Of a stretch of DNA of 42,869 nucleotides, positions 1-42,869 are shown piece by piece; positions within the stretch are counted from its first letter, which is position 1, and each line of letters starts with the position of its first letter. Under the pieces are notes generated by a model. That model saw nothing but the letters and a program-made list of their open reading frames with translations. It was not told the DNA's origin and searched no databases. Origin of the DNA: Acinetobacter phage vB_AbaA_LLY; sequence record OQ503491.1; one strand, written 5' to 3'. The position numbers were made by a program, and so were the translations under genes.

Positions 1-2
1 CC

Positions 3-2600
3 ATGGAAGTAGCAGTAGACACAAGCAAGGCGAACCGATTAGCCGCACTGTCCGGATTCGTACAGGACTTCGGCGTAGGTTTTGAGGAAGGAATCAAAGA
101 GAACGCGGCGGCCGCCACAGTGCGCGGCGCGATGGATGCTCAGGGTGCGGTGGACGCGATGGCCTCCAAGGACGAGGCTGTACAGAAGCAGAACATCTTC
201 GTACGTGAAGCCTACCAGGACGGCTACGTATCCGCTGCTGCATACGACTCGCTAGCCAAGTGGCGCACAGACAGTATCGCCCGGGCTAAGAAAGCTGCCG
301 AGGCGGGGCTGACTGACGAGGAGTTCCAGCAGCAAGAGCAAGAGCACGTCCAGTCTATGTCGGACAAGCTCGGTATGTATCTACCGGATATGTCCAAGCA
401 GTCCGCTACTACCATACTGCAGCAGCTCCGTGCTACCAGCATGGCGAACTATACAGCCTTCCAGAAAGGTCGAGCTGCGTTTGCCCTGGCACAGGCTGAC
501 CGTGCCCTAGACCGCGGCCTTAGCTCGTCCAGTGATGAGTTCTATCAGCGCCTACAAGCAGGGCAGGGCGCCGCTGCGCAGATGTCTATCAAGACCGGTT
601 TAGACAGTATTCTGGCCGCCGAGCACCTGGACAAGAGCAAGAAGCTGGACCGGGCCAAGCGGTATCTGGTCAGTGTAGCGCAGCAGACCCAGGATCCGCT
701 GGTAATCAACCAGCTGCAGGAAATGGCCACTAAGGAACTTGGCGTCAACTCTGTAGACGTCAACGCGGCGCTGTATCAGGAGTTCAAGCGCGCCGGTGCT
801 CAGATTGAGACCCAAGCCCGTTTCGAAATCTCCGATGAAATCCAGTCTCTTGAGGGGCAGACCCCAGAGCAGCAGGAACAGACAATGGCGCGTATTCGTA
901 GTCGCGTCATTGAGCTGTCGGCATCGGACGTGCTCAGCGCCGGGACTAGCATGGAGTTCTGGAACAAGGCCCAGACCATTCGTGAGAAGGCAGCAGACGC
1001 CCAGGCATTGCGCACGGCGATTACTGGGAATATGCCAAGCTCCACTCTGGCTGGGATGTACAAAGGCGACCTGGGTAAGGCTCGCAATGAGCTGCTCAAG
1101 AGCTTTCCGGACACCCCGGAAGGGAACCTGCAGCTGCTGGCATACGGAAGCAATAGCAAGGATGCGTGGGCCGTCAACGAGGCGCACAAGCGTATGTCTT
1201 CGGACATGGCACGTACACTGACTACCCTGGACCAACTCGGTGAGGACGGCGAGGTTTCCCGTGAGAACGTCAGCAGCATCAACCTGTGGGCCCAGGCTTA
1301 TAGCACCAGTACGGACTTAGGTAAGATGGCACTGCTGTCTGAGGTCCCGTCTGAGTGGCAGGGGGTGGTGCAGAAAGCTATTGCACAAAACCCAAGTAAC
1401 GCCAGCAACACTATCTTGGATGACCTGCGCCGCCAGGCGCGTAACAAGGCCAGTGGTCGCTACAGCAACATCCAAAGTAACCCCACGGACAAGATGGTGG
1501 ACCCTAGCGGTACCAGCAACTGGTTCAGTTTCTTTGGCGATGCCGACGCGCAGCGCCAGGAAGCGCGCGCTGCTATGGAGGAGGAGTACCGTTATACGTA
1601 CAGCCGCAACCCAGAAGCTCTGGTGGGTAAAGATGCCGAGGACATCAACACGATGCTCAAGGGTAACATCCAAGCCCGTAAGCTAGAGCTGGAAATTGCT
1701 GGTACGCCGAGGCACGTGTATCTGCCTGCCGGAACCTCTCTGCAGTCTATCATGGGCGACTACAAGGGCGACCAGGAGCAGTTCAAGGCTACGCTGCAAC
1801 GGCAGATTCAAAACCAAGTACAGGCTATCACTGACCCCAGCAACATGGAACGTGTAGTGGTGCAGGCCGCCACAGCAGGCAACGCAGGTCAGAACATGAC
1901 CGTAACCGTGTTCGACAAGAAGGGCACATTCCAGACTATGTCTGTGAACCTTCGCGACGTTCAGGCTACTGCACAAGCTGCGTATGATTCAGCACTGGCT
2001 GGAGAGATGAAGATTGGTAGCGAGCAAGTGGGTGTACGTCCCGCTACCTTCTACGACCACGATAACGGACGTGCTGTCAGCGTACAGGTCAACGGCCGTA
2101 ACGCGGTGGGGCTAGAGCCGTCGCTGTTTAGTGATATCCTCGCCACCACTATGAAGTTCGAAGGGTTCCGAGAAGGCAAGGGCAAGGGTAGCATAGGCTT
2201 TGGTCTGCACGTTAACTCTGGCATGCCAGTTCCTCAGAAAGTAACCATTGACGACGGTATCAGTATCCTCAAATCCTCTATGGAGAAGCAGTACGTTCCG
2301 AACGCGCAGAAGCAACTCAAGGGGCAGGGTTTGAATGCCTCCGACGAGGCGTTAAAGGTTATGGTGGACCTGAACTATCATGGCGGTAACGGTAGCTCTG
2401 GCCCAGTAGCAGAGGCGGTGGCTCAGGTACGCAAGGCTGCTAAGTCCCCGGTGGGGGCGTATCAGTACCCTGTATCTGAGGCCCAGGGTAGGGCTTGGCA
2501 AGCGCTGCGGAATACCCCGGCGTACAAGCAGGCCCAACCTGAGCGCAAGAAGTACCTGGAACAAAACCTACGTGATTGGCTCTTTGAGGCAACACACTAA
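3..2600 (+). CDS. Internal virion (ejection) protein with C-terminal lysozyme-like domain; 5' end truncated by window start
   Basis: Long ORF in the structural block. The C-terminal segment TMKFEGFREGKGKGSIGFGLHVN matches the T4-lysozyme/GH24 pattern EG..(Y/F)..(D/G)..G..(T/S)IG(F/I)G(H), as in phiKMV gp36-type proteins. Position is upstream of the large gp16-like protein. Confidence 0.65.
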   Translation: MEVAVDTSKANRLAALSGFVQDFGVGFEEGIKENAAAATVRGAMDAQGAVDAMASKDEAVQKQNIFVREAYQDGYVSAAAYDSLAKWRTDSIARAKKAAEAGLTDEEFQQQEQEHVQSMSDKLGMYLPDMSKQSATTILQQLRATSMANYTAFQKGRAAFALAQADRALDRGLSSSSDEFYQRLQAGQGAAAQMSIKTGLDSILAAEHLDKSKKLDRAKRYLVSVAQQTQDPLVINQLQEMATKELGVNSVDVNAALYQEFKRAGAQIETQARFEISDEIQSLEGQTPEQQEQTMARIRSRVIELSASDVLSAGTSMEFWNKAQTIREKAADAQALRTAITGNMPSSTLAGMYKGDLGKARNELLKSFPDTPEGNLQLLAYGSNSKDAWAVNEAHKRMSSDMARTLTTLDQLGEDGEVSRENVSSINLWAQAYSTSTDLGKMALLSEVPSEWQGVVQKAIAQNPSNASNTILDDLRRQARNKASGRYSNIQSNPTDKMVDPSGTSNWFSFFGDADAQRQEARAAMEEEYRYTYSRNPEALVGKDAEDINTMLKGNIQARKLELEIAGTPRHVYLPAGTSLQSIMGDYKGDQEQFKATLQRQIQNQVQAITDPSNMERVVVQAATAGNAGQNMTVTVFDKKGTFQTMSVNLRDVQATAQAAYDSALAGEMKIGSEQVGVRPATFYDHDNGRAVSVQVNGRNAVGLEPSLFSDILATTMKFEGFREGKGKGSIGFGLHVNSGMPVPQKVTIDDGISILKSSMEKQYVPNAQKQLKGQGLNASDEALKVMVDLNYHGGNGSSGPVAEAVAQVRKAAKSPVGAYQYPVSEAQGRAWQALRNTPAYKQAQPERKKYLEQNLRDWLFEATH

Positions 2601-2603
2601 CTA

Positions 2604-2621
2604 GAGGCCCTCCGGGGCCTC
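2604..2621 (+). terminator. GC-rich hairpin (GAGGCCC-tccg-GGGCCTC) between internal virion protein genes; possible terminator or RNA-processing site
   Basis: Perfect 7-bp stem with a 4-nt loop, followed by cccttatcaaaattctttt. The T tract is not immediately adjacent to the stem. Confidence 0.25.
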
Positions 2622-2650
2622 CCCTTATCAAAATTCTTTTAGGAGATATT

Positions 2651-5600
2651 ATGGCTCAGTTTCTGAACCAAGAACCGAATCCACAGGAAAAGGATTCTGC
2701 TAAGGGCGCAACACTTAAACCTGCGCCTACGCGCGTAGATTGGAACGATGCCGGAGATAACGGCTTAAATGCACTGGAACGTGCCTCCTTACTGACGCAG
2801 GCCAAGACCCCAGCTACTACAGCCGGGGAAAGCTTTGCATCGGGTATGGGCAACAGCATCATCGCCGCAGCTATCCGCAAGGCCTCTGCCCCCGCATTTG
2901 ACCGGGACCAGAACTTTAATGCCAAGCAGACGCTGAGCAGCGATACACGGGCTAAGCTGTACGCCCCAAATCAGGAAGAGATTGAGTACCTGCACGACTC
3001 GGTGTCAGTCGAGGACTATAACTACCGCATGCAGCAGATGCTTGAGCAGCGTGACCGTGACCGCTTAATGGCTGACAACACAGTAGCCGGGTTCGCGGGT
3101 ATGTTGGTAGGAGATTCCCCGTTCATCCTGGCCCCGATGTCTGCTGCTGGCATTGCTGGGCGCGCTGGCTTAGCTGTACGCACGGCTATCCGCGCCGCTG
3201 ACGTAGGCTCTGCATTCTATGCACAGGACCAACTGGGTCAGTCTGCTGCTGTAACTGCACTGGTAGCAGGCGTAGCCGGATTAGACCAGCTCTGGGATAT
3301 GTCTAGGGCGGCTAAAGCTGCCGCTAAGGCTCGTACTGGGCGTGAGCCTATGTTCGACCCAGAAGCGCCTACAACTCGTACAGCTAGGGATGCTAATGTT
3401 ACCGGAGTAGGAGAGGGGGAGGAAATTCTCACTAAGACACTGGATGAAAGCATCCAAGTATCTAGAAACAATACCGCCTCCGTGAACATGAAAGCACAGC
3501 ACGTAGTTCAGTTCTTGAAGAAGTCTGGGCACTTGACAGCAGGCCAGAAGGCTATTCTGGACACGTTGGGCGATGCTGTAAATGACATTGATTTTAAACT
3601 GGTAGCAGGCTCCGCAAACCGTAGCCGCTATACTTATGCACAACAAGATTTAGCTAAGCGAGGAGAGATATCTCTGCGCGCGCCTAAGCGAGCTAATGGC
3701 AGCACCTGGACTACAGCCGGGGACGCTCTGCGCGCTCTGGATGCGGATACAAGCAAGGTAGCCGTGCACGAACTGATTCACGCCGCCACTGCGCGCGCCG
3801 TTGACAGTAACCCCGAGATTGCTAAGCGCCTGGAGGAAGTGCGCGCTGTTATTGCAGCCGACTCCACCCTGACGCCGCGTATGCGGTATTATGCAAGTAA
3901 TGTACACGAGATGCTGGCAGGCTTAGGCGACAGCCCGGAGTGGGTTGAGCACCTGGCACGGACGCAATCCCCCACCGGTAAGAGCATGCTCCGCCAACTG
4001 GGCGAGTACATCATGAATGCCCTGGGCATCAAGGCCAAAGGTTCTGCCTTGGAGGATGTCCTGGATGCGTATGAGGACGCCGTTAAGTGGACAGCTAAGG
4101 ATTATGCAGACCAAGCTCAGAGCTTCCGTAGTGAGGCCTTCCAGGACCTGGCGGGCAGCACTACCCTCAACGAGGCTAAGGGTGCCCAAGCTATGCTGGA
4201 TGGCGCTAAGAAGAAGCTCGCTACTATGTTTGCCCTGTACGACAACATCGCTCAAGGCAATGAAGACTTGGCTAAACTACTAGTGTCGGACGCGTCCGCC
4301 GTAGGTGGCCGTCGCCCGTCTGTAGTGGACTTCAAGCGCAACCTCACTTTGGAGATGGACGCTAGCGCCAGCGTAGTGGAAGACGCTATCCTGGGCGCGT
4401 TGAAGGATAAGGGTGTAGGTTTCTCTGAGCGCTTCTTCCATAGGAGCAAGTTCCGAGCTGAGCGGGCTGCACTGGAAGACCGCCTGGGCAAGTACCTGGA
4501 TGCTGCTTATAGCGCCGACGTAAACGGGCGTCCTGTGCCTGTACCTGATGCAGAGATTGCCCCACTGGTAGACGCATACCGCAGGTCCGGGTGGGCTAGC
4601 AAGTGGCACGAGCATATGCTCAATGCCGGTCTAGTGGATGATGGTGCGTTGGTTAAATCCGACTACTATTTCCCGCGTCAGTACAGCTATGACAAGATGC
4701 GTCAAGGTATCGCACAGGGTAACACTCTGGACGACTACCGCGCCCTGTTCCGTTCCGCTCTGCGGGATGTATACCCCGGCATGGAATCCGAAACAGTACA
4801 GCGCGTTGCTAAGGAGATGGTTGACGGTATCTACAATGGCCGTGCCGGGCAATCTGGCCCTATGTGGAAGCAGCTGATTAACGGTATGGGTAACGACGAG
4901 GTCGTTATGGCTATGCGTAGCGCCGGTGTAGATGAGTCTGCAATCCAGAGCTTCCTGGCTGGTAACGTACGTGAATCCGGTAGCACATCCCCTGCGCGGA
5001 ACCTGCGCCAGCGTACTCGGTTCAATATGGACAAGGAGTATCTGGTGAATGGTAAGAGCATGCGCATGCAGGACCTGATGGATACTGACGTAGCCAAGGT
5101 TATGCACGGGTACACTAACCGTATGTCCGGCCGTGTAGGTATGGCCTACGCAGGCGTACAGGACCTGGGACAGCTCGCTAAGATGATTGATGAGTCTAAG
5201 CATGCACTGGCGGATTCCGCTAAGTGGGAGAAGACTGTCAATGACACCATCGACTTTATCCTGGGTGGGGCACCTGCTGACGCTGGGCAGCTTCCGGACT
5301 TGCTGCGTGCAGCGGGGAACATGGCGAACGCTACCATGCTTAAGAACTCCGGGCTGTATCAGCTGACTGATACTGCTCTGGCTATGAAGGAATTCGGTAT
5401 GGCTAGAGTGCTGCGTAGTATGCGTGACCAACCTTGGTTCAAGGAAGGTGCTGTAGCTATCAAGACTCCGGATATGGCTGCTCGTCTAGACATCGTGCTG
5501 CGGGGTAATATCCAGAAGGAGATGCGCTTCCGCTGGTTGAATACGTACGCCGACGATAACCTGGACCTGACCCGTCAGGCCTCTTGGTTCAACGTCACCC

Positions 5601-6349
5601 AGAACGTTGGGCAGGCTGCACGTCACGTCAACGGCATGAGTATGGTGCACCGGCTGCAGGTTAACCTGAACTCCGGTATTGTGGCGGATGAGCTTACGCA
5701 GATGTTCAAGGGTGATGCCGAGGCGTTTAAGCGTCTAGAGCGTTTCGGGCTTACCCGAGACGTTGCCGACCGGGCTATCGCCGCCAACAAGGCTAACCCG
5801 GGAGCTATGTTCCAGCCGGACCTGCAAATGCAAGTTGAGGTTGTGGGGACGCGTATGATGGACTACCTGGTACAGCAGGTTCGTACTGGCGAGACTTCGC
5901 ACTTTGCACAGTTCAACCCCATCGGCAAAGTCATTGTAGGGTACCAGAGCTTCGCACTAGCTGCCACTAACAAGATTCTGCGTAGAGAGCTGAACGATGC
6001 TGGGTGGATTGGTGTAGCCCATATTATGGCGTACCAGTTCCCATTGATGCTGCTGGCTACTATGGCCAAGCACGGCATGGACGGGAAGGACGTAGACACC
6101 CAGAAACTCATCGGCGAGTCCGTGATGGGTATGAGTGCCATTGGCGGTATATCCTTACTGCAGGATATCTTCCTGGGGAATTCTCCCCGACACTCGTTGG
6201 CGTCTATGGGTTACGTCACAGGACTGCTTGGGGCTGTGCAGAGCCTGGCTACCGGTAACATGGATATCAAGACCTTCACTAAGCAGGTACCGCTAATCCA
6301 GGAATTCGCACCTACGCGAGCTATCATCAATAACTTTGGAGACGACTAA
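2651..6349 (+). CDS. Large internal virion protein (T7 gp16 / phiKMV gp37-like ejection protein), 1232 aa
   Basis: Size and position: between the other internal virion protein and the tail fiber gene. Strong RBS AGGAG 8 nt upstream of the ATG. Confidence 0.65.
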   Translation: MAQFLNQEPNPQEKDSAKGATLKPAPTRVDWNDAGDNGLNALERASLLTQAKTPATTAGESFASGMGNSIIAAAIRKASAPAFDRDQNFNAKQTLSSDTRAKLYAPNQEEIEYLHDSVSVEDYNYRMQQMLEQRDRDRLMADNTVAGFAGMLVGDSPFILAPMSAAGIAGRAGLAVRTAIRAADVGSAFYAQDQLGQSAAVTALVAGVAGLDQLWDMSRAAKAAAKARTGREPMFDPEAPTTRTARDANVTGVGEGEEILTKTLDESIQVSRNNTASVNMKAQHVVQFLKKSGHLTAGQKAILDTLGDAVNDIDFKLVAGSANRSRYTYAQQDLAKRGEISLRAPKRANGSTWTTAGDALRALDADTSKVAVHELIHAATARAVDSNPEIAKRLEEVRAVIAADSTLTPRMRYYASNVHEMLAGLGDSPEWVEHLARTQSPTGKSMLRQLGEYIMNALGIKAKGSALEDVLDAYEDAVKWTAKDYADQAQSFRSEAFQDLAGSTTLNEAKGAQAMLDGAKKKLATMFALYDNIAQGNEDLAKLLVSDASAVGGRRPSVVDFKRNLTLEMDASASVVEDAILGALKDKGVGFSERFFHRSKFRAERAALEDRLGKYLDAAYSADVNGRPVPVPDAEIAPLVDAYRRSGWASKWHEHMLNAGLVDDGALVKSDYYFPRQYSYDKMRQGIAQGNTLDDYRALFRSALRDVYPGMESETVQRVAKEMVDGIYNGRAGQSGPMWKQLINGMGNDEVVMAMRSAGVDESAIQSFLAGNVRESGSTSPARNLRQRTRFNMDKEYLVNGKSMRMQDLMDTDVAKVMHGYTNRMSGRVGMAYAGVQDLGQLAKMIDESKHALADSAKWEKTVNDTIDFILGGAPADAGQLPDLLRAAGNMANATMLKNSGLYQLTDTALAMKEFGMARVLRSMRDQPWFKEGAVAIKTPDMAARLDIVLRGNIQKEMRFRWLNTYADDNLDLTRQASWFNVTQNVGQAARHVNGMSMVHRLQVNLNSGIVADELTQMFKGDAEAFKRLERFGLTRDVADRAIAANKANPGAMFQPDLQMQVEVVGTRMMDYLVQQVRTGETSHFAQFNPIGKVIVGYQSFALAATNKILRRELNDAGWIGVAHIMAYQFPLMLLATMAKHGMDGKDVDTQKLIGESVMGMSAIGGISLLQDIFLGNSPRHSLASMGYVTGLLGAVQSLATGNMDIKTFTKQVPLIQEFAPTRAIINNFGDD

Positions 6350-7274
6350 CGTGGCATTCAGCTGGCAAGAACAAATCAAGTCAGCTGGTACCCAGGATAT
6401 CCAGTGCGATATTGAGTATTTGGACAAGTCCTATATTCATGTATACCTAGACGGCGTGGAAACCACTGGGTACACCTGGACCAGCTCTACTAATATCAGG
6501 CTAAACACAGCCTTGGCAGCAAGCACGACTGTGCTACTAATCCGCAAGACAGAGCGGGAGTATCTGTACATTGAGTTCGCCAGTGGTTCTCCGTTCATCG
6601 AGGTAAACGTAGACTCCCAAAACACTCAGTTCTTGCACTTAGCGCAAGAGCTGGTGGAGGGTCGGGCTATCCCCGGATTCTACGGCACTATTAGCATGAA
6701 CGGGTACCGCATAACCGACTTAGCTAACCCAATCAACTCCCAGGATGCTACTACTAAGGCGTACGTCGATGCCGCTGATACCTTACTAGGGCAGCGCATT
6801 GACGCAGAGGCCGCTACGCGGAAGGCCGCTGACGATGCCTTGAGTATGCGTACGTCCGCTCTGGAGAACACCTTTATAAGCGGAGTGGAGACAGTAAGTT
6901 ACCCGTGGAGCACAGTATTGACAGCGGATACAGACGAAGTAACTCCGGGCCTAGCCTTCACTAAGGCGGTGGTGGAGCTTAACGGGGTTGGGCAGATTCG
7001 TGGCTACAGTTTCGAGATTGTAGATAATACGATACTGTTTGCAGAGACCCTCCCCGCCGGAACGGTTGTGGCTGCCCGACTGGGGGCCGACGTAACTGCG
7101 GGGGATGGCTTCGCCTCACAAGCATCCGTAGATTACTTGGCCGACTCCTTGGGAGATTTGGCGTATCTGGACAAGGCTGCAGCTGTATCTAACGCAACAG
7201 GCACAGGGGATGTAGTGGATAAATTTAATGCTCTACTGGCAGCGCTGCGCACTAGTGGGGTGCTAGGAACGTAA
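6336..7274 (+). CDS. Tail fiber/adaptor protein carrying a T7 gp17 N-terminal (tail-attachment) domain only, 312 aa
   Basis: N-terminal ~150 aa align by eye with the T7 gp17 N-terminal domain (FSWQEQ...YLDKSYIHVYLDGVE...YRITDLANPINSQDATTKAYVD). No long receptor-binding C-terminal domain. TTG/GTG start overlapping the upstream gene. Confidence 0.65.
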   Translation: METTNVAFSWQEQIKSAGTQDIQCDIEYLDKSYIHVYLDGVETTGYTWTSSTNIRLNTALAASTTVLLIRKTEREYLYIEFASGSPFIEVNVDSQNTQFLHLAQELVEGRAIPGFYGTISMNGYRITDLANPINSQDATTKAYVDAADTLLGQRIDAEAATRKAADDALSMRTSALENTFISGVETVSYPWSTVLTADTDEVTPGLAFTKAVVELNGVGQIRGYSFEIVDNTILFAETLPAGTVVAARLGADVTAGDGFASQASVDYLADSLGDLAYLDKAAAVSNATGTGDVVDKFNALLAALRTSGVLGT

Positions 7275-7285
7275 CAGGAGAAAAT

Positions 7286-7588
7286 ATGGCAGGGGCAGCT
7301 AAACGTAGTCGCCTCTCGGAGCTGCACCACATGTTCACCGAGGCCTTGATTGAAGAAATCAAGCAGTCCAAGGAAGATGAGGTGCCGCTCCCCGCCGCAG
7401 ATAAATCAGTTATCGCCAAGTTCTTGAAGGACAATGACATCACCGCGGACGCAGATTCCGAGGAGATGCAGGACCTTCGTGATGAATTCGATGACGAACT
7501 AGCGGCGCGCAGAGAGGCGCGTAAGCAAGAGATTCTAAATAAAGTTGGTGGTTCAGACTCTGAGGACTTACTAGAAGGAATTGTCTAA
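7286..7588 (+). CDS. Terminase small subunit (DNA maturase A) candidate, 100 aa, acidic
   Basis: Small acidic ORF immediately upstream of, and translationally coupled (ATGA overlap) to, the large terminase. Position equivalent to T7 gene 18. Confidence 0.5.
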   Translation: MAGAAKRSRLSELHHMFTEALIEEIKQSKEDEVPLPAADKSVIAKFLKDNDITADADSEEMQDLRDEFDDELAARREARKQEILNKVGGSDSEDLLEGIV

Positions 7589-8157
7589 TGATATCGGCGA
7601 AGACTGCGCGAAGACTGCGCATGCTCAACCAGAAACTTACTGGTTATAGTGTGAATCCGCGCAGTATCCCCAAAGAGGAGCGCGAGGATATCGCGATGAT
7701 GATGGCCGCCGCTCTAAGCGACTTCCGGGAATTTGCGTACATCGGTATGCGGTTCCTGGGCTTTACGCTCACGGACATGCAGGCCGACATTGCAGAGTAC
7801 ATGCAGAAGGGCCCTAGGAAGCGCATGGTGGCTGCGCAGCGTGGTGAGGCTAAGTCTACACTAGCTGCACTGTACGCCGTCTGGAGGCTCATACAGGACC
7901 AATCCTGTCGTATCCTGATTGTGTCCGGCGCGGAGAAGCAGGCGTCAGACGTAGCTAACTTAATCATTCGTATGCTGGAAACCTGGCCGCTGCTGTGCTA
8001 CTTGAAGGCCGACCCTACTCGTGGGGACCGTACTTCATTCGAAGGCTATGATGTCAACTGCGATCTGAAACCGCTGGACAAGTCCGCCAGCGTAGCCTGT
8101 GTAGGTATCACTGCATCCCTGCAGGGGAAGCGCGCGGACCTGCTGATTCCTGACGAT
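7588..8157 (+). CDS. Terminase large subunit, exon 1 (ends ...GKRADLLIPDD)
   Basis: Aligns with T7 gp19 ...TDMQADIAE(Y/F)M... through GKRADIIIADD. The ORF then hits TAA, the first nucleotides of the intron. Confidence 0.85.
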
Positions 8158-8501
8158 TAACATCATAGTCGTCATTAAACCCCTTGAATTCGGTGGAAAC
8201 CCAGACCGGGCAATACCGAGCGAAGCCTCAACTGAGGAACGTGTAACGACTATTCCGTAAGGAAGTACCAGCAAGTGCTGGGAAGCGGGGGGCCTTGACT
8301 TACTGGTCAAGTGAAGATATAGTCTACTCTGCATGGGAACATGCAGTATCTACTACAAGATTTGAGCGGTAGCCGTACTTACTCCAAGAGTACGTGCCGA
8401 TTTATCCCAGCCTCTGAGAACTTATCAGACGCAGGCAACCGTCGCTGGGGTAACAAGTAGTAGGTAGGGGGAGAGGTAGCGTCCTCCCTTTAATATACAG
8501 G
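8158..8501 (+). mobile_element. Group I self-splicing intron (ORF-less, 344 nt) in the terminase large subunit gene
   Basis: Joining 8157|8502 restores the T7 gp19-like sequence PDD|IETTKNGLTQTQREQLL (T7: ADD|[17 protein letters not shown]). Exon ends in U. P1: exon 5'-UGACGAU / intron IGS 5'-GUCGUCA with U·G at the splice site. Intron ends in G. Conserved R element GUAACGACUAUUCC and S element GAAGAUAUAGUCU are present, with a P8-like hairpin CTTGAC-ttactg-GTCAAG. Confidence 0.8.
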
Positions 8502-9788
8502 ATTGAGACCACCAAGAACGGTTTAACGCAAACCCAGCGTGAGCAGCTGCTGATGATTTCGAAAGACTTCGCAGCTATCTGTACGCACGGGGATACGCTG
8601 TACCTGGGTACACCACAGACCAAGGACAGTATCTATAAAACCCTGCCGGGACGTGGCTTCGAGGTCCGCGTGTGGCCGGGGCGCATTCCGTCTGTTGAAA
8701 TGGAAGAGCGATATGGAAGTACACTTGCTCCTTATATACTGGAGCTCATTGGGCGCGGCTATAAACGCACCGGCTTCGGCGTCGACGGGACGCTAGGCGA
8801 GAGCACGGACACCGGGCGCTACGACGAGGATGCACTGATTGAGAAGGAGCTGGACTTCGGTCCGGAAGGCTTCCAGCTGCAGTACATGCTCGACACCACC
8901 CTGTCAGACCAAATGCGTACGCGCATCAAGCTCTCGGATATGCTAGTTTACTCCGGTAGTCAGGATTCCTCCCCTGAGACGTTCTCCTACATTGCGGACC
9001 GCAGGTACCTGTACCAGCACGAGCATGAGGGGATTATGGGTCAGCAGATGTACTTCCCGGCATTCTACGGGGATATGCACCTGCCGTATCAGCATAAGGT
9101 GCTGGTGGTAGATCCGGCCGGCTGTCGCGGCGATGAAGTTTCATACGCTGCTGGTGGTGCTGCGAACTCGTACATTCACCTATTCTCAGTAGGTGGCTTC
9201 CAAGGAGGTATCAGCGAAGAGAACATTGATAAACTGATTGATCTGTGCGTAGAGTTAGACATCCCGGACATGGTGGTGGAGAGCAACATGGGGCACGGCA
9301 CCGTGTCTATGCTTATTCTGAACCGGTTACGGGAGCGGCGTCTCGTCGGTATTGGTGTACGGGACCTGAACAACTCCACGCAGAAAGAGCGTCGTATCAT
9401 CGACACAATCAGCCCAGTTACTCGTCGTCACCGCCTGGTGGTGCATGAGCGTGCTATTCACGACGATATCAGCACCTGTATGGCGTACTCACGCGATAGG
9501 CGTTGGCTGTACTCTGCGTTCGCGCAGTTGTCCGGTATCACGTACGACCGCGGTAGCCTGGCGAAGGATGACCGAGCAGATGCAATCGCCATGATGGTGG
9601 CTACGCTGAACGGGCATCTGGTGGAAGATGAGAAAGTAGTAGCTGAGCGTGAGTCTGAGAAGATGGCTCGGGCCTTCATTGAGAATCCCCTGGATTGGGC
9701 ACAGAATAAAGTGTCTAAGGGGCTCCGGGGTGTAGCTGCACGGTTACAGAACCGGGGCAGAGGTAAACAACATAGAGGAAGAAGATAA
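8502..9788 (+). CDS. Terminase large subunit, exon 2
   Basis: ...REQLLMISKDFAAICTHGDTLYLGTPQT aligns with T7 gp19 [17 protein letters not shown]...VIYLGTPQT. The C-terminal nuclease region is conserved. Confidence 0.85.
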   Translation: METTKNGLTQTQREQLLMISKDFAAICTHGDTLYLGTPQTKDSIYKTLPGRGFEVRVWPGRIPSVEMEERYGSTLAPYILELIGRGYKRTGFGVDGTLGESTDTGRYDEDALIEKELDFGPEGFQLQYMLDTTLSDQMRTRIKLSDMLVYSGSQDSSPETFSYIADRRYLYQHEHEGIMGQQMYFPAFYGDMHLPYQHKVLVVDPAGCRGDEVSYAAGGAANSYIHLFSVGGFQGGISEENIDKLIDLCVELDIPDMVVESNMGHGTVSMLILNRLRERRLVGIGVRDLNNSTQKERRIIDTISPVTRRHRLVVHERAIHDDISTCMAYSRDRRWLYSAFAQLSGITYDRGSLAKDDRADAIAMMVATLNGHLVEDEKVVAERESEKMARAFIENPLDWAQNKVSKGLRGVAARLQNRGRGKQHRGRR

Positions 9789-10330
9789 TGGCATTTGCAA
9801 AAGCGACACTAGCAAAGCGCCAGGCAGTACGTGACGCTGCCATTGAGTTAGATAAGGCCGTGACTCTTGCACACGACACAGGGCCGCTGTTGGCATTAGG
9901 TCCAGCTGTAGATGCAGCAGGAGAAGCACTTGTGTCTGCCCTGGCTGATACCGGTTCAGCTATCCCGGATACTCAGGTTATTGTTAGCAACGGCGCTACG
10001 GGTAAGGTAACTAACAGTACTGGTACACAGAACATTACCGGCACTTTACAGGTGCGGGACGGGGCATTAAAGCAAGTAGTACTGCCTGCAGCCACTGCAA
10101 TGGTCAGTAATACAGCCGAAGTGACTATTGCTAACAGTGCTAATAACAAAACCGTAACAGGTTCCGCTGTAGTAGCTAAAGGCGCAGTGTCCCGCGTAGC
10201 AGCACCAGACACGGCCGCTATCGTTACTAACGACCAAGCGCTGACCGGAGTAACTCCCACAGGCACCTTCACCAATACCGTTACCTTTGCAGTGACCGGC
10301 GGTGTTATTACTGGCATCACCCTCTCCTAA
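9788..10330 (+). CDS. Hypothetical protein (Thr/Val/Gly/Ala-rich, 180 aa)
   Basis: ATG overlaps the terminase stop (TAATGG). N-terminus MAFAKATLAKRQ is paralogous to the next ORF's MAIAKATPAQQQ. Confidence 0.4.
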   Translation: MAFAKATLAKRQAVRDAAIELDKAVTLAHDTGPLLALGPAVDAAGEALVSALADTGSAIPDTQVIVSNGATGKVTNSTGTQNITGTLQVRDGALKQVVLPAATAMVSNTAEVTIANSANNKTVTGSAVVAKGAVSRVAAPDTAAIVTNDQALTGVTPTGTFTNTVTFAVTGGVITGITLS

Positions 10331-10347
10331 CTTATAAGGAATATATT

Positions 10348-10530
10348 ATGGCAATTGCAAAAGCAACCCCAGCGCAACAGCAGGAGCTGCTGTGTCAGCT
10401 GAACATTCTCGGTAAGGACCTTTATGCTATCCTTACGCAGCCGCAGAACGTGGCCCAGACTGGTGCTGCCTTCGATACCAAGCTTACTGCACTGGAAGAT
10501 GCAGTAAACAAAGTGAGGGCCGCTAGCTAA
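10348..10530 (+). CDS. Hypothetical small protein (60 aa), N-terminal paralog of the preceding ORF
   Basis: Good RBS (AAGGAATAT...ATG). Shares the MA(F/I)AKAT N-terminus with ORF 9788. Confidence 0.35.
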   Translation: MAIAKATPAQQQELLCQLNILGKDLYAILTQPQNVAQTGAAFDTKLTALEDAVNKVRAAS

Positions 10531-10934
10531 TGCGTAAACTGGTCGCTGGGTTGCTGCTCGCGGTTACTCTGACTGGTTGCTCGGCGACCTCTGCACTCAC
10601 CGGCCTAGTTGGTTCTAAGCCGGATGTATCTGCTCAGGTTGGTGCCGAGAACACCAAACAAACCGTTGGCTTGAATAACAAGGTGGACTCCAGCACCACC
10701 AACAAAACTGATGTACAGGATTCTAACGTAGGCACTTTGGACACGTCCAGTAAGAAGCAGGTGCAAACTATTAGCACCGGGACAATTCAGGCAGAGCGCC
10801 TGCAGGTGGTTAATAATGATAGTTACAGTCTTATCCTCGCCGGATTAGCTGGGGCCAGTATTCCCCTGGTCTTCCTAGTGGTCATTCTGGTGATTCGTAA
10901 GCTGTTCAGGAAGAAGGGGCAGCAGGATGATTAA
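10530..10934 (+). CDS. Putative unimolecular spanin (u-spanin-like): N-terminal lipoprotein signal plus C-terminal transmembrane anchor
   Basis: Signal peptide with lipobox LTG|C (MRKLVAGLLLAVTLTGC). C-terminal TMD LILAGLAGASIPLVFLVVILVI followed by basic RKLFRKKG. Located in the lysis cassette just upstream of the holin and SAR endolysin. Confidence 0.5.
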   Translation: MRKLVAGLLLAVTLTGCSATSALTGLVGSKPDVSAQVGAENTKQTVGLNNKVDSSTTNKTDVQDSNVGTLDTSSKKQVQTISTGTIQAERLQVVNNDSYSLILAGLAGASIPLVFLVVILVIRKLFRKKGQQDD

Positions 10935-11178
10935 GGTAGGGGACATGGTTGGGTCGGACCTCGCTACCCGGGCAGGTGCAGCAGTTACCGGCGCTACGGT
11001 ATCAGGAGGTTGGTTGGCAGAGTTAATGAGCTGGAACTGGAGCACTATCAGCTTCATCACTGCGACTGTGTGTGCAGTGCTAACCCTGGCGTGGAATGCG
11101 TACTACAAACGACGTACATTCAAGCTCCTAGAGGAGCAGGCACGTAAGGGGATTATTAAATATGAGTTTAAGGACTAA
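10927..11178 (+). CDS. Holin (putative pinholin), 83 aa
   Basis: Small membrane protein with a hydrophobic segment STISFITATVCAVLTLAW and a charged C-terminus. Overlaps the spanin candidate and the SAR endolysin start. Confidence 0.5.
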   Translation: MIKVGDMVGSDLATRAGAAVTGATVSGGWLAELMSWNWSTISFITATVCAVLTLAWNAYYKRRTFKLLEEQARKGIIKYEFKD

Positions 11179-11773
11179 GGTTATTGCGGCCCTCACGGGG
11201 GCCACTATGCTTGGCGGCGCCATTACCGGAGTGGTTCAGCACAACGAGGGGTTGAGCCTTACCGCCTATAAAGATAGTGTCGGGGTCCCTACAATCTGCT
11301 ACGGAGAGACAAAGGGCGTTAAAATGGGCCAGAGAGCCACGCTGAGCGATTGTCAGAAGCAACTGATAGAATCAGCAGGGGCACATGCAAAGGCTCTTGA
11401 CGGGCTTCCTATGCAGCTCTCTGACGTAGCTCTGGTTGGGTCTGTAGACTTCATTTATAACGTAGGCGTAGCTGGCTTCAACGGCAGTGCTGTGAAGCGG
11501 CACCTCAAGAACCTAGATTATGCAGCGGCAGGAAAGGCCGTACTGGACTGGCGCTATATTAGCAAGTACCAGCAGAAGTCCCCCGGCATCGGTTGGGTGT
11601 ACAAGGGCAGCAACCGCTGGACCTTCGACTGCTCTCAGTATATTAACGGGCAGCGCAATAAAGTGTGCTGGGGCCTATGGGAGCGCAGACAGTGGCAGAG
11701 CAAGGCTATTGGGAATCAGTACAAGAATGTAAATGCTGCAGTGGCAGCTCTTACTAAGACAGGGGGGAGGTAA
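11162..11773 (+). CDS. SAR endolysin (GH24 lysozyme family) with N-terminal signal-arrest-release domain
   Basis: Catalytic region EGLSLTAYKDSVGVPTICYGET matches the lambda R/P21/T4-lysozyme E-D-T motif. The N-terminus KVIAALTGATMLGGAITGVV is a weakly hydrophobic Gly/Ala-rich SAR-type TMD. Confidence 0.8.
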   Translation: MSLRTKVIAALTGATMLGGAITGVVQHNEGLSLTAYKDSVGVPTICYGETKGVKMGQRATLSDCQKQLIESAGAHAKALDGLPMQLSDVALVGSVDFIYNVGVAGFNGSAVKRHLKNLDYAAAGKAVLDWRYISKYQQKSPGIGWVYKGSNRWTFDCSQYINGQRNKVCWGLWERRQWQSKAIGNQYKNVNAAVAALTKTGGR

Positions 11774-13729
11774 ATGGCGTTAATTAGATTAGTAGCCCCA
11801 GAGCGGGTGTTCTCCGACTTGGCGAGCATGGTGGCATATCCAAACTTTCAGGTACAGGACAAGATTATCCTGCTGGGCAGCGCCGGTGGGGACTTCACCT
11901 TTACTACTGCTGCGTCGGTAGTGGATAACGGGACTGTGTTTGCTGTGCCGGGTGGGTACCTGCTCCGTAAATTCGTGGGTCCGGCATACAGCTCCTGGTT
12001 CAGCAACTGGGCAGGTATAGTCACGTTCATGAGTGCACCTAATAGGCACCTGATTGTGGACACGGTTCTGCAGGCCACGAGTGTGCTAAACATCAAAAGC
12101 AACTCTACTCTAGAGTTTACCGATACCGGAAGAATACTACCGGACGCCGCGGTTGCACGTCAAGTGCTTAATATTATCGGCTCTGCGCCCTCGGCGTTCG
12201 TACCGTTAGCAGCGGATGCCGCGGCGGGCAGCAAAGTCATTACGGTGGCTGCTGGGGCTTTGTCTGCGGTAAAAGGTACGTACTTGTATCTTCGCTCTAA
12301 CAAGCTGTGTAATGGTGGTCCTAACACCTACGGTGTAAAGATTTCCCAGATTAGGAAAGTGGTGGGGGTTAGCACCTCCGGTGGCGTCACCAGTATTCGA
12401 CTGGATAAAGCGCTGCACTATAACTACTACCTGTCTGATGCCGCGGAAGTAGGTATCCCGACAATGGTGGAGAACGTAACCTTAGTATCCCCGTACATCA
12501 ACGAGTTCGGCTACGACGATTTGAACCGGTTCTTTACTATCGGTATCTCTGCCAACTTTGCCGCGGACTTGCACATTCAGGACGGGGTTATTATTGGCAA
12601 CAAACGCCCAGGGGCTTCTGATATAGAAGGGCGTAGTGCTATTAAGTTCAATAACTGCGTAGACAGCACCGTTAAGGGTACGTACTTCTACAACATCGGA
12701 TGGTACGGAGTGGAGGTGCTCGGCTGCTCAGAGGACACGGAAGTACACGATATCCACGCTATGGACGTACGCCACGCAATCTCTCTGAACTGGCAGAGCA
12801 CTGCAGACGGGGACAAATGGGGAGAGCCTATAGAGTTCTTAGGCGTTAACTGCGAAGCCTACAGCACAACCCATGCTGGGTTTGATACTCATGACATTGG
12901 TAAGCGTGTGAAGTTCGTTCGCTGCGTTTCATACGACAGTGCTGACGATGGATTCCAATCGCGCACTAATGGGGTAGAGTACTTGAACTGTCGAGCTTAT
13001 CGTGCAGCTATGGACGGGTTCGCCTCCAGCACCGGTGTAGCCTTCCCTATCTATAGGGAGTGCCTAGCTTATGACAACGTACGCTCTGGCTTTAACTGCT
13101 CGTACGGCGGTGGCTACGTTTATGACTGCGAGGCTCACGGTAGCCGGAATGGTGTGCGAATCAACGGGGGCCGTGTTAAGGGTGGTCGGTACACCCGCAA
13201 CTCCGGCTCTCACATCTTCGTCACTAAGGATGTAGCTGAGACAGCGCAGACATCCCTCGAGATTGATGGCGTGAGCATGCGCCACGACGGTACCGGAAGA
13301 GCTGTGTACTTCCACGGCACTATGGGCATTGACCCTACCCTGGTATCTATGTCCAATAACGACATGACCGGCCACGGTTTGTCTTGGGCATTACTGAGCG
13401 GCTACACTACGCAGCCTACGCCCCCGCGCATGTCCAGGAACTTGCTGGACGACACAGGCATTCGCGGAGTGGCTACTCTGGTTGCTGGTGAGGCTACAGT
13501 CAATGCACGTGTACGCGGAAACTTTGGCAGCGGAGCTACCTCCTTCAAGTGGGTGTCTGAGGTTAAGTTGACGCGGTTGACCTTTCCCTCTAGTGCTGGG
13601 GCCTTGACGGTTACTAGCGTAGCTCAGAACCGGGATGTGCCTACACCTAATCCGGACCTAAACAGCTTCGTGATTAGGAGCAGTAACGCAGCGGACGTAT
13701 CCCAGGTAGCCTGGGAGGTGTATCTCTAA
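11774..13729 (+). CDS. Tailspike / capsule depolymerase-like protein (651 aa), lacks a T7 gp17-type N-terminal anchor
   Basis: Large ORF at the genome end after the lysis cassette, with repetitive beta-strand-like composition (G/N/S/T/V-rich). Starts with ATG overlapping the endolysin stop (TAAATG). Position equals the second receptor-binding protein of KP34-like phages (inference). Confidence 0.55.
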   Translation: MALIRLVAPERVFSDLASMVAYPNFQVQDKIILLGSAGGDFTFTTAASVVDNGTVFAVPGGYLLRKFVGPAYSSWFSNWAGIVTFMSAPNRHLIVDTVLQATSVLNIKSNSTLEFTDTGRILPDAAVARQVLNIIGSAPSAFVPLAADAAAGSKVITVAAGALSAVKGTYLYLRSNKLCNGGPNTYGVKISQIRKVVGVSTSGGVTSIRLDKALHYNYYLSDAAEVGIPTMVENVTLVSPYINEFGYDDLNRFFTIGISANFAADLHIQDGVIIGNKRPGASDIEGRSAIKFNNCVDSTVKGTYFYNIGWYGVEVLGCSEDTEVHDIHAMDVRHAISLNWQSTADGDKWGEPIEFLGVNCEAYSTTHAGFDTHDIGKRVKFVRCVSYDSADDGFQSRTNGVEYLNCRAYRAAMDGFASSTGVAFPIYRECLAYDNVRSGFNCSYGGGYVYDCEAHGSRNGVRINGGRVKGGRYTRNSGSHIFVTKDVAETAQTSLEIDGVSMRHDGTGRAVYFHGTMGIDPTLVSMSNNDMTGHGLSWALLSGYTTQPTPPRMSRNLLDDTGIRGVATLVAGEATVNARVRGNFGSGATSFKWVSEVKLTRLTFPSSAGALTVTSVAQNRDVPTPNPDLNSFVIRSSNAADVSQVAWEVYL

Positions 13730-13769
13730 GTAGTTCTAAGAGCTCCCCGGGGTATCTCTATGGTATTCC

Positions 13770-13791
13770 TGGGGCATTGCTTGGGCATTGC
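13770..13791. repeat. Tandem duplication of the 11-mer GGGCATTGCTT
   Basis: Two perfect adjacent copies immediately downstream of the tailspike gene. Confidence 0.6.
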
Positions 13792-13902
13792 TTGGGTGCA
13801 CGTCTATACCTGGACCTGAAATTTATTAGACTCACGCGAGCCCCTCCCCTCACCCTGAACGCGCCCAATTGCCCCCATAGGGGGGTGTCCTGGGAGAATT
13901 TA

Positions 13903-13933
13903 GGGGGGGGGGGCCCTAGTGGGGCCCCACTAG
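13903..13933. repeat. G11 homopolymer followed by the 18-bp perfect palindrome CTAGTGGGGCCCCACTAG
   Basis: Read directly from the sequence: 11 consecutive G (13903-13913), then CCCTAGTGGGGCCCCACTAGTG, which contains ApaI and SpeI sites. Confidence 0.7.
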
Positions 13934-13934
13934 T

Positions 13935-14660
13935 GTGCACCAGCGGGCCTCAGAGGCTCTCTGCGCTGCGCTAGGGCTATCACCAGTGCTAACCTATGGC
14001 TATCACTGTGCGTGGCGCTGCGTGGCTCCTGTGCGCTCTGCGTGGCACTGGGGCTATCCCAGCGATATCCCTGTGCGCTCTCTGTGGGCCATAGAGGTGC
14101 GCCCTGCCTTACCTATTTTGTGCGCCTCGGTGTGGCACCTAGTGGGCCTGCCTAGTGCCTGCCTAGTGGGGCCAGTAGTGGGGCCATAGGGTGCACCTAG
14201 TGCTATCCCTAGTGCGTACTAGGCTATCCAATGGCTATCCTTAGTGCTTTACATTGTGCCGATTCTGTGCTACGCTGCGCGCTCCCCACTAGGGCGCACA
14301 TCCACACTCAACACTATCCAGCGCTATCCCAATGCTATCCCTTTGCTCTTACTTTCATTCGAAAGCTATTATGAAATGAAGTAACCGGAGTAGGAGGGGT
14401 TTAGGGACACTATATACACTACTACTCACTATGCACTCACTGGGTACTCACTAGTATGTCCCTGTGCCTACGCAGTAGGCTGACATACCTACATAGTCAC
14501 CGCATCACTCCGTGTCCTTACACTGCGTACGGACACTGCGTTCTGCTCCATGTAGTATTATATAGTGTTAGGTAGTATTGGTTCGTACTAGGCAGTATTG
14601 GCTAGCAGTGGCTACAGCTAGTGCCAGCACAGTGCTATCCCTAGATTGGTTGGGTATGGC
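13935..14660. repeat. Non-coding repeat-rich region: at least 8 copies of GCTATCC(C) and at least 5 copies of CCTAGTG/CACTAG; probable genome-terminus/early-control region
   Basis: GGCTATCAC x2, then GCTATCCCAGCG, GCTATCCCTAGTG, GGCTATCCAATG, GGCTATCCTTAGTG, CGCTATCCCAATG, GCTATCCCTTTGC, GCTATCCCTAGATTGG. Also CCTAGTG clusters (GCCTGCCTAGTG x2). No convincing long ORF; the listed 60-84 aa ORFs here are low complexity. Confidence 0.5.
14374..14397 (+). promoter_or_regulatory. Copy C of recurring motif (...ATGAAGTAACCGGAGTAGGAG); candidate phage promoter or regulatory element
   Basis: Shares ACCGGAGTAGGA with the element at 34782-34805 and GAGTAGGA with 26527-26550. Followed by GTTTAGGGACACTATATACA, which loosely resembles SP6/K11-class promoters. 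Confidence 0.25.
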
Positions 14661-14720
14661 CCTAAGTATTTGCCTTGCTTACCCTTTTTGCTCTTAGAGA
14701 TAAATATTTGCAAAAAGTAC

Positions 14721-14750
14721 TTGCTTCTTTTGGTTCAATGCAGCTATAGT
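14721..14750 (+). promoter_or_regulatory. Candidate host sigma70 promoter (TTGCTT-N18-TATAGT)
   Basis: -35 TTGCTT at 14721-14726, 18-nt spacer, -10 TATAGT at 14745-14750. Followed by the hairpin CCTCC-tcaccg-GGAGG at 14751-14766. Confidence 0.35.
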
Positions 14751-14860
14751 CCTCCTCACCGGGAGGCACTAGCGACTAGCTAGGCTAACCGGGGCCGAGC
14801 CGGGAGGCTCCGCTGGATTAAAGCTAGATAGTGTGAAGGGTTAGATACTCGATAAAAGGG

Positions 14861-14889
14861 TTGACACCGCGAAGAACATAAGCTAGATT
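14861..14889 (+). promoter_or_regulatory. Strong candidate host sigma70 early promoter (TTGACA-N17-TAGATT)
   Basis: Perfect -35 TTGACA at 14861-14866, exactly 17-nt spacer, -10 TAGATT at 14884-14889. Lies ~340 bp upstream of the first early ORF on the coding strand. Neighbouring repeats of (A/C)(G/C)CTAGAT(A/T) at 14822, 14881 and 14971 suggest tandem early promoters, like T7 A1-A3. Confidence 0.55.
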
Positions 14890-15225
14890 GAATCCCGAAG
14901 TAAGCAGTAAGCTGGTTTGAAGCTGGTTTGCGGGGAGGTGCAGTGCCTTGACGGTGCAGTGACCACCACAACCTAGATAATCAGCAGTAGTGAAGATGTA
15001 TGAAGATGCAACGTCAAGAGCTGAGACGACAAACGGCGGGTGCGCTTAGATGGTTGTGCCCTGAAAACGAAATCATCAAGCCCAGCGCGACTGGGGAGCC
15101 GGGGGAAACCACGAAGAGGCTGAATCAACGCGGTTGTACAGGTGCTGACTAGAATCAGTAACCCGCCAACCAATAACACTGACCTAAGCAACCGTGCTTA
15201 GCTGAGTGTTATACAGGAGCTAAGC

Positions 15226-15423
15226 ATGAGTAGGCTGATAGATGCTGAATATAGGTGGCGCAGACAAAACGCAGCCGCGTGGAGGAGGCGCATTTCGGTA
15301 CTGGAAAGTACATTAGAACACTTCTCTGCGTTGCAGAGTCTCACCCCTAATCAGGTAACGACGTTAGTCAGTATGCGTATTGAGATTGCCAGACTGAAAG
15401 GGCACATAAAGGCGGGAACATGA
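15226..15423 (+). CDS. Early hypothetical protein (65 aa)
   Basis: First ORF after the promoter region. RBS AGGAG 7 nt upstream of the ATG. Confidence 0.45.
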   Translation: MSRLIDAEYRWRRQNAAAWRRRISVLESTLEHFSALQSLTPNQVTTLVSMRIEIARLKGHIKAGT

Positions 15424-15644
15424 AGTACAGAGATAAGTTGAAACAACAATTCGAGGGGCTGGAGAAGCTGTCAGGCCCAGAGTTGAGAAAGCGCCGGGAC
15501 GCACTGAACCGCGCAGGGTATACGCAGACCAAGCAATCCGCCACGTTCAGCACCACGGTGCGTGGCAAGACCAAGACTAAGGGTAGCAGCAAAGAGCCCA
15601 AGGGCTGGTACACTGTAAATTCACAATTAGGGAGGTTAGTATGA
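15420..15644 (+). CDS. Early hypothetical protein (74 aa, basic)
   Basis: ATGA overlap with the upstream ORF (translational coupling). Confidence 0.45.
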   Translation: MKYRDKLKQQFEGLEKLSGPELRKRRDALNRAGYTQTKQSATFSTTVRGKTKTKGSSKEPKGWYTVNSQLGRLV

Positions 15645-15733
15645 TGACATTCTTAGCAGTAGTTGGCGCATTCTTTCTTGTCGGCCCGATTCTTCGATTA
15701 CTGTTCATTATCCTGTTCGTTAGCAAGAAGTGA
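15641..15733 (+). CDS. Small hydrophobic membrane peptide (30 aa, MMTFLAVVGAFFLVGPILRLLFIILFVSKK); not in the supplied ORF track
   Basis: GGAGG RBS 5 nt upstream. ATGA overlap with the previous ORF. Single predicted TMD. Confidence 0.4.
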   Translation: MMTFLAVVGAFFLVGPILRLLFIILFVSKK

Positions 15734-15848
15734 AGAGTTTACTAATTACAGCCTATAGCATCCTTACGGCGGTGCAGGAGCAGTACCTGTATGCTGCTGT
15801 GACGCTCACTGTGGACGGTAAGAGCAACAACTAAATTTGAGGTGGAGA

Positions 15849-16028
15849 ATGCACGGAAAGAATCCTGAGACGCTGCTGATGCGTAAGCAGCAACCAACAA
15901 TCGACGGGCTGGCGCGGGAATACAGAGCGAAGGCAGCGCTGCGCCAGCATTATGCTGAGCAAGCACAGCGCCTGGGTATGACTCTGCGCGGCTACTGCGT
16001 CCGGTTTAATGTGCGGGGTGTTGTATGA
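15849..16028 (+). CDS. Early hypothetical protein (59 aa; ORF track start 15837)
   Basis: ATG preceded by GAGGTGGAGA RBS. ATGA overlap with the next ORF. Confidence 0.4.
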   Translation: MHGKNPETLLMRKQQPTIDGLAREYRAKAALRQHYAEQAQRLGMTLRGYCVRFNVRGVV

Positions 16029-16243
16029 GCAAGCAAAGTATGTATGATGTATACAAGCAGCCAAGCGGGTTGCTGTACCGAGTGCCGCTGTGCAGCCCAC
16101 TGCACGCCAGCGCAGAATTCTATGCTGAGAAGGGCAATAAGTGGTTGACTTCCAGTCACACAGTTGGCGGGGTGATAGCGCTAAGCAGCAGCGTACTAGT
16201 GGCCCGCAATGTGGTGTTCAAGGACAGCGTATGCTCACAGTAG
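16025..16243 (+). CDS. Early hypothetical protein (72 aa)
   Basis: ATG start coupled to the upstream ORF. Confidence 0.4.
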   Translation: MSKQSMYDVYKQPSGLLYRVPLCSPLHASAEFYAEKGNKWLTSSHTVGGVIALSSSVLVARNVVFKDSVCSQ

Positions 16244-16575
16244 ACGAAACAGCTGTTTTCATGTGGAGGCTGCTGGAAACGCAGGGCAAGTGCGGTTGCA
16301 CTTGGGAAACATTCAAAGAGGTCCCTAATGAGCTCAAGCAAATCGTGCCAGTTGAGCGTCGATTACTCCGAGTTAGAAAAGCGGGTATTGGCACTGTTCT
16401 CACAACCTATCGAGAGTACACTGAATCTGCCGCGCGCGGATTGCAAGAGCGCATTGCGTTCGATGTGGTTGCAGCACTACGGCGGAATGGATACCGCGGA
16501 GCTTTTAAGCAATTTAGAGCCGCGATCCGTGCCTACTACAAGCAGCGACAACTCGCCGCGTGGTACGCACGCTGA
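16230..16575 (+). CDS. Early hypothetical protein (~115 aa, basic; frame of ORF 16141..16575)
   Basis: Internal ATG at 16230 gives a non-extended product. Overlaps the alternative long start (16328) of the next ORF, so only one arrangement can be correct. Confidence 0.3.
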
Positions 16576-16615
16576 ACTCTTAGTGCATGACGAAGTTCTA
16601 TTAACTCGGGAGCAA

Positions 16616-18295
16616 ATGAAAATGCAAGAAACTAACACAGCACCTATCGAATGGAGAGTAGTGTTACCGGAAGGTGCAAACGCACTGCCGATTAAAGAAT
16701 CAATGTATTCCAGCGGCGATTACTGGACCCCGTTCCAGGACTTGAAAATGCAAGGTTATGACCACCCACACACTGAGGGCGCACTGCAGGCTCTTATGGG
16801 CCTCCTCAAAGTCAGCGCAAACACCCCGGGCTTAGAGGTCGCTATAGGCGGAGCACTTCATCCGAAATATCGTGACATTTACAAGGCTGCCGGGCCGTTG
16901 CAACGGGTGGACTTGTACCAATCCGGAACTTTCTTCGAACTACTTACCCCGGCGCGGATCACTATCGACAACAAGTTCTGGGAACGTCGCCGCGACTTCT
17001 ATGAGGACGGGGATGTAGTGGTTGAGCGTGTACTTGCTAGCGTCGAAGCATTCACCGGCTACAAGGTGCACAAGCAGGCCGTGCAGTTATTCGAGCGCAT
17101 TATGCTTGCACCAGAAGAGCAGCAGCGCCGGGAGTATACTGGCTATGATTACGGTAGCCACATCCGTGACATGCACGCCGCTGCTCTGCTCATGAAGTTG
17201 CACGGCTTCGTAGTGTCTAGATTCGCTGTGCCTTTGGGCTTTGGTTTCCGCAACGGCGAACCTATCGTGATGCTGGGGCAGCCGCGCATGCACAAGGACT
17301 TCGCTGCAGTTACTGAGTACCGCTGCGTGGAGATGCGCGTAGGTAAGTGGCTCGCTAACTACTACGGCAATGGCGTAGACTTCCGCGATGCTATCGAAGA
17401 CCTCAAGGCTATGAACGTAGAGCCTACAACGTACCTGTGCAAGACCGAACAGGAATGGTATGACGCATATGAGAGCGGCCCAAGTAGCTGCATGAGCGAC
17501 TACCCCTTTGAGTGTAGCCCTGTGCGGACGTATGCCACCACCAGCCACGGGCTGCCGGATAATGGGCTGCGCCTGTTCATCCAGTACACCGGGGAACTGT
17601 TCGGCGACGACTTCGAAGTACAGGCACGAGCAATCGTTAACACCGAAACTAACGAGTACGTCCGAGCTTATGGCAACGCTGCGGATGCAATCCTGCGTGG
17701 GCATGGGTACACCAGAAACACCGGGTGTCTCGAAGGGGTAATGCTGGCGCGTATACCACACCCAAGTAACGTTGGTGCAGTGCTGATGCCATATCTAGAC
17801 AGCAACCAGTGCGGCGTAGATGAAGAAGGGAGTGACGCCTTTGTAATTCGTGATGACTATGGTTATGAGGCGCAGGATTCCGACGGATACATATACGTGG
17901 ACACAGAAACTGCCCGGTGTTGCTGCTGCGAAGAGCGCTACCCCGTCGATGACATGCAGGAAACCGCAGATGGTGATATGGCCTGTGATGGCTGCGTCGA
18001 AGAGGGGGACTTTGTATATGCAGTTGGCCGAGAAGGGCTGTATAGTCGCTGGAACTGCACCTGGTCTGATTACCACGATGCTTACGTATACGACGAGGAC
18101 ATTGAGTACTGCGCAGTAGAGGGTGTAGTGCACGGCCGGGAAGAGCTGGTGTTTGCACAGGACCGGCAGGTGCTTATTGAGCACGCAGAAGAACACCCAG
18201 TGCACGGGTTAATTCTCACTGAGCATGCAGCTGATTGCTTGGGAGAGAAGTACCTGGGCAACGACGACGAAGGAGAAGTAGAGGAGGCAGCTTAA
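16616..18295 (+). CDS. Large early hypothetical protein (559 aa from ATG 16616; up to 655 aa if started at 16328), Cys-rich and acidic C-terminus
   Basis: GGGAG RBS 5 nt upstream of ATG 16616, and non-overlap with the upstream ORF, favour this start. Contains CCCCEERYPVDD and the C-terminal acidic tail NDDEGEVEEAA. No recognisable catalytic motif. Confidence 0.5.
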   Translation: MKMQETNTAPIEWRVVLPEGANALPIKESMYSSGDYWTPFQDLKMQGYDHPHTEGALQALMGLLKVSANTPGLEVAIGGALHPKYRDIYKAAGPLQRVDLYQSGTFFELLTPARITIDNKFWERRRDFYEDGDVVVERVLASVEAFTGYKVHKQAVQLFERIMLAPEEQQRREYTGYDYGSHIRDMHAAALLMKLHGFVVSRFAVPLGFGFRNGEPIVMLGQPRMHKDFAAVTEYRCVEMRVGKWLANYYGNGVDFRDAIEDLKAMNVEPTTYLCKTEQEWYDAYESGPSSCMSDYPFECSPVRTYATTSHGLPDNGLRLFIQYTGELFGDDFEVQARAIVNTETNEYVRAYGNAADAILRGHGYTRNTGCLEGVMLARIPHPSNVGAVLMPYLDSNQCGVDEEGSDAFVIRDDYGYEAQDSDGYIYVDTETARCCCCEERYPVDDMQETADGDMACDGCVEEGDFVYAVGREGLYSRWNCTWSDYHDAYVYDEDIEYCAVEGVVHGREELVFAQDRQVLIEHAEEHPVHGLILTEHAADCLGEKYLGNDDEGEVEEAA

Positions 18296-19341
18296 TGTTC
18301 TTGAATCCGCACGGGATTGATATGCAGCTGCTCTTGCAGATACTGCAAACGCACCGGCCTAGCTGGGCGAGTACCAAGTGGTTCGAGCCGCTGCTCGAAT
18401 GGGCGCTTGGCAGTGATATGCGCTACGTAAAGGACAAGCACGGGAACTACTTCGTGCTGGTGGGGGACTCAGAGCAAAGCGACGTGGCGTTTACGTCTCA
18501 TCTCGACACAGTGGCGCGCCCAACCAGCGCTGCGCCGGACGTCGGCTGCACTAACAAGGGCGTACTGTTCGTAAAGAATCCGCAGCAGGCTGACTGCTTG
18601 GGGGCGGACTGCGGCGCAGGTATCTACCTGATGCTGGAGATGCTGCGGCGGGGTGTGCACGGACGCTACTGTTTCTTCGTGGATGAAGAGATAGGCTGTG
18701 AGGGCAGCGCTGCATCGGTCAAGGATGACACTGGGTTTTGGACTGGTGTCAAGGCAATGATTAGCTTCGACCGACGCGGTGACGGTATTATCACGCATCA
18801 ACGGTATATGCGTTGCTGCTCCGATACCTTTGCCAAGACCCTAGCAGAGCGCCTGGGACGCACGGAGCAGCACTTACAGAAGGGGGTGTACACTGACTCT
18901 GCTGAGTTCGTTGGTGTTATCCCTGAGTGCACCAACGTCGGCGTAGGGTATATGCACGAGCACACCCCGGATGAGGTGCTGGACCTGAACATCCTGGGGC
19001 AAGTGCTTGAGCGAGTACTGCAAGATGGTACGTTCTCGCGCCTTCCTATTGAGCGGGACCCGAAGGTAGTAGAGCCAGACCAATGGCTCTCTGCATCGAC
19101 GCTCAGTTTGCGGCAGCCGTGGGACATGCCGCCGGACGAGGACCCGCAATTGCTGGCCGCGTTCCGGGAAGTGTCACAGCTATCTAAACATCAACTGGTT
19201 AGCTGGGTGCAGGAGAATCCAGCGAAGGCGGCGGAGTACATAATGGTGTTCTCCGATTACGGCTTTCGTGATGAGTTGATTGAACTAGGCACCCGAGTAG
19301 TAGAAGACTGGGGCGGATACGATAATATTGTGGAGGGTTGA
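18296..19341 (+). CDS. MH-clan (M42/M20/M28-like) metallopeptidase-like protein
   Basis: Ordered motifs FTSHLDTV (H.D), GADCGAG (bridging Asp), FFVDEEIGCEGS (EE.G..G), GYMHEH (distal His) match the co-catalytic zinc peptidase signature. GGAGG RBS upstream of ATG 18296. Confidence 0.5.
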
Positions 19342-19343
19342 TT

Positions 19344-19805
19344 ATGTCGATGTTTAAAGTCGGTGATAAGGTTATTCGCAAACCACGCATAGACAACCGG
19401 ATATTCGAACGGCATCAAGGGGTTTTTGATTACTATACAATCACGGGTGCAAGTACAGGCGGGCACTGGTTGCAGCTAGACAACTTTACCGACGGTGGAA
19501 GGGACTACTATCCTTGGTACGCAATCAACTTCGAGCTGTACCAAGAACCGGAGGACGAACTGCCGCCGGTTCCAGCCAGTGTAACCTACATGAACTCCAA
19601 GCGCGGCCCTGGAAATGACCAGCGCCTAATTCTTGAGAAGGATAACGGGGGCAGAGAAGGTTTAATGTATATAGGGGTAATTCCTAAGAAGGGAAGCACT
19701 CGGGCAAAGGTTGAGATTGGGATTAACATCGACCCTGATTCAGCCCTGCAGTTGGCACATGACATTCGCCGAATGGCTATGTCGGTTAAGCGCGGGCAGA
19801 AGTAA
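19344..19805 (+). CDS. Hypothetical protein (154 aa)
   Basis: GGAGGG RBS 6 nt upstream of ATG 19344 (ORF track start 19338 is TTG). Confidence 0.45.
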   Translation: MSMFKVGDKVIRKPRIDNRIFERHQGVFDYYTITGASTGGHWLQLDNFTDGGRDYYPWYAINFELYQEPEDELPPVPASVTYMNSKRGPGNDQRLILEKDNGGREGLMYIGVIPKKGSTRAKVEIGINIDPDSALQLAHDIRRMAMSVKRGQK

Positions 19806-20596
19806 TGGACGAGCCGTGGCTTAGAGCCTGCAAACGCTTAGCTATAGGGCAATCCAGTAGATTCAGATGCTGCGGAAAGACGCCCGCAGCAGTAATCTAC
19901 AATAAACCTGATGCTTGGAGTATGTATTGCTTTAGGTGTCACAAGACTGTTAATGAGCACAAGCAGTACCAGCGCATACAGTTACAGGAAGAGCCGAGGG
20001 TGCAGCCCTCTGCACCTGCAGATGCAATTTGCATTAGCCAAGCGCCTGCGGAAACGCAGAGTTTTATTTACGGATTCCTGACCACAAAGGGAATCATGCC
20101 CGAAATGGTGGAGGATGCAGAATGGAGCAAAGAGAAACAGCGGATAATCTTCCGTGTCGGAAGCGCTGCTCTGGGCCGTGCAGTGCATGCTCGGCAGCAA
20201 CCGAAGTGGGTAATGTACGGCAAACCAATAGCTTTCGCTGTCGCGGTACCTGCCGTAGCACCGGCTGTAGCTGCGGCCGCACCTCTAAAGGTCGTGCTCA
20301 CCGAGGACTTACTCTCAGCCCTGAAGATACAGCACGCAGTTACGAGCTACAGTGCGTTGAACGTGCAGGCTATAGCTATGCTGGGTACACGCTTGCCCAC
20401 GCCGCTGAGGGCCTGGCTGATTCAGAATCGCCCGGAAGTGATTCTGATGCTGGACAATGACCCGGCGGGACACGCTGGGGTAGCGGCAGCACGCCGAGCA
20501 CTGCGCCCGTTCATGCAGTGCCGGGAGCACTACTTCGAGGCAGATCCAAAAAACTCTACAATACAGGAGCTTATAGATGCGCTTGAGTCAGGATGA
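19805..20596 (+). CDS. DNA primase (zinc-ribbon plus TOPRIM)
   Basis: N-terminal Cys4 ribbon (CKRL...CCGK...CFRCHK) and TOPRIM acidic motif VILMLDNDPAGHAG. Lies upstream of the helicase, as in phiKMV-like phages with separate primase and helicase. Confidence 0.7.
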   Translation: MDEPWLRACKRLAIGQSSRFRCCGKTPAAVIYNKPDAWSMYCFRCHKTVNEHKQYQRIQLQEEPRVQPSAPADAICISQAPAETQSFIYGFLTTKGIMPEMVEDAEWSKEKQRIIFRVGSAALGRAVHARQQPKWVMYGKPIAFAVAVPAVAPAVAAAAPLKVVLTEDLLSALKIQHAVTSYSALNVQAIAMLGTRLPTPLRAWLIQNRPEVILMLDNDPAGHAGVAAARRALRPFMQCREHYFEADPKNSTIQELIDALESG

Positions 20597-20680
20597 CGTG
20601 GCGGAGGCTGTGGATGCTTTGCGCGCTTTCTGAGAAGCTGAGGCCAGTCAGTTTAATCGAGAATACTGAGGAGGCTCTAA

Positions 20681-21961
20681 TTGGACCTGATAGTTGTGCG
20701 TGCGATGTGCACGCAGAAGGTATGGAACCGCCTGCGAGAGCAGATTCCTAAGTCGATGCTTGCTCCAGATACTTCGAACCTTCTGGACTGGGTGGGGCTG
20801 TACTGGAACACGTACCCGGAGCACCAGGAGGTGCAGTGGGATGCGATGCAGAGCATGCTCAACCTCCGGGCGGGGCACTTATCCCGGGAAGAACGGGTAA
20901 TCATGGACGAGCTTATGCGGGGAGTACAAGCCGTGCCGCAGGATTCTGTGGTGGGGATTGTCCAGACACTGAACGAGCTGGCCTATAGCGGGGAGGTAGC
21001 AGCGCTGACACAGCGCTACCAAGACGGCGAGGAGATTGATTACCTCCTGGAGATGAAGCACCTGCAGCGCAAGTACGGCGATGGTGCTGCAGTGCACGAG
21101 TCACTGCTTGAATGGGAGAGCGGTAGTGTTGACGAAATACTTGCCGCGACTGACGAGAGCGGCGGTCTTAAACTGGGCGTGTTCGAGCAACTCGCTAGCA
21201 ACATCCGAGGTCTACGTGGCGGGGACTGCATCGCAGTGGCTGCTCCTGTGGACTCTGGTAAAACTAGTCTGCTTGCTGCTATTGCTGTGGATTTTGCTGA
21301 GCAAATGCAGCAGCAGCCGGAAGTGTACGGGGACCGCCCTATCCTCTGGTTAGTTAACGAAGGTCCGGCGACGCGTACAGTGCCGCGGGTATATCAAGCG
21401 GCGCTGCACTGGACCCTGGCTGAGATTAAGGACCGGCACAGTAAGCAAGAGTTCGTGCCAGCCTACCTCAAGAAAGTAGGCAGGGCTGACCGGATTCGTG
21501 TTAAGGCTGCGCACTCCTTGACTATGGCGCAGATATCCACGCTCATGGAGGAGATGCGCCCTGCGGTAATCATCATCGACATGGTGGCGAACATCCGTGG
21601 CGGCACTATGGAGACCGAGCACCAGAACCTAGAAGCACGTTGGCAGGAGCTGCGTATCCTTGGGTGCGAGAATGACTGCGCTATTGTAGGGACTATGCAG
21701 CTTTCACTCGAAGGTTACAACATGCTCTTTCCGCCGCTAACTGCTATGAAGCAGAGTAAGATTGGTGTACAGGGCGCCTTGGACTTGGCAATTATGATGG
21801 GGTGCTTGGACAGAAACGAGCAGCCGCACATGCAAAACGTCCGAGGTATCAGTACCCCTAAGAACAAGATGGCACTATCTGGTAAAGAATCGCTCCTACA
21901 ATTCGAGGTAGGATTCGAGCCGGGACGTTGCCGATTTGACGAAGGCCAGATTAATAGGTGA
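20681..21961 (+). CDS. DnaB-like replicative DNA helicase (T7 gp4 helicase-domain homolog)
   Basis: Walker A AAPVDSGKTSLL; Walker B-like IIIDMV. TTG start with a strong GGAGG RBS. Confidence 0.75.
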   Translation: MDLIVVRAMCTQKVWNRLREQIPKSMLAPDTSNLLDWVGLYWNTYPEHQEVQWDAMQSMLNLRAGHLSREERVIMDELMRGVQAVPQDSVVGIVQTLNELAYSGEVAALTQRYQDGEEIDYLLEMKHLQRKYGDGAAVHESLLEWESGSVDEILAATDESGGLKLGVFEQLASNIRGLRGGDCIAVAAPVDSGKTSLLAAIAVDFAEQMQQQPEVYGDRPILWLVNEGPATRTVPRVYQAALHWTLAEIKDRHSKQEFVPAYLKKVGRADRIRVKAAHSLTMAQISTLMEEMRPAVIIIDMVANIRGGTMETEHQNLEARWQELRILGCENDCAIVGTMQLSLEGYNMLFPPLTAMKQSKIGVQGALDLAIMMGCLDRNEQPHMQNVRGISTPKNKMALSGKESLLQFEVGFEPGRCRFDEGQINR

Positions 21962-22012
21962 CTTCCCTAGCGCCTTCTACGAGGGCGCTATGTAGGTACA
22001 CAGGAGGCTACT

Positions 22013-22168
22013 ATGCTTAAACCGTCAGACATAAACTATCTCGATGATGAGGTAATCAAGGCGTACGCTGCGTCTGCAGGTACTTTCCGTAAACGGTTTG
22101 TGCTGGATAGTAGCCAGCTGATTGTGCATCTAGCTATCAATAAAGCTCGGAGGGCTAAATGGAAATGA
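22013..22168 (+). CDS. Small hypothetical protein (51 aa); not in the supplied ORF track
   Basis: AGGAGG RBS 5 nt upstream of the ATG. Overlaps the start of the HNH gene. Confidence 0.35.
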   Translation: MLKPSDINYLDDEVIKAYAASAGTFRKRFVLDSSQLIVHLAINKARRAKWK

Positions 22169-22587
22169 GTGAGTGTGTAGACCACGGTAAACGTAGACAC
22201 GCAGCAGGTTATGCCTACGTAAGACACAGCGGTAAGCGTGTACGACTACACCGTCTAATTTATTGCCAAAAAGCAGGTGTTGCTTTAGAAGATATAGACG
22301 GTTTAGTTGTACGACATACTTGCGATAATGCATGGTGCATCAACCCAGAACACCTTATCATAGGCACGCAGGCGGACAATATACGGGACGCTGTAGAGCG
22401 CGGACGCAATGCTAAAGGTTCCAGTAACGGGCAATCCAAACTAACGCCAGAAGCGGTGATGTATTGCAGGGAGCACTACGTAGCCTACCATCCAGAATTC
22501 GGCGGGGCTGCGCTGGCTAGAAGGTTCGGCGTAGGCTGTTCGGTTGTGCACGACGCTATAAAAGGAAAGACTTGGAGGGGTGTGTGA
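22159..22587 (+). CDS. Free-standing HNH homing endonuclease
   Basis: HNH core VVRHTCDNAWCINPEHLIIGTQADN (H...N...H). Located immediately upstream of, and overlapping, DNA polymerase exon 1. Confidence 0.75.
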   Translation: MEMSECVDHGKRRHAAGYAYVRHSGKRVRLHRLIYCQKAGVALEDIDGLVVRHTCDNAWCINPEHLIIGTQADNIRDAVERGRNAKGSSNGQSKLTPEAVMYCREHYVAYHPEFGGAALARRFGVGCSVVHDAIKGKTWRGV

Positions 22588-24014
22588 GCAGTATTCTATT
22601 TACAGATTATGAAACGGAGAACCACCAGTACTACGGGGGCGTTGCATCTCCATATTGCCCGGATAACTATATAGTCGAGAGCGGTTGGCGAATAGACCGC
22701 ACAAATCCGGATGGCTCTGTTGACGTAGGTACAGTGCAGAGCGTACGTTACGCTAACAAGGAGGAGTTTAAAGCGGCGCCGGTTAGCGAGTGGTTCCCCA
22801 TTCAAGAGGACACTTGGTTAATCGTAGCCCACAACCTGGCCTATGAGTGCTCTTGGTGGTTGACCTATGCACGCAAAGAGTTCGAGGCATTTTTAAAGCG
22901 CGGGGGTCGTGTATTCTGCACAATGCACGGGCACTACATTGCGTCAGACTTTCAGGACATGTACCCATCGCTCGACGAGACCGCACCTAAATACGGAGGC
23001 ACCCACAAGGTTGACGGGGTTAAGTTACTGTGGGAACAAGGTGTACGCACATCTGAAATCGACCCCATACTTTTACATGAATATCTTGTAGGGCCGAGCG
23101 GCGACATTGTGAATACCGCGGTCTGTTTCTACGGGGAATGCGCTGTATTCACAGAGCGCAACCAAATGCAGTATGTGTGGGAACGTCAAGATGCGCTACT
23201 AGCCTGGAGCTATTGCGAATTTTTTGGCCTGTTCGTGAACATGCCGATTGCTCGCAAGAACCAAGAGGAGCAGGAGCAGCGCATCCGCGAGATTAAGCAG
23301 GAGCTGCAGCAGTACATCCCGAAGGACTTGCCGGATACGCTGGATTTCAACTTCGGCTCGGACTTTCATATGTCCGCACTGGTGTACGGTGGGCCTATCA
23401 AGTACCGCAAGAAGGTTCCATACGACCCTCCGCAGTACGTTAAGGCAGACTTCTACAAGTACGAGGACGCAGAGGGTGCGCACACCTATATACCTGTACA
23501 CGACACGCACATGCAAGCACTGCAAACGGAAGGCGGGTGCTGGCGTGTAGTGACATATCGTGCGGGTAAGAACAAGGGGCTCCCTAAAGTATTCCGCCTC
23601 GATACCGAGGAAGAGAAACTTAAATGGGAAGACGACCTTTACTTCTGCCCGGGCCTAGTGAACATCCAGGAGCTTCCGGAAGTTATCCGGGAGAAGTACG
23701 CAGAGCGCGGTGAGTTCCGACAGGCGCGCACCCTGCATGACGGTACGCCAGTATACAGCACCAGCACCGACGCGATGGAGGCGCTGGCTCGCCAAGGGTT
23801 CGAGTTCTGTAAGTTGGTGAACGAACTGGCGGCGCTGGAGAAGGATACCGGCACTTACTATTTGCGAGAAGTACTGGACGCAGAAGGTAAGGTAAAAGAG
23901 CGGAAGGGGATGCTGCAGTATGTAATCCCGGAGCGTCCCGATGGTTCCGGCATCATTCACCACCGGCTGAATACATGCGCCACCGTAACCGGACGCCTGT
24001 CGGGTTCAAACCCT
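22572..24014 (+). CDS. DNA polymerase (family A), exon 1 (3'-5' exo and N-terminal polymerase region; ends ...TGRLSGSNP)
   Basis: Exo I motif LFTDYETEN. Ends in the conserved TGRLS(S)xxP motif, then an in-frame TAA that belongs to the intron. Confidence 0.85.
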
Positions 24015-24713
24015 TAACGGTTAGGGGTTTTAAAACCATGTGAACTCAGGGGAAGCCCAGACCGGGTAATCCTGAACCAATCCAGTCCCATCTACCTTCG
24101 GAGGTACATATGGACAGCATTAAGAATCTGATTGAAAACACCACCTTAACCTTAGAAGAGATTCAAGCGCAGGTGGGTTGTGGTATGCGCACGGTACGTA
24201 ATGTGTGGGCTAGTTACCCCGCCGCCTTCAGAAAGGCGCGTAAAGCGGGGTGCTATCGCAGGTCCAAGTTGGGGGATAAAAACCCTATGTTTGGCAAGCA
24301 CAGCACAGAGCACCATAATTACATCGGGGTTGTATCTGATGGGAAGGGCTACCTGATGGCACTGAAGCCAGACTGGTACACCGGGCGCAAGGGTAGTAAG
24401 CACGTGTTCGTGCACCAACTAGTTGTGTGCAAGGCATTAGGCATAACTGCTATGCCAGCTGGTTGGGTGGTACATCACTGCGATGAAAACCCTCACAACA
24501 ATGACTTCAGCAACTTAGTGTTGATGCTTAATGCAGACCATCGACGTCTGCATTCTGCACTGGCAGGTGCAACGACTATCTCGAAAGAGAGTACACTCAA
24601 GTGGGTGGAAGCGCATGGCACGCCGTGGCGTGAAGATATAGTCTGAACTGCATAGGAATATGCAGCAGCCCCGAGGGGCGGGCGCAGATTAACGAACTGC
24701 GTTGAACACAATG
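24015..24713 (+). mobile_element. Group I intron (699 nt) in the DNA polymerase gene, encoding an HNH homing endonuclease
   Basis: Splicing 24014|24714 restores RLSGSNP|NLQNLP (compare Pol I STGRLSSTDPNLQNIP). Exon ends in U. P1: exon AAACCCU pairs with intron GGGGUUU (U·G wobble). Intron ends in G. R element GCAACGACUAUCUCG and S element GUGAAGAUAUAGUCU are followed by the hairpin CTGCATAGGAATATGCAG. The 5' region is homologous to the other two introns. Confidence 0.85.
24110..24646 (+). CDS. Intron-encoded HNH homing endonuclease
   Basis: HNH motif GWVVHHCDENPHNNDFSNLVLMLNADHRRLH. The ORF's 3' end overlaps the ribozyme core (R, P8, S). Confidence 0.8.
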   Translation: MDSIKNLIENTTLTLEEIQAQVGCGMRTVRNVWASYPAAFRKARKAGCYRRSKLGDKNPMFGKHSTEHHNYIGVVSDGKGYLMALKPDWYTGRKGSKHVFVHQLVVCKALGITAMPAGWVVHHCDENPHNNDFSNLVLMLNADHRRLHSALAGATTISKESTLKWVEAHGTPWREDIV

Positions 24714-25709
24714 AACCTCCAGAACCTCCCACGAGATGGGACCAGTAAAGTAAAACAGATGTTCACCTCCCGCTTCGGGGAGAGTGGGCGCATCACTGAG
24801 GTGGACTACTCGGCACTGGAAGTGGTTATGTCCTGTGTGCACACCGGAGACAGGAAGCTGCTGAGCCTGCTGCAGAATGGTACAGATATGCACTGCTACC
24901 GCTTAGCGTTCAAGGAGGGCAAGACCTACGAAGAGATGTATGACCTCTGCCACAACGCCGATGGGCCGGACTATAAGTACTGGAAGCAGCAGCGTACGGA
25001 CATTAAGCCCCCGAGCTTTGCTGCACAGTACGGGGCTACGGCTAAAGGGATTGCGTTTGCTACGGGCTGTACAGTGGAGTATGCGCAGTCGTTCCTGGAT
25101 AACGAGGCGAAGCTGTTTCCAGACACCATCGGCTTCCGCGCTGTTGTCAAGGAAGAAGTAGAGCGTACCGGTGCAGAGGGGCGCATGTACCGAGAGCAAG
25201 CTGACGACGGCAGCTACAGAATCTACCGCATCGGGACGTGGACCAGCCCTGCTGGTGCTCGCTACAGCTTCCGTCAGAAAGAGCAGTGGAAGGAAGTTGT
25301 GCCTGGGCAGCGTAAGCAGAAGGTAATGGACTACAAGGAAACAGAGATGGCAAATTTCTGGTGCCAAGGAGAAGCCTTCTTCTTAATGTGTGTGGCAGCC
25401 GGTATGGTTCTGCGTGCATTTTTGGCGCGGGACTGGTTCGACAATCAGGTGTGCCTGATTACGAACGTGCACGATGCGCTCTATACCGATTCTGCTAATG
25501 AGGAGATTGCTGTGTTAGCGGGAAACCTGGTTAAGCAATGCATGGAAGAGGCACCTAAGCGCATACACCAGCTCTGGCCTAACTACGGGATTATAGGGGA
25601 GGTACCCTTCCCCGCAGAATGTGAGCACGGGCCAAGTATGTACGCTAAGACAACTACACCAACAGTAGAGGAATATTATGCCGAAAGAAATGGGCCCGGA
25701 CCTGCGTGA
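24714..25709 (+). CDS. DNA polymerase (family A), exon 2 (palm/fingers: motifs A, B, C)
   Basis: Motif A VDYSALEVV, motif B RTDIKPPSFAAQYGATAKG, motif C ITNVHDALYTD. Confidence 0.85.
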   Translation, partial: NLQNLPRDGTSKVKQMFTSRFGESGRITEVDYSALEVVMSCVHTGDRKLLSLLQNGTDMHCYRLAFKEGKTYEEMYDLCHNADGPDYKYWKQQRTDIKPPSFAAQYGATAKGIAFATGCTVEYAQSFLDNEAKLFPDTIGFRAVVKEEVERTGAEGRMYREQADDGSYRIYRIGTWTSPAGARYSFRQKEQWKEVVPGQRKQKVMDYKETEMANFWCQGEAFFLMCVAAGMVLRAFLARDWFDNQVCLITNVHDALYTDSANEEIAVLAGNLVKQCMEEAPKRIHQLWPNYGIIGEVPFPAECEHGPSMYAKTTTPTVEEYYAERNGPGPA

Positions 25710-26169
25710 GGTTTTCACTTACGACGCAGAGACTGGGGAGTTACGGTGGAATGTATCGAGGGGAAAGGCAGCTGCAGGGTCGCTAGCCAACTCTAGAACC
25801 TATGACGGGAGATACTACAAGGCCACTTATAAGGGTACTGTCCTACTAGCTCACAGATTGGCGTGGTACTTACACACTGGAGAACAACCTCCCGACGTCA
25901 TAGACCATGCGGACGGTGACGGGCTCAATAACTGCTGGGACAATTTACGCGCCGCAAGTTCCAGCAGTAACCAGTGCAACATAAGCGCCACAGTCAAATC
26001 CACTTCCGGTATTAAAGGGGTGTTCCCCATCCGTGGTGGAAAGCTCTGGCGAGCGGAAGTATGTATTAACGGCGCGCGTTACCAGAAACATAGCGCCGAC
26101 CCACTAAAGCTAGAGGCCTGGGTTAAAGCTAAGAGAGAATCGCTGCACGGCAAGTTTGCTCGACACTGA
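25678..26169 (+). CDS. Free-standing HNH endonuclease with AP2-type DNA-binding domain
   Basis: HNH VIDHADGDGLNNCWDNLRAAS. AP2-like segment GIKGVFPIRGGKLWRAEVCINGARY. Overlaps the 3' end of the polymerase gene. Confidence 0.7.
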   Translation: MPKEMGPDLREVFTYDAETGELRWNVSRGKAAAGSLANSRTYDGRYYKATYKGTVLLAHRLAWYLHTGEQPPDVIDHADGDGLNNCWDNLRAASSSSNQCNISATVKSTSGIKGVFPIRGGKLWRAEVCINGARYQKHSADPLKLEAWVKAKRESLHGKFARH

Positions 26170-26184
26170 TAAGGAGAAGGTAGA

Positions 26185-26406
26185 ATGAATATTAAACCAG
26201 GCAGCATTGTAGAGTTATTAGAACTGGGACCAGAACCTATCGGTCCAGAATTGAGTAGTTACTTCGTGCCTGGTTCACAGCACCGGGTTATCTCTTATTG
26301 CGAAGAAACTTGGGAGGTAGAACTGATAGACCCTACGAATGGTTCAGAAGAACCTGGGGATGGTATTACCTTCTTCCCGGGAGAGTATAAACTTATCGTG
26401 GAGTAG
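26185..26406 (+). CDS. Hypothetical small protein (73 aa)
   Basis: AGGAGAAGG RBS upstream of the ATG. Confidence 0.4.
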   Translation: MNIKPGSIVELLELGPEPIGPELSSYFVPGSQHRVISYCEETWEVELIDPTNGSEEPGDGITFFPGEYKLIVE

Positions 26407-26510
26407 TGATAGGTGGACCCTTGGGTGGTGTAGGGTGTTAGGGTAGCATATAAATGGGCTTAAGGTCAACTAAATAATTAAATAAAATTATTTGTTGACT
26501 CTGGCTTGAT

Positions 26511-26525
26511 TCTGTGATTCACAGA
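26511..26525. promoter_or_regulatory. Near-palindrome TCTGTGATTCACAGA in an AT-rich intergenic region (operator-like; possible origin or promoter region)
   Basis: Inverted repeat TCTGTGA-T-TCACAGA. Upstream is an A/T-rich 40-mer (AACTAAATAATTAAATAAAATTATTTGTTGACT) that includes a TTGACT -35-like hexamer. Confidence 0.3.
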
Positions 26526-26526
26526 G

Positions 26527-26550
26527 AATTAATGTGATACGAGTAGGAAT
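26527..26550 (+). promoter_or_regulatory. Copy A of recurring motif AATTAATGTGATACGAGTAGGAAT; candidate phage promoter or regulatory element
   Basis: Near-identical to 34782-34805 (ATTTAATGTTACCGGAGTAGGAAT); lies upstream of the phosphoesterase gene. Confidence 0.3.
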
Positions 26551-26568
26551 AACACAAGAGAGGCAACC

Positions 26569-27549
26569 TTGGCTAGAATTAGTTTAATCAAACTGTGGAC
26601 CAAAGAAGAGCACCAACAAATTCTTGGCAGTTTCCTCAATAACACTGATGCAGCCATTGCGTACAATAACAAATTTTGCAAGGGGGACGTAATAGTGTCT
26701 CGTCAGCTTGTGCGTTACTGGCGCAGCATCTTCATGGATAACAACGGCAACAAGTCAAAGGCTAATAATGCTTTGATGCAAGCCCGAAAACTAATCCAAC
26801 CCTCCCCAACGGATGATATTGGGGATACGTTTGTACCTGAAACCTGCAGGCGTGTGCTTGTTATCGGGGACTTGCACGAGCCGTACACACACCCGGACGC
26901 GTACGACTTTTTGCGTACTGTTCGGGATGAATACTGCCCAGACATTGTGGTGCAGATAGGGGATGAGACAGACGGGCACGCTATTAGCTTTCACGATAGC
27001 AGTCCGGAGTTGGACAGCGCTGGGGTGGAATTAGAGAAGGCCAAGCTCGGCCTAGAGAAACTGCACGACCTGTTTCCTAACATGCTCCTGTGTGATTCTA
27101 ATCACGGCTCCCTTGTATACCGCCGGGCCAAGGCTCACGGACTCCCTGTACAGTTCATTAAGAAGTACCGGGACATCCTGTTCCCGGAGCACGGGGCACC
27201 GGGGTGGAGTTGGGGTGATGCTTGGGATTTGGGGACGCCGCTGGGTGTTGTACGCTTCCAGCACCAGGTATCTGGGGACCTGCTGCTCAACGCGGCTCAT
27301 GAACGTAAGTCCATGGTGATCGGACACTTCCATGGGAAGTTAGATATACAGTATGCGGCGAGCAGCACTGCCCTGTACTTTGGTGCGCACTGCGGTTGTT
27401 TAATCGACAACAAGAGTCTGGCATTTGCTTACGGAAAGCTGTCAAGAAGCAAGCCGATTCTGGGGTGCATGGTTATTACGGACGGGTGTCCGCAAATCAT
27501 ACCCATGCTCATGGATACTTCCGGTCGTTGGGTCGGCCGCAGCCAGTAA
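26569..27549 (+). CDS. Calcineurin-like metallophosphoesterase (Ser/Thr phosphatase family)
   Basis: Motifs VIGDLHEPY (GDxHG), IGDETDGH (GDxxD), LLCDSNHG (GNH[DE]). Confidence 0.7.
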   Translation: MARISLIKLWTKEEHQQILGSFLNNTDAAIAYNNKFCKGDVIVSRQLVRYWRSIFMDNNGNKSKANNALMQARKLIQPSPTDDIGDTFVPETCRRVLVIGDLHEPYTHPDAYDFLRTVRDEYCPDIVVQIGDETDGHAISFHDSSPELDSAGVELEKAKLGLEKLHDLFPNMLLCDSNHGSLVYRRAKAHGLPVQFIKKYRDILFPEHGAPGWSWGDAWDLGTPLGVVRFQHQVSGDLLLNAAHERKSMVIGHFHGKLDIQYAASSTALYFGAHCGCLIDNKSLAFAYGKLSRSKPILGCMVITDGCPQIIPMLMDTSGRWVGRSQ

Positions 27550-27600
27550 GCCCTGCATCTGCACGTAAATATCATTTGAACTAAACGAGGACGTAATTAT

Positions 27601-28452
27601 ATGACTATGAATGTGCTGGCTTCTCTGAATGCACTGGTAGACGCGGCAATTGAGTCTCAGGACGTGGACATGCGTGAGACTGCACAGGGTGGTGCGTACG
27701 AAGACGTACTGCTGCCGAAGGGCGAGTACTACGGCTATTTTACCGAGTACGTGGAAATCGGTAAGCGCCTGCCGACCAAGGGTGGCAAGCCGACCGGTAA
27801 GCCCGCAGTAGCTAACGTACGCATCGGCATTGTAGTGTTCGGCCCTAATGGCGAAGTGAAGCGTATCCGCCCGTTCCCGATGGCTATCAGTAACTTTGAG
27901 CGCGCAGGCTTCAAGAAGTTCTTCGACAAGCTCAACTACGACAATAGCATTAAGCATGCAGCACAGCGTCTGGGCCAGGCCTTCACCTTCCCGATTGATG
28001 AGCACACCAGTGCCTCGGGTAAAAAGTCTAACATCGTGGACCTGTCTGGTATCCGTCCAATTCCTAAGTTCGACCCGAACACCGGTGAGCCTATCAAGAT
28101 GCCAGCGCTGGATGCTTCCGAGATTAAGCTGTTCCTGTGGAACAACCCGACCAAGGAAACCTGGGATAGCTTATATATTGAGGGGACCAAGGACGACGGT
28201 AAGAGCAAGAACTGGATTCAGGAGGATATGTACAAGGCCGTAGACTTCCCGGGCAGTGCTCTGGATATTATGCTGAACGCTGGGTCGGTTCCTAGTCCGG
28301 CGGCTATGCAGGCACCAGCGGCACCCGCTGCCCCTGCGGCAGTTGCTGCTCCGGCAGCACCAGCAGCCCCGGTAGCTCTGGCTGCGCCAGTGGCTCCGGC
28401 GGCCCCTGTAGCTCCTGTAGCGCCAGCAGCGCCCGCTGCACCTCAAGCCTAA
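27601..28452 (+). CDS. Hypothetical protein with a C-terminal Pro/Ala-rich low-complexity tail (PAAP repeats)
   Basis: The C-terminal ~50 aa are PAAMQAPAAPAAPAAVAAPAAPAAPVALAAPVAPAAPVAPVAPAAPAAPQA, encoded by a GC-rich repetitive DNA tract at ~28300-28445. Confidence 0.5.
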   Translation: MTMNVLASLNALVDAAIESQDVDMRETAQGGAYEDVLLPKGEYYGYFTEYVEIGKRLPTKGGKPTGKPAVANVRIGIVVFGPNGEVKRIRPFPMAISNFERAGFKKFFDKLNYDNSIKHAAQRLGQAFTFPIDEHTSASGKKSNIVDLSGIRPIPKFDPNTGEPIKMPALDASEIKLFLWNNPTKETWDSLYIEGTKDDGKSKNWIQEDMYKAVDFPGSALDIMLNAGSVPSPAAMQAPAAPAAPAAVAAPAAPAAPVALAAPVAPAAPVAPVAPAAPAAPQA

Positions 28453-28571
28453 TCAACCCTAACCTAAACTAATACGGCCCCGCCTGGGGCCTTAGAGTAA
28501 GCATTCCGAGCAGGCCGATAAACTGCGCGCTAAGCGTGATGAAGTAGCGAACTTCCTGGGAGGTATAAGCA

Positions 28572-28943
28572 ATGGATAAAGTATTGGACGCATACAAGAA
28601 ACTGGTTCTGGTGGTAGGTTACGTGAACTGTGGTGTCGTTCAGGGTTTCAACAATGATGACCAGCTCGGCGCTGTGTACGACGCCCTGGATAAACTGGCC
28701 GCCCTATACGGTATGGACCTTGAATTGGCGGCCACCGCCTTCAAGGAGCATAACGACCTAGCGGCGCATGCCGGCAAGTTGAAGGGGGATGATCTGGCGA
28801 TTATCCGCATCGTAGGCACCCTCAGTATTGGCTTAGCAGAGATTGGTTCCTGTATCTATGACGTAGATCAGAGCCTGCGTACTCCGGAAGTAATCGGGGA
28901 CATGCTCGGCACCGTACTGGTGCTGTCTGAGTTGGAGGCTTGA
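28572..28943 (+). CDS. Hypothetical protein (123 aa)
   Basis: ORF with a GGGAGG RBS. Confidence 0.45.
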   Translation: MDKVLDAYKKLVLVVGYVNCGVVQGFNNDDQLGAVYDALDKLAALYGMDLELAATAFKEHNDLAAHAGKLKGDDLAIIRIVGTLSIGLAEIGSCIYDVDQSLRTPEVIGDMLGTVLVLSELEA

Positions 28944-28945
28944 GT

Positions 28946-29104
28946 ATGCTGTACGTATCTCGCGCAATTTTTATAGCGTTAATGTTTCCCCTGCTCCCAC
29001 TGGCGGGCCTGGTATACCTTGGCGATAAGCTGAGCAAGGCAAAGTGGGCAGAACGTTGGGCTGAGTGGGCTGATAAGAAGGCCCGTGACATTACGGGGGT
29101 CTGA
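28946..29104 (+). CDS. Small membrane protein (52 aa); not in the supplied ORF track
   Basis: GGAGG RBS. Hydrophobic segment IFIALMFPLLPLAGLVYL. TGATG overlap with the exonuclease start. Confidence 0.35.
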   Translation: MLYVSRAIFIALMFPLLPLAGLVYLGDKLSKAKWAERWAEWADKKARDITGV

Positions 29105-30072
29105 TGATTATCAACGGGGTTGACTTATCCCAGCTTGAGGCGCAGTTAGCTCCGCAGAACTCTGGGAAGATTCTGCTGTATGATGCGGACTTTTGCGTGT
29201 ACAAAGCCGCCGCTACGGTGAAACGTCTGGACACCGCGATACGTCGCTTCTATCAGCTGGTGCTGGAGGACATGTTCCTGGTCGGCTGCTCAGAAGCAGT
29301 GGCGTATCTGACGCCAGCAGGATGTGCTAAGTGCCTGCGCTGGCACCTGCCAACGGCTAAGCCATATCAGGGACAGCGTGCTAACCGCCAGGAGCTGCCA
29401 CTTAAAGCGCCGTTGAAGCGGCACCTGATTGAGAATCCAGACCAGTATTCTGAGCAGGGTATACAGATAGTCAGCAGCGACTACTTCGAGGCCGATGACC
29501 TGTTCATAATGGATTCGTACAGCTTCGGGGACCGGGGAATCCTTATGTCCCAGGACAAGGACTCCTGGCTCAGCCCTATGGCTCGGTTCGATATCCCGAC
29601 CGGAACCGTGTGGCCTGCCTTGGATAACCCCTTCGGCTGGATTAAGTGGGATGACACTCAGGCTATGCCGGTACGGGCGCATGGTACTAAGTTCTTCTGG
29701 TGGCAGATGCTAGCAGGGGATGACGCAGATAACGTCAAAGGCATCACATTGCTTGATGGGAAGCTCTGTGGGAAGCGGACGGCCTTTGATGCTATCTACC
29801 CTATTACCTCAGAGCAGGACGCCGCAGAATTCGTTGTAGCGGCCTATGCTCGAAACAACCAAGATGTACTCGCAGAGGCAGAATGCCTATTCCTGCGGCG
29901 CTCCCCGTCAGATTCTGCATACCAGTATCTGATGTCACTGTTGACTACTCCCAGTCTACGTGACTGGGTGCAGTCGCTGCACGAGTACCATAAACAGCAC
30001 ATACAGTGGATACAGGAGCACCCAGACAATGGCGAAGATGTCTGCGAAGGAAATGAGCCTGCGGGCGATTGA
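29104..30072 (+). CDS. 5'-3' exonuclease (T7 gene 6 / FEN family)
   Basis: N-terminal ILLYDADFCVYKA and central DDLFIMDSYSFGDRGILMSQDKD acidic clusters typical of FEN/T7 gp6. Confidence 0.7.
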   Translation: MIINGVDLSQLEAQLAPQNSGKILLYDADFCVYKAAATVKRLDTAIRRFYQLVLEDMFLVGCSEAVAYLTPAGCAKCLRWHLPTAKPYQGQRANRQELPLKAPLKRHLIENPDQYSEQGIQIVSSDYFEADDLFIMDSYSFGDRGILMSQDKDSWLSPMARFDIPTGTVWPALDNPFGWIKWDDTQAMPVRAHGTKFFWWQMLAGDDADNVKGITLLDGKLCGKRTAFDAIYPITSEQDAAEFVVAAYARNNQDVLAEAECLFLRRSPSDSAYQYLMSLLTTPSLRDWVQSLHEYHKQHIQWIQEHPDNGEDVCEGNEPAGD

Positions 30073-30229
30073 GTTATACTACGAGGGGAAACATGATGAA
30101 CTTGAAACTATTCTGGATGCGCTGCGTGAACGAGCACCCAAAACACATCGAAGAACGGTTGAGCATTTGGATTCTATCATTCACGACAATGCTATGCTGG
30201 ATGTAATTGGGGAGATTCAGGTATGGTAG
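30029..30229 (+). CDS. Hypothetical small protein (66 aa; ORF track start 29960)
   Basis: ATG 30029 with a CAGGAGC RBS. Overlaps the exonuclease 3' end. Confidence 0.35.
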   Translation: MAKMSAKEMSLRAIELYYEGKHDELETILDALRERAPKTHRRTVEHLDSIIHDNAMLDVIGEIQVW

Positions 30230-31077
30230 ATTATGATTTCCCTAAGCGGATCATCTTACAGGGGGAGAGGGTAGGCCGTAGGCCGGACCTGCCAGAAGAG
30301 TTCCGTTTTGACGGCGAGGTGTTTAGGGGCATCCCATCTTCGGAGATGAATTTAGCGTGCTCTGCAACGGGGCGCTTCGTCGGCAAGACCGGTAAGATTC
30401 TTACCCCTAGAAAACAGAGTTCAGGGTACCTGTGGTATTCGTGGGTAAACGAATCTAGGGTATGTGCTAACGTCTATGCACACAGAGGTGTGGCTGAGGT
30501 GTGGTTAGCCCCAAGAGCCGGGGCGTATTACGTAAATCACAAGGATGGAAACAAGCATAACAATGCTGCAGATAACTTGGAATGGTGTACTTCTGCAGAA
30601 AACACACAGCACGCCATAGCTTCCGGACTGGTATGGAATTTGCCCAGGAAGGGGGAGGCTGGATTCCGTAGGATGACCCGCGCCCAGAACCGACAGGTAC
30701 AGACAAAGCTATGGAGGGAGCAGGGTGGGGTGTGCCCTATATGTGGGCTTCCCATAGACTTGCAGGCCAGTAGCAAGAATAATGGCCCTGTCACGGACCA
30801 TATACACGATGATACAGGGGCGGTTAGAGCGGTTCTACACAGAGGGTGCAACGGCTTTCTCGGTAAAGCGGAGAACACTACCCGCTGGGCGGGCGTATCT
30901 CCTAATGATAACGATCGGATAGCGGATTTGCTGATAAGCGCTGGGCATTATCTGATGTCCGAACCAACTCACATCCAGTATTATACAGTGCGTACGCCGG
31001 AAGAATTGGCGCAGGCACAGAAGCTCAAGGCCCGCAAGGCCCGGGCACGACGCAAAGCACGGGAGACTATTAAATGA
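30223..31077 (+). CDS. HNH endonuclease domain fused to an endonuclease VII-type (Holliday-junction-resolving) domain
   Basis: N-terminal region: YVNHKDGNKHNNAADNLEWCTSAENTQHA (HNH of the I-HmuI-like family). C-terminal region: GGVCPICGLPIDL...VTDHIHDDTGAVRAVLHRGCNGFLGKAEN matches T4 endo VII (GKCLICQ...HLDHDHE...GKVRGLLCNLCN). An internal Met at ~30670 could initiate a separate resolvase. Confidence 0.65.
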   Translation: MVDYDFPKRIILQGERVGRRPDLPEEFRFDGEVFRGIPSSEMNLACSATGRFVGKTGKILTPRKQSSGYLWYSWVNESRVCANVYAHRGVAEVWLAPRAGAYYVNHKDGNKHNNAADNLEWCTSAENTQHAIASGLVWNLPRKGEAGFRRMTRAQNRQVQTKLWREQGGVCPICGLPIDLQASSKNNGPVTDHIHDDTGAVRAVLHRGCNGFLGKAENTTRWAGVSPNDNDRIADLLISAGHYLMSEPTHIQYYTVRTPEELAQAQKLKARKARARRKARETIK

Positions 31078-31292
31078 GTGACACAGTAAATTCCCCTCAG
31101 CACTATGCAGGCGGTGGTGTAGAGTGCGTTGACGCAATAAAAGCTAGTATGTCATCGGAAGCATTCAAGGGGTACCTAAAGGGGAACGTCCAAAAATACT
31201 TGTGGCGTTACGAGAAAAAGGTTGCCCCATTGGAGGATTTACATAAAGCACAAGTTTACTTAGGGTGGTTAATTGAAGCGAATAAATCCTAA
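31074..31292 (+). CDS. DUF3310-family phage protein
   Basis: Signature SPQHY...GVEC...GNVQKYLWRY...DLHKAQVYLGWL. ATGA overlap with the upstream gene. Confidence 0.6.
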   Translation: MSDTVNSPQHYAGGGVECVDAIKASMSSEAFKGYLKGNVQKYLWRYEKKVAPLEDLHKAQVYLGWLIEANKS

Positions 31293-31429
31293 AACGGGAC
31301 TGTCGTTTAAGCGCGGAGATTAGGGAGTGTGATGTGCTCTGTGCCAACTGTCACAGAATTAAAACTTATGAGGAGCAGGAGTGGAGAGCCCTAGCGCATG
31401 GTGCCACAGGATGTGGCAGAAAGCAGTAG
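31286..31429 (+). pseudogene. Remnant C-terminal fragment of an HNH endonuclease (no start codon)
   Basis: Open frame translates to ...LSAEIRECDVLCANCHRIKTYEEQEW..., the characteristic C-terminal CxxCH..K tail of HNH nucleases. No ATG/GTG with an RBS, and a stop lies immediately upstream. Confidence 0.45.
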
Positions 31430-31527
31430 AACGGGGCGACGAAAGCTCCGCTAAAGACTACCTGGAGATGTACAATCTCTGGATTAGCAGGAACCTATAA
31501 GGGCATAACCGGGGAGATTAAGCGTCT

Positions 31528-33319
31528 ATGATTCACGCACTGAATACGGTTGTAGTATCAGAGGAAGCACTGGTGAAACGCCAGCTGGAGCTTGAAGAGG
31601 CCTATAAGATTCGCGGAATCGAGCGGGCACGTAAGCTGATTACGGACGCATTGCAGAACGGTGGGATTATGAACCTGCCGATGACGCAGCGTATGCTCAC
31701 CTCGGCATATGAGGTGGCTGCTGCCGCTATCGATGAGATGCGAAATGTCAAAGCCCCGGGCATTGGTGGGAAGTACCGCCGGTTCTTGCGCTTAGTCCCC
31801 TTGGATGTCCTGACCACCCTGAGCCTGTGCACAATGTTTGAGGCATTCAGCGTCGCCCCCGGCGAGTCCGCTAGTCGCCGCCAGACTGCACAGGCGGTAA
31901 TGTCCGCACTGGGCCGGAACGTACAATCGGAGCTGCTGGCACTGCAGTTACGCAACGTAGCCCCGGCGTACATGGACCGTGTATACGAGTACCTCACAGA
32001 GCGTCGTACGAAGTCCCCTACGCACATCCTGCGTACGCTCCGTGCCAGTGCCGAGAACGTGCACTATGGGCACGAGCCTTGGACCAATGCCCAGAACATC
32101 TCCGTAGGGCGTCTGCTGTGTGCCGCAGTGTTTGAGACGGGCCTGTTCCAGTGGAAGAACTGTAGCGGTAATCTGAGCATGCTATACCCCGCAGACAACG
32201 TTATGGAAGCATTCCAGCAGTTAGTGGAATCTGCCGACACTGTGACGATGAAGCCGCCTATGCTGGTACCGCCGGTGCGGCACACTACTCTGTGGGATGG
32301 TGGGTACCTTACCCCTATCGACAATCGCGGTACCTATCATAATTCTCACATTGACCGCGCGCGTCTCCGCGAAGTAGCGGAAGCATTTAAGTCCGCGGAC
32401 GGAATCAAGAAGGCGCTTAATAAGGCACAGGAAACCCCATACCGCATTAATAAGCGCATACTGGAACTGGTGCAAGAAGCACGGGCCCTGGGTGTTGGGA
32501 TAGGCATGCCTCGCTCAGTACCAGAGCCGAAACCGGAGTGGTATCTGGACGGGGTTCCGAAAGAGAACTACACCGAGGAAGAGCTTGACCGATTCGGTGA
32601 GTGGAAGACGCGCATGTCTCTATGGTATAGCGCTGACCGTAAGCGTGTATCGCAACTACGCAGCCTTCTGACTACGTTGGAAATGGCGGAGGAATTCAAA
32701 GATGAGAAAGCCTTGTACTTCCCGACTTGTGTGGACTGGCGTTACCGCCTGTACTTCAAGTCCTCGCTGCACCCCCAAGGTTCGGATTTGCAGAAAGCCC
32801 TTCTTGAGTTTGGCAGAGGAAAACCTCTGGGTGAGCGGGGACTATTCTGGCTCAAGGTACACGTCGCCACATGCTTTGGTTATGACAAAACCTTATTCGA
32901 AGACCGCGCAGCTTGGGTTGATGCGAACTTTGCAGCGCTCGGAGAGCTTGTGGTTTCACCGTTTGATTGCCCTGCTTTTGCCGAGGCAGACAGTCCCTGG
33001 TGTTTTCTGGCCGCCGCTATCGACCTGGTTAATGCTGTGCGTTCTGGATGCCCAGAAGAGTATATTAGCCGAATCCCGGTGGCTATGGACGCTACAAACT
33101 CAGGTGGACAACATCTCTCAGCGCTTCTGAGAGACCCTGTGGGCGGTCGTCTGACGAACCTGTACTGGGAGGGTAACGATAAGAAAGCGGACCTGTACAT
33201 GGACGTGAAGCGCCGTACAGACGAGAAGGTGATACTGGACCTGGACAAGGAGGATTTCGTTATCCAGAGCACGTACTGGAGAGAGAACGAAATCACCCGC
33301 AGCATGACCAAAAGACCGT
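31528..33319 (+). CDS. Single-subunit phage RNA polymerase, exon 1 (ends ...ITRSMTKRP + first nt of a Ser codon)
   Basis: T7-RNAP-like throughout. The ORF runs to the conserved TKR(S/P)(V/S)MT motif, then a TAA within the intron. Confidence 0.8.
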
Positions 33320-34103
33320 TAATGCACATCGGCGGTCTATAAACTAGGTGAATTCAGGGGACGGCTAGAACAGCCAATCCTGAGCGAAGCTACTACTGTG
33401 CGGCCTTATAGGAGGTCGTATGGAAACTAGGCAGTGCACAAAATGTAACGAAGTTAAACCTCTATCATCCTTCTCTAAAGGCACGCGAAGCGCAAACACG
33501 TTCCGCGGTGCCAGGGAGGTGGGCAAAGTAATTTATAAACCTACGTGTAAAATGTGCGATGCCGCCTACGCCAAGGCGTGGCGGGCAGCAAACCCAGATT
33601 ATCAGAAGAGGCAGAGAGCTAAACGAGCAAGGGTCGAGGTCTTGTCTATAGACCCTATGCTTAAATCCTTCGTGTCTTGTCGGGTGGCAGATGCAAAGGC
33701 TAGGGCAGCAGCTCGTAATTTGCCTTATGACTTGGATAGGGAATACATGTTGGCTATATGGGACGGGGTGTGCGCACTGTCCGGGGTGCCGATTAATTGC
33801 CACAAAGGCAGTATGTACATCGGCTCCATTGATAGAGTTAACCCCGAACTTGGTTATGTTAAGGGGAACGTGCAGTGGGTATCTTGGCAAGTTAATCGGG
33901 CTAAGGGAGAATACTCGCTGGAAGATTTAATTACAATGTGCCGCGCAGTAGTAGAACGTGCAGAGACTATCCGAAAGGAGTAGGGCCAAGCGGCCCGAAG
34001 CGCCTAGCCCCTTTAGTGGGTGATGATATAGTCCGACCTGTATGGGGACATACAGCAGCCGTAAGGCGGGGGATACCTAGCGAGTATCCCCGAACACTTT
34101 TTG
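33320..34103 (+). mobile_element. Group I intron (784 nt) in the phage RNA polymerase gene, encoding a Zn-finger/HNH-like endonuclease
   Basis: Splice 33319|34104 gives ...ITRSMTKRP-S-MTYFYSATV (T7 RNAP: VTRSVTKRSVMTLAYGSKE; mitochondrial RNAPs: VMTNVYGVT). Exon ends in U. P1: exon AGACCGU pairs with intron GCGGUCU (U·G). Intron ends in G. R element GCAGAGACUAUCCG, P8-like GGGCCAAGCGGCCC, S element GAUGAUAUAGUCCG, and the hairpin CTGTATGGGGACATACAG. The 5' region GAATTCAGGGG...CAATCCTGAGCGAAGC is homologous to the other two introns. Confidence 0.75.
33420..33983 (+). CDS. Intron-encoded endonuclease (N-terminal CxxC...CxxC zinc ribbon; C-terminal HNH/His-Me-finger-like motif)
   Basis: CTKCNEV...CKMCD zinc ribbon, then GSIDRVNPELGYVKGNVQWVSWQVNRAKG, which resembles an HNH/endo VII-type beta-beta-alpha motif with a trailing Asn/Lys. 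Good RBS (AGGAGG) before the ATG. Confidence 0.55.
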   Translation: METRQCTKCNEVKPLSSFSKGTRSANTFRGAREVGKVIYKPTCKMCDAAYAKAWRAANPDYQKRQRAKRARVEVLSIDPMLKSFVSCRVADAKARAAARNLPYDLDREYMLAIWDGVCALSGVPINCHKGSMYIGSIDRVNPELGYVKGNVQWVSWQVNRAKGEYSLEDLITMCRAVVERAETIRKE

Positions 34104-34780
34104 CGATGACTTACTTCTACAGCGCTACGGTGCGTAGCTGTAGTGATTATATCTTTGCAGGTGCCTGTGAAGAGGGGTACGAAGGAACGGATACACATAG
34201 TCTATGGAACCTATCCTGCTACCTGGCACCGCGTATGCGTACCGCTATTGAGGAGGCAAACCCAGCTGCGGCAGCAGTTATGGGGTACTTGCAGAACCTC
34301 GCTAGACGTGTACCAGCAAGCCAGCACCTGCAGTGGACTACGCCGCTAGGCGGGCTTGTAATGAACCGCTACACGCAGCGTGAAGAAGTGCGGGTACGCA
34401 TTGACTGTATGAACCTCACCATCATGCGCGTGCATAATCGGGATTTCAAGACCTGCAACAAGCGCAAGGCAGCCTCGGGGATTGCCCCGAACTTTGTGCA
34501 CAGCCTGGATAGTACGCACTTGATGATGGTTCTATGTGCCGCCGAGGGTCTGGACATTGTGCCGATTCACGACTCCCTAGCTACACATGCAGCCGATGTT
34601 GATACTATGCACCGGCACATCCGCGAGCAGTTTGTGCGTCTCTACGAAGAGCACGACCTTCTTGGGGATATCACTCGCGCGGCGGCAGCAGCTGGGGCGG
34701 ACTTGACGGATTTGGATATGCCTGAGGTAGGTACCCTGGACATCCGGCAAGTGCTAGAATCCCCTTTCTTCTTTTCATAA
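34104..34780 (+). CDS. Single-subunit phage RNA polymerase, exon 2 (C-terminal palm/thumb: GIAPNFVHSLDSTHL ... ILESPFFFS)
   Basis: Conserved T7 RNAP motif C region QESGIAPNFVHSQDGSHL and the C-terminal foot DILESDFAFA are matched. Confidence 0.8.
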
Positions 34781-34781
34781 A

Positions 34782-34805
34782 ATTTAATGTTACCGGAGTA
34801 GGAAT
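34782..34805 (+). promoter_or_regulatory. Copy B of recurring motif ATTTAATGTTACCGGAGTAGGAAT, overlapping the RBS/start of the downstream gene
   Basis: See copies A and C. Lies directly after the RNAP stop and contains GGAG 5 nt before the ATG of ORF 34804. Confidence 0.3.
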
Positions 34806-35244
34806 GAAGTTAAAACACACTAGTAAAACTTCCGATTACACTCTCAAGGTTCTGTATAAGTCTGACGACATTACAGACGCAGTGAGGCAACTGCACGAAC
34901 TGGGTCACGGCATTAGTCGGGGCCTAGCTCCAGAGCAGCACTACTGGAGAGTACTGGGGAGTGTACTGGGTAAACAGTATATACTAGGAGTCTATGACTC
35001 CCAAGGCGACTTAGTCGGTGCTGTCAGCTACTACCCAGAAGCTGTAGAGGACTGTCATTACGTAGAGCCTGTGCTGTATACAGACTTCTTCGTATTGAAG
35101 CCGGGTAACAGTAAGGCGGTACTTGTGATTATGCAGGGCCTTCGCGCAATAGCTAAGAGTATGCGGGCTGGGCGTATCGCCATTAGCCGAGGTGCGTCGG
35201 ATAACACATACAATACAACTTATCATTTAGTGAGGTCAGAATGA
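34804..35244 (+). CDS. Hypothetical protein (146 aa; possibly GNAT-like acetyltransferase fold)
   Basis: First gene of the structural block. The weak GNAT-like pattern is low confidence. Confidence 0.35.
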   Translation: MKLKHTSKTSDYTLKVLYKSDDITDAVRQLHELGHGISRGLAPEQHYWRVLGSVLGKQYILGVYDSQGDLVGAVSYYPEAVEDCHYVEPVLYTDFFVLKPGNSKAVLVIMQGLRAIAKSMRAGRIAISRGASDNTYNTTYHLVRSE

Positions 35245-35504
35245 GTGGTGGTTTAGGTAAACTGTTAGGCAAGGCCACGGATATGCTCGGCCTTACTGAC
35301 AACGCAGGATTAGAGGCGCAGCAGCGCTTGGCAGAGCAGCAGGCCAGCGCAGCGAAACAGCAGGCTGCCTTAGAGGCTAATAGCGCCGCAGATAACATTG
35401 CTGAGATTGACCCAGCAGGGGCTGCCTCTGCATCTGCAGATGCAATTACGTCTGAGCAGAAGAAACGGCGACAAGCAGGGCAGAGCAATCCTCTGGGCCT
35501 GTAA
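35241..35504 (+). CDS. Small hypothetical (virion?) protein, Ala/Gln-rich (87 aa)
   Basis: ATGA overlap with the upstream ORF. Located immediately upstream of the portal gene. Confidence 0.4.
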   Translation: MSGGLGKLLGKATDMLGLTDNAGLEAQQRLAEQQASAAKQQAALEANSAADNIAEIDPAGAASASADAITSEQKKRRQAGQSNPLGL

Positions 35505-35513
35505 GGGGGTAGC

Positions 35514-37109
35514 TTGGAACAAAAAGCAACATTAGCAGAACTCTTTAAGAAGGACCAGGACGCAGGTGTCTTGGATGCCTCTGAGAGGTTCGCGCAGTGG
35601 ACGCTCAGCACTATCTTTACCCGGGACGATTCCCTGGACGGTAGACGCAGACCGCTAGAGCGTGACTACCAGAGCACCGGCGCGCAGCTGGTCAACACCG
35701 CGGCCACTAAGATTGTAGGCGCACTGTTCCCGCAGGGTACCAGCTTCTTCCGGTTCTCCAAGAGTTCGGACCTGGACGAGTTCATTAGTTCGCTGGGCAG
35801 TGCAGCTACAGCAGAATCTAAGCTGGCTGAGGTCGAGAACACAGCGTCACAGAAAGTATTTGAGAAAGACGGTTATGCTGCGAAGTTGCAAGCTGTGAAG
35901 CTGCTACTGGTTACAGGTAATGCGTTGGAGTATATTGATGAGCGGACAGGTAAATCCATCGTCTACTCAGTCCGTAACTTTACCGTTCGAAGGGATGGCA
36001 GTGGGAACGTCCTGCGACTCATTATCAGAGAGCGCGCAAGCGTCCAGGACCTGCCAGAGAGTTTCCAGAACACCTTCTACCGTGACAAAGACCCATACGG
36101 CGACGTTGATATCTACACTGCCGCTTGTCGCAAAGTTAAGCGGACAGAGGACGGTGCAGAGGTAGTAAGCTACGAGGTGTACCAAGAAGCAGACGGGCAC
36201 CGTATCGGGGAAAGCAGCACCTATCCGGAGCTGGAGCTTCCTTACAACGTGCTGGTGTGGAACCTTGTTAGTGGTGAGCACTACGGGCGCGGCTTGGTAG
36301 AGGACTACGCCGGGGACTTCGCTAGATTATCCGTACTGTCGGAAGCGTTAACTAACTACGAGGTTGAGTCTGCGAGGTTAATCCCGCTGATTGACGCAAG
36401 CTCCGGGTTAGACGTGGACGAGTTCGCAACGTCTGAGACTGGTGAGGCTGTGCAGGTGGGCGGCGGCGGTTCCAACGGGAACAGCAAATCCCCTGTCACT
36501 GCTTACGAGGGTGGCTCTGCCCAGAAGATTCAGTGGATTGCCAGCAACATTCAGATGCTCGAACAGAAACTGTCTCGTGCGTTTATGTACACCGGTAACT
36601 CGCGGCAAGGTGAGCGTGTCACGGCTTACGAGATTCGCCAGAATGCCAAAGAGGCGGAAGCCGCTATGGGTGGTGGGTTCAGTATCCTGAGCGACACCTG
36701 GCTGCGTAAGCTGGCGTATCTGTACACTGCACTGGTGTATCCTCGCTTTAAGCTGTACCTAAGCGAAGGCGTAGTGAGCATCAACGTTACGGTTGGTACC
36801 TCTGCGCTGGCTAAAGCTGCGGCGGCTGATAAGCTGTTAGAGGCGGCGCAGTCCATGCAGCTGGCTATCCCGGTGCTTGAGCAGATTACTCCACGCTTCA
36901 ACAAGGATGCGTGCGTAGACTGGTACTTCGACGCCTACGGTATCGTCAGCGAGCCGTTCATGTACACCGAAGAGCAACTGCAGCAGAAGCAACAGGTTCA
37001 AGATGCGTCTGCCGATGTATCCGCAGGTGCAGCACAGGACCAACTCCAGGGGCTGACAGCAGCAGACCCAACAGTAGCAGGTAAGCAGCTGGGTTTATTA
37101 CCAAGTTAA
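35514..37109 (+). CDS. Portal (head-tail connector) protein
   Basis: Aligns with T7 gp8, e.g. GERVTAYEIRQNAKEAEAAMGGGFSILS vs GERVTAEEIRYVASELEDTLGGVYSILS. TTG start with an AAGGGGG RBS. Confidence 0.8.
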   Translation: MEQKATLAELFKKDQDAGVLDASERFAQWTLSTIFTRDDSLDGRRRPLERDYQSTGAQLVNTAATKIVGALFPQGTSFFRFSKSSDLDEFISSLGSAATAESKLAEVENTASQKVFEKDGYAAKLQAVKLLLVTGNALEYIDERTGKSIVYSVRNFTVRRDGSGNVLRLIIRERASVQDLPESFQNTFYRDKDPYGDVDIYTAACRKVKRTEDGAEVVSYEVYQEADGHRIGESSTYPELELPYNVLVWNLVSGEHYGRGLVEDYAGDFARLSVLSEALTNYEVESARLIPLIDASSGLDVDEFATSETGEAVQVGGGGSNGNSKSPVTAYEGGSAQKIQWIASNIQMLEQKLSRAFMYTGNSRQGERVTAYEIRQNAKEAEAAMGGGFSILSDTWLRKLAYLYTALVYPRFKLYLSEGVVSINVTVGTSALAKAAAADKLLEAAQSMQLAIPVLEQITPRFNKDACVDWYFDAYGIVSEPFMYTEEQLQQKQQVQDASADVSAGAAQDQLQGLTAADPTVAGKQLGLLPS

Positions 37110-37123
37110 CAACAGAGGTATAG

Positions 37124-37966
37124 ATGGATAACGTAGAAAACGGTCAGAACGTAGAAACTACACAGGTAGAGAACCAAGGCGGCCCTAAGATTCCGGGCCT
37201 AGGTGCCCCCCTTAGCGCCCCGAACAATCAAGGCGTGCAGGATGCACAGACCCCTACCCAGCAGCAACAGGGCAAAGATTCCCCTGACCCTGCTAAGATT
37301 CCTCTGGATATCGAAGCCCTAAAAGCGGCCCTGGATAAGGGTGGCGATAGCGCTAAAGAGCAGCCCCAGGAGCTGGCTAAGACAGGCAACCCGACGATTG
37401 ACGCCGGTGTAGCTATGTTGCAGAAAGTCTCTGGGTTAACTGACTCTGATATGGTGCGGGCACTTGGTAAGGCCCTGGAGTATCAGGACCCTAACCTAAT
37501 CGATACGGCCTTCATTAAGGAACGTTTCGGAGAGCACGCTGCGTATGCAGAGCTGCTGGCTAAGGCGTATCTTGAAGACCAGGTGGGACAAGCCACCAAG
37601 GCAGTACAGGAAGCTTACGATATCGTAGGCGGGAAGGAGAACTGGGAGGTAGCAGCGCAGCTGTTTAATTCCAAGGCTCCAGAGCCTCTGCGTAAGGCTG
37701 CACGAGTCCTGGCTGATTCTGGTGAGCTTAAACAGGCGGCAGAGTTAGTGGCAGGTTACTGCCGTGATATGGGTCTTATCAAGACCTCAAATCCATTAGT
37801 ACGTGGTGTCCCTGGCAACAATGCCTTGTCCGCTGCGGACTTCAAAGTAGAGTATGCTAAACTGCGTCAGGAGGCAGGGAACCGAAGCTTGGAATCCCAG
37901 CAGTTCAGTCAACGTTATCACGATTTACTCGCACGCCGCGAAGCCGGTAAACGCGTAGGTCTTTAA
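37124..37966 (+). CDS. Scaffolding protein
   Basis: Position between portal and capsid. Acidic, Gln/Ala-rich, alpha-helical-type composition. Confidence 0.6.
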   Translation: MDNVENGQNVETTQVENQGGPKIPGLGAPLSAPNNQGVQDAQTPTQQQQGKDSPDPAKIPLDIEALKAALDKGGDSAKEQPQELAKTGNPTIDAGVAMLQKVSGLTDSDMVRALGKALEYQDPNLIDTAFIKERFGEHAAYAELLAKAYLEDQVGQATKAVQEAYDIVGGKENWEVAAQLFNSKAPEPLRKAARVLADSGELKQAAELVAGYCRDMGLIKTSNPLVRGVPGNNALSAADFKVEYAKLRQEAGNRSLESQQFSQRYHDLLARREAGKRVGL

Positions 37967-37990
37967 TATCATTTAAAAGGAAAGTAATAC

Positions 37991-39010
37991 ATGACAGATA
38001 CTATTTATAAAGCTGGCGATACAAGAGCCCACTGGGCAGGAGCGGCGTCTGACGTCGATATTCACCTGGAGGTGTACCAGAATGAAGTGGACACCCGCTT
38101 CCAGTACCAGGCGCTGTTCCTAGGACTCTCTAGCCAGCGCTCTATCAGCGGCTCTAACACCTACCGTATCGACCGCCTGAATACCTCTGCGGTGAAGGGT
38201 CGTCGTTCTGGTGATGCGCTGGATAGCACTCCGGTCCGTAACGATAAGATGATTATCGTAGTGGATACGGTGCTGTACATCCGTAACCCAATCGACTACC
38301 AGGACGACTGGACTGGTCCGGACTTCCTCTCTGAGATGGGCCAGAACAACGGCTCTGAGTTCGCAGAGGTCTTCGACCAGGCACACCTGATTCAGCTCAT
38401 CAAGGGCCGCTCCTGGGTTGCACCGGAGCACCTGAAACCGGCGTTCAACGACGGTATCGAAGTCGGTGCCTCTATCCTGGTAGCAGGTGCTACGCCGGAT
38501 AAACAGCTGACCCAGGCGGAGATGGAAGCTAACGCAATGAACATCAACCTGGCACACAAGGCTGGTATTGATGAGCTCATCAAGCGCAAGACCCCGCTGA
38601 TGGATATGATTACCCTGGTGGACGTTGATACCTACTCGCGCCTGCTGGAGCATCCGAAACTGCTGAACATTGACTTCGGCGCAACCAACGACGACGGTTA
38701 CAAGAACCGCCGAGTTGTGAAGATGAACGGCGTGCCGGTAGTAGAGTGCACCGAGTTCCCGACCGTTGAAGGTACTCATCCGCTGGGTACGGCTTACACC
38801 GTTACCGCTGACGATGCGAACTGCCGCATGGTGACGTTCAGCAAGTCCAAGACCCTGGTGACTGTAGAAGCCAAACCGTTCACCTCACGTATCTGGGATG
38901 ACCAGCGCGAGTTCAACAACGTTCTGGACTGCTACGCGATGTATAACATCGGTCTGCGTCGTCCGGATACCGCCGCAGTGACTAAGTTCACTTTCACCAC
39001 CAAGCTCTAA
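37991..39010 (+). CDS. Major capsid protein
   Basis: Size (339 aa) and position as for T7 gp10A. Strong RBS AAAGGAAAG. Followed by the strongest terminator in the window. Confidence 0.75.
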   Translation: MTDTIYKAGDTRAHWAGAASDVDIHLEVYQNEVDTRFQYQALFLGLSSQRSISGSNTYRIDRLNTSAVKGRRSGDALDSTPVRNDKMIIVVDTVLYIRNPIDYQDDWTGPDFLSEMGQNNGSEFAEVFDQAHLIQLIKGRSWVAPEHLKPAFNDGIEVGASILVAGATPDKQLTQAEMEANAMNINLAHKAGIDELIKRKTPLMDMITLVDVDTYSRLLEHPKLLNIDFGATNDDGYKNRRVVKMNGVPVVECTEFPTVEGTHPLGTAYTVTADDANCRMVTFSKSKTLVTVEAKPFTSRIWDDQREFNNVLDCYAMYNIGLRRPDTAAVTKFTFTTKL

Positions 39011-39021
39011 TTGGAGGTTCA

Positions 39022-39204
39022 ATGGCAGTAATTGCTATGTTCGGTCTGGAGACTCTCCAGGCCAATGCAGCTCAGCGGGAGGCGGTTAAGGCCGCCACCG
39101 ATGTAGCTAAGAACATCCAGGTGGCCTCGGTCGAATCTGGCCGTAAGGCTACCAAGAAAACCCGTAAGGCGGCTGACGTAGCCGCTGATACTACGGAAGA
39201 GTAA
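39022..39204 (+). CDS. Small hypothetical protein (60 aa) downstream of the capsid gene, in the -1 frame relative to it
   Basis: GGAGG RBS and ATG start. Its frame is open from 38986, overlapping the last 8 capsid codons. Confidence 0.4.
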   Translation: MAVIAMFGLETLQANAAQREAVKAATDVAKNIQVASVESGRKATKKTRKAADVAADTTEE

Positions 39205-39209
39205 TACGC

Positions 39210-39247
39210 GCCCCTGGTGCCTTCGGGTGCCAGGGGCTTTTTTTTTT
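39210..39247 (+). terminator. Rho-independent terminator (GCCCCTGGTGCC-ttcg-GGTGCCAGGGGC + T10)
   Basis: 12-bp GC-rich stem, tetraloop and 10 consecutive T. Positioned after the capsid module like T7 T-phi. Confidence 0.85.
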
Positions 39248-39292
39248 GTCCCTGTCTTAAGGGTCCAAGGGGTCTTTAATAGAGGAGCAAAT

Positions 39293-39853
39293 ATGAGGGA
39301 ACTCGAAGCCATTAACATGACGCTGGAAGCCTTGGGGGAGTCTCGCGTTATGGACGTCAATACTAGCAACCCCAGTGCGGGGTTAGCCCGCTCTGCACTT
39401 GCACGCAACCGTCGGGGGTTACTCAGCACGGGGTTCTGGTTTAACGTGGTGGAGCGTGAAGTTACGCCTACTGCTGACGGTTTTATTAAGGTGCCGTGGA
39501 ACCAACTGGCTGTGTACGATGCTGGCTCTGACTCCAAGTACGGGGTACGTGATGGGAACCTGTACGACCTGATGGAGCAGAACCAATATTTCGACAGCTC
39601 CGTTAAGCTCAAAATAGTCCTGGACTTGGACTTTGAGGACCTGCCAGAGCACGCAGCTATGTGGGTGGCTAACTATACCGCTGCGCAGGTATACTTAAAC
39701 GATCTGGGTGGTGACAGCAACTACGCTAATTACGCACAGGAAGCTGAGCGTTACAAGAGCATGGTGCTGCGTGAGCATCTGCGCAACCAGAAGTTCAGCA
39801 CCAGCAAGACACGTTTTGCACGCAGAATCCGCCACGCTCGTTTTATGGTTTAA
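39293..39853 (+). CDS. Tail tubular protein A (T7 gp11-like)
   Basis: MRELEAINMTLEALGESRVMDVNTSNP aligns with T7 gp11 N-terminus ...[36 protein letters not shown] RBS. The ORF-track start 39227 lies inside the terminator. Confidence 0.75.
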   Translation: MRELEAINMTLEALGESRVMDVNTSNPSAGLARSALARNRRGLLSTGFWFNVVEREVTPTADGFIKVPWNQLAVYDAGSDSKYGVRDGNLYDLMEQNQYFDSSVKLKIVLDLDFEDLPEHAAMWVANYTAAQVYLNDLGGDSNYANYAQEAERYKSMVLREHLRNQKFSTSKTRFARRIRHARFMV

Positions 39854-39862
39854 GGAGAGGTT

Positions 39863-42235
39863 ATGGCACAAACACCTATACGGGCGTTAGAAGGCACAAT
39901 TCAGAGCTTGCTGCAGGGCGTCTCCCAGCAGGTTCCAAGAGAGCGCCAACCCGGGCAACTGGGGGCGCAGCTGAATATGCTCAGCGACCCGGTTTCTGGT
40001 ATCCGCCGCAGACCTCGGGGTGAGATTGTCTGGGAGAGCGCGGTTGATAATCCGGGGCTTGATTCCCTGTTCACCGAGTACGTTGAACGTGGGACCAACG
40101 GTAGGCACCTGCTGATTAACACCAGCAACGGTAACTGGTGGCTACTGGCTAAGAACGGGAAGACCGTCCTTAATTCCGGAAACGACTCATACTTTGTTAC
40201 CACTGTAGGCCAGACCTCTTTGCAGACCGCAAGCATTGCCGGCCTGACTTATATCCTGAACACGGAGGTGGCTCCGAACACAACCGTGGACAACACTGGG
40301 CGTATCGACCCCAGCACCACTGGGTTCTTCTACGTTAAATCTGCAGCATTTCAGAAACGCTGGAACGTCACAGTTACTTCTGCGGGGGTAGACTACACTG
40401 GGGACTACACTGCACCGGCTGCTGGTAGCACCAGTGGCAACGCTGAGGAGGTATCTGGTGCTTACGTCGCCCAGCAACTGCGGGACTCTCTTGTAGCGAA
40501 CGGGTTGCCCTCTGGGAACGTTAGCGTACGCGGCGCGTACCTGTTCTTCTACGGGTTGAGCGACTGCGTGGTATCTTCTGACGCTGGCGATACTTACGCT
40601 GGGGTATCCAACCAGTCCCGTGTAGACCAGGAGCAGGACCTTCCTGCACAGCTCCCCGCAGAAGCCGATGGAGCAATGTGCCGAGTGGGTACGGCCTCGT
40701 CTGAGACAGCGTGGTACCGGTTCGATTATAGTACCCGCACCTGGTCTGAGGTGGGGGCGTACGGTAGCATCACCAAGATTACGAACATGCCCAGAGAGCT
40801 CGCTGCAGATGACAACATCATTGCGCGGGATTGGGAGGGGCGCTTAGCAGGCAACGATGACAACAACAGCAACCCGGGATTCGTCGAGAACGGCTATATT
40901 ACTGGTATCGCAGCCTTCCAGGGCCGCTTGGTTCTGCTTAGCGGCAGCTCCGTGGATATGTCAGCCTCGGGCCTGTATCAGCGCTTCTACCGCTCTACTG
41001 TGACGTCTCTGCTGGATACGGACCGTATCAGTATTAGCTCTGCGTCCGCCCAGGATTCTGTGTACCGTACCGCTGTGCAGTTCAACCGGGACCTGGTACT
41101 ATTCGCCAACAGTATGCAGGCCGTTGTACCGGGCTCTGTGGTGCTTACGCCCACTAACGCCAGTATCAGCATTACCAGCACCTATGAGTGCGATAGCCGT
41201 GTGACCCCGGTAATGGCGGGACAGACAGTAATCTACCCGAACAAGCGCAACGACAGCTACGCAGGTGTACTGGAGCTAATCCCGTCACCGTACACTTCGT
41301 CGCAGTACACTACCCAGGACGCCACGGCGCACTTACCGCGGTATATCCCTGGCAGGGTGTTGCAGATGCAAAACTCCAGTGTCACCAATATGGCCTTCTC
41401 GCGCATGTCCGGGGAGCGCAATAGCCTGCTGGTCTATGAGTTCATGTGGGGCGGAAGTGACGGCGCTAAGATGCAAGCGGCGTGGCATAAGTGGTCGTTC
41501 CCGTATCCAATCCTGAGCGTACAGGCGTTGGAGGATGAGGTGTTCTTGTACATGCAAGGGCCCAGTCCCAGCAACAAGCTTTTGATTGTGTCTATGGACC
41601 CGCGTGAAGGTTATCAGCTGGGTTCGGAGTACCGCGAAGCCTACTCGGATTTGCAGAAGCAAGTTCAAGTACAGGACGGGGTATTCACTGTTCCAGAGGT
41701 ACTGCGCCCAGTTGGGTGGGCTGACCGTTACAAGGAAGAGCTTATCCTAACGTACTTGCCCAGCAACCCTATGGGGCCTACTGAGGTTGGCATCAAGGAG
41801 ATTGCCGGGGAGAACACCCTACGGGTTGTGCGTGGCGTACCTGATGGCACCTACGTAATTGGGAGACGCTACCGCAGTACGTTCACTCTAACTACGCCTA
41901 TTCTGCGGGACCAGAATGATAAGCTCGTGGGAAGCGGGCACGTGCGCCTGCTGCGCCTGGACGTGGCTGTACGTAACTCTGGGCACTTCGATGTGCAGGT
42001 ACTAGACACCCCACGGGATGTCAATTGGGGTGGGGAACTGACTGGTATCCTGATGAACTCAAAGGAGCTAACGCTTGGGCAGGCTCTGCGTATGGACTTG
42101 GCTACGATTACCGTACCCTGCCGTACTAACGCGGACACAACCGAGGTAACGCTGTTTACTGAGGGTTCTATGGAACTGAACGTGCTGGATATCTCGTATA
42201 TCCTGCGCTACAACCAACGCAGACGGAGAATTTAA
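39863..42235 (+). CDS. Tail tubular protein B (T7 gp12-like), 790 aa
   Basis: Size and position. GGAGAGG RBS. Confidence 0.75.
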   Translation: MAQTPIRALEGTIQSLLQGVSQQVPRERQPGQLGAQLNMLSDPVSGIRRRPRGEIVWESAVDNPGLDSLFTEYVERGTNGRHLLINTSNGNWWLLAKNGKTVLNSGNDSYFVTTVGQTSLQTASIAGLTYILNTEVAPNTTVDNTGRIDPSTTGFFYVKSAAFQKRWNVTVTSAGVDYTGDYTAPAAGSTSGNAEEVSGAYVAQQLRDSLVANGLPSGNVSVRGAYLFFYGLSDCVVSSDAGDTYAGVSNQSRVDQEQDLPAQLPAEADGAMCRVGTASSETAWYRFDYSTRTWSEVGAYGSITKITNMPRELAADDNIIARDWEGRLAGNDDNNSNPGFVENGYITGIAAFQGRLVLLSGSSVDMSASGLYQRFYRSTVTSLLDTDRISISSASAQDSVYRTAVQFNRDLVLFANSMQAVVPGSVVLTPTNASISITSTYECDSRVTPVMAGQTVIYPNKRNDSYAGVLELIPSPYTSSQYTTQDATAHLPRYIPGRVLQMQNSSVTNMAFSRMSGERNSLLVYEFMWGGSDGAKMQAAWHKWSFPYPILSVQALEDEVFLYMQGPSPSNKLLIVSMDPREGYQLGSEYREAYSDLQKQVQVQDGVFTVPEVLRPVGWADRYKEELILTYLPSNPMGPTEVGIKEIAGENTLRVVRGVPDGTYVIGRRYRSTFTLTTPILRDQNDKLVGSGHVRLLRLDVAVRNSGHFDVQVLDTPRDVNWGGELTGILMNSKELTLGQALRMDLATITVPCRTNADTTEVTLFTEGSMELNVLDISYILRYNQRRRRI

Positions 42236-42236
42236 T

Positions 42237-42824
42237 ATGGGTATGTGGTGGGCAGCCGCCGCCCTAGCAGGCTCTAAACTGCTGGGTGCTGGGGCGCAGA
42301 TTGAGGTATCCAAAGCACGGAACAAGGCCGTAATCCAGCAGACCGCTAAGCAGCTCAACGACATTGCGCTGCAACGCGCCCAGTCCAGGGACCGGACTGA
42401 GGTGTCGCTGTTTAACATCCAGCAGCAGAAGCTGCAGGCCCAGAGTCAAGTAGGCCTACAGGCTGCGTCTTCCGGTACTATGGGGGCGTCGGTTAAGGAC
42501 GCTGTAGCCACCGTTAACACAGTAGCAGGGCGCCAAGAGGCCAGTGTACGGGACCAGCAGGCAACTCAGGAAGAGGGCTTCCGCATGCTGGTGGATAAGA
42601 CCGTTGATTCCGGCCTGGCGAATATGGACATGGAGGGCGGTTATGACAAGATGTTCAACATGGCTCTCAGCGTAGGCGGGCAGATGCTCGGACAGTACGT
42701 AGGTAATAAGCTATCAGAAACTACACCGGAACCTAGCGCACCCAGCGTGGAGCCTACGGCACAGAACTCGTTTCTGTACGACTTGTGGGGCAGCAAGGGG
42801 GATAGCAAGGTTCACACCTGGTAA
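42237..42824 (+). CDS. Internal virion protein A-like (195 aa)
   Basis: Immediately downstream of tail tubular B; Ala/Gln-rich. Confidence 0.5.
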   Translation: MGMWWAAAALAGSKLLGAGAQIEVSKARNKAVIQQTAKQLNDIALQRAQSRDRTEVSLFNIQQQKLQAQSQVGLQAASSGTMGASVKDAVATVNTVAGRQEASVRDQQATQEEGFRMLVDKTVDSGLANMDMEGGYDKMFNMALSVGGQMLGQYVGNKLSETTPEPSAPSVEPTAQNSFLYDLWGSKGDSKVHTW

Positions 42825-42840
42825 ATAGAGAGGGAAGTAA

Positions 42841-42869
42841 ATGCCTGTAATTCAACCCACCCGGCAGGG
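42841..42869 (+). CDS. Start of the next internal virion protein gene (MPVIQPTRQ...), truncated by the window end
   Basis: GAGGGAAG RBS and ATG. Not in frame with position 1, so the window is not a simple circular join. Confidence 0.4.

Follow-up and report, generated by a model that had tools for sequence, protein, structure and literature searches.

The large terminase gene (terL) of the phage analysed here is interrupted by a group I intron of 344 nt (8158..8501, + strand), whose first three bases form an in-frame UAA (8158-8160) and whose last base is the terminal G8501. We hold with high confidence that ordinary group I splicing restores the terL mRNA and that the intron no longer homes by itself; we infer both the catalysis and its occurrence in vivo. 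The window, i.e. the complete stretch of 42,869 nucleotides that was analysed, probably contains a descendant of a larger mobile intron, as only the last 33 codons of an HNH endonuclease gene are left in it. For this reason, the window copy is regarded as an intron but not as an autonomous mobile element. Selfish elements of this kind are well known, and this Drulisvirus terL copy is a new member without a new mechanism.

Judged by its sequence, the window phage is a KP34-like member of the genus Drulisvirus (Autographiviridae, Slopekvirinae) and thus of a Klebsiella podophage type. Its closest deposited relative across 24 kb is RCIP0099 (95.8% identity, 89% query cover), and megablast shows 94-96% identity between its packaging region and over 200 records of Klebsiella phages. 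The genes are arranged locally in the order internal virion protein, tail fibre, small terminase, and large terminase, with the small terminase gene (7286-7588) located directly before terL. The G+C content of the intron (8158-8501) amounts to 49.7%, compared with 55.3% for the terL exons (7588-9788), which is consistent with a foreign origin of the insert.

The exons are delimited by several lines of evidence. Exon 1 (7588..8157, + strand) comprises 190 codons ending with ...LLIPDD, as indicated by the list of open reading frames, the KpV475 junction, and the alignment with T7 gp19. The respective reading frame (7588-8160) ends with ...GKRADLLIPDD, as originally proposed, and is then closed by TAA at 8158-8160. 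The T7 gp19 counterpart, which had been quoted as GKRADIIIADD, has to be corrected to GSRADIIIADD (PDB 4BIJ alignment). Exon 2 (8502..9788, + strand) consists of 428 codons plus stop and starts with IETTKNG...; its frame from 8502 reads IETTKNGLTQTQREQLLMISKDF and continues without interruption into the ORF 8553-9788, so that the downstream frame had been recognized correctly as well. A megablast search with 7588-9788 revealed approximately 240 Klebsiella phage records that align over exactly 1857 bp, corresponding to 2201 minus 344, and the intron-less terL of KpV475 is contiguous exactly at 8157|8502. The uninterrupted terminase that had been sought at this codon in related phages is therefore present in approximately 240 records, and the boundaries 8158-8501 are correct to the base.

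Joining 8157 to 8502 generates a TerL protein of 618 aa that is identical to the uninterrupted KpV475 TerL at 610/619 positions (98.5%) and equal to it in length. At the predicted spliced junction, GAU is joined to AUU (...CCUGACGAU|AUUGAGACC...), with ...ADLLIPDDIETTK... as the encoded protein sequence. The spliced product can be aligned over its whole length with the structures 8DGC (E 2.6e-81) and 4BIJ (E 4e-67) of T7-type large terminases, and the T7 terminase RNaseH-like nuclease domain (Pfam PF22530) covers residues 393-502. The host gene had accordingly been named rightly as the large terminase, since excision yields a full-length homolog of T7 gp19. In the 4BIJ alignment, the insertion point lies between the codons for D190 and I191 (...RADLLIPDD|IETT..., the counterpart of ...RADIIIADD|VEIP... 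in T7 gp19). The insertion would sit inside a Walker-B-like ATPase segment, LLIPDD|IE (IIIADD|VE in T7 gp19), a reading that is based on a hydrophobic run followed by two acidic residues (hhhhDD), a Glu two residues further on, and the 4BIJ alignment; a search of the literature for a published Walker B residue assignment for T7 gp19 did not retrieve one. Strongly conserved catalytic segments are the usual targets of homing endonucleases.

The ribozyme was recognized by the Rfam model RF00028 at 8097-8346 (+ strand) with a score of 68.2 bits (gathering score 50, E 2.4e-15) over the full model (1-253). This is the sole Rfam match within the 42.9-kb window, and the homologous introns of four relatives score 65-68 bits with the same model. 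The Rfam alignment puts its first hairpin on exon sequence; the true P1 is formed by 8151-8157 (UGACGAU, the last 7 nt of exon 1) and 8168-8174 (GUCGUCA). In this helix of 7 bp, the internal guide sequence GUCGUCA (8168..8174, + strand) represents the 3' strand, and its G8168 is placed opposite U8157 at the 5' splice site. P1 with its U·G pair and the terminal G (G8501) had both been predicted and were found at these positions.

The remaining helices, all on the + strand, follow the canonical order of a group I core. P3 (8180-8186/8286-8292) is followed by P4 (8190-8195/8214-8219), a P5 of only 3 bp (8200-8202/8208-8210), P6 (8220-8221/8241-8242), and P6a (8226-8229/8234-8237). P7 (8248-8252/8320-8324, UAGUC) is pseudoknotted with P3. 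Two hairpins, P7.1 (8253-8256/8261-8264, with a GUAA loop) and P7.2 (8268-8272/8277-8281), precede P8 (8294-8300, CUUGACU/8305-8311, GGUCAAG), which leads into J8/7. P9 (8329-8335/8340-8346) carries a GGAA loop; P9.1 (8347-8356/8457-8466) encloses the loop in which the endonuclease gene is located in the full-length form, and P9.2 (8469-8473/8484-8488) is followed by the 3' tail UUUAAUAUACAGG up to G8501. The conserved R (GUAACGACUAUUCC, 8243-8256, + strand) and S (GAAGAUAUAGUCU, 8313-8325, + strand) elements, which make up the guanosine-binding helix P7, as well as P8 were thus located as foreseen. An explicit check of all pairs showed that every helix is fully canonical, and a minimum-free-energy fold calculated without constraints recovers most of them. 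Hence, the ribozyme fold on which the original prediction hinged was obtained together with a complete core. A P2 is absent from the structure of the window intron. We infer a placement in subgroup IA, IA2-like, from P7.1 and P7.2, the additional hairpins that lie between P7 and P3'.

Two details concern the splice sites. Intron position 10 (8167) is occupied by A in the window and in one IMG/VR contig (L016) and by G in all other variants, which show GG here; with the A, the window copy has a single G to form the U·G wobble. No convincing P10, the pairing of the guide region with the 3' exon, emerged when 8158-8167 was compared by eye with 8502-8507; the best candidate comprises 4 bp and is interrupted by one bulge. 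Many group I introns have a weak P10 or can do without it.

The reaction is envisaged as follows. The late terS-terL transcript would carry the intron, and ribosomes translating exon 1 would stop at the UAA formed by the first three intron bases. The RNA would adopt the P1-P9.2 architecture, and free guanosine would attack the bond after U8157, which would be held in P1 by its U·G wobble with G8168. Subsequently, the freed 3' OH of U8157 would attack the bond after the terminal G8501, and ligation of GAU to AUU would produce the mRNA for the intact TerL of 618 aa. TerL is essential, and the unspliced message would end at residue 190.

It is conceivable, and in our estimation unlikely, that splicing takes place in vivo but not autonomously, a host or phage factor or translation-coupled folding being needed. 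Several Bastillevirinae introns are spliced in vivo and not in vitro (PMC11878797), and the intrinsic activity of the window intron could be lowered by its short P5, its weak P10, and the 100 nt of non-native sequence inserted in P9.1. On the other hand, its core elements are all canonical, and related IA2 introns of T7-like phages (Bonocora & Shub 2004; Pf-WMP3) reportedly self-splice under mild conditions. Cofactor-free self-splicing is therefore considered less certain than splicing in vivo, since some phage group I introns with a good core require cellular conditions (PMC11878797).

That the ribozyme is maintained by selection is suggested by a comparison of introns from the same site. These were collected from the GenBank records of ZH4, ZX22, Henu2_3, and ECO104 4-5-2 and from IMG/VR contigs, the latter gathered by three scans, two using exact patterns and one guided by TerL, and they comprise 13 unique sequences. 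Helices were scored in each sequence by anchored regular expressions instead of alignment columns; column-based pair counts were left aside because the gaps introduced by MAFFT in P7.1 and P8 are not structural. Across the 13 unique variants, no non-canonical stem pair was detected. In P1 of ZH4, exon position -7 and its partner in the guide sequence show a compensatory change from U-A to A-U. P7.2 shows two compensatory pairs (C-G to U-A and A-U to G-C), P9 of the ECO104-type variant one change from U-A to G-C, and P8 of the ZX22-type variants is a wholly different helix that is still fully paired. Single changes compatible with wobble pairing occur in P4, P7.2, P8, P9, and P9.1. Pairing is retained in P7.1 and P7.2 in spite of covariation or length variation, the loops L7.1 and L9 vary solely within GNRA (GUAA/GAAA and GGAA/GGGA, respectively), and all 13 variants end with GG|AUU. 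Owing to the close relationship of the variants (mean column identity 95%), the covariation counts represent few independent events; within this limit, the stem changes indicate selection for ribozyme folding, the ORF-less forms included. The identification as a group I intron is therefore upheld by the covariance-model score, the complete core, and the helices kept in 13 variants.

Synonymous exon sites near the junction are also tied to the presence of the intron. Among the near-junction sites of the coding sequence (1857 nt), only those at -7 (T), -4 (C), and +3 (T) show a strong association (frequency differences of 0.90, 0.64, and 0.94, respectively), and those at -7 and -4 pair with the guide sequence. 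This pattern fits short co-conversion and/or selection on P1.

These data also bear on the notion that the insertion is what remains of a dead intron and is no longer spliced, with TerL being made as an N-terminal fragment of 190 aa and a C-terminal fragment of 411 aa starting at ATG 8553. We consider this highly improbable, even if it agrees with the GenBank entries of relatives, where two or three separate coding sequences are given as 'terminase large subunit / DNA maturase B', and even if split yet functional phage genes are known, e.g. the ribonucleotide reductase of Aeh1, as cited in PMC8351571. A relic would hardly be expected to possess a complete ribozyme core scoring far over the Rfam cut-off, or compensatory and wobble changes that maintain every helix in 13 variants. 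In addition, no Shine-Dalgarno ribosome-binding site was found before ATG 8553, and for this reason a separate translation start for exon 2 was rejected. A start at this position would omit 17 conserved codons (8502-8552), and the ATPase would be cut between the Walker-B-like DD and the next Glu.

Splicing of a single terL gene, which we prefer, has consequences for the annotation. In GenBank, the relatives (L001, L002, L003, and L080) carry split terL coding sequences plus a 'hypothetical protein' or a nuclease and no intron feature, and the terL of ZH4 is annotated as three maturase B fragments. In the window phage and at least nine GenBank relatives, terL should instead be described as one gene with one or two ribozymes. 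Such a correction bears on the genomes of therapeutic Klebsiella phages, on terL-based phylogenies, and on pangenome counts.

The history of the insert is apparent from longer forms at the same site. A length of 776 nt was found for ZX22 and for five IMG/VR contigs, six variants out of 13, all of which harbor an intact ORF of 172 aa in the P9.1 loop (intron nt 217-735). The encoded protein belongs to PHROG 2081, 'HNH endonuclease' (E 2.7e-39); a Pfam search gave no match for it, and a PDB sequence search gave chance matches only (E >0.2). The window intron equals the 776-nt form minus nt 196-631 (436 nt): its nt 1-199 correspond to nt 1-195 of the longer form in the pairwise alignment, and its nt 200-344 to nt 632-776 of ZX22, with 139/145 positions identical. 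Downstream of the deletion junction (8356|8357), a relic of the HNH gene is retained (8357..8460, + strand), comprising the last 33 codons (DLSGSRTYSKSTCRFIPASENLSDAGNRRWGNK) and the UAG stop. When translated, 8347-8457 is 89% identical to residues 136-172 of the HNH protein (tblastn, E 1.4e-17), and an ORF of 39 aa at 8341-8460 matches phrog_2081 (HNH, E 2.6e-4). The relic is devoid of the native start codon, a ribosome-binding site, and the YHLDKD segment bearing the HNH histidine, and a tblastn search of the window did not detect a second HNH copy that could act in trans. The loss of the endonuclease, part of the original prediction, is hence confirmed by deletion mapping and by both relic matches. 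The accompanying statement that there is no internal ORF is valid in functional terms, though not literally, as the 39-aa ORF, an HNH relic, exists.

The deletion map was deduced from pairwise global alignments with cheap gap extension; a MAFFT alignment of five size variants was dropped, as it misplaced 8357-8460 onto the 5' part of the ZX22 insert. Three further deletions were mapped on the 776-nt form, namely nt 212-665, leaving an intron of 322 nt, nt 237-717, leaving 295/297 nt, and nt 197-725, leaving 251 nt (ECO104-type). Each of them is located within the P9.1 loop, between short direct repeats, and the P9.1 stem is common to the 776-nt form and all four deletion derivatives. The different end-points, each flanked by short repeats (e.g. 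TAACAA or CGCT), point to an independent origin of the four deletion classes (344, 322, 295/297, and 251 nt). In the proposed scenario, the ancestor would have been a mobile 776-nt intron with the gene for the 172-aa HNH homing endonuclease in its P9.1 loop. A deletion of 436 nt between imperfect short repeats would have eliminated the gene's first 138 codons along with its start, leaving a splicing-competent intron no longer able to promote its own homing.

The converse order, in which the window intron would be the ancestral ORF-less form and the 776-nt form would have arisen by later insertion of the HNH gene, appears barely credible, and the ORF fragment refutes it where the window copy is concerned. 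Separate acquisition of introns and endonuclease genes has indeed been proposed in the I-PfoP3I paper (PMC3428280), and virtually no ORF sequence is present in the 251-nt ECO104-type form. The window, however, keeps 100 nt with 89% protein identity to the last 37 residues of the HNH protein, in frame and with the same stop codon, but lacks the start and the segment of the catalytic His; no insertion could account for half a gene in an 'empty' allele, and the four deletion end-points each show short flanking repeats.

Deletion from an armed ancestor, the order adopted here, is accompanied by a patchy distribution. The intron at this site (site 1) was found in 8 of approximately 57 IMG/VR contigs with a Drulisvirus-type terL and in 9 of the 282 INPHARED records with a matching terL. 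It is present or absent among phages whose terL is about 95% identical, and RCIP0099, the most similar phage overall, has an uninterrupted terL. The original prediction placed the loss of the endonuclease after fixation of the intron; this does not hold, as the site is polymorphic and only a minority of the phages carry the intron. The remark on the rarity of terminase introns in podophages is only roughly true for site 1 at these frequencies, with the restriction that relatives have a second terL intron site.

The family extends to a more distant lineage. Phages of the phiKDA1-like lineage (ECO104 4-5-2 and identical 'UNVERIFIED_ORG' records) contain the 251-nt form, the core of which is 97% identical to that of the window. 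Their terL shares approximately 73% nucleotide identity with the window terL, and their own nearest relatives are intron-less. The high identity of the core compared with that of terL, together with the intron-less nearest relatives, is consistent with a lateral movement of the intron family in the past. The presence/absence polymorphism among phages with similar terL and the tight linkage of junction-flanking exon sites to the intron agree with such a history as well. Five 'UNVERIFIED_ORG' records (OR844702.1, OR846963, OR848465, OR850875, and OR844872), with terL regions that are 99.4-100% identical and contain the 251-nt intron, bear the names of Escherichia, Listeria, and Salmonella phages from Turkish wastewater. 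This set probably represents one phage assembled from several enrichments, with unreliable host names.

Introns of this type have been encountered in other phages, which allows a comparison. Bonocora and Shub reportedly found, in 2004, group I introns within T7-like phages' DNA polymerase genes. Pf-WMP3, another T7-like phage, possesses a self-splicing intron of group I in its DNA polymerase gene (PMC3428280). Resemblances to these polymerase introns include Autographiviridae-type podophages as carriers, a ribozyme class with P7.1/P7.2, an endonuclease of the HNH family with a C-terminal HNH motif, and insertion into an essential gene of DNA metabolism at a conserved segment with a catalytic role. 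In contrast to them, the host gene is the large terminase, the phages belong to Slopekvirinae/Drulisvirus, and the endonuclease gene resides in the P9.1 loop, being reduced to a stub of 33 codons in the window copy. For one lysin-gene intron, Foley and colleagues are said to have described, in 2000, a full-length form along with shorter deletion derivatives. The terL introns resemble this lysin intron family in that a single site is occupied in a minority of phages and the derivatives keep the ribozyme. They differ in host gene and in intron sequence, which is unrelated, the lysin introns being those of Gram-positive siphophages; the terL series comprises four deletion classes mapped to the base. 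A terminase intron has reportedly been known since the 1995 work of Mikkonen and Alatossava on the Lactobacillus phage LL-H. In the Bastillevirinae, with group I introns in the terL of SIOphi and phiAGATE, splicing was shown in vitro and in vivo, and PHROG 2081 is among the intron-encoded HNH families of this group, where it occurs in DNA polymerase introns (PMC11878797). These phages and LL-H have in common with the window phage a terL interrupted by group I introns, sometimes two or three and some with HNH genes, and are distinguished from it as large Gram-positive myophages or siphophages. Literature searches did not turn up a description of a terL intron in Drulisvirus or KP34-like phages. 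The life cycle of homing endonucleases encompasses invasion, fixation, degeneration, and loss (Gogarten & Hilario 2006, in the form summarised in PMC5418858); all stages are represented at this site, with no conceptual difference.

One site accordingly offers a natural series of empty alleles, an armed intron, four truncated introns, a probable precise loss, and a putative inter-genus transfer. As the phages are virulent and easily grown, they are convenient for testing homing, trans-homing, and intron-mediated competition in podophages. Interference competition through an intron-encoded endonuclease has been shown for PhiPA3 and PhiKZ (PMC11620839). By analogy, the endonuclease-less intron might serve as an immunity allele in competition between phages, in that it would disrupt the terL target site of the HNH enzyme of co-circulating relatives; we regard this as a speculative proposal that is more doubtful than probable. 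If it applied, the window phage would escape cleavage of terL, an essential late gene, by armed relatives such as ZX22 in co-infections without the cost of an endonuclease gene, and the unarmed intron might spread in trans whenever an armed co-infecting relative cuts intron-less genomes. The four independent ORF deletions, all of which keep the ribozyme, and the GIY-YIG intron at the second site would then reflect a continuing arms race at the terminase ATPase motif.

This second terL insertion of 802 nt occurs at CDS nt 1197/1198 in ZH4, Henu2_3, P284, and six IMG/VR contigs. It contains an ORF for a GIY-YIG nuclease and matches RF00028 with 59.6 bits in ZH4; the intron core is approximately 73% identical to that of the site-1 intron. 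The loci comprise L001 (2013-2231), L003, L080, L066, and L074-L078. The corresponding position in the window (9128|9129) is empty.

Contig L066 (IMGVR_UViG_3300045988_002328) has the site-2 intron and no site-1 intron, and yet its site 1 shows the flanks that were otherwise confined to intron-containing alleles (CCTGACGAT|ATTGAAACA) instead of the usual intron-less site (CCAGATGAT|ATCGAGACC). This points to an intron precisely lost from site 1 or to a recombinant.

A further group I intron was detected in the replication region of RCIP0099 (RF00028, 70.6 bits; L081 1948-2156, record positions 16339-16547), where it is located between two 'hypothetical protein' coding sequences. RCIP0099 has this replication intron and none in terL, whereas the terL intron is the only one that Rfam detects in the window, so that the intron content of the two phages differs at an overall identity of approximately 96%.

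Follow-up and report, generated by a model that had tools for sequence, protein, structure and literature searches.

The closest described systems are the lysis cassettes of the KP34-like phages. A single-protein spanin, a factor that disrupts the outer membrane when infection ends, is common to all KP34-like phages of Klebsiella. The gene order spanin, holin, endolysin was reported by Eriksson et al. (2015, PMC4411677) for the phages KP34, SU503, SU552A, NTUH-K2044-K1-1 and F19, where the three genes encode a unimolecular spanin, a pinholin of 83 residues and a SAR (signal-anchor-release) endolysin. The order in phiKMV is holin, endolysin, Rz, Rz1, and this contrast was used as an argument for a KP34 genus (PMC4411677). 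The cassette of u-spanin, pinholin and SAR endolysin is one of the traits on which the proposal of the genus "Kp34likevirus", now Drulisvirus, was built. KP34-like phages find wide use as candidates for therapy against Klebsiella with the K1 or another capsule type.

Kongari et al. (2018, PMC6139136, Table 5) placed such proteins in the T1 gp11 family, which has 28 members, including those of KP34, F19, NTUH-K2044-K1-1 and LIMElight. Nearly all members of this family are accompanied by a pinholin and a SAR endolysin, and a periplasmic Cys is present in none of the 58 u-spanins (PMC6139136). T1 gp11, the prototype of the u-spanins, complements the lysis defect of lambda RzRz1, and the exchange of its lipobox for AWAC keeps the function (PMC6139136). 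The u-spanin arrangement and its contrast with phiKMV were published in 2015 and 2018 (PMC4411677, PMC6139136), so that the feature analyzed below is already known. As a discovery the u-spanin carries little weight; the T1 gp11 family already includes it.

The DNA analyzed here is a stretch of 42,869 bp, referred to as the window. Our main reading, to which we give a probability of roughly nine in ten, is that the open reading frame (ORF) at 10530-10934 on the + strand codes for a unimolecular spanin belonging to the T1 gp11 family, the last-acting component of the u-spanin, pinholin and SAR endolysin cassette of a Klebsiella Drulisvirus (KP34-like) podophage. This reading draws on the topology signals, the homology to gp11, the cassette context and the absence of a two-component spanin, all of which were observed in this analysis.

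Genome Context

The first 25 kb of the window are about 90% identical to Drulisvirus genomes such as pKP-M212-2.1 and Phi_K2044. From its sequence, the window is assigned to a KP34-like podophage (Autographiviridae, Slopekvirinae, Drulisvirus) with predicted K1-capsule specificity. All gene-sized ORFs are located on the + strand. Positions 1-13729 hold the late genes for structure, packaging and lysis, and the early region comes after them. The window appears to comprise the whole of a Drulisvirus genome, represented in circularly permuted form, and its length matches the 42-45 kb of its relatives.

Drulisvirus-like or T1-like sequence was also found in the records of Acinetobacter phage vB_AbaP_Indie, Listeria phages LM 4-11-1 and LM 4-14-1, and Campylobacter phage A113. 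Such unlikely hosts suggest mislabelled or contaminated entries.

The u-Spanin Gene and the Topology of Its Product

The u-spanin gene (10530-10934, +) was delimited from the ORF list and the sequence; it has an ATG start and encodes 134 amino acids plus a stop codon. The full sequence of the protein is MRKLVAGLLLAVTLTGCSATSALTGLVGSKPDVSAQVGAENTKQTVGLNNKVDSSTTNKTDVQDSNVGTLDTSSKKQVQTISTGTIQAERLQVVNNDSYSLILAGLAGASIPLVFLVVILVIRKLFRKKGQQDD. The first-pass annotation had described a 134-aa protein with the lipobox LTGC, a single C-terminal transmembrane domain (TMD) and a basic tail, and this description is borne out by the ORF, the hydropathy profile and the Pfam LPAM_1 match.

The lipoprotein signal peptide (aa 1-16), together with the lipid-acceptor Cys17, is encoded by positions 10530-10580 (+) and is recognized by the lipobox, the Ser at +2, the match to LPAM_1 and the invariant Cys. 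The n-region MRK is basic and the h-region hydrophobic and uncharged; they are followed by the lipobox L14-T-G-C17 (10569-10580, +), after which Ser18 stands at +2. The score of LPAM_1, the lipoprotein lipid attachment site, passes narrowly (20.3 bits, cut-off 20), and no other Pfam family was matched at an E-value limit of 0.1. According to the sorting rule, the protein would be directed to the outer membrane, as Ser18 takes the +2 position and the Lol-avoidance Asp is absent from it.

The periplasmic linker domain (aa 18-99, 10581-10826, +) was delimited by composition and conservation. Its 82 residues are polar, rich in Ser, Thr, Val, Gln and Asn, and include no Cys; the sole Cys of the mature protein is the lipid acceptor. 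The C-terminal TMD, approximately aa 100-122 (SLILAGLAGASIPLVFLVVILVI; 10827-10895, +), is supported by hydropathy, by a helix in the AlphaFold models and by the family alignment. It is the single strong TMD of the protein; its Kyte-Doolittle hydropathy, averaged over 19 aa, peaks at 2.66 (aa 104-122), and the mean over aa 100-122 is 2.69. The chain ends in the tail RKLFRKKGQQDD (10896-10931, +), assigned to the cytoplasm and basic by charge count, with five K/R against two D/E.

On its 5′ side, the ATG of the u-spanin gene overlaps by 1 nt (TAATG) the stop codon of a conserved 60-aa ORF (10348-10530, +; PHROG 7375), which is coupled to the spanin gene through this overlap. Upstream of it lies a conserved 180-aa ORF (9788-10330, +; PHROG 9732) that weakly matches a family of virion structural proteins. 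These two ORFs, located between the terminase and u-spanin genes, are homologues of KP34 gp52 and gp53.

Homology and Conservation

The likeness to the unimolecular spanins of the T1 gp11 type, claimed earlier on the grounds of topology, extends to the sequence. In BLASTP, the protein and T1 gp11 (gene 11 from NC_005833) share 42% identity over 125 of the 134 residues (E 3e-26). This value places it in the gp11 family under the rule of Kongari et al. (PMC6139136), which sets 40% identity over 40% of the length as the minimum for a u-spanin family. Both by sequence and by predicted topology, the 134-aa protein belongs to the T1 gp11 family. It is also matched by PHROG 1804, 'Rz-like spanin' (E 6.2e-52).

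In tblastn searches, the protein was found at full length and 97-100% amino acid identity in about 245 phage records, and at approximately 35-56% identity in hundreds of T1-like siphophages as well as in Pectobacterium and Dickeya podophages. Many of the matched records carry the names 'U-spanin', 'putative unimolecular spanin' or 'Rz-like spanin'. The identical 134-aa protein is present on 416 public contigs, and its GenBank names are 'U-spanin' or 'spanin'. The DNA of the cassette region is 92-96% identical to more than 200 Klebsiella phage records. Since 97-100% amino acid identity is kept in about 245 records, while the cassette DNA of most records is no more than 90-95% identical, the ORF is no chance ORF, and the comparison of sequences shows strong purifying conservation of the u-spanin.

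The naming of this one protein in public records varies widely: U-spanin, spanin, Rz-like spanin, RzlA, 'outer membrane lipoprotein SlyB' (JGI) and hypothetical protein were all encountered.

The HMMER search of 1.84 billion cluster representatives recovered a compact family of 49 clusters, and the family alignment comprises 38 full-length members. The lipobox Cys17 is invariant in all 38. The motif AQVGAENTKQ (aa 34-44) is conserved in the family, with Q36 and G38 invariant, and N41, K43, Q44, G47 and A88 are at least 90% conserved in the same alignment. The C-terminal TMD is found in 36 of the 38 members, the two exceptions looking like frameshifted C-termini, and the tail is net positive in 33. 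None of the members has Asp at +2 of the lipobox Cys picked by a regular expression; in five of them, this expression took an earlier, non-aligned Cys.

The Lysis Cassette and the Downstream Gene

The small holin and the SAR GH24 endolysin that the first-pass annotation had placed directly downstream of the u-spanin were both confirmed, the former by PF04971 and PHROG 20, the latter by PF00959, the structure 3hde, the SAR TMD and the catalytic motif. The pinholin-type holin of 83 aa (10927-11178, +) was identified by these two matches and by hydropathy, and its gene starts within the u-spanin gene, with an overlap of 8 nt. The match to Pfam PF04971 (Bacteriophage P21 holin S) is a narrow pass at 26.5 bits against a cut-off of 26, and that to the PHROG 20 holin has an E-value of 5.4e-17. 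TMD1 (aa 16-33) is rich in Gly and Ala and weakly hydrophobic, TMD2 (aa 38-58) is stronger, and the C-terminal tail is charged. This predicted TMD layout matches the pinholin pattern.

The beginning of the holin ORF (10927-10947, +) holds two in-frame Met codons, M1 and M7 (MIKVGDM...), each with a purine-rich Shine-Dalgarno-like stretch ahead of it. These codons may represent a dual-start holin/antiholin arrangement such as that of S21 71/68. The residues added by the M1 start include one Lys and one Asp, so that the net charge argument is weak.

The SAR GH24 endolysin of 203 aa (11162-11773, +) is encoded by a gene that overlaps the holin gene by 17 nt. It matches PF00959 Phage_lysozyme with an E-value of 4.7e-21. 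Hydropathy reveals an N-terminal SAR-type TMD at aa 7-25, rich in Gly and Ala (11180-11236, +), and the motif of the catalytic triad, E29-x8-D38-x5-T44, is located at 11246-11293 (+). The best solved relative is 3hde, the full-length SAR endolysin of phage 21 (E 7.7e-11), and the alignment begins at residue 2, so that the SAR segment is included.

The next gene (11774-13729, +) encodes a K1-lyase tailspike of 651 aa, recognized by Pfam K1-lyase_N, Rider and C and by Beta_helix, and matched over its full length by PHROG 18512. Through this tailspike, Klebsiella with the K1 capsule is the predicted target, as in NTUH-K2044-K1-1. The tailspike gene starts one base past the endolysin stop, and therefore no space for Rz/Rz1 is left downstream of the endolysin.

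Search for a Two-Component Spanin

The first-pass annotation had stated that no embedded or overlapped Rz1-like ORF is evident downstream of the endolysin; the position of the tailspike gene agrees with this, and the six-frame lipobox scans were negative. In the strict scan, covering every ATG, GTG and TTG start in six frames of the whole window, the sole match on the + strand was 10530-10934, and the remaining matches were antisense chance ORFs on the minus strand. The relaxed scan gave three further candidates on the + strand, 796-1221, 32702-33130 and 41379-41516, which were rejected for poor or over-long signals and their location inside unrelated large genes. None of the enclosing genes has an N-terminal TMD.

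An i-spanin, that is, an N-terminal TMD followed by about 90 or more periplasmic residues, was sought among the + strand ORFs of at least 50 aa, and none was found. On the + strand, an N-terminal TMD was seen in three ORFs only: the SAR endolysin, the u-spanin lipoprotein and one of 54 aa. The other frames of the cassette, in which an embedded Rz1 was looked for, contain a single lipobox-like ORF (11520-11732, +; 70 aa), an alternative frame in the endolysin gene with 'SVGC' at residues 24-27. A hydrophobic signal is lacking. Of four close relatives, three (Phi_K2044, pKP-M212-2.1 and KpV475) have ACG instead of its ATG, the frame is interrupted by an in-frame stop in the Bucovirus Buco, and the ORF was rejected as an o-spanin and regarded as a chance ORF. 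Because no other lipoprotein-like ORF is present on the coding strand, the window, as judged from its reading frames, holds no i-/o-spanin pair (Rz/Rz1). The lipobox and N-terminal TMD scans thus leave the u-spanin reading of the first-pass annotation standing.

Alternative Readings of the Lipoprotein

A first alternative takes the protein for the Rz-like i-spanin of a two-component system, the o-spanin partner of which would be located elsewhere or overlooked. The name 'Rz-like spanin' in PHROG 1804 and in many RefSeq records speaks for such a reading, but this label is a generic functional name and makes no call on topology. The i-spanins have an N-terminal TMD and no lipobox, whereas here the lipobox is N-terminal and the TMD is C-terminal. 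As the coding strand offers no second credible lipoprotein ORF, whether embedded, overlapped or separate, and the one lipobox-like alternative-frame ORF of the cassette is not conserved, we consider this reading the least probable of all, with hardly any chance of being correct.

Scarcely more probable is a lipoprotein of another role. It could block a receptor and so act in superinfection exclusion, as do T5 Llp and the Cor proteins of T1-like phages, or it could serve as an ordinary envelope lipoprotein. The lipoprotein signal is compatible with this reading, as is the automatic JGI name already mentioned. Against this stands the homology to gp11, the spanin function of which was tested, together with the translational coupling of the gene to the holin and endolysin genes. 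The Pfam match, in turn, concerns the lipid-attachment site only, and a C-terminal inner-membrane anchor is not known from exclusion lipoproteins. An equally slight chance is given to a protein that has the u-spanin topology and acts mainly in lysis timing, as a tether or an antiholin-like partner of the pinholin, rather than in membrane fusion. The unusual place of the gene upstream of the holin gene, with the 8-nt overlap, could be taken in this sense, the spanin gene of T1 being the last of its cassette. However, the gene order of lysis cassettes varies widely with no change of function, the homology to gp11 spans the entire periplasmic domain, and nothing points to an interaction with the holin. 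An example of such variation is T4, where the spanin genes are located away from the holin and endolysin genes (PMC6139136).

Proposed Mechanism

The preferred reading remains a unimolecular spanin that would fuse the membranes. We infer the spanin function of the KP34-type protein from its homology to T1 gp11; no direct experimental test of a KP34-type spanin was found in the literature. The mechanism outlined below takes as its template the work on T1 gp11 and phage 21 (PMC6139136, PMC9636201), and the lipidation, outer-membrane sorting, oligomerisation and fusion of the u-spanin are proposed by analogy with it.

The precursor would be exported by the Sec pathway, lipidated at Cys17 and cleaved by signal peptidase II. 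The lipid anchor would then be moved to the outer membrane in a Lol-dependent manner, consistent with Ser at +2, while the C-terminal TMD would stay in the inner membrane with the basic tail in the cytoplasm. In this state, one chain of about 118 residues would thread the peptidoglycan mesh and tie both membranes. Once triggered, the pinholin would depolarise the inner membrane, upon which the SAR endolysin would exit the bilayer, refold and degrade the peptidoglycan. The freed spanin molecules could then diffuse, oligomerise via their periplasmic domains, draw the membranes together and fuse the inner with the outer one. Such fusion would remove the outer membrane, the last barrier to the release of virions.

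The Periplasmic Domain

AlphaFold2 gave models of the u-spanin with a mean pLDDT of 57.5 from the single sequence and 62.6 from an alignment of 35 sequences. In both of them, only two helices, 2-26 and 98-130, are confident, the latter with a pLDDT of 80-89, and aa 30-90 are modelled as coil with a pLDDT below 50. The search of solved structures with the u-spanin gave no match, even at E = 1. The periplasmic domain of the T1 gp11 family is reported to consist of a short helix and at least four beta-strands, and this strand-rich domain is absent from both monomer models, which at such confidence speak neither for nor against it. The alternating hydrophobic and polar runs of the periplasmic part (VQTISTGTIQAERLQVV) look strand-like to the eye. 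The coil model is compatible with a domain that would become ordered only upon oligomerisation, but does not demonstrate one.

The similarity of the three cassette proteins to their T1 counterparts is graded, with 42% identity for the spanin, a weak match for the holin and 28% identity for the endolysin. From this gradation, together with the lack of a monomer fold by AlphaFold, comes a joint proposal that we regard as tentative and, taken as a whole, somewhat improbable. According to it, the module of u-spanin, pinholin and SAR endolysin would have been swapped whole between T1-like siphophages and Slopekvirinae podophages and rearranged, the spanin gene taking the first place and becoming coupled in translation to the pinholin gene. 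In addition, the periplasmic domain of the family would be disordered as a monomer and form a beta-sheet fusogen only when oligomeric. Both parts, the module exchange and the monomer disorder, prolong published views and overturn none. As u-spanins are without a solved structure, the small and highly conserved KP34-type member would be a sensible choice for structural studies of how beta-sheet fusogens merge membranes.

A Group I Intron in the Large Terminase Gene

Upstream of the lysis cassette, the large terminase gene (terL, 7588-9788, +) is split between codons 190 and 191 by an insert of 344 bp (8158-8501) that carries no ORF. The limits of the insert were set by alignment to the uninterrupted large terminase gene of Phi_K2044, which gives exon 1 at 7588-8157 and exon 2 at 8502-9788. 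The group I intron model of Rfam, RF00028, scores 68.2 bits (gathering score 50; E 2.4e-15) at positions 8097-8346. The 5′ splice junction is preceded by U, the insert has G at its 3′ end, and the joining of the exons restores ...LLIPDD/IETTKN... in the terminase (the slash marks the junction). By these signatures, the insert is classified as a group I intron, and the ligated exons are predicted to read ...CCTGACGAT/ATTGAGACC....

Most Drulisvirus genomes are without this intron. Related copies were found in vB_KpnP_ZX22, ZH4 and Henu2_3, where they are annotated only as a split terminase CDS. The copy of vB_KpnP_ZX22 has an HNH endonuclease ORF inside, and terL is annotated there as two separate CDS.

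Comparison with Known Systems

In phiKMV and lambda, the Rz i-spanin and the Rz1 o-spanin presumably do the same job as the u-spanin described here, connecting the inner and outer membranes and fusing them after the breakdown of the peptidoglycan. The phiKMV-like phages are morphological and genomic cousins of the KP34-like phages, and both groups have a pinholin and a SAR endolysin (PMC4411677). The phiKMV and lambda spanins consist of two proteins, which have coiled-coil helices and form disulfide-linked dimers; their genes, nested or overlapping, come after that of the endolysin. In contrast, a single protein without periplasmic Cys is encoded here, upstream of the holin, and no embedded lipoprotein ORF was found.

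T1 (Drexlerviridae) is a siphovirus and the phage studied here is a podovirus. T1 gp11 is close to the u-spanin in length (133 vs 134 aa), in lipobox (LSGC vs LTGC) and in the Ser at +2. Both proteins lack periplasmic Cys, have a C-terminal TMD and a basic tail, and are partnered by a small holin and a SAR-type lysozyme. The match between the endolysins includes the N-terminus (E 8e-14), whereas the holins are barely alignable. The order of the T1 genes is holin, endolysin, spanin, compared with spanin, holin, endolysin here. The spanin function of T1 gp11 was shown by complementation, and that of the KP34-type protein is predicted from its sequence.

In Shigella phage Buco (Bucovirus, Slopekvirinae), the spanin, gp49, shares 77% identity by tblastn over query aa 17-112. 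The gene occupies the same place, after the homologues of KP34 gp52 and gp53 and before the holin and endolysin genes. The Buco spanin has 135 aa and a slightly longer signal peptide, and a gap of 68 nt separates its gene from the holin gene, in place of the overlap present here.

The closest counterparts are the spanins of the other drulisviruses, KP34 (gp54), NTUH-K2044-K1-1, F19, SU503, SU552A, KpV41, KpV475 and Phi_K2044, where the same gene is found in the same position, with the same length of 134 aa and the same cassette order. Past the start codon, four aligned Drulisvirus relatives agree with the protein described here at 132-133 of 133 residues, and the differences are a few conservative substitutions. 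The start codon in Phi_K2044 is GTG, compared with ATG here, and the u-spanins of phages SKP1, KA and KpnBHU6 are identical to that of the window.

Follow-up and report, generated by a model that had tools for sequence, protein, structure and literature searches.

The question raised by this locus is what some 1.5 kb of gene-free, repeat-rich DNA does in a phage genome, and whether, as an earlier note made from the letters had proposed by analogy with T7, it carries the physical genome ends and the early control signals. The window, which is the whole 42,869-nt stretch that was analysed, has a 651-aa tail-fibre gene (11774-13729, phrog_18512) directly upstream of the gene-free stretch at 13730-15225 and the first early ORF directly downstream. 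In agreement with the earlier view that no credible ORF is present, ORFs of 84, 65 and 50 aa inside it match no PHROG family; the same holds for all ORFs of at least 25 aa within the region, and reading frames are broken in relatives, on which grounds hidden genes were rejected. Scans of the region for intrinsic terminators and for tRNA or tmRNA found none. The features that had been listed are all found in the sequence, and their T7-type reading proves essentially right, the ends and repeat by homology and the host promoter as a site shared with relatives.

A similarity search with the region matched 277 phage records, nearly all of them Klebsiella Drulisvirus, with RCIP0099 as the top match (91.9% identity). 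Judged by its sequence, the window is a circularly permuted Drulisvirus genome (KP34-like, Autographiviridae). Every gene of these phages is on the + strand, and in this one-strand genome the terminal repeat comes after the last late gene and ahead of the first early one. The region is very probably the concatemer-junction (terminal-repeat) and early-control region of a KP34-like podophage (Drulisvirus, Autographiviridae). There is nothing unusual in its overall make-up: it is the genome end and start-up region of a KP34-like Klebsiella phage, arranged on a T7-like plan. The elements that make it up are collected in Table 1.

Table 1. Elements of the genome-end and start-up region, in window coordinates, with the basis for each or a remark.
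Feature	Position	Strand	Basis or remark
Unique right-end flank just before the repeat	13730-13847	+	holds tandem 11-mer, TATCTCT / TATTCCT boxes and conserved block
Conserved ~50-bp block GCACGTCTATACCTGGACCTGAAATTTATTAGACTCACGCGAG...	13798-13847	+	near-identical in KpV475, SU503, KP1-1, RCIP0099
Direct terminal repeat (DTR), ~257 bp	13848-14104	+	homology to mapped/annotated termini of relatives; PMC7291057
Terminal sequence CCTCACCCTGAACG...CCCCCATAGGGGG, homologous to T7 left end	13848-13886	+	alignment with T7
G11 homopolymer, ~55 nt inside repeat	13903-13913	+	sequence; run length as assembled
Perfect 18-bp palindrome CTAGTGGGGCCCCACTAG, two opposed CTAGTG boxes	13916-13933	.	sequence
GCTATC(C/A) and CCTAGTG arrays	13976-14345	+	right half of DTR and following 240 bp
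Phage single-subunit RNA-polymerase promoter TGAAGTAACCGGAGTA (predicted), expected start G 14393	14377-14392	+	homology to KP34 promoter
Variable-number tandem array, 11-bp unit ACTCACTAG-type, x2.8 here	14424-14454	+	2-5 copies in relatives
Variable-number tandem array, 10-bp unit TAGTATTGGC / TAGCAGTGGC-type	14552-14615	+	about 2-8 copies in relatives
Extra GCTATCC + CTAGAT unit	14634-14647	+	sequence
Conserved AT-rich block, GC 0.34	14668-14750	+	conservation and GC profile
Small hairpin GCCGAGCC-GGGA-GGCTCCGC, upstream of host promoter	14794-14813	+	comparison with relatives
Sigma-70 early promoter TTGACA-17-TAGATT, inferred start near 14896	14861-14889	+	sigma-70 scan and annotated relatives
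Second tandem 11-mer AAGCTGGTTTG x2, at variable junction	14909-14930	+	repeat search and comparison with relatives
Structured leader RNA of first early gene, ~190 nt, 8 helices	15033-15225	+	covariation among relatives
First early ORF, 65 aa, phrog_16905	15226-15423	+	always directly after leader RNA

Physical ends had been predicted for this region and, by homology, the termini of relatives do map within it, to 13848 and 14104. The left record ends of KpV475, SU503, Henu2_3, HF0522, fHe-Kpn01, KP34, KpV74 and many others correspond to window 13848, and the annotated repeat ends of KP34 (216 bp), fHe-Kpn01 (222 bp) and KpV475 (243 bp) all map between 14104 and 14105; in KpV475 the 243 bp, and in fHe-Kpn01 the 222 bp (PMC7291057), are identical at both ends of the record. 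From these matches we infer a left virion end between 13847 and 13848, a right edge of the repeat between 14104 and 14105 and the exact repeat length. The DTR is GC-rich (0.60-0.70) and is seen as one copy in the window, with no second found, because the assembly is circularly permuted. Although its boundaries are shared, the window DTR (~257 bp) is longer than those annotated in KP34, fHe-Kpn01 and KpV475 (216-243 bp) because of indels around 14040-14069. By homology, virion DNA would start at 13848 with CCTCACCC and would carry the same ~257 bp again at its right end; following the T7 paradigm, replication would yield concatemers with one repeat copy per junction, and terminase would cut at both repeat boundaries, the repeat being duplicated during packaging.

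The left end itself resembles that of T7, with 29 of 38 aligned positions identical over the first ~38 nt and a local alignment score of 37 vs 23 ± 4 in shuffles (reached by 9 of 2000). The palindrome CCCCCATAGGGGG, at 13872-13884, begins +25 from the end here vs +26 in T7, and among relatives no 20-mer of the repeat is better conserved than the one in this stretch (identity 0.95). Literature searches on a T7 hairpin-priming model and on the string CCCCCATAGGGGG returned nothing usable, and terms for terminal or direct repeats, promoters or genome ends do not occur in the KP34 description paper. Upstream of the end, the flank contains the tandem 11-mer that had been described as two copies, found as GGGCATTGCTT x2.3 at 13772-13796, and its conserved block can also be made out in fHe-Kpn01 and NKA196; SU503 has two copies of it. 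Further inside the repeat, the G-run keeps its position among relatives while its length ranges from G7 to G18, and it is interrupted in fHe-Kpn01; Pectobacterium phage PhiM1 has a (GT)n tract at a comparable place. The run and the perfect palindrome next to it, which had been described as abutting, are both present but are separated by two C. On sequence comparison the perfect 18-bp palindrome is specific to the window genome: it is perfect in no compared relative and falls where conservation within the repeat is lowest (0.59-0.62).

The short-repeat arrays extend from within the DTR into the DNA that follows it and are far denser than chance would give. At least eight GCTATCC(C) repeats had been counted before; seven exact copies at 14053-14640 and four with one mismatch (GCTATCA twice, GATATCC and ACTATCC) make 11. 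The exact copies in the region, all on the + strand, are seven of the 18 in the whole window, where the frequency in the remaining genome would predict 0.27 for the region (p about 2e-8). For CCTAGTG, where at least five copies had been claimed, seven of the nine in the window fall in 13915-14293, one of them on the − strand and six on the + strand, the latter vs 0.09 expected (p about 7e-10). CTAG density is 14.7 per kb in the region vs 2.2 per kb elsewhere. The GCTATC(C/A) boxes are on the + strand throughout and are often paired 10-11 bp apart, and the CCTAGTG boxes are spaced 11-13 bp apart.

Together with the terminal sequence containing CCCCCATAGGGGG and the flank at 13798-13847, the phased GCTATCC / CCTAGTG arrays are, by analogy with T7, likely to be packaging recognition or architectural elements. 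The packaging signals of T7-type phages are still poorly defined; a T7-like terminal sequence and array design are common to Autographiviridae subfamilies, and the terminal sequence and heptamer arrays are therefore candidates for such signals. In the packaging step, the window arrays would be the counterpart of the CCTAAAG arrays of T7.

An alternative that we consider unlikely, though it carries real weight, is that the short-repeat and 10-11-bp tandem arrays are functionless products of slippage and duplication in unconstrained non-coding DNA beside the genome end. The copy number of the 10-11-bp arrays indeed varies freely among relatives (2-8 copies), recent duplications are visible (for example AAGCTGGTTTG x2), the boxes at 14053 and 14064 fall in an indel-prone segment, and array box columns exceed the remaining columns in conservation by a small margin only (0.84 vs 0.75; permutation p about 0.05). 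Drift of this kind sits poorly with the finding that the arrays keep a like orientation, a single one for GCTATCC, and similar positions in 11 of the 11 relatives compared despite ~80% overall identity, that most single boxes are at least 85% conserved, and that T7, an independent lineage, has the same design beside its repeat.

Beyond the main arrays lies a predicted promoter for the phage RNA polymerase, which the earlier note had overlooked. Its sequence TGAAGTAACCGGAGTA aligns with KP34 nt 475-490, its positional homologue, which drives the KP34 polymerase in vitro (PMC6834552), and the surrounding stretch (14348-14427) is 83-99% conserved. It matches the KP34-type strong promoter consensus T(A/G)ATGTTACAGGAGTA at 13 of 16 positions, differs at three of 16 from the window's own promoter copies at 3394 and 34785, and is separated by a single change from TGAAGTTACCGGAGTA, which in SU503 and HF0522 is itself the major post-polymerase promoter. 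At promoter position 10 (C or A), seven of seven genomes have the same base here and in their major post-polymerase promoter. The "MEME phage promoter" of Eriksson et al., which according to Lu et al. is no KP34 polymerase promoter (PMC6834552), was set aside; it occurs as a single copy outside the region, at 15750-15766. Later in infection, the phage polymerase could start at 14377-14392, in the manner of T7 phiOL, and read rightward.

T7 phiOL is associated with a secondary replication origin, and by the same token 14377-14620, with its phage promoter, AT-richer segment and phased 10-11-bp arrays, might be an origin, in which case the arrays would be origin iterons and not packaging signals. 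In its favour, the phage promoter is followed by a stretch of lower GC (0.40-0.47 vs 0.54 for the genome) and the repeats recur about once per helical turn. We nevertheless judge this improbable: 14456-14572 is swapped for unrelated sequence in RCIP0099, Henu2_3, HF0522 and KP34, no origin has been mapped in any Drulisvirus, and no initiator protein is known.

Control by the host polymerase appears to depend on one site. The textbook sigma-70 promoter that had been noticed at 14861 matches 10 of 12 consensus positions, and the same site is annotated as a host promoter in KP34, SU503, KpV475, KP-Rio and KpV74, where it is likewise a prediction (PMC4411677). It is identical in KP34 and KpV475, has a single changed base in the spacer in SU503 and KP-Rio, and is conserved in 10 of 11 relatives, the exception being HF0522. 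It is the one site in the region that passes a sigma-70 scan, a result that carries little weight by itself given a mean of 1.3 sites in shuffled sequence. Since no other site passes, the remaining TAGAT boxes are not good promoters, and they were rejected as such, having no usable −35 element at 16-18 nt. Of the suggestion that (A/C)(G/C)CTAGAT(A/T) repeats serve as −10-like hexamers, the four copies (14639, 14822, 14881 and 14971) hold up, while only one box lies in a good promoter. The motif is not enriched genome-wide (10 found vs 8.8 expected), and four of the 10 lie within 340 bp.

Upstream of this promoter, the AT-rich block contains a weak sigma-70-like site (TTGCTT-18-TATAGT, 14721-14750) that falls below the scan threshold, and part of the block is annotated as a promoter in KP-Rio/2015. 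The small hairpin reads GCAGAGTC-GGGA-GATTCAGC in KpV475 and SU503, with one compensatory C:G to T:A change. Relatives have a second host promoter (TTGACAAGTT...GTAACTT) that the window lacks, at the 14909-14930 junction. After injection, host RNA polymerase would be expected to start at the 14861-14889 site.

Not every record agrees with the ends given above. NKA196 annotates a 167-bp repeat that begins 85 nt upstream of the canonical end, the best-aligned terminal stretches of SU503 are only ~79% identical over about 200 nt, and the terminal annotations of KP-Rio/2015 and SU503 are inconsistent. That the true ends lie elsewhere than 13848 and 14104, whether through a repeat shifted as in NKA196 or through lack of fixed ends, is nonetheless very improbable, given that the mapping fits the ends of fHe-Kpn01, which were established experimentally with PhageTerm, restriction digests, ligation and Sanger sequencing (PMC7291057). 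The start at 13848 is common to at least 10 records that have an annotated terminal repeat or begin at the physical end, among them SAA231, whose LTR annotation is in the same style as that of NKA196, and the classical T7 end agrees by positional homology. Ends at the DTR boundaries give a phage with a circularly permuted assembly a genome start (13848) and a repeat (13848-14104) fixed by homology, both of which need to be correct for annotation, genome engineering and therapeutic-phage documentation.

The last part of the region is a structured leader RNA, a second element absent from the earlier note. Its 5' part (15036-15131) is ultraconserved and folds into three hairpins (15049-15077, 15081-15095, 15097-15121), after which come a branched stem (15132-15171) and then a long irregular hairpin (15173-15212) that ends 3 nt before the ribosome-binding site AGGAG (15215-15219). 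Among relatives, 51 pairs are 99% paired and 16 show compensatory changes, whereas shuffles give 2.9 ± 1.5 such pairs and slid controls 1-3; this support is comparative and comes from only three lineages. The folding energy of the single sequence is not exceptional (z = −1.65). That 15036-15207 is conserved as a small protein instead, either a + strand 50-aa ORF or an antisense 72-aa ORF (14973-15191), is extremely unlikely. The antisense frame does run through the core without a stop in the window, SU503 and PhiM1, and almost does so in phage 6993. Against a protein, however, the + frame is interrupted by an in-frame stop in most relatives, the core of one contig carries a 1-nt insertion, such substitutions as occur are few, non-synonymous when read antisense and compensatory in the predicted stems, no PHROG matches, and the genes of these phages are all on the + strand.

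Transcription from the host promoter would give a leader of ~330 nt, the last ~190 nt of which would fold into this conserved multi-hairpin RNA. The final hairpin, with 16 pairs, two 1x1 mismatches and five pairs showing compensatory change, resembles the irregular, internally mismatched hairpins of about 20 bp that RNase III processes just upstream of gene starts in T7-type early mRNA. It lies immediately 5' of the first gene's ribosome-binding site and is a likely candidate for RNase III-type processing or translation control.

The leader and the 65-aa ORF form a cassette that is absent from KP34, KpV475, fHe-Kpn01, NKA196, KpV74 and KP-Rio. The covariance models of Rfam 15 gave chance-level matches only, far below gathering scores. 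A search of 185,579 bacterial and archaeal species genomes and another of 5,426 E. coli genomes found no copy of the leader, and host mimicry by the RNA was rejected on this result. A wider family, sought through the 65-aa ORF by a viral-contig scan, a search of 5.8 billion proteins and one contig look-up, yielded only the same three lineages. We tentatively suggest, while leaning towards a more modest role, that the leader is a phage RNA family outside Rfam which travels with the 65-aa early gene and is more than a passive processing site. Possible roles include translational control of the 65-aa gene, early modification of host RNA polymerase, or a host-factor decoy. The covarying leader is a concrete candidate regulator of early genes in phages like KP34 and PhiM1.

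PhiM1 (Phimunavirus, Corkvirinae) has the same structured RNA, located at nt 1161-1332 and ahead of gp02. Over its 5' 96 nt, identity to the window is about 97%, and compensatory changes preserve the helices further downstream. The element lies directly 5' of a homologous 65-aa ORF in both phages, although the proteins are just ~40% identical. PhiM1 belongs to another phage subfamily and has another host, gene gp01 precedes its leader element, and its repeat has (GT)n in place of poly-G and is without GCTATCC / CCTAGTG boxes.

The junctions of KP34 (GQ413938), fHe-Kpn01 (MN380459) and KpV475 (KX211991) are homologous DNA with 80-92% identity to the window, and their elements come in the same order of repeat, arrays, phage promoter, host promoter and first genes. 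The T7 left end matches this order, with the repeat at 1-160, CCTAAAG arrays at 175-341, phiOL at 405, A1-A3 at 498-750 and an RNase III site before gene 0.3 at 925 (PMC3276506). In both T7, whose CCTAAAG pattern was read directly from the T7 sequence, and the window, directional heptamer arrays spaced at about one helical turn lie inside and just beyond the repeat, and CTCTCTGTG is found close to the repeat's right-hand boundary; the repeat itself is longer in the window than in T7. The heptamers themselves differ (GCTATCC / CCTAGTG vs CCTAAAG), so that the likeness is one of design only, with no sequence homology. Similarly, the window promoter at 14377-14392 is an analogue of phiOL with a different promoter sequence, one strong host promoter stands where T7 has three, and the ATCTGTT pause signal that follows the T7 repeat was not found in the window; beyond these matches, the rest of the region has no sequence similarity to T7. 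The T7-type design of genome end and early control is known already, and the window adds one more KP34-like case of it, here with a leader RNA that matches no Rfam family.

The gene-free 1.5 kb, in a genome whose long open reading frames (ORFs) all lie on the + strand, comprises the terminal repeat and the early-control region of a KP34-like phage. Matches to it come from 277 phage records, nearly all of Klebsiella phages in the Drulisvirus genus (KP34-like Autographiviridae); the closest is RCIP0099, with 91.9% identity across 92% of the region. Depending on the record, the homologous stretch sits at the start, end or middle, so that in many of the assemblies a linear genome has been circularly permuted; in the window the terminal segment is present in a single copy. 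ORFs within the stretch have no match to any phage protein family, in agreement with the earlier note, which saw no credible ORF for ~1.5 kb and whose listed features were all found in place.

Features of the terminal-repeat and early-control region (window coordinates unless another phage is named)
Feature	Position	Remarks
Gene-free stretch	13730-15225	From the stop of the 651-aa tail-fibre gene (phrog_18512) to the ATG of the 65-aa early ORF (phrog_16905)
Tandem 11-mer	13772-13796	
G11 run	13903-13913	
18-bp palindrome	13916-13933	
Variable-number arrays, 10-11-bp units	14424-14454 and 14552-14615	Downstream of 14377-14392; 2-8 copies in relatives
Leader RNA	15033-15225	PhiM1 (Pectobacterium phage) 1161-1332; phage 6993 about 700-912

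The records of KpV475, SU503, Henu2_3, HF0522, fHe-Kpn01, KP34 and KpV74 start at CCTCACCCT, equivalent to window position 13848, as do those of JKT6, AttikonH1 and H2, KpV71, SAA231, KpV48, Enterobacter phage phiKDA1 and Providencia phage PS3, and many of them have a terminal repeat annotated there. For fHe-Kpn01, blunt ends and a 222-bp repeat have been verified by PhageTerm, restriction analysis, ligation and Sanger sequencing (PMC7291057), and KpV475 has 243 bp that are identical at its two record ends. The annotated right boundaries of KP34 (216), KpV475 (243) and fHe-Kpn01 (222) align to the junction between ...GGTGCGC(C/T)C and TGCCTT..., at window 14104/14105. Given these starts and right boundaries, the repeat of the window phage would span 13848-14104 (about 257 bp), longer than in the three relatives because of indels around 14040-14069. 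Homology to annotated or verified termini thus upholds the earlier proposal that the physical ends and terminal repeat lie in this region. Two records disagree: the annotated repeat of NKA196 (1-167) begins 85 nt upstream of the canonical end, and the best-aligned terminal stretches of SU503 share only ~79% identity across about 200 nt. Both discrepancies are probably assembly or annotation problems. The SU503 record also carries the conserved pre-repeat block twice at its right end.

With the T7 ends taken from the T7 record, T7 nt 1-38 (TCTCACAGTGTACGGACCTAAAGTTCCCCCATAGGGGG) aligns to window 13848-13885 (CCTCACCCTGAACGCGCCCAATTGCCCCCATAGGGGG) with a score of 37, compared with 23 +/- 4 for shuffled sequences, 9 of 2000 of which reached it. 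The palindrome CCCCCATAGGGGG, which occurs once in the whole window, starts at +26 in T7 and +25 in the window phage, and this common offset from the end is further evidence of homology beside the alignment score. CTCTCTGTG is found near the right edge of both repeats, and the terminal 20-mer is the most conserved part of the repeat among Drulisvirus relatives (0.95). A full-text literature search for the 13-mer CCCCCATAGGGGG returned no paper.

The G-run keeps its position in relatives with lengths of G7, G10, G12, G14 or G18 and is broken in fHe-Kpn01; its length of 11 in the window is not to be trusted as exact. Where Drulisvirus repeats have poly-G, the 293-bp repeat of PhiM1 has a long (GT)n microsatellite (37-69). 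The retained G-run and this (GT)n tract at a comparable position indicate, from sequence comparison, that a simple-sequence tract is a recurrent feature of these repeats. The perfect 18-bp palindrome is formed by two opposed CTAGTG boxes; it falls where the repeat is least conserved (0.59-0.62), and in no compared relative is it perfect.

GCTATCC occurs in seven exact copies in 14053-14640, against 0.27 expected, and in 11 copies from 13976 on when one-mismatch variants are included; seven of the nine CCTAGTG copies in the window fall in 13915-14293, and CTAG density is 6.5-fold higher in the region than in the rest of the genome. The GCTATC(C/A) boxes have a single orientation and are often paired 10-11 bp apart, and the CCTAGTG boxes are spaced by 11-13 bp. 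In all 11 Drulisvirus relatives compared, GCTATC boxes (5-10) and CTAGTG boxes (4-10) stand at comparable distances from the left end, with reverse-orientation GCTATC being rare. Conservation reaches 85% or more in most single boxes; taken together, the boxes are only slightly more conserved than the columns between them (0.84 vs 0.75, p about 0.05). The same design is seen in T7, where CCTAAAG heptamers 13 bp apart occupy 175-341 directly after the repeat, with more within the repeat and ahead of the right one; these were reportedly described with the T7 sequence in 1983. We infer a recognition or architectural role for the arrays at the concatemer junction. Elsewhere, imperfect tandem repeats of 9, 18 and 36 bp (GCTGCGCCAGCAGCACCAGC...) lie inside a coding region (28311-28430).

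KP34 RNA polymerase uses T(A/G)ATGTTACAGGAGTA, as reported by Lu et al., and a copy in the left non-coding region of KP34 (nt 475-490) is as active in vitro as the main promoter (PMC6834552). TGAAGTAACCGGAGTA, at window 14377-14392, aligns to this copy within a block that is 83-99% conserved. Position 10 (C or A) of the left-end promoter agrees with that of the same genome's major post-polymerase promoter in all seven genomes, and TGAAGTTACCGGAGTA is itself the major post-polymerase promoter of SU503 and HF0522. On these grounds, 14377-14392 is very probably a real phage-polymerase promoter, of uncertain strength, and the counterpart of T7 phiOL. Two strong KP34-type promoters (TAATGTTACCGGAGTA) are present at 34785-34800, just after the polymerase gene, and at 3394-3409, inside a 1232-aa ORF (2651-6349); the end of the polymerase gene contains a match to the KP34 'weak' promoter (34733-34752). 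Downstream of the left-end promoter, 14456-14572 is a mosaic segment, replaced by unrelated sequence in RCIP0099, Henu2_3, HF0522 and KP34, and has an inverted repeat within it (14463-14476 / 14522-14535). The conserved hairpin-forming motif AGCCTATAGCATCC..., of which a partly diverged copy occurs at 15750-15781, was at one time suggested to be a phage promoter, and KP34 polymerase was later shown not to transcribe from it.

The sole site passing the sigma-70 scan is TTGACA-17-TAGATT (14861-14889), identical to the annotated promoter of KP34 and KpV475 and with a single spacer-base difference in SU503 and KP-Rio (PMC4411677), which supports the host promoter proposed in the earlier note. The relatives' second host promoter (TTGACAAGTT...GTAACTT) is in a segment absent from the window, at the 14911-14920 junction. 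CTAGAT(A/T) boxes show no genome-wide enrichment; four of ten lie within 340 bp. The weak TTGCTT-18-TATAGT site in a conserved AT-rich block (14668-14750) does not pass the scan. A small GGGA-loop hairpin (14794-14813) lies upstream of the host promoter, and in KpV475 and SU503 it shows one compensatory change, C:G to T:A.

Like the phage-polymerase promoter, the structured leader RNA had escaped the earlier note. Window 15036-15207 is 85% identical to Pectobacterium phages of the genus Phimunavirus, which belong to another subfamily; identity across subfamilies is about 97% for the 5' 96 nt, while the protein of the downstream ORF reaches only ~40%. The leader is common to a subset of Drulisvirus, to Phimunavirus and to the lineage of Klebsiella phage 6993, which adds diversity. 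The consensus fold of 10 distinct sequences has 51 pairs in 8 helices, 99% paired, with compensatory changes in 16 pairs; shuffled controls gave 2.9 +/- 1.5, and sliding the partners gave 1-3. A coding origin of this conservation appears unlikely, since most relatives have an in-frame stop and one contig a 1-nt insertion, and the antisense frame is open, yet its substitutions are non-synonymous. The leader has no match in Rfam or to tRNA, is absent from the bacterial and E. coli genomes searched, and is confined to ~43-kb phage contigs. It precedes the 65-aa ORF in every case, and among Drulisvirus genomes the two are both there or both missing. The last helix (15173-15212) ends 3 nt upstream of AGGAG, followed by the ATG at 15226; in relatives without this leader and ORF (KpV475, for example), the first gene is likewise preceded by a long hairpin, at the end of an unrelated leader. 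By analogy, the hairpin fits a candidate RNase III site of the T7 R0.3 type.

Regions of this type are already known and partly characterised in close relatives, and the region is therefore ordinary in kind; put forward as undescribed are the terminal motif homologous to that of T7, a left-end phage promoter that varies in concert with the major post-polymerase promoter of its genome, and a leader RNA with covariation. The T7 left end has the same order of repeat, heptamer arrays, phage promoter, host promoter, hairpin and first gene (PMC3276506), and the analogy with T7 drawn earlier holds beyond like organisation, the region being in part homologous to the T7 left end.

Follow-up and report, generated by a model that had tools for sequence, protein, structure and literature searches.

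A predicted self-splicing and mobile group I intron, carrying an HNH homing endonuclease gene, within a KP34-like phage's DNA polymerase gene

The DNA polymerase gene of the phage considered here is spread over two open reading frames (ORFs), and a third ORF, which encodes an HNH protein, lies between them. Is the polymerase an enzyme made of two polypeptides, or is it the product of one gene that is interrupted by an intron with its own homing endonuclease? The DNA analyzed, a stretch of 42,869 nt (sequence record OQ503491.1, hereafter referred to as the window), is, judged from its sequence, an essentially complete phage genome. A megablast search with the polymerase region (22572–25709) matched 279 phage records, 232 of which are Klebsiella KP34-like Drulisvirus (Autographiviridae) records. 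The HNH protein of the window was found residue for residue in a contig of GCA_030081565.1, which differs from the window at one of the 6,537 bases compared. By these comparisons the host of the element is an enterobacterial phage, a KP34-like Klebsiella Drulisvirus. A first-pass annotation of this DNA had proposed that a group I intron encoding an HNH endonuclease occupies 24015–24713, within the polymerase gene. The proposal stood up to the analysis described below. The locus is best explained by a group I intron in the polymerase gene that is self-splicing and mobile and that encodes an HNH homing endonuclease, and we put the probability of this reading at about 0.9, since an exact 699-nt indel, a match to the Rfam group I intron family RF00028, covariation of the RNA helices and homology to an experimentally tested intron and its endonuclease (the Pf-WMP3 intron and I-PfoP3I) all support it. 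Splicing we infer from the anatomy of the RNA; nicking activity and the position of the cut are inferred as well.

The first polymerase exon (22572..24014, plus strand) was defined from the ORF list and is supported by a weak match to the Pfam DNA_pol_A profile and by collinearity with the polymerase genes of phages RCIP0014, phi1_146044 and RCIP0099, which have no intron at this site. Its start codon is either the TTG at 22572 or, following the annotation of relatives, the codon at 22584. The corresponding ORF (22572–24017) has the 3′ end ...ATVTGRLSGSNP, followed by TAA at 24015–24017; the protein ends with ...NTCATVTGRLSGSNP immediately before this stop codon, and the C-terminal end of the exon reads ...TGRLSGSNP. 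The second exon (24714..25709, plus strand) starts with NLQNLPRD, matches DNA_pol_A with an E-value of 9e-17 at profile positions 127–378, and is also collinear with the intronless relatives. It is contained in an ORF (24702–25709) that begins with M-N-T-M-NLQNLPRD, so that NLQNLPRD is encoded from position 24714, 12 nt past the ORF start, just as had been read in the first-pass annotation. The same annotation had stated that removal of 24015–24713 restores a polymerase motif and that the insertion lies in the most conserved stretch of the gene. Indeed, excision of this segment fuses ...TGRLSGSNP with NLQNLPRD, and the insertion point is located between P and N in the TGRLSxxxP|NLQNxP motif of a family-A DNA polymerase gene, i.e., between Pro674 and Asn675 in E. 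coli Pol I numbering. Exon 1 covers the Pfam profile up to position 126 and exon 2 continues from position 127. In a MAFFT alignment with the three relatives, exactly 699 columns are missing from each of them, and the polymerase is encoded by one continuous ORF. Alignments of DNA and protein leave a 1-nt ambiguity, with 24015–24713 and 24014–24712 encoding an identical spliced protein. The former boundaries were chosen because they place a U at position −1 in a U·G pair, make G the last base of the intron and allow a P10 helix to form.

These data bear directly on the first alternative, according to which the polymerase is genuinely split, with polypeptides of 481 and ~331 amino acids assembling into the enzyme, a free-standing HNH gene lying between their genes and no splicing taking place. 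Three separate ORFs can be called here, a TTG could serve as the start of ORF 24702, and GenBank entries of homologous loci often list 'DNA polymerase / HNH / DNA polymerase'. However, the break would then separate neighbouring positions of the Pfam profile within the best-conserved motif of a gene that is uninterrupted in close relatives, and no Shine-Dalgarno (SD) sequence is evident upstream of 24702. In addition, the segment between the two polymerase ORFs has a full group I fold with strong covariation (see below), which would be needless in a spacer, and the homologous element of phage Pf-WMP3 is spliced (PMC3428280). We consider a split polymerase very improbable.

The structure of the predicted intron (24015..24713, plus strand, 699 nt) was deduced from the Rfam alignment, RNA folding and counts of base pairs in homologues. 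The P1 hairpin (24008..24030), read from the sequence and the fold, is formed by AAACCCU (24008–24014), which belongs to exon 1, and GGGGUUU (24024–24030), and the 5′ splice site is marked by the U24014·G24024 pair. GGUU in the P1 loop (24019–24022) can pair with AACC at the start of exon 2 (24714–24717) to form P10, and the last intron base is the omega-G at 24713. The 5′ half of the core (24036..24078) includes the 5′ strand of P3 (24036–24042; three covarying P3 pairs), the invariant P4 (24046–24051/24070–24075), P5 (24056–24058/24064–24066; two covarying pairs) and the 5′ strand of P6 (24076–24078). The 3′ half (24566..24713) begins with the 3′ strand of P6 (24566–24568), followed by the invariant P7 (24574–24578/24639–24643), between the strands of which are P7.1 (24579–24582/24587–24590), a GUA linker (24591–24593) that joins P7.1 to P7.2 (24594–24598/24603–24607), the 3′ strand of P3 (24612–24618) and P8 (24619–24623/24628–24632). 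Downstream are P9 (24648–24654/24659–24665), P9.1 (24669–24671/24676–24678) and P9.2 (24681–24687/24697–24703). Compensatory changes were found in P7.1, P7.2, P8, P9 and P9.2. All these elements are on the plus strand. The P1 pairing, including its U·G pair, and the presence of the conserved elements R and S had been pointed out in the first-pass annotation, and both were confirmed in the sequence, with R (ACGACUAU) at 24572–24579 and S (GAAGAUAUAGUCU) at 24632–24644. There is no P2. Joining of P7.1 and P7.2 by GUA has been described as a criterion for subgroup IA2, and the pattern is present in the Pf-WMP3 intron and in introns of T7-like phages (PMC3428280). The window intron has this linker and, together with the absence of P2, shows the IA2 pattern.

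An Rfam scan, which the first-pass annotation had suggested as a check, matched the full RF00028 model to positions 24005–24665 with a score of 36.1 bits, below the gathering score of 50 for this family (with permissive filters; E-value 2e-7 in the local search and 9.6e-6 for the whole window). When the whole window was scanned with default settings, i.e., at the gathering threshold, the polymerase intron was missed and only an intron in the terminase gene (8097–8346) was reported. The low score is explained by a 484-nt insertion in the loop of P6, which accommodates the HNH ORF: all ORF-carrying homologues score 30–38 bits against RF00028, while the ORF-less intron of Xanthomonas phage Valrath, the core of which is 81% identical to that of the window intron, scores 69.7 bits. 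Since the score is under the gathering threshold, support independent of Rfam was gathered.

Eight intron cores with the ORF loop removed were aligned, and ten helices (P3, P4, P5, P6, P7, which forms the pseudoknot, P7.1, P7.2, P8, P9 and P9.2; 53 pairs in total) were written out from the window sequence and scored in this alignment. Standard pairs were present in 97.2% of the 422 cells, and compensatory change on both sides was observed for 19 of the 53 pairs. Neither the paired fraction nor the number of pairs with changes on both sides was matched in any of 500 shuffles. A third measure, the number of further pair types, did not differ significantly from the shuffles, 48 of 500 of which reached the observed value. 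In a control in which the partners were slid by 1–3 columns, 29–42% of cells were paired and 1–4 pairs covaried. The pairings with the exons change in a similar manner. P1 tracks the host exon on both strands, being CAACCCU/GGGGUUG in Pectobacterium phage PPWS1 and CAACCUU/GAGGUUG in phiL7, and P10 changes together with exon 2 (AUAU/AUAU in AbpL, UUUG/CAAA in phiB1_1, CUG/CAG in phiL7).

A group II intron or an intein should also be considered as a different kind of intervening element. All that speaks for either is that the inserted block has a nuclease gene and lies in a polymerase motif, and inteins, too, favour sites of this sort. Yet the first three bases of the insertion, UAA, are an in-frame stop codon for exon 1, and the HNH ORF is out of frame with both exons. 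Pfam revealed neither an intein nor a reverse-transcriptase domain, and RF00028 was the sole Rfam family matched. Being already refuted by the sequence, this explanation was rejected, and we assign it a negligible probability. The group I intron reading is followed below.

The gene carried in the P6 loop (24110..24646, plus strand) encodes a protein of 178 amino acids that was identified as a putative HNH homing endonuclease by its matches to Pfam HNH_3 (31 bits, the cut-off being 24.8) and PHROG 7545 (E-value 3e-49), and by homology to I-PfoP3I (45% identity over 161 residues, E-value 2e-40) and to gp19 of PPWS1 (78% identity). The family is large, with 489 protein clusters found at E ≤ 1e-10. 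The HNH motif is located at residues ~100–148. Among 10 homologues, the catalytic columns H123, D125, N130, N131, N135 and H148 show no variation, and conservation is at least 90% at H122 and H144. A search against solved structures at E ≤ 1 returned nothing except an irrelevant viral glycoprotein. I-HmuI is an enzyme with a solved structure. Assignment of the window protein to the I-HmuI type was rejected, as it has no detectable match to any solved structure, that of I-HmuI included.

As the first-pass annotation had it, the 3′ end of the HNH ORF overlaps the ribozyme core. The UGA stop codon lies inside S, the final ~80 nt are shared with P6′-P7-P7.1-P7.2-P3′-P8-P7′, and the ~27 C-terminal residues of the protein are thus encoded by the core. 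The conserved tail of the protein, GATTISKESTLKWVEAHGTP, is thus dictated by the ribozyme, and the same RNA is present in the ORF-less Valrath intron. At the other end of the gene, the SD sequence GGAGG (24100–24104) of the ATG at 24110 is paired within a predicted hairpin, UACCU/AGGUA (24093..24106, plus strand). In nine homologues 95.6% of cells of this hairpin are paired, with two covarying pairs. The hairpin probably keeps expression of the HNH gene low; restrained translation was proposed for related introns (PMC3428280). A scan of the region 21900–26400 for σ70 promoters and terminators yielded fewer sites than shuffled sequences and so gave no indication of a separate HNH promoter; the scan covered sites of these two kinds, promoters for phage polymerases being outside it.

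We next consider relatives of the element. On sequence grounds, its closest characterized relative is the DNA polymerase intron of cyanophage Pf-WMP3 with its endonuclease I-PfoP3I, not I-TslI. The Pf-WMP3 intron is 672 nt long, belongs to subgroup IA2 and is inserted between Pro363 and Asn364, which corresponds to site 674; its self-splicing and nicking by I-PfoP3I, which needs positions −3 to +11 of its target, were experimentally tested (PMC3428280). The two introns occupy the same site, Pro|Asn in ...SxxP|N(L/I)Q(N/Q)(L/I)P. Both are of the IA2 type without P2, with P7.1 and P7.2 joined by GUA, and both start with UAA. Each has an ORF that begins in P6a, preceded by an SD-sequestering hairpin, and reaches into P7. 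The ribozymes can be aligned over their full length with 57% identity, show covariation in P3 and share P7/P7.1. Of the 14 positions from −3 to +11, 11 are the same in the window target, CCT|AACCTCCAGAA, and the I-PfoP3I recognition stretch, CCT|AACATCCAACA, which is suggestive only. The window intron differs by its extra 3′ hairpins P9.1 and P9.2 and by a protein tail that is 17 residues longer. The hosts differ as well, one being a cyanophage and the other an enterobacterial Drulisvirus, and of the two introns Pf-WMP3's alone is the one tested for splicing and nicking.

The first-pass annotation had named the introns of phages PhiI and W31 (I-TslI) as precedent and had proposed a comparison of insertion positions. 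The precedent holds in kind, as those introns are also IA2, with an HNH ORF in P6a, and also reside in the polymerase gene. In position it fails: the PhiI/W31 introns are at site 881, ~200 codons downstream of the window site 674, while introns of phages SPO1, SP82 and Bastille are at site 674 and that of phiL7 is at 676 (PMC3428280). Yersinia phage Yepe2, tried as a stand-in for PhiI, was discarded; the break in its gene 5 is in motif B (after ...RDNAKTF), its HNH protein is a different one, and no Rfam match was obtained. The SPO1, SP82 and Bastille elements (I-HmuI, I-HmuII as well as I-BasI) share with the window site 674, a group I intron, an HNH nicking endonuclease and a family-A polymerase host gene (PMC3428280), but their endonucleases are of another type than the window protein. 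Splicing of a polymerase intron has also been reported for phage LUZ24 (PMC10914365).

Searches with blastn showed that the polymerase genes of many phages harbour the same element, including both the ribozyme and the ORF. The intron of PPWS1 is 78% identical in nucleotide sequence over 94% of the window intron, with its protein also 78% identical. Other homologues, with proteins 58–69% identical and core RNA 72–88% identical, are present in Acinetobacter Friunavirus phages AbpL and APK32, E. coli phages PhAPEC5 and PhAPEC7, Pseudomonas phage phiB1_1 and its relatives, Dickeya phage BF25/12, Xanthomonas phage phiL7 and Providencia phage PS3, and an ORF-less version is found in Xanthomonas phage Valrath. 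Some of these elements have already been recognized as introns. In GenBank, the PPWS1 and PhAPEC5 elements are annotated as polymerase introns and their product as an 'HNH endonuclease inducing intron mobility', and the PhAPEC5/7 records mention a 'DNAP split by an intron of 672 bp'. Thus, by sequence relationship, the window intron is an added member of an intron/endonuclease family that is already known and experimentally characterized. No published account of Klebsiella Drulisvirus polymerase genes interrupted by a group I intron emerged from a search of the literature.

Not all of these copies occupy the same position. In phiL7, phiB1_1, BF25/12, PS3 and Valrath the intron is inserted 6 nt downstream (NL|Q, site 676), and the internal guide of the site-676 copies is GAGGUU instead of GGGGUU. 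Closely related copies (core RNA at most 88% and endonucleases at most 67% identical) therefore follow either CCU (Pro674) or CUU (Leu676), 6 nt apart. The 5′-exon hexamers at the two sites, AACCCU and AACCUU, form a quasi-repeat within the Asn-Pro-Asn-Leu sequence. Since a guide of the window type could pair with both hexamers through G·U wobble, a shift by reverse splicing into the neighbouring site would be possible. Whether the lineage did shift its insertion site within the motif in this way, possibly more than once, is a tentative and rather doubtful suggestion drawn from these sequences. If true, the shift would be a natural and datable instance of group I intron 'sliding' that is uncoupled from the endonuclease target.

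The distribution of the intron among phages was examined next. It is absent from all 279 phage records with a similar polymerase, none of which covers at least 80% of the query, and none of the Klebsiella phages in a collection of 50,697 records has it; Klebsiella matches to the intron alone were short and corresponded to the 3′ core of other introns. A nearly identical copy was found in an ENA metagenome contig (L015). This intron is 99.3% identical to that of the window (5 mismatches in 699 nt), the encoded HNH proteins are 99% identical, and the polymerase background is divergent. The two sequences are also identical over the adjoining 21 nt of upstream exon and 98 nt of downstream exon (the first mismatches are at 23993 and 24812), and beyond these borders the polymerase exons are only 56–93% identical. 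On the upstream side, nearly every third base differs between 23945 and 23993, and further out the identity is no more than 56–70%. The occurrence of a 99%-identical copy in a divergent background, with sharp borders of co-conversion, indicates recent homing. The co-conversion footprint documents movement of the intron but does not identify the nuclease that acted; two HNH genes, both free-standing, flank the polymerase gene.

The nearest complete genome, that of RCIP0099, and the window are 98–100% identical where the polymerase gene begins and ends. RCIP0099 is without the window intron, and identity drops to 68–76% beside the insertion site and to 50–63% around 24900–24990. Intronless target alleles of two types are present among the relatives, ...AACCCAAACCTCCAGAACC... 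in the RCIP0014 type and ...TCACCGAATCTGCAGAACC... in the RCIP0099 type, the former reading CCA|AACCTCCAGAA at the site itself. RCIP0099 carries a group I intron of its own, 230 nt long and ORF-less, in motif B of the polymerase gene (RF00028, 70.6 bits), at the position equivalent to 25021|25022 of the window (KPPSFA|AQYG). The window and its near-twin thus carry alternative polymerase introns.

The intron could be real and its endonuclease no longer active, either decaying or retained as a splicing helper, in an intron that is fixed and vertically inherited. Homing endonuclease genes commonly degenerate once fixed, ORF-less relatives of the intron exist (Valrath), and the activity of the HNH protein is a prediction from its sequence. 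Such a state is hard to reconcile with an ORF that is full length and conserved in all catalytic columns, and with the 99% protein identity of the contig copy. Moreover, the same intron occurs in two polymerase backgrounds that are divergent, the borders of co-conversion are sharp, and the intron is absent from the nearest relatives, which together is the pattern of a still-invading element. An inactive endonuclease in a vertically inherited intron is accordingly judged unlikely. An intron with a working endonuclease remains our preferred reading.

The following course of events is proposed for this intron. The polymerase gene would be transcribed as a single pre-mRNA, and ribosomes translating exon 1 would be halted by the UAA at the start of the intron before they reach the ribozyme. 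The RNA would fold into P1–P10, guanosine would attack after U24014, and the released exon 1 would then attack after G24713. Ligation of the exons (CCU|AAC) would yield an mRNA for a polymerase of 812 residues with the intact motif TGRLSGSNPNLQNLP. The SD hairpin would limit synthesis of the endonuclease. Judging by its homologue I-PfoP3I, the HNH protein most likely introduces a nick into the coding strand of alleles that lack the intron, a few bases upstream of the insertion site, with recognition extending roughly from −3 to +11 (CCU|AACCUCCAGAA). A specific position of the nick, near −4 on the coding strand, would be an even bet, given that polarity and position rest on a homologue with 45% identity. 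Repair from an intron-carrying genome would copy the intron and short tracts of flanking exon into the cut allele, i.e., result in homing.

For annotation, the proposed structure means that the two 'DNA polymerase' ORFs are one spliced gene, with an intron-encoded homing endonuclease between its exons. Unless the two are annotated jointly, a Klebsiella phage of the therapeutic type seems to have a broken polymerase. The known working of such introns is unchanged by the finding, which would not surprise a specialist. The locus nevertheless provides a clean natural example of homing, in which one intron, 99% identical, is found in two polymerase backgrounds with co-conversion borders at −21 and +98 nt. 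The phage is also a convenient system for studies of intron load, of intron competition, given the different polymerase intron of RCIP0099, and of exchange among phages of different host genera. The window holds two further group I introns, one in the terminase gene (the 8097–8346 element reported by the default Rfam scan) and one in the RNA polymerase gene, so that three group I introns are present in three essential genes of a 43-kb genome.

The window intron (24015-24713), a group I intron with an HNH gene inside it, belongs to a family with two insertion positions 6 nt apart within the DNA polymerase motif. In the window, PPWS1, AbpL, PhAPEC5 and Pf-WMP3 insertion is after the Pro codon (CCU/AAC), while in phiL7, phiB1_1, BF25/12, PS3 and Valrath it follows Asn-Leu (CUU/CAG). 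The guide, which in the window is part of the P1 hairpin (24008-24030), is GGGGUU in the after-Pro introns and GAGGUU in the after-Asn-Leu introns, and the 5′-exon hexamers of the two sites, AACCCU and AACCUU, form a quasi-repeat. Although their insertion sites differ, the cores of the phiB1_1 and window introns are 88% identical.

The closest relative of the window, Klebsiella phage RCIP0099, lacks the 24015 intron. Its polymerase gene contains a different, ORF-less group I intron (positions 3224-3432 of the RCIP0099 locus; 70.6 bits), located in motif B (KPPSFA/AQYG) at a point equivalent to window 25021/25022. Comparison of the window and RCIP0099 polymerase genes revealed that they are near-identical elsewhere, with identity falling around both intron sites. 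These drops suggest that intron-linked exon tracts have been exchanged or are in competition. An ORF-less polymerase intron was also observed in Xanthomonas phage phiXacJX1, at a second site (...FQR/AYGAG; 62.8 bits).

A second group I intron, also ORF-less, was found in the window at 8097-8346, between ORFs 7588-8160 and 8553-9788. It scored 68.2 bits with the Rfam group I family RF00028, above the gathering score. The gene that it splits encodes the terminase large subunit; the T7-terminase RNaseH-like domain was detected in the downstream ORF. In most Klebsiella relatives this stretch is covered at just 84%, and, judging by that coverage, the intron appears to be absent from them. At the terminase site, a few Klebsiella relatives contain larger insertions whose annotation is that of an HNH or a GIY-YIG gene.

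The T7-type RNA polymerase gene of the window contains a third candidate group I intron (33320-34103), for which the Rfam match to RF00028 spans 33251-34055 (30.3 bits, E 5e-4). The exon ORF 31528-33342 corresponds to positions 1-164 of the Pfam RNA_pol profile and the exon ORF 33938-34780 to positions 164-366. P1 (GACCGU 33314-19 with GCGGUC 33332-37) and omega-G, the last intron base (34103), were assigned by eye; with these boundaries, the predicted spliced junction would read ...TRSMTKRP-S-MTYFYSAT. The ORF inside the candidate intron (33420-33983, 187 aa) had no match in Pfam and matched PHROG 1035, 'endonuclease VII', with an E-value of 2e-29.

Two free-standing HNH endonuclease genes overlap the ends of the DNA polymerase gene, one (22159-22587; HNH_3 E 1e-7; PHROGs 59/6254) at its start and the other (25678-26169; HNH_3 E 1.5e-12; PHROG 99) at its stop. 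The downstream gene is present in RCIP0099. It is not found in RCIP0014, a relative with an uninterrupted polymerase, or in the metagenome contig that carries a near-identical intron copy, where a 524-nt gap covers window 25644-26167.

The T7-like polymerase gene (gene 5) of Yersinia phage Yepe2 is interrupted in motif B, after ...RDNAKTF, by a block (about 2000-2860 of the Yepe2 sequence) that holds an ORF whose 144-aa product has a CHNCN motif. Despite similarity of this block to the window intron over about 140 nt of the 3′ core, an Rfam search of the locus gave no family match at E ≤ 0.001. In Erwinia phage VL73 a related core (positions 2001-2707; RF00028, 35 bits) is located in the DNA primase/helicase gene, and the intron carries a different HNH protein (28% identical). 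Similar ribozyme cores are, therefore, also found in replication genes besides the polymerase gene, where they are paired with different endonucleases.

Follow-up and report, generated by a model that had tools for sequence, protein, structure and literature searches.

In-frame fusion of an I-HmuI-type HNH endonuclease to endonuclease VII in a KP34-like phage genome and its relatives

Free-standing homing endonucleases of phages usually have genes of their own, which are readily lost and decay through frameshifts, and HNH genes beside the endonuclease VII (endoVII) gene are common in Autographiviridae. The free-standing HNHs of Pectobacterium Peat1, Xanthomonas GF2, Variovorax VAC_51 and the metagenomic sequences L008, L011 and L012 all leave endoVII as a separate ORF in another frame. 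In inteins, a homing-type nuclease is translated in frame with the host protein. In Aeromonas phage Aeh1 a free-standing homing endonuclease, mobE, is entangled with an important phage gene, nrdA; the gene is split into two polypeptides, but their reassembly through tails, an arrangement evolved by the phage, keeps it functional (PMC3045599). Concerning the enzymes themselves, I-HmuI of Bacillus phage SPO1 (Pfam HNH_3, His-Me finger group 2) displays a beta-sheet and a beta-beta-alpha-metal fold, is intron-encoded, and has its own C-terminal helical/HTH DNA-binding domains.

The DNA analyzed here, called the window, is a stretch of 42,869 nucleotides. It holds a complete phage genome in circularly permuted form, and the phage is a KP34-like podophage of Klebsiella (Autographiviridae, Slopekvirinae, Drulisvirus). 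One of its ORFs joins an HNH half to an endoVII half. The HNH half is like I-HmuI in its fold and in the motif (V/D)HKDGNKxNN...NL.W.T...N; unlike I-HmuI, the fused protein has a whole endonuclease VII in the place of the C-terminal DNA-binding domains, and the nuclease is encoded in frame with a core gene of the phage instead of within an intron. The endoVII half contains the equivalents of C23, C26, D40, H41, H43, C61 and N62 of T4 endonuclease VII (gp49), from which it differs in having His for C58, Leu for E65 and a 148-aa N-terminal nuclease domain. It occupies the slot after the exonuclease, as do the stand-alone, ~140-aa endoVIIs of phiKMV-like phages (KP34 gp34, ZH4 gp28), and it shares the basic C-terminal tail of Drulisvirus endoVII. 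With the free-standing HNHs named above, the HNH half has in common the lineage, the NLPxKGxxGF tail and the position, but not the separation from endoVII. Compared to Aeh1, the host gene of the window is whole and the endonuclease is an added domain. An intein was rejected: no Hint/intein splicing domain was found by Pfam in the fused protein, and the nuclease occupies the very N-terminal end instead of an internal position, which leaves splicing neither possible nor needed. Taken singly, the halves are ordinary HNH_3 and Endonuclease_7 family members, and the nearest conceptual relatives of the whole are inteins and the Aeh1 mobE/nrdA pair. In the literature searched, no description was found of an HNH_3-Endonuclease_7 in-frame fusion as a conserved, selected architecture.

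Structure of the fused gene and of its two nuclease halves

An earlier note, made from the sequence letters, had described here one 284-aa ORF with two nuclease domains in frame. The ORF and its two domains are as described, and the quoted motifs were all found (VNHKDGNKHNNAADNLEWCTSAENTQHA at aa 104-131, CPICG, DHIHDD and HRGCNGFLGKAEN). The domain search that it proposed gave scores above the Pfam cut-offs for HNH_3 (PF13392; aa 100-128, 30520-30606; 32.2 bits, cut-off 24.8) and for Endonuclease_7 (PF02945; aa 156-222; 36.2 bits, cut-off 23.6). The domain matches are far beyond chance, and the observation is confirmed as real. The features of the locus are summarized in Table 1.

Table 1. 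Features of the fused gene and its surroundings in the window (nucleotide positions are those of the window; residue numbers are those of the fused protein unless T4 is indicated)
Feature	Position	Strand	Residues or correspondence	Remarks
Fused HNH-endoVII ORF	30223..31077	+	284 aa	ATG start, TGA stop
Start region common to HNH-less relatives	30209..30229	+		Read from sequence
HNH homing-endonuclease module	30223..30666	+	aa 1-148	Pfam, PHROG and I-HmuI matches
Linker and junction	30628..30672	+	aa 136-150	LVWNLPRKGEAGFRR
M151, candidate internal start	30673-30675	+	M151	Ile/Met of the RR(I/M)TR motif
Endonuclease VII domain	30667..31074	+	aa 149-284	Pfam PF02945, PHROG 423
Zinc site C171, C174, H206, C209			T4 C23, C26, C58, C61	Profile alignment
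Catalytic D192, H193, H195, N210			T4 D40, H41, H43, N62	Profile alignment
L213			T4 E65 position	Leu not Glu (NGFLGKAE); profile alignment
Conserved 3' island of the endoVII gene	30979..31077	+	...TPEELAQAQKLKARKARARRKARETIK, then stop	Right-hand cassette boundary

The fused gene is preceded by a Shine-Dalgarno-like GGGGAG (30209-30214), 8 nt ahead of its ATG. The TAG stop of a small upstream ORF (30227-30229) overlaps the start of the fused ORF (ATGGTAG), and the ATG of the next gene overlaps its TGA stop (ATGA, 31074-31077), so the gene is embedded in a translationally coupled operon. Phage ZH4 is identical to the window through ATGGTA and then continues directly with endoVII (MVARRITRGQ); the translation signals of the fused gene, ribosome-binding site and start codon, are those native to endoVII. 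A scan of 29900-31600 for sigma-70 promoters and terminators yielded nothing exceeding the shuffled expectation, and an Rfam search found no RNA family at the fused-gene locus.

Concerning the HNH half, the I-HmuI-like HNH_3 domain spans aa ~25-135, and the module is built of an N-terminal beta-sheet region and the HNH_3 beta-beta-alpha-metal core. PHROG 59/959 ('HNH endonuclease') matched aa 30-148 with E-values of 2e-23 and 2e-22. Among solved structures the best match, in sequence (E 1.2e-4) and in fold (Foldseek E 4.6e-8) alike, was I-HmuI (1u3e). Residues H106 (codon 30538-30540), N113, N114, N118 and N127 (codon 30601-30603) are unchanged in seven of the seven fused members. The AlphaFold2 model of the fused protein has a mean pLDDT of 83 and two confident domains, with pLDDT >90 at aa 21-120 and <50 at aa 143-147, in the linker. 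No NUMOD, HTH or AP2 DNA-binding domain was detected by Pfam in the fused protein; the HNH helix is followed by a 15-aa linker and then by endoVII, with no C-terminal DNA-binding module of its own, in contrast to the HNH of phage BUCT822, which carries an HTH-like tail. The N-terminal domain is the homing-type HNH in front of endoVII that had been proposed from the letters.

Concerning the endoVII half, PHROG 423 ('endonuclease VII') matched aa 149-283 with E 7e-31. A phmmer search of the PDB with the whole protein missed T4 endonuclease VII, and a family profile of the C-terminal half was needed for the match (1e7d/1en7; E 1.2e-13, T4 residues 9-106). Foldseek similarity to the T4 enzyme was weak (E ~0.2), which can be attributed to the modelling of a domain-swapped dimer as a monomer. 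The four zinc-site residues are invariant or nearly so across the family, the four catalytic residues are invariant alignment columns, and after the catalytic part come a helical region and, at the C-terminus, a basic helix. Leu in place of T4 E65 was considered, and rejected, as a sign of a dead resolvase. It occurs also in the stand-alone endoVIIs P0149, P0064, P0279 and L008, the first of which is the only endoVII called in the examined 6.4-kb stretch of contig L010. Stand-alone forms with this Leu often have Glu four residues later. In T4, E65 is a second-shell ligand that hydrogen-bonds a metal-bound water (PMC5722908). Since the Leu is shared by several stand-alone forms and E65 is second-shell, the substitution is no argument against activity.

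The fused gene follows the 5'-3' exonuclease gene (29104..30072, PHROG 107) and a small ORF, and the order from exonuclease to endoVII slot is the same in ZH4, RCIP0099, BUCT822, L004, L005, L006, L010 and L012. This is the place in the phiKMV-like replication module where the earlier note had expected a resolvase, and the expectation was borne out. No other core-type endoVII was found elsewhere in the window. The C-terminal half is the core endoVII, the presumed debranching enzyme or Holliday-junction resolvase.

Between the two halves, the segment NLPxKGxxGF represents the C-terminal tail typical of the HNH lineage, kept in fused and unfused members, while the 'RR' of the linker is the beginning of a stand-alone endoVII (M-x-x-RR(I/M)TR). 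The fused junction is always ...GF-R(R/K)(M/L/V)..., where the HNH tail runs into the RR(I/M)TR motif, found three residues inside the stand-alone endoVII.

The locus in fused and unfused relatives

The flanks of the fused ORF match 247 phage records with 80-99% identity. Identical proteins have been deposited under the accessions WPJ51746.1 (Klebsiella phage RCIP0039, named 'hypothetical protein') and WEV89173.1 (vB_AbaA_LLY, 'endonuclease'); the latter phage has been classified as Drulisvirus (PMC11126041). While these two Drulisvirus isolates have the fusion, K1-specific relatives are without it, and ZH4, KP34 and NTUH-K2044-K1-1 lack the HNH although their flanks are 94-99% identical. The earlier note had considered that relatives might universally carry the same two-domain protein, as an ancestral architecture; the closest ones do not. 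The comparison with orthologous resolvase genes that it proposed revealed other arrangements. In ZH4 there is a plain 140-aa endoVII, which starts ATGGTA-GCACGCCGT (MVARRITRGQ...). In RCIP0099 and BUCT822 a separate HNH gene beginning with ATGGTA is found at the same spot, and a separate endoVII with its own start comes after it. These two HNH genes are mutually unrelated. As the HNHs of the window, RCIP0099 and BUCT822 all come after ATGGTA, the first two codons of the endoVII slot are a hot spot, with captures by at least three different HNH genes.

The window is 94-99% identical to its close relatives up to 30186-30229, and the identity resumes at 30979 (RCIP0099) or 30997 (ZH4). The breakpoints, at 30229 and 30979/30997, are sharp, and no nucleotide match was found between them in the comparison of the window with those relatives. 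The endoVII proteins of the closest relatives are only ~55% identical to that of the window. The 99-nt 3' island, which encodes ...PEELAQAQKLKARKARARRKARETIK, is kept in all Drulisvirus compared, whatever adjoins either side; it is 92% identical in BUCT822, with a different downstream gene, and 100% identical in L009. Flanks alike and interior unlike indicate that the HNH together with most of endoVII is a foreign cassette. As judged from these sequence comparisons, the cassette entered whole, by recombination between the ATGGTA start and the 99-nt 3' island.

Signs of mobility are present in the patchy occurrence among near-identical genomes, the sharp cassette edges and the mosaic identity. 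The window and the L009 copy differ at 4/444 positions in the HNH segment (99.1% identical), at 22/312 in the endoVII body (92.9%) and at 71/969 in the exonuclease gene (92.7%). By the Fisher test, the HNH segment differs from the endoVII body with p = 6e-6 and from the exonuclease gene with p = 3e-8. The higher identity suggests that the ancestor of the HNH segment is more recent than those of its neighbors, in what is one genome pair from a notoriously mosaic phage group. This is as would be expected if the HNH segment were still moving. The window genome is heavily populated by mobile nuclease genes: three further HNH_3 ORFs, a group I intron and an endoVII-like ORF that splits the RNA polymerase gene.

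The nearest stand-alone HNHs are 50-55% identical to the HNH half and end 4-18 residues past the GF of the NLPxKGxxGF tail. Wherever context exists, endoVII follows them directly as an ORF of its own, in a different frame, and the overlap is 8 nt (L011), 13 nt (Peat1), 16 nt (GF2), 52 nt (VAC_51), 58 nt (L012) or 107 nt (L008). The upstream HNH ORF is unannotated in the RefSeq entry of Peat1 and in GF2. At the junction, the window has GGATTCCGTAGG (TTCCGT) and the unfused L012 has GGGTTC-GTAAG (TTC-GT), an alignment from which a single base (1-nt indel) separates the fused and unfused states. No slippery heptamer was seen by inspection at the unfused L012 junction, and programmed frameshifting in unfused relatives was rejected for this reason.

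Bootstrapped NJ trees were built separately for the two halves. In the endoVII tree, the fused sequences of the window, L004 and L007 (clade A) cluster with the stand-alone P0149 (98% bootstrap), and a fused clade B (P0004, L005, L006; 100%) groups with L012 and P0075 (74%), so the fused state is present on two endoVII subtypes. P0149, the nearest stand-alone endoVII (65% identical to that of the window), nests inside clade A (87%), which indicates that the HNH was gained or lost within this clade. In the HNH tree the deep nodes have bootstraps of 5-56%, so it fits neither one nor two fusions decisively.

Conservation of the fusion and its possible meaning

Fused homologues were searched among 5.8 billion proteins, with clusters at 90% identity. 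Six clusters contain both domains: P0001 (99% identity to the window, 284 aa), P0002 (83%, 284 aa), P0003 (59%, 328 aa), P0004 (48%, 271 aa), P0005 (45%, 269 aa) and P0006 (45%, 271 aa). HMMER was also run exhaustively over 1.84 billion 50% representatives, of which only two span both domains, so the fused family is real but rare. No fused homologue with >60% identity was found in the INPHARED copy of Aug 2025, from which the record of the window and its near-duplicates seem to be missing; the exact protein is present in NCBI. All distinct members are full length, 19 in P0001 (19/19 distinct sequences of 284 aa), 3 in P0002 and 10 in P0005, and they come from many independent samples; an intact fused ORF was also found in L009, L004, L007, L005 and L006. 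P0005 and P0006 come from phiKMV-like contigs, where they follow the exonuclease in the slot of endoVII and have downstream genes (PNKP, ligase) unlike those of the window, which places the fused architecture in phiKMV-like gene orders of at least two types.

Selection was measured by Nei-Gojobori counts on the HNH and endoVII halves apart. Between the window and L004, pN/pS counts were 0.166/0.85 in the HNH half and 0.073/0.76 in the endoVII half; between L005 and L006, omega was 0.056 and 0.049, respectively. The copy of L009, 97% identical to the window, shows 24 synonymous changes among 26 in-gene differences. Synonymous sites are saturated while non-synonymous change is low in both halves, a pattern of strong purifying selection on each of them.

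It seems reasonable to interpret that the fused protein is probably bifunctional, an I-HmuI-type homing nuclease plus a resolvase connected by a short, flexible linker, inherited and exchanged as a cassette. In phiKMV-like podophages, the HNH lineage would be specialized for the 5' end of the endoVII gene, where it usually forms a separate gene with a 3' end that runs past the endoVII start. Two clades would have lost the stop/restart, so that the HNH reads into endoVII at ...KGxxGF-R(R/K)... and the fused gene takes over the ribosome-binding site and start codon of endoVII. In the window genome, a fused cassette would have replaced the resident endoVII via recombination at the ATGGTA start and the 99-nt 3' island. 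Judging from phage homing and from enzymes of the I-HmuI type, the HNH head may nick or cut HNH-less endoVII alleles in mixed infections, and repair would then copy the HNH and the adjoining divergent endoVII up to the 3' island, that is, homing with co-conversion. The endoVII part, by analogy with T4 gp49, would dimerize and resolve branched DNA before packaging. The fusion might also shield the selfish part, since a frameshift or nonsense mutation in the HNH would also kill the only core-type endoVII.

The constraint on the amino acids of the HNH half could equally be explained by a benefit to the phage as by selfish homing. A domesticated fusion, in which the HNH head serves the phage and is no longer a selfish homing nuclease, is rather unlikely. 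Such a head might cut the genomes of competitor phages, degrade host DNA or provide extra nicking or targeting for the resolvase, and there is a precedent in an intron-encoded homing nuclease that aids phage competition (PMC11620839). Purifying selection on the amino acids of the HNH half over a long divergence, and the persistence of the fused state with two different endoVII subtypes, are also in agreement with domestication. On the other hand, the fusion is rare (two 50% clusters), the closest relatives do well without it, the patchy occurrence and mosaic identity are typical of a mobile element, and the nesting of the stand-alone P0149 in clade A means that the HNH is dispensable. The idea that one ORF gives two products, with free endoVII arising by initiation at M151 or by proteolysis of the linker and the fusion being irrelevant to the resolvase, is quite improbable. 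M151 corresponds to a position three residues into the start region of stand-alone endoVII and is conserved in clade A, a GGAGG lies upstream, and the linker is predicted to be disordered; but M151 is the Met of the RRMTR motif, which is internal in the stand-alone P0149 too, and the GGAGG, the sole Shine-Dalgarno-like motif there, ends 14 nt before the ATG, past the usual spacing. In place of this ATG, L005 has GTG and L006 has GTT, the latter no start codon, so that a start conserved across the family was rejected, and the scan of 29900-31600 gave no promoter-like signal above chance. Internal initiation at M151, raised by the earlier note, is unlikely to be the point of the fused arrangement.

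The earlier note had allowed for a recent insertion awaiting decay, and a read-through fusion in this genome could indeed have been produced by a single-nucleotide indel, which suffices to fuse an overlapping HNH/endoVII pair; it would be neutral or slightly harmful and decaying. This is very improbable, as the same fusion is found at 45% identity, in a family of six clusters; synonymous sites are saturated and pN is low in either half, and all members of the clusters P0001, P0002 and P0005 are full length. Even less credible, to the point of being negligible, is an assembly or sequencing frameshift joining two separate genes, also contemplated by the earlier note. Nothing was found in its favor beyond one JGI contig, L009, with a gene call limited to the final 81 aa; since the 284-aa frame is intact in the DNA of L009, the short call reflects a choice of the gene caller. 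Independent assemblies (Logan, ENA, MGnify, JGI, NCBI isolates) have identical lengths. The full-length members and the low pN in both halves lead to the rejection of both possibilities.

Returning to the bifunctional homing nuclease and resolvase, it is possible, although only tentatively proposed, that fusion to the resolvase is an adaptive strategy of the homing element, with the fused clades A and B as convergent solutions. If so, the selfish nuclease could not be lost by frameshift or nonsense mutation, and the endoVII dimer would pair two monomeric HNH nickase heads, which might become a double-strand cutter or a nuclease delivered to recombination intermediates. The locus presents a homing-type nuclease welded in frame to a core DNA-processing enzyme, with both halves under purifying selection. 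Unfused intermediates one base away survive in related phages, which provides a natural series on the entrenchment or domestication of selfish nucleases. On the practical side, these phages are therapy candidates, and the locus is annotated in them as 'hypothetical protein' or 'endonuclease'.

The conserved 3′ end of the endonuclease VII gene

The last 99 nt of the endonuclease VII (endoVII) gene (30979..31077 of the window) are 92–100% identical among Drulisvirus genomes, and this island is conserved regardless of which endoVII subtype lies 5′ of it or which gene lies 3′ of it. It serves as a recombination junction that stays in place. The ORF that comes next, of 72 aa in the window, resembles only the C-terminal part of its database families, and its homologues differ in length, with 125–150 aa in L004 (a locus with another fused HNH-endoVII member), in L009 (a JGI contig carrying a 97%-identical fused gene) and in the Drulisvirus relative BUCT822, where the HNH and endoVII genes are separate. 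These length differences mark a further variable spot immediately past the conserved island.

The HNH moiety in fused and unfused members

The HNH tail motif GL(V/I)xN(L/I)PxKGxxGF, encoded at 30628..30672 of the window and present in its homologues, keeps its amino-acid sequence whether the HNH is fused to endoVII or not, despite being predicted as disordered. The tail may contact DNA, may contact endoVII, or may be what is left of an AP2-type strand.

Pectobacterium phage Peat1 and Xanthomonas phage GF2 each have, upstream of endoVII, an intact HNH ORF that belongs to the window's HNH lineage and is unannotated in the public record. In addition, the endoVII CDS annotated in Peat1 is too short (1962..2195 versus 1770..2195 for the ORF).

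Interrupted genes elsewhere in the window

Elsewhere in the window, three genes are found in pieces (see table). An HNH_3 ORF interrupts the DNA polymerase gene within 22159..26169, the large terminase gene is in two halves with a group I intron between them, and the single-subunit RNA polymerase gene is in two pieces within 31528..34780.

Coordinates of the features (in the window unless another genome is named)
Feature	Position	Match or remark
Large terminase gene halves	7588..8160 and 8553..9788	both PHROG 38/17672 'terminase large subunit'
Group I catalytic intron	8097..8346	Rfam RF00028, 68.2 bits, E 2.4e-15
DNA polymerase pieces	22572..24017 and 24702..25709	
HNH_3 ORF between DNA polymerase pieces	24110..24646	
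HNH_3 ORFs on either side of split DNA polymerase gene	22159..22587 and 25678..26169	
ORF downstream of endoVII	31074..31292	PHROG 'nucleotide kinase' families (DUF3310)
RNA polymerase, N part	31528..33342	604 aa; Pfam RNA_pol positions 1-164
EndoVII-like ORF in RNA polymerase insertion	33420..33983	187 aa; PHROG 1035 'endonuclease VII', E 1.6e-29
RNA polymerase, C part	from about 34106, inside ORF 33938..34780	Pfam RNA_pol positions 164-366
HNH ORF, Peat1 (NC_029081)	1444..1782	
HNH ORF, GF2	1477..1851	

Taking the unsplit RNA polymerase gene of L009 as the reference, the window gene contains an insertion of about 794 nt (33312..34105), which includes an endoVII-like ORF and at which no intron was detected with Rfam. 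The RNA polymerase gene of L004 is split as in the window.

What the first reader, a model, noticed from the sequence alone, without database searches (positions are those of the whole stretch)
33320..34103. Group I intron with endonuclease ORF splitting the phage single-subunit RNA polymerase gene
The T7-like RNAP reading frame stops inside the universally conserved TKRSVMT-LAYGS motif. It resumes 784 nt downstream. Joining U33319 to C34104 gives TKRP-S-MTYFYSATV, an exact in-frame restoration of that motif. The intervening sequence shows the following group I hallmarks:
- 5' exon ends in U, paired to G in a 7-bp P1 (AGACCGU/GCGGUCU);
- 3'-terminal G;
- R-like GAGACUA and S-like GAUAUAGUC elements in the right order;
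- a P8-like hairpin;
- an internal endonuclease ORF.
The transcription enzyme needed to express the phage's own middle/late genes therefore depends on self-splicing. I am not aware of a described intron in a phage RNAP gene.
Basis: partly seen in the sequence, partly recalled or inferred. Interest (0 to 1): 0.9.

Follow-up and report, generated by a model that had tools for sequence, protein, structure and literature searches.

The report
Self-splicing intron in phage RNA polymerase gene
A Klebsiella phage carries a mobile, self-splicing group I intron with its own nuclease gene in the catalytic heart of its T7-type RNA polymerase gene; introns of this type are well known in phages, but I found no paper describing one in this kind of polymerase gene, although related copies sit unrecognised in several other phage genomes.

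Summary
The window is a KP34-like (Drulisvirus) Klebsiella phage. Its single-subunit RNA polymerase (RNAP) gene is interrupted by exactly 784 nt (33320-34103). Removing them gives an 822-aa protein that aligns without gaps (811/822) to an intact homologue.

The insert has the full anatomy of a group I intron:
- U·G at the 5' splice site in a 7-bp P1, a contiguous 5-bp P10, and a terminal G;
- P3-P9.2 with the P3/P7 pseudoknot and P7.1/P7.2.

The Rfam score is sub-threshold (30.3 bits, gathering 50). ORF-less relatives score 63-85 bits, and other ORF-bearing relatives score 25-42. Across 17 related introns, 94.8% of cells pair and 30 of 53 pairs show compensatory changes.

The 187-aa ORF sits in the P6a loop. 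It is a ββα-Me (HNH-superfamily) nuclease under purifying selection.

Related introns split the same RNAP motif B in Pectobacterium and Pseudomonas syringae phages and in several metagenome contigs, none annotated as introns. No paper describing an intron in a T7-type RNAP gene was found. An intron in a jumbo-phage multisubunit RNAP gene (ΦPA3) is published.

Verdict: a new member of a known kind, of moderate interest. Splicing itself is untested.

The parts
31528..33319 (+). RNAP exon 1 (597 codons plus 1 nt; ends T-K-R-P + U)
   Evidence: ORF list and translation. Pfam RPOL_N and RNA_pol profile positions 1-164.
33313..33319 (+). P1 5' strand (exon AGACCGU); U33319 is the 5' splice-site U
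   Evidence: Pairs with 33332-33338 in 7 bp with a U·G wobble. The guide sequence covaries with the exon in PPWS1, Draal03 and L025.
33320..34103 (+). Group I intron, 784 nt
   Evidence: Exactly absent from the intact allele of phage RCIP0099. RF00028 at 30.3 bits, E=1.2e-5. Covarying core.
33327..33338 (+). Internal guide sequence CAUCG|GCGGUCU (P10 part 33327-31, P1 part 33332-38)
   Evidence: Complementary to ligated exons AGACCGU|CGAUG apart from the U·G.
33340..33342 (+). UAA stop ending read-through of the exon-1 frame, just after P1 and before P3
   Evidence: ORF 31528..33342. The position relative to the helices is read.
33344..33350 (+). P3 5' strand (pairs with 34001-34007)
   Evidence: 7 bp. 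Across 17 introns 99.2% of cells pair and 5 of 7 pairs show double changes.
33354..33383 (+). P4 (33354-59 / 33378-83) enclosing P5 (33363-66 / 33372-75)
   Evidence: P4 is 100% paired with 2 covarying pairs. P5 is 85% paired with 2 covarying pairs.
33384..33404 (+). P6 5' strand (33384-85) and P6a 5' strand (33390-33404)
   Evidence: The 15-bp P6a pairs with 33940-54 (duplex -29.8 kcal/mol). Compensatory changes occur in L018, L021 and L023.
33410..33415 (+). Shine-Dalgarno AGGAGG, 4 nt upstream of the ORF's ATG, in the P6a loop
   Evidence: Read from the sequence.
33420..33983 (+). Intron ORF, 187 aa: Cys4 zinc ribbon plus ββα-Me (HNH-superfamily) nuclease, putative homing endonuclease
33940..33959 (+). 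P6a 3' strand (33940-54) and P6 3' strand (33958-59), inside the ORF's last codons
33960..33969 (+). J6/7 and P7 5' strand (R element; P7 is GACUA at 33965-69)
   Evidence: P7 pairs with 34029-33 and is invariant in 17 of 17 introns.
33970..33996 (+). P7.1 (33970-79, GAAA loop) and P7.2 (33983-96)
   Evidence: P7.1 is 98% paired with 3 of 3 pairs covarying. P7.2 is 100% paired with 4 of 5 covarying.
34001..34007 (+). P3 3' strand
34008..34020 (+). P8, a minimal 3-bp hairpin and the weakest element
   Evidence: Relatives have longer P8 helices at the same place.
34021..34033 (+). J8/7 and P7 3' strand (S element UGAUGAUAUAGUC)
34038..34091 (+). P9 (34038-55, GGGA loop), P9.1 (34058-67, GUAA loop) and P9.2 (34069-91)
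   Evidence: P9 is 100% paired with 4 of 7 pairs covarying. P9.2 is 87.5% paired with 6 of 8 covarying.
34103..34103 (+). Terminal G (ωG), the last intron nucleotide
34104..34780 (+). RNAP exon 2 (starts CG AUG ACU...; 34104-08 is the P10 exon strand)
   Evidence: RNA_pol profile 164-366.

Best explanation
33320-34103 is a mobile group I intron of the P7.1/P7.2-bearing (IA-type) family that is common in phage DNA-replication genes. It is inserted in the DNA that encodes motif B (the O-helix region) of the phage's single-subunit RNAP.

Proposed sequence of events:
1. The gene lies at the end of the replication module, directly upstream of the head-tail connector. In phiKMV/KP34-type phages this region is transcribed by the host polymerase (my own knowledge).
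2. In the pre-mRNA, the guide sequence CAUCGGCGGUCU pairs with the end of exon 1 (P1, with U33319·G33332) and with the start of exon 2 (P10).
3. The core P3-P9.2 folds around the P3/P7 pseudoknot.
4. An external guanosine attacks after U33319.
5. The freed exon-1 3'-OH attacks after G34103, joining ...ACC AAA AGA CCG U|CG AUG ACU... to give the complete 822-aa RNAP.
6. Ribosomes that read an unspliced message stop at UAA 33340-42, before the catalytic core.
7. The 187-aa ββα-Me nuclease, encoded in the P6a loop with its own Shine-Dalgarno, most likely nicks or cuts intron-less RNAP alleles of co-infecting relatives. This would drive homing of the intron and possibly harm the competitor.

Shown here: the boundaries, the RNA architecture and its covariation, the nuclease fold and selection on the ORF, and presence/absence polymorphism. 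Inferred: splicing activity, nuclease activity and target, and which polymerase transcribes the gene.
For: - **Exact insertion.** The insertion is unambiguous against an intact allele, and the joined protein is gapless with 811/822 identity. The Pfam profile is contiguous at position 164, and the alignment across motif B of solved ssRNAPs has no gap.
- **Splice-site features.** P1 of 7 bp with U·G, a contiguous 5-bp P10 and ωG are present. The same features occur in 8 RNAP introns, with guide-exon covariation: AGACCGU/GCGGUCU, ACCCGU/GCGGGU, GCCCGU/GCGGGC and UGACCU/GGGUCA.
- **Rfam.** RF00028 scores 30.3 bits, E=1.2e-5. ORF-less relatives sharing about 80% core identity score 62.8-84.7 bits, while ORF-bearing ones score 25.6-42.4.
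- **Covariation.** On 17 related introns, 94.8% of cells pair against 30-40% for slid partners. Thirty of 53 pairs show double changes, and 0 of 500 shuffles reach the observed score. P6a, which closes the ORF loop, covaries.
- **ORF.** It matches PHROG 'endonuclease VII', has a ββα-Me fold and has dN/dS of 0.05-0.12.
- **Mobility.** The intron is present in only 2 of 248 matching GenBank phage records, while most relatives have an intact RNAP gene. Intron-less alleles with the same flanks exist.
- **Viability.** Plaque-forming isolates HF0522 and KPN234 carry it.
Against: - No RNA data are available. Splicing is inferred from structure only.
- The Rfam score is below the gathering threshold (30.3 against 50).
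- P8 is only 3 bp in this copy.
- The nuclease lacks the canonical first histidine of the HNH motif. That position is R, K or Q across the family. It also matches no Pfam, NCBIfam or PDB sequence model, so its activity and target are unproven.
Confidence: 0.9

Rival explanations
1. The RNAP is a naturally split enzyme. The 604-aa N-fragment and a 224-aa C-fragment are translated separately and assemble. The intervening DNA is merely a free-standing homing-endonuclease cassette that is never removed from the RNA.
For: GenBank annotators called two 'DNA-dependent RNA polymerase' CDS plus a hypothetical protein in HF0522, KPN234, PPWS1 and Draal03. An ATG (34106) lies 2 nt into exon 2. T7 RNAP is known to tolerate some splits (my own knowledge).
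Against: - The break falls inside motif B, between the Lys and Tyr that align with the catalytic O-helix residues.
- No Shine-Dalgarno precedes 34106.
- The flanking non-coding RNA has a complete, covarying group I core whose guide sequence matches both exon ends. A simple endonuclease cassette would have no reason to keep this.
- ORF-less members of the same RNA family occur in other genes.
Confidence: 0.04
2. The intron is real but decayed: it no longer splices efficiently, or its endonuclease is inactive. It would be a relic carried by a few lineages, with low RNAP output compensated in some other way.
For: P8 is minimal at 3 bp. The HNH first histidine is missing. The intron is rare among Drulisvirus records.
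Against: - All 53 modelled pairs are canonical in this copy.
- Changes between copies are compensatory, for example in P9.2 and P6a.
- The ORF is under purifying selection, with dN/dS of 0.05-0.12.
- The R/K/Q substitution is family-wide, not a recent lesion.
- The carriers are viable isolates whose only RNAP gene is the interrupted one.
Confidence: 0.05
3. The insert is an assembly or chimera artefact, or an intein-like protein-level element.
For: None beyond the general possibility.
Against: - The same insertion is found in independent isolates and in independent metagenome assemblies from ENA, IMG/VR and JGI.
- The RNAP frame hits a stop 8 codons into the insert, and the ORF is in a different frame with its own start. 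This rules out an intein.
Confidence: 0.01

Closest known systems
[quoted passage not shown]
   Same: It is the same RNA family. Both core halves are about 80% identical, and one shared covarying structure with P7.1/P7.2 and P9.1/P9.2 fits all of them. The ORF is looped out of P6, and the element inserts in a highly conserved polymerase motif. The window itself has such an intron in its DNA polymerase gene.
   Different: The host gene is the single-subunit RNA polymerase, and the guide sequence is retargeted to the RNAP motif-B codons. The nuclease belongs to a different sub-family (PHROG 1035/3322, with R/K/Q in place of His). Every homologue whose context I checked lies between RNAP fragments.
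ΦPA3 intron with HNH endonuclease gp210 in the β-subunit gene of a jumbo-phage multisubunit RNAP (Birkholz et al. 2024, PMC11620839)
   Same: It is a group I intron plus an HNH-superfamily nuclease interrupting a conserved catalytic region of a phage-encoded RNA polymerase gene. It is polymorphic between related phages that can co-infect.
   Different: The RNAP there is a multisubunit, cellular-type enzyme unrelated to T7-type enzymes, and the phage group is different. For ΦPA3, nicking of the rival's gene and a competitive advantage were shown experimentally. Nothing has been tested here.
Phage T4 td, nrdB and sunY introns (subgroup IA2)
   Same: From my own knowledge of these introns: P7.1/P7.2 extensions, an ORF looped out of a peripheral helix (P6a in td and nrdB), the ORF's 3' end overlapping core sequence, and an early stop for the exon reading frame.
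   Different: No P2 helix lies between P1 and P3 in this copy. The endonucleases differ (GIY-YIG or HNH in T4, from my own knowledge), as do the host genes.

Membership tests
Group I intron (Rfam RF00028) | 5' splice site follows a U that forms a U·G wobble within P1, made with an internal guide sequence | tested here: met
   U33319·G33332 lies in the 7-bp P1 AGACCGU/GCGGUCU. Guide and exon covary in 8 RNAP introns.
Group I intron (Rfam RF00028) | Last intron nucleotide is G (ωG), and the 3' exon pairs with the guide sequence (P10) | tested here: met
   G34103 is fixed by comparison with the intron-less allele. P10 is CGAUG/CAUCG, 5 bp and contiguous with P1.
Group I intron (Rfam RF00028) | Conserved core P3-P4-P5-P6 and P7-P3'-P8-P7' with the P3/P7 pseudoknot, supported by covariation | tested here: met
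   All 53 pairs are canonical in this copy. On 17 homologues 94.8% of cells pair and 30 of 53 pairs have double changes. Slid controls give 30-40%, and 0 of 500 shuffles reach the score.
Group I intron (Rfam RF00028) | Covariance-model score at or above the curated gathering threshold (50 bits) | tested here: inconclusive
   There is no hit at gathering. A local scan gives 30.3 bits, E=1.2e-5, with the R element misplaced because of the ORF loop. ORF-less relatives score 62.8-84.7 bits and ORF-bearing relatives 25.6-42.4. A scan of the ORF-deleted sequence could not be run with these tools.
Group I intron (Rfam RF00028) | Guanosine-dependent self-splicing | not testable with these tools
   This needs in vitro transcription with GTP and Mg2+, or cDNA from infected cells.
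Subgroup IA (IA2-like) group I introns | Extra helices P7.1 and P7.2 between P7 and P3' (definition recalled from Michel & Westhof 1990) | tested here: met
   P7.1 lies at 33970-79 and P7.2 at 33983-96. Both covary.
HNH / His-Me finger (ββα-Me) homing endonucleases | ββα-metal fold | tested here: met
HNH / His-Me finger (ββα-Me) homing endonucleases | Canonical catalytic histidine (first H of H-N-H) and a match to the Pfam HNH or Endonuclease_7 models | tested here: not met
   The family motif is S-x-D-[R/K/Q]...GY..GN.......N..K, with R139 here where the His is expected. There is no Pfam, NCBIfam or PDB sequence hit. It is therefore filed as HNH-superfamily by fold, not as a canonical HNH.
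HNH / His-Me finger (ββα-Me) homing endonucleases | Site-specific cleavage or nicking of the intron-less allele, and intron homing | not testable with these tools
   Only indirect support exists: presence/absence polymorphism and exclusive association with RNAP insertion sites.
T7-type single-subunit RNA polymerase (host gene) | Contiguous Pfam RNA_pol domain and motif B after exon joining | tested here: met
   The RNA_pol profile runs 1-164 in exon 1 and 164-366 in exon 2. There is gapless 811/822 identity to an intact RNAP and a gapless alignment to POLRMT structures across the junction.

The most novel reading that the evidence does not exclude
This would be one member of an unrecognised lineage of group I introns with a dedicated, histidine-less ββα-Me nuclease, specialised for motif B of T7-type phage RNA polymerases. 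The lineage occupies at least three insertion points within about 10 nt, across several Autographiviridae genera. It may act as ΦPA3 gp210 does, as a weapon that disables the sole RNAP gene of co-infecting intron-less relatives. It may also make late transcription contingent on ribozyme folding, and so on the GTP and translation state of the host.
Probability: 0.3. Interest if true: 0.65.

Novelty: new member of a known kind. Interest (0 to 1): 0.45.

Why it matters
In KP34/phiKMV-type phages the single-subunit RNAP is the only enzyme that transcribes the late genes. An intron in its catalytic O-helix therefore places a ribozyme step upstream of the whole late programme.

It also extends the ΦPA3 precedent, an intron nuclease aimed at a rival's RNAP gene, to the large and therapeutically used Autographiviridae. 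That includes Klebsiella phages now being assembled into cocktails, where intron-plus and intron-minus relatives may interfere with each other.

There is a practical point as well. Current annotations split these RNAP genes into two CDS plus a 'hypothetical protein'. This corrupts RNAP-based taxonomy and pangenome counts.

Tried and rejected
- **Rfam at gathering threshold** found only the terminase intron, not this one. The permissive local scan was needed.
- **First covariation count** used plain nested brackets. P3 and P7 were therefore mis-paired with each other and gave misleading numbers (80.7% paired). It was redone with P7 written as a pseudoknot.
- **Sequence searches with the ORF** found nothing useful in Pfam, NCBIfam or PDB. 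Only PHROGs and the fold search were informative.
- **IMG/VR search with the single ORF** reached only close relatives. Context look-ups of more distant homologues were more useful.
- **Diagnostic exon base.** I tested whether the exon G at -6 (AGA against AAA, which pairs in P1) marks intron presence. It does not: an intron-less allele with AGA exists (L027).
- **Literature.** Nine searches found no description of an intron in a single-subunit phage RNAP gene. The PPWS1 genome paper does not mention its split RNAP. The library excludes most subscription journals, so absence is not proof.
- **Not resolved.** The exact boundary in contig L023 could be phase 1 or phase 2. The exact exon boundaries of the terminase and DNA polymerase introns were not determined.

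Full report
**What the window is.** A 4.5-kb query around the finding matches 248 phage records, 232 of them Klebsiella phages of the KP34 (Drulisvirus) type, at 90-97% identity. The gene order is endonuclease VII, small ORFs, RNA polymerase, two small ORFs, then head-tail connector. This is the phiKMV/KP34 arrangement.

**The observation.**
- The RNAP reading frame opens at 31528 and stops at 33340-42. An ORF in the correct frame resumes, and contains MTYFYSATV from 34106.
- Joining 33319 to 34104 gives an in-frame 822-aa protein.
- That protein aligns without any gap to the intact 822-aa RNAP of phage RCIP0099, with 811 of 822 residues identical. The junction reads TKRPSMTYF against TKKPSMTYF.
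- At the DNA level the intact allele lacks exactly 33320-34103. The bases on the two sides of each boundary differ (T|T and G|C), so the boundaries cannot be slid.
- The Pfam RNA_pol match ends at profile position 164 in exon 1 and restarts at 164 in exon 2.
- A 169-aa stretch spanning the junction aligns without a gap to solved mitochondrial RNAP structures: itrsmtkrpsmtyfysat against ITRKVVKQTVMTVVYGVT.
- From my own knowledge of T7 RNAP, this is motif B (TKRSVMTLAYGS, K631 to Y639). The intron therefore sits between the codons for the catalytic Lys and Tyr.

**Is it a group I intron?**

*Rfam.* At the curated threshold Rfam finds nothing here. A local permissive scan gives RF00028 at 30.3 bits, E=1.2e-5. 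P3-P6 and P7'-P9 are correctly placed, but the R element is misplaced because of the ORF.

*Hand model.* I built the structure by hand, and all 53 modelled pairs are canonical:

| Element | Coordinates | Note |
|---|---|---|
| P1 | 33313-19 / 33332-38 | U33319·G33332 |
| P10 | 33327-31 (CAUCG) / 34104-08 (CGAUG) | contiguous with P1 |
| P3 | 33344-50 / 34001-07 | |
| P4 | 33354-59 / 33378-83 | |
| P5 | 33363-66 / 33372-75 | |
| P6 | 33384-85 / 33958-59 | |
| P6a | 33390-404 / 33940-54 | 15 bp, closes the ORF loop |
| P7 | 33965-69 / 34029-33 | |
| P7.1 | 33970-79 | GAAA loop |
| P7.2 | 33983-96 | |
| P8 | 34008-20 | only 3 bp |
| P9 | 34038-55 | GGGA loop |
| P9.1 | 34058-67 | GUAA loop |
| P9.2 | 34069-91 | |
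| ωG | 34103 | |

The 12-nt guide sequence is complementary to the ligated exon junction except for the obligatory U·G.

*Relatives.*
- A distant BLAST of the intron hits 175 phage records through its two core halves.
- ORF-less relatives pass Rfam comfortably at 62.8-84.7 bits. Examples are the Acinetobacter KEN_02 DNA pol, the T4-like G2285 DNA pol (already annotated Intron_gpI), Pseudoalteromonas HP1, RCIP0099, Ralstonia DU_RP_I and Xanthomonas phiXacJX1.
- Every ORF-bearing relative scores 25.6-42.4 bits, like this one. The sub-threshold score is therefore an insertion penalty, not evidence against membership.

*Covariation.*
- I aligned 17 cores with their ORF loops replaced by a linker and counted pairs for my structure, writing P7 as a pseudoknot.
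- 94.8% of cells pair, against 30-40% when partners are slid by 1-3 columns.
- Thirty of 53 pairs show changes on both sides, and 0 of 500 shuffles reach the observed covariation score.
- P3 is 99% paired with 5 of 7 pairs covarying. P7 is invariant. P7.2, P9 and P9.2 covary at 4/5, 4/7 and 6/8 pairs.
- P6a also covaries among RNAP introns, even though its 3' strand encodes the C-terminus of the ORF.

**The ORF.**
- ORF 33420-33983 has an AGGAGG 4 nt upstream. It lies in the P6a loop, and its last 44 nt double as P6a', P6', J6/7, P7 and P7.1.
- It has no Pfam, NCBIfam or PDB sequence match. It does match PHROG 1035 'endonuclease VII' (1.6e-29) and phrog_3322.
- Homologues share a CxxC...CxxC zinc ribbon and the motif S-x-D-[R/K/Q]-x6-GY-xx-GN-x8-N-xx-K. 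The canonical first His of HNH is absent across the whole family.
- dN/dS is 0.12 against KPN234 and 0.05 against a more distant copy.

**Distribution.**
- The same intron at the same site occurs in Klebsiella phages HF0522 (99.4% identical) and KPN234 (94.5%). Both are annotated as two RNAP CDS plus a hypothetical protein. It also occurs in IMG/VR and ENA contigs L017, L018 and L021.
- Related introns split the RNAP of Pectobacterium phages PPWS1 and PPWS2 (Kotilavirus), Pseudomonas syringae phages Draal01-03 and Drael01, another phiKMV-like contig L023 and a 57.6-kb contig L025.
- For PPWS1, joining the exons gives 400 nt that align colinearly to intact RNAP genes of PP16, CX5 and MA2.
- The insertion points differ slightly: CCG U|CG in the window, CCC GU|U in PPWS1 and Draal03 (1 nt downstream), and ACC U|CU in L025 (about 9 nt downstream). 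In each case a U·G-containing P1 is matched to the local exon.
- Most Drulisvirus records have an uninterrupted RNAP gene. Intron-less alleles with either AAA or AGA at the -6 codon exist.

**Mechanism.** This section is inference, resting on established group I chemistry and phage homing.
1. The pre-mRNA folds.
2. External guanosine attacks after U33319.
3. The freed exon 1 attacks after G34103.
4. The ligated mRNA encodes the full RNAP that transcribes the late genes.
5. Unspliced messages yield a 604-aa truncated product that ends before P3.
6. The nuclease, expressed from the intron, targets intron-less alleles in mixed infections and spreads the intron by repair.

**Rival readings.**
- *Separately translated split RNAP.* This is disfavoured by the break inside motif B, by the absence of an SD before 34106, and by the conserved ribozyme.
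- *Decayed relic.* This is disfavoured by compensatory changes, by purifying selection, and by viable isolates whose only RNAP gene is interrupted.
- *Intein or assembly artefact.* Both are excluded by the early stop in the RNAP frame and by independent occurrences.

**Comparison and novelty.** The RNA belongs to the same family as the introns in T7-like and other phage DNA polymerase genes. The window itself carries one of these in its DNA pol gene and another, ORF-less, in its terminase gene.

An intron in a phage RNAP gene is already published for ΦPA3. That enzyme is a multisubunit one, and nuclease-mediated competition was demonstrated there.

I found no paper describing an intron in a single-subunit T7-type RNAP gene, within a library that lacks most subscription journals.

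I therefore rate this a new member of a known kind. It is mechanistically conventional and untested at the RNA level.

Noticed in passing
window 8097-8346: An ORF-less group I intron of the same family passes the Rfam gathering threshold (68.2 bits, E=2.4e-15). It lies between the two parts of the large terminase gene (ORFs 7588..8160 and ..9788). Exact exon boundaries were not determined.
   Followed up: partly
window ~24005-24680 (ORF 24110-24646): A third group I intron carries its own 178-aa ORF and interrupts the DNA polymerase gene at TGRLSGSNP|NLQNLPR. Rfam gives 36.1 bits, E=1.2e-6. Its core fits the covarying family structure (row win_DNAP in alignment A1). The 43-kb genome therefore carries three introns of one family.
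   Followed up: partly
window 30223-31077: A 284-aa ORF combines an HNH_3 motif (residues 100-128) with an Endonuclease_7 domain (156-222). Related phages have a 140-aa endonuclease VII at this place. The same 284-aa fusion is seen in ENA contig L021.
   Followed up: no
L004 (PPWS1), L016 (Draal03), L025 versus window 33319/34104: Related RNAP introns sit 1 nt (CCC GU|U) or about 9 nt (ACC U|CU) downstream of the window's site (CCG U|CG). In each the guide sequence is re-matched to the local exon. This suggests repeated retargeting within motif B rather than a single ancestral insertion.
   Followed up: partly
L025 (JGI contig Ga0671655_0000226), locus 2454-5227: The RNAP region of this 57.6-kb contig looks fragmented more than once. 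It holds a 139-aa RNA_pol fragment, the intron ORF, a 256-aa piece with no Pfam hit, and then a separate HNH_3 ORF.
   Followed up: no
L006 (Pakpunavirus CAb02 DNA pol, locus ~2480-3200): A related intron appears to interrupt the family-A DNA polymerase within its own motif B (...RSPAKNV|...YGAQAGK). This would be the structural equivalent of the RNAP site. The boundaries were not worked out.
   Followed up: no
window 22288: A 12-mer resembling the S element (GATGATATAGTC, up to 2 mismatches) lies inside ORF 22159..22587. No 5' partner and no covariance-model hit were found there, so it is probably chance.
   Followed up: partly
intron ORF family (alignment A2/A3): The nuclease also gives weaker matches to PHROGs annotated 'Srd anti-sigma factor' (phrog_1400, 6e-14) and 'decoy of host sigma70' (phrog_4592, 1e-5). 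These PHROGs may be mis-annotated, or a domain may be shared.
   Followed up: no
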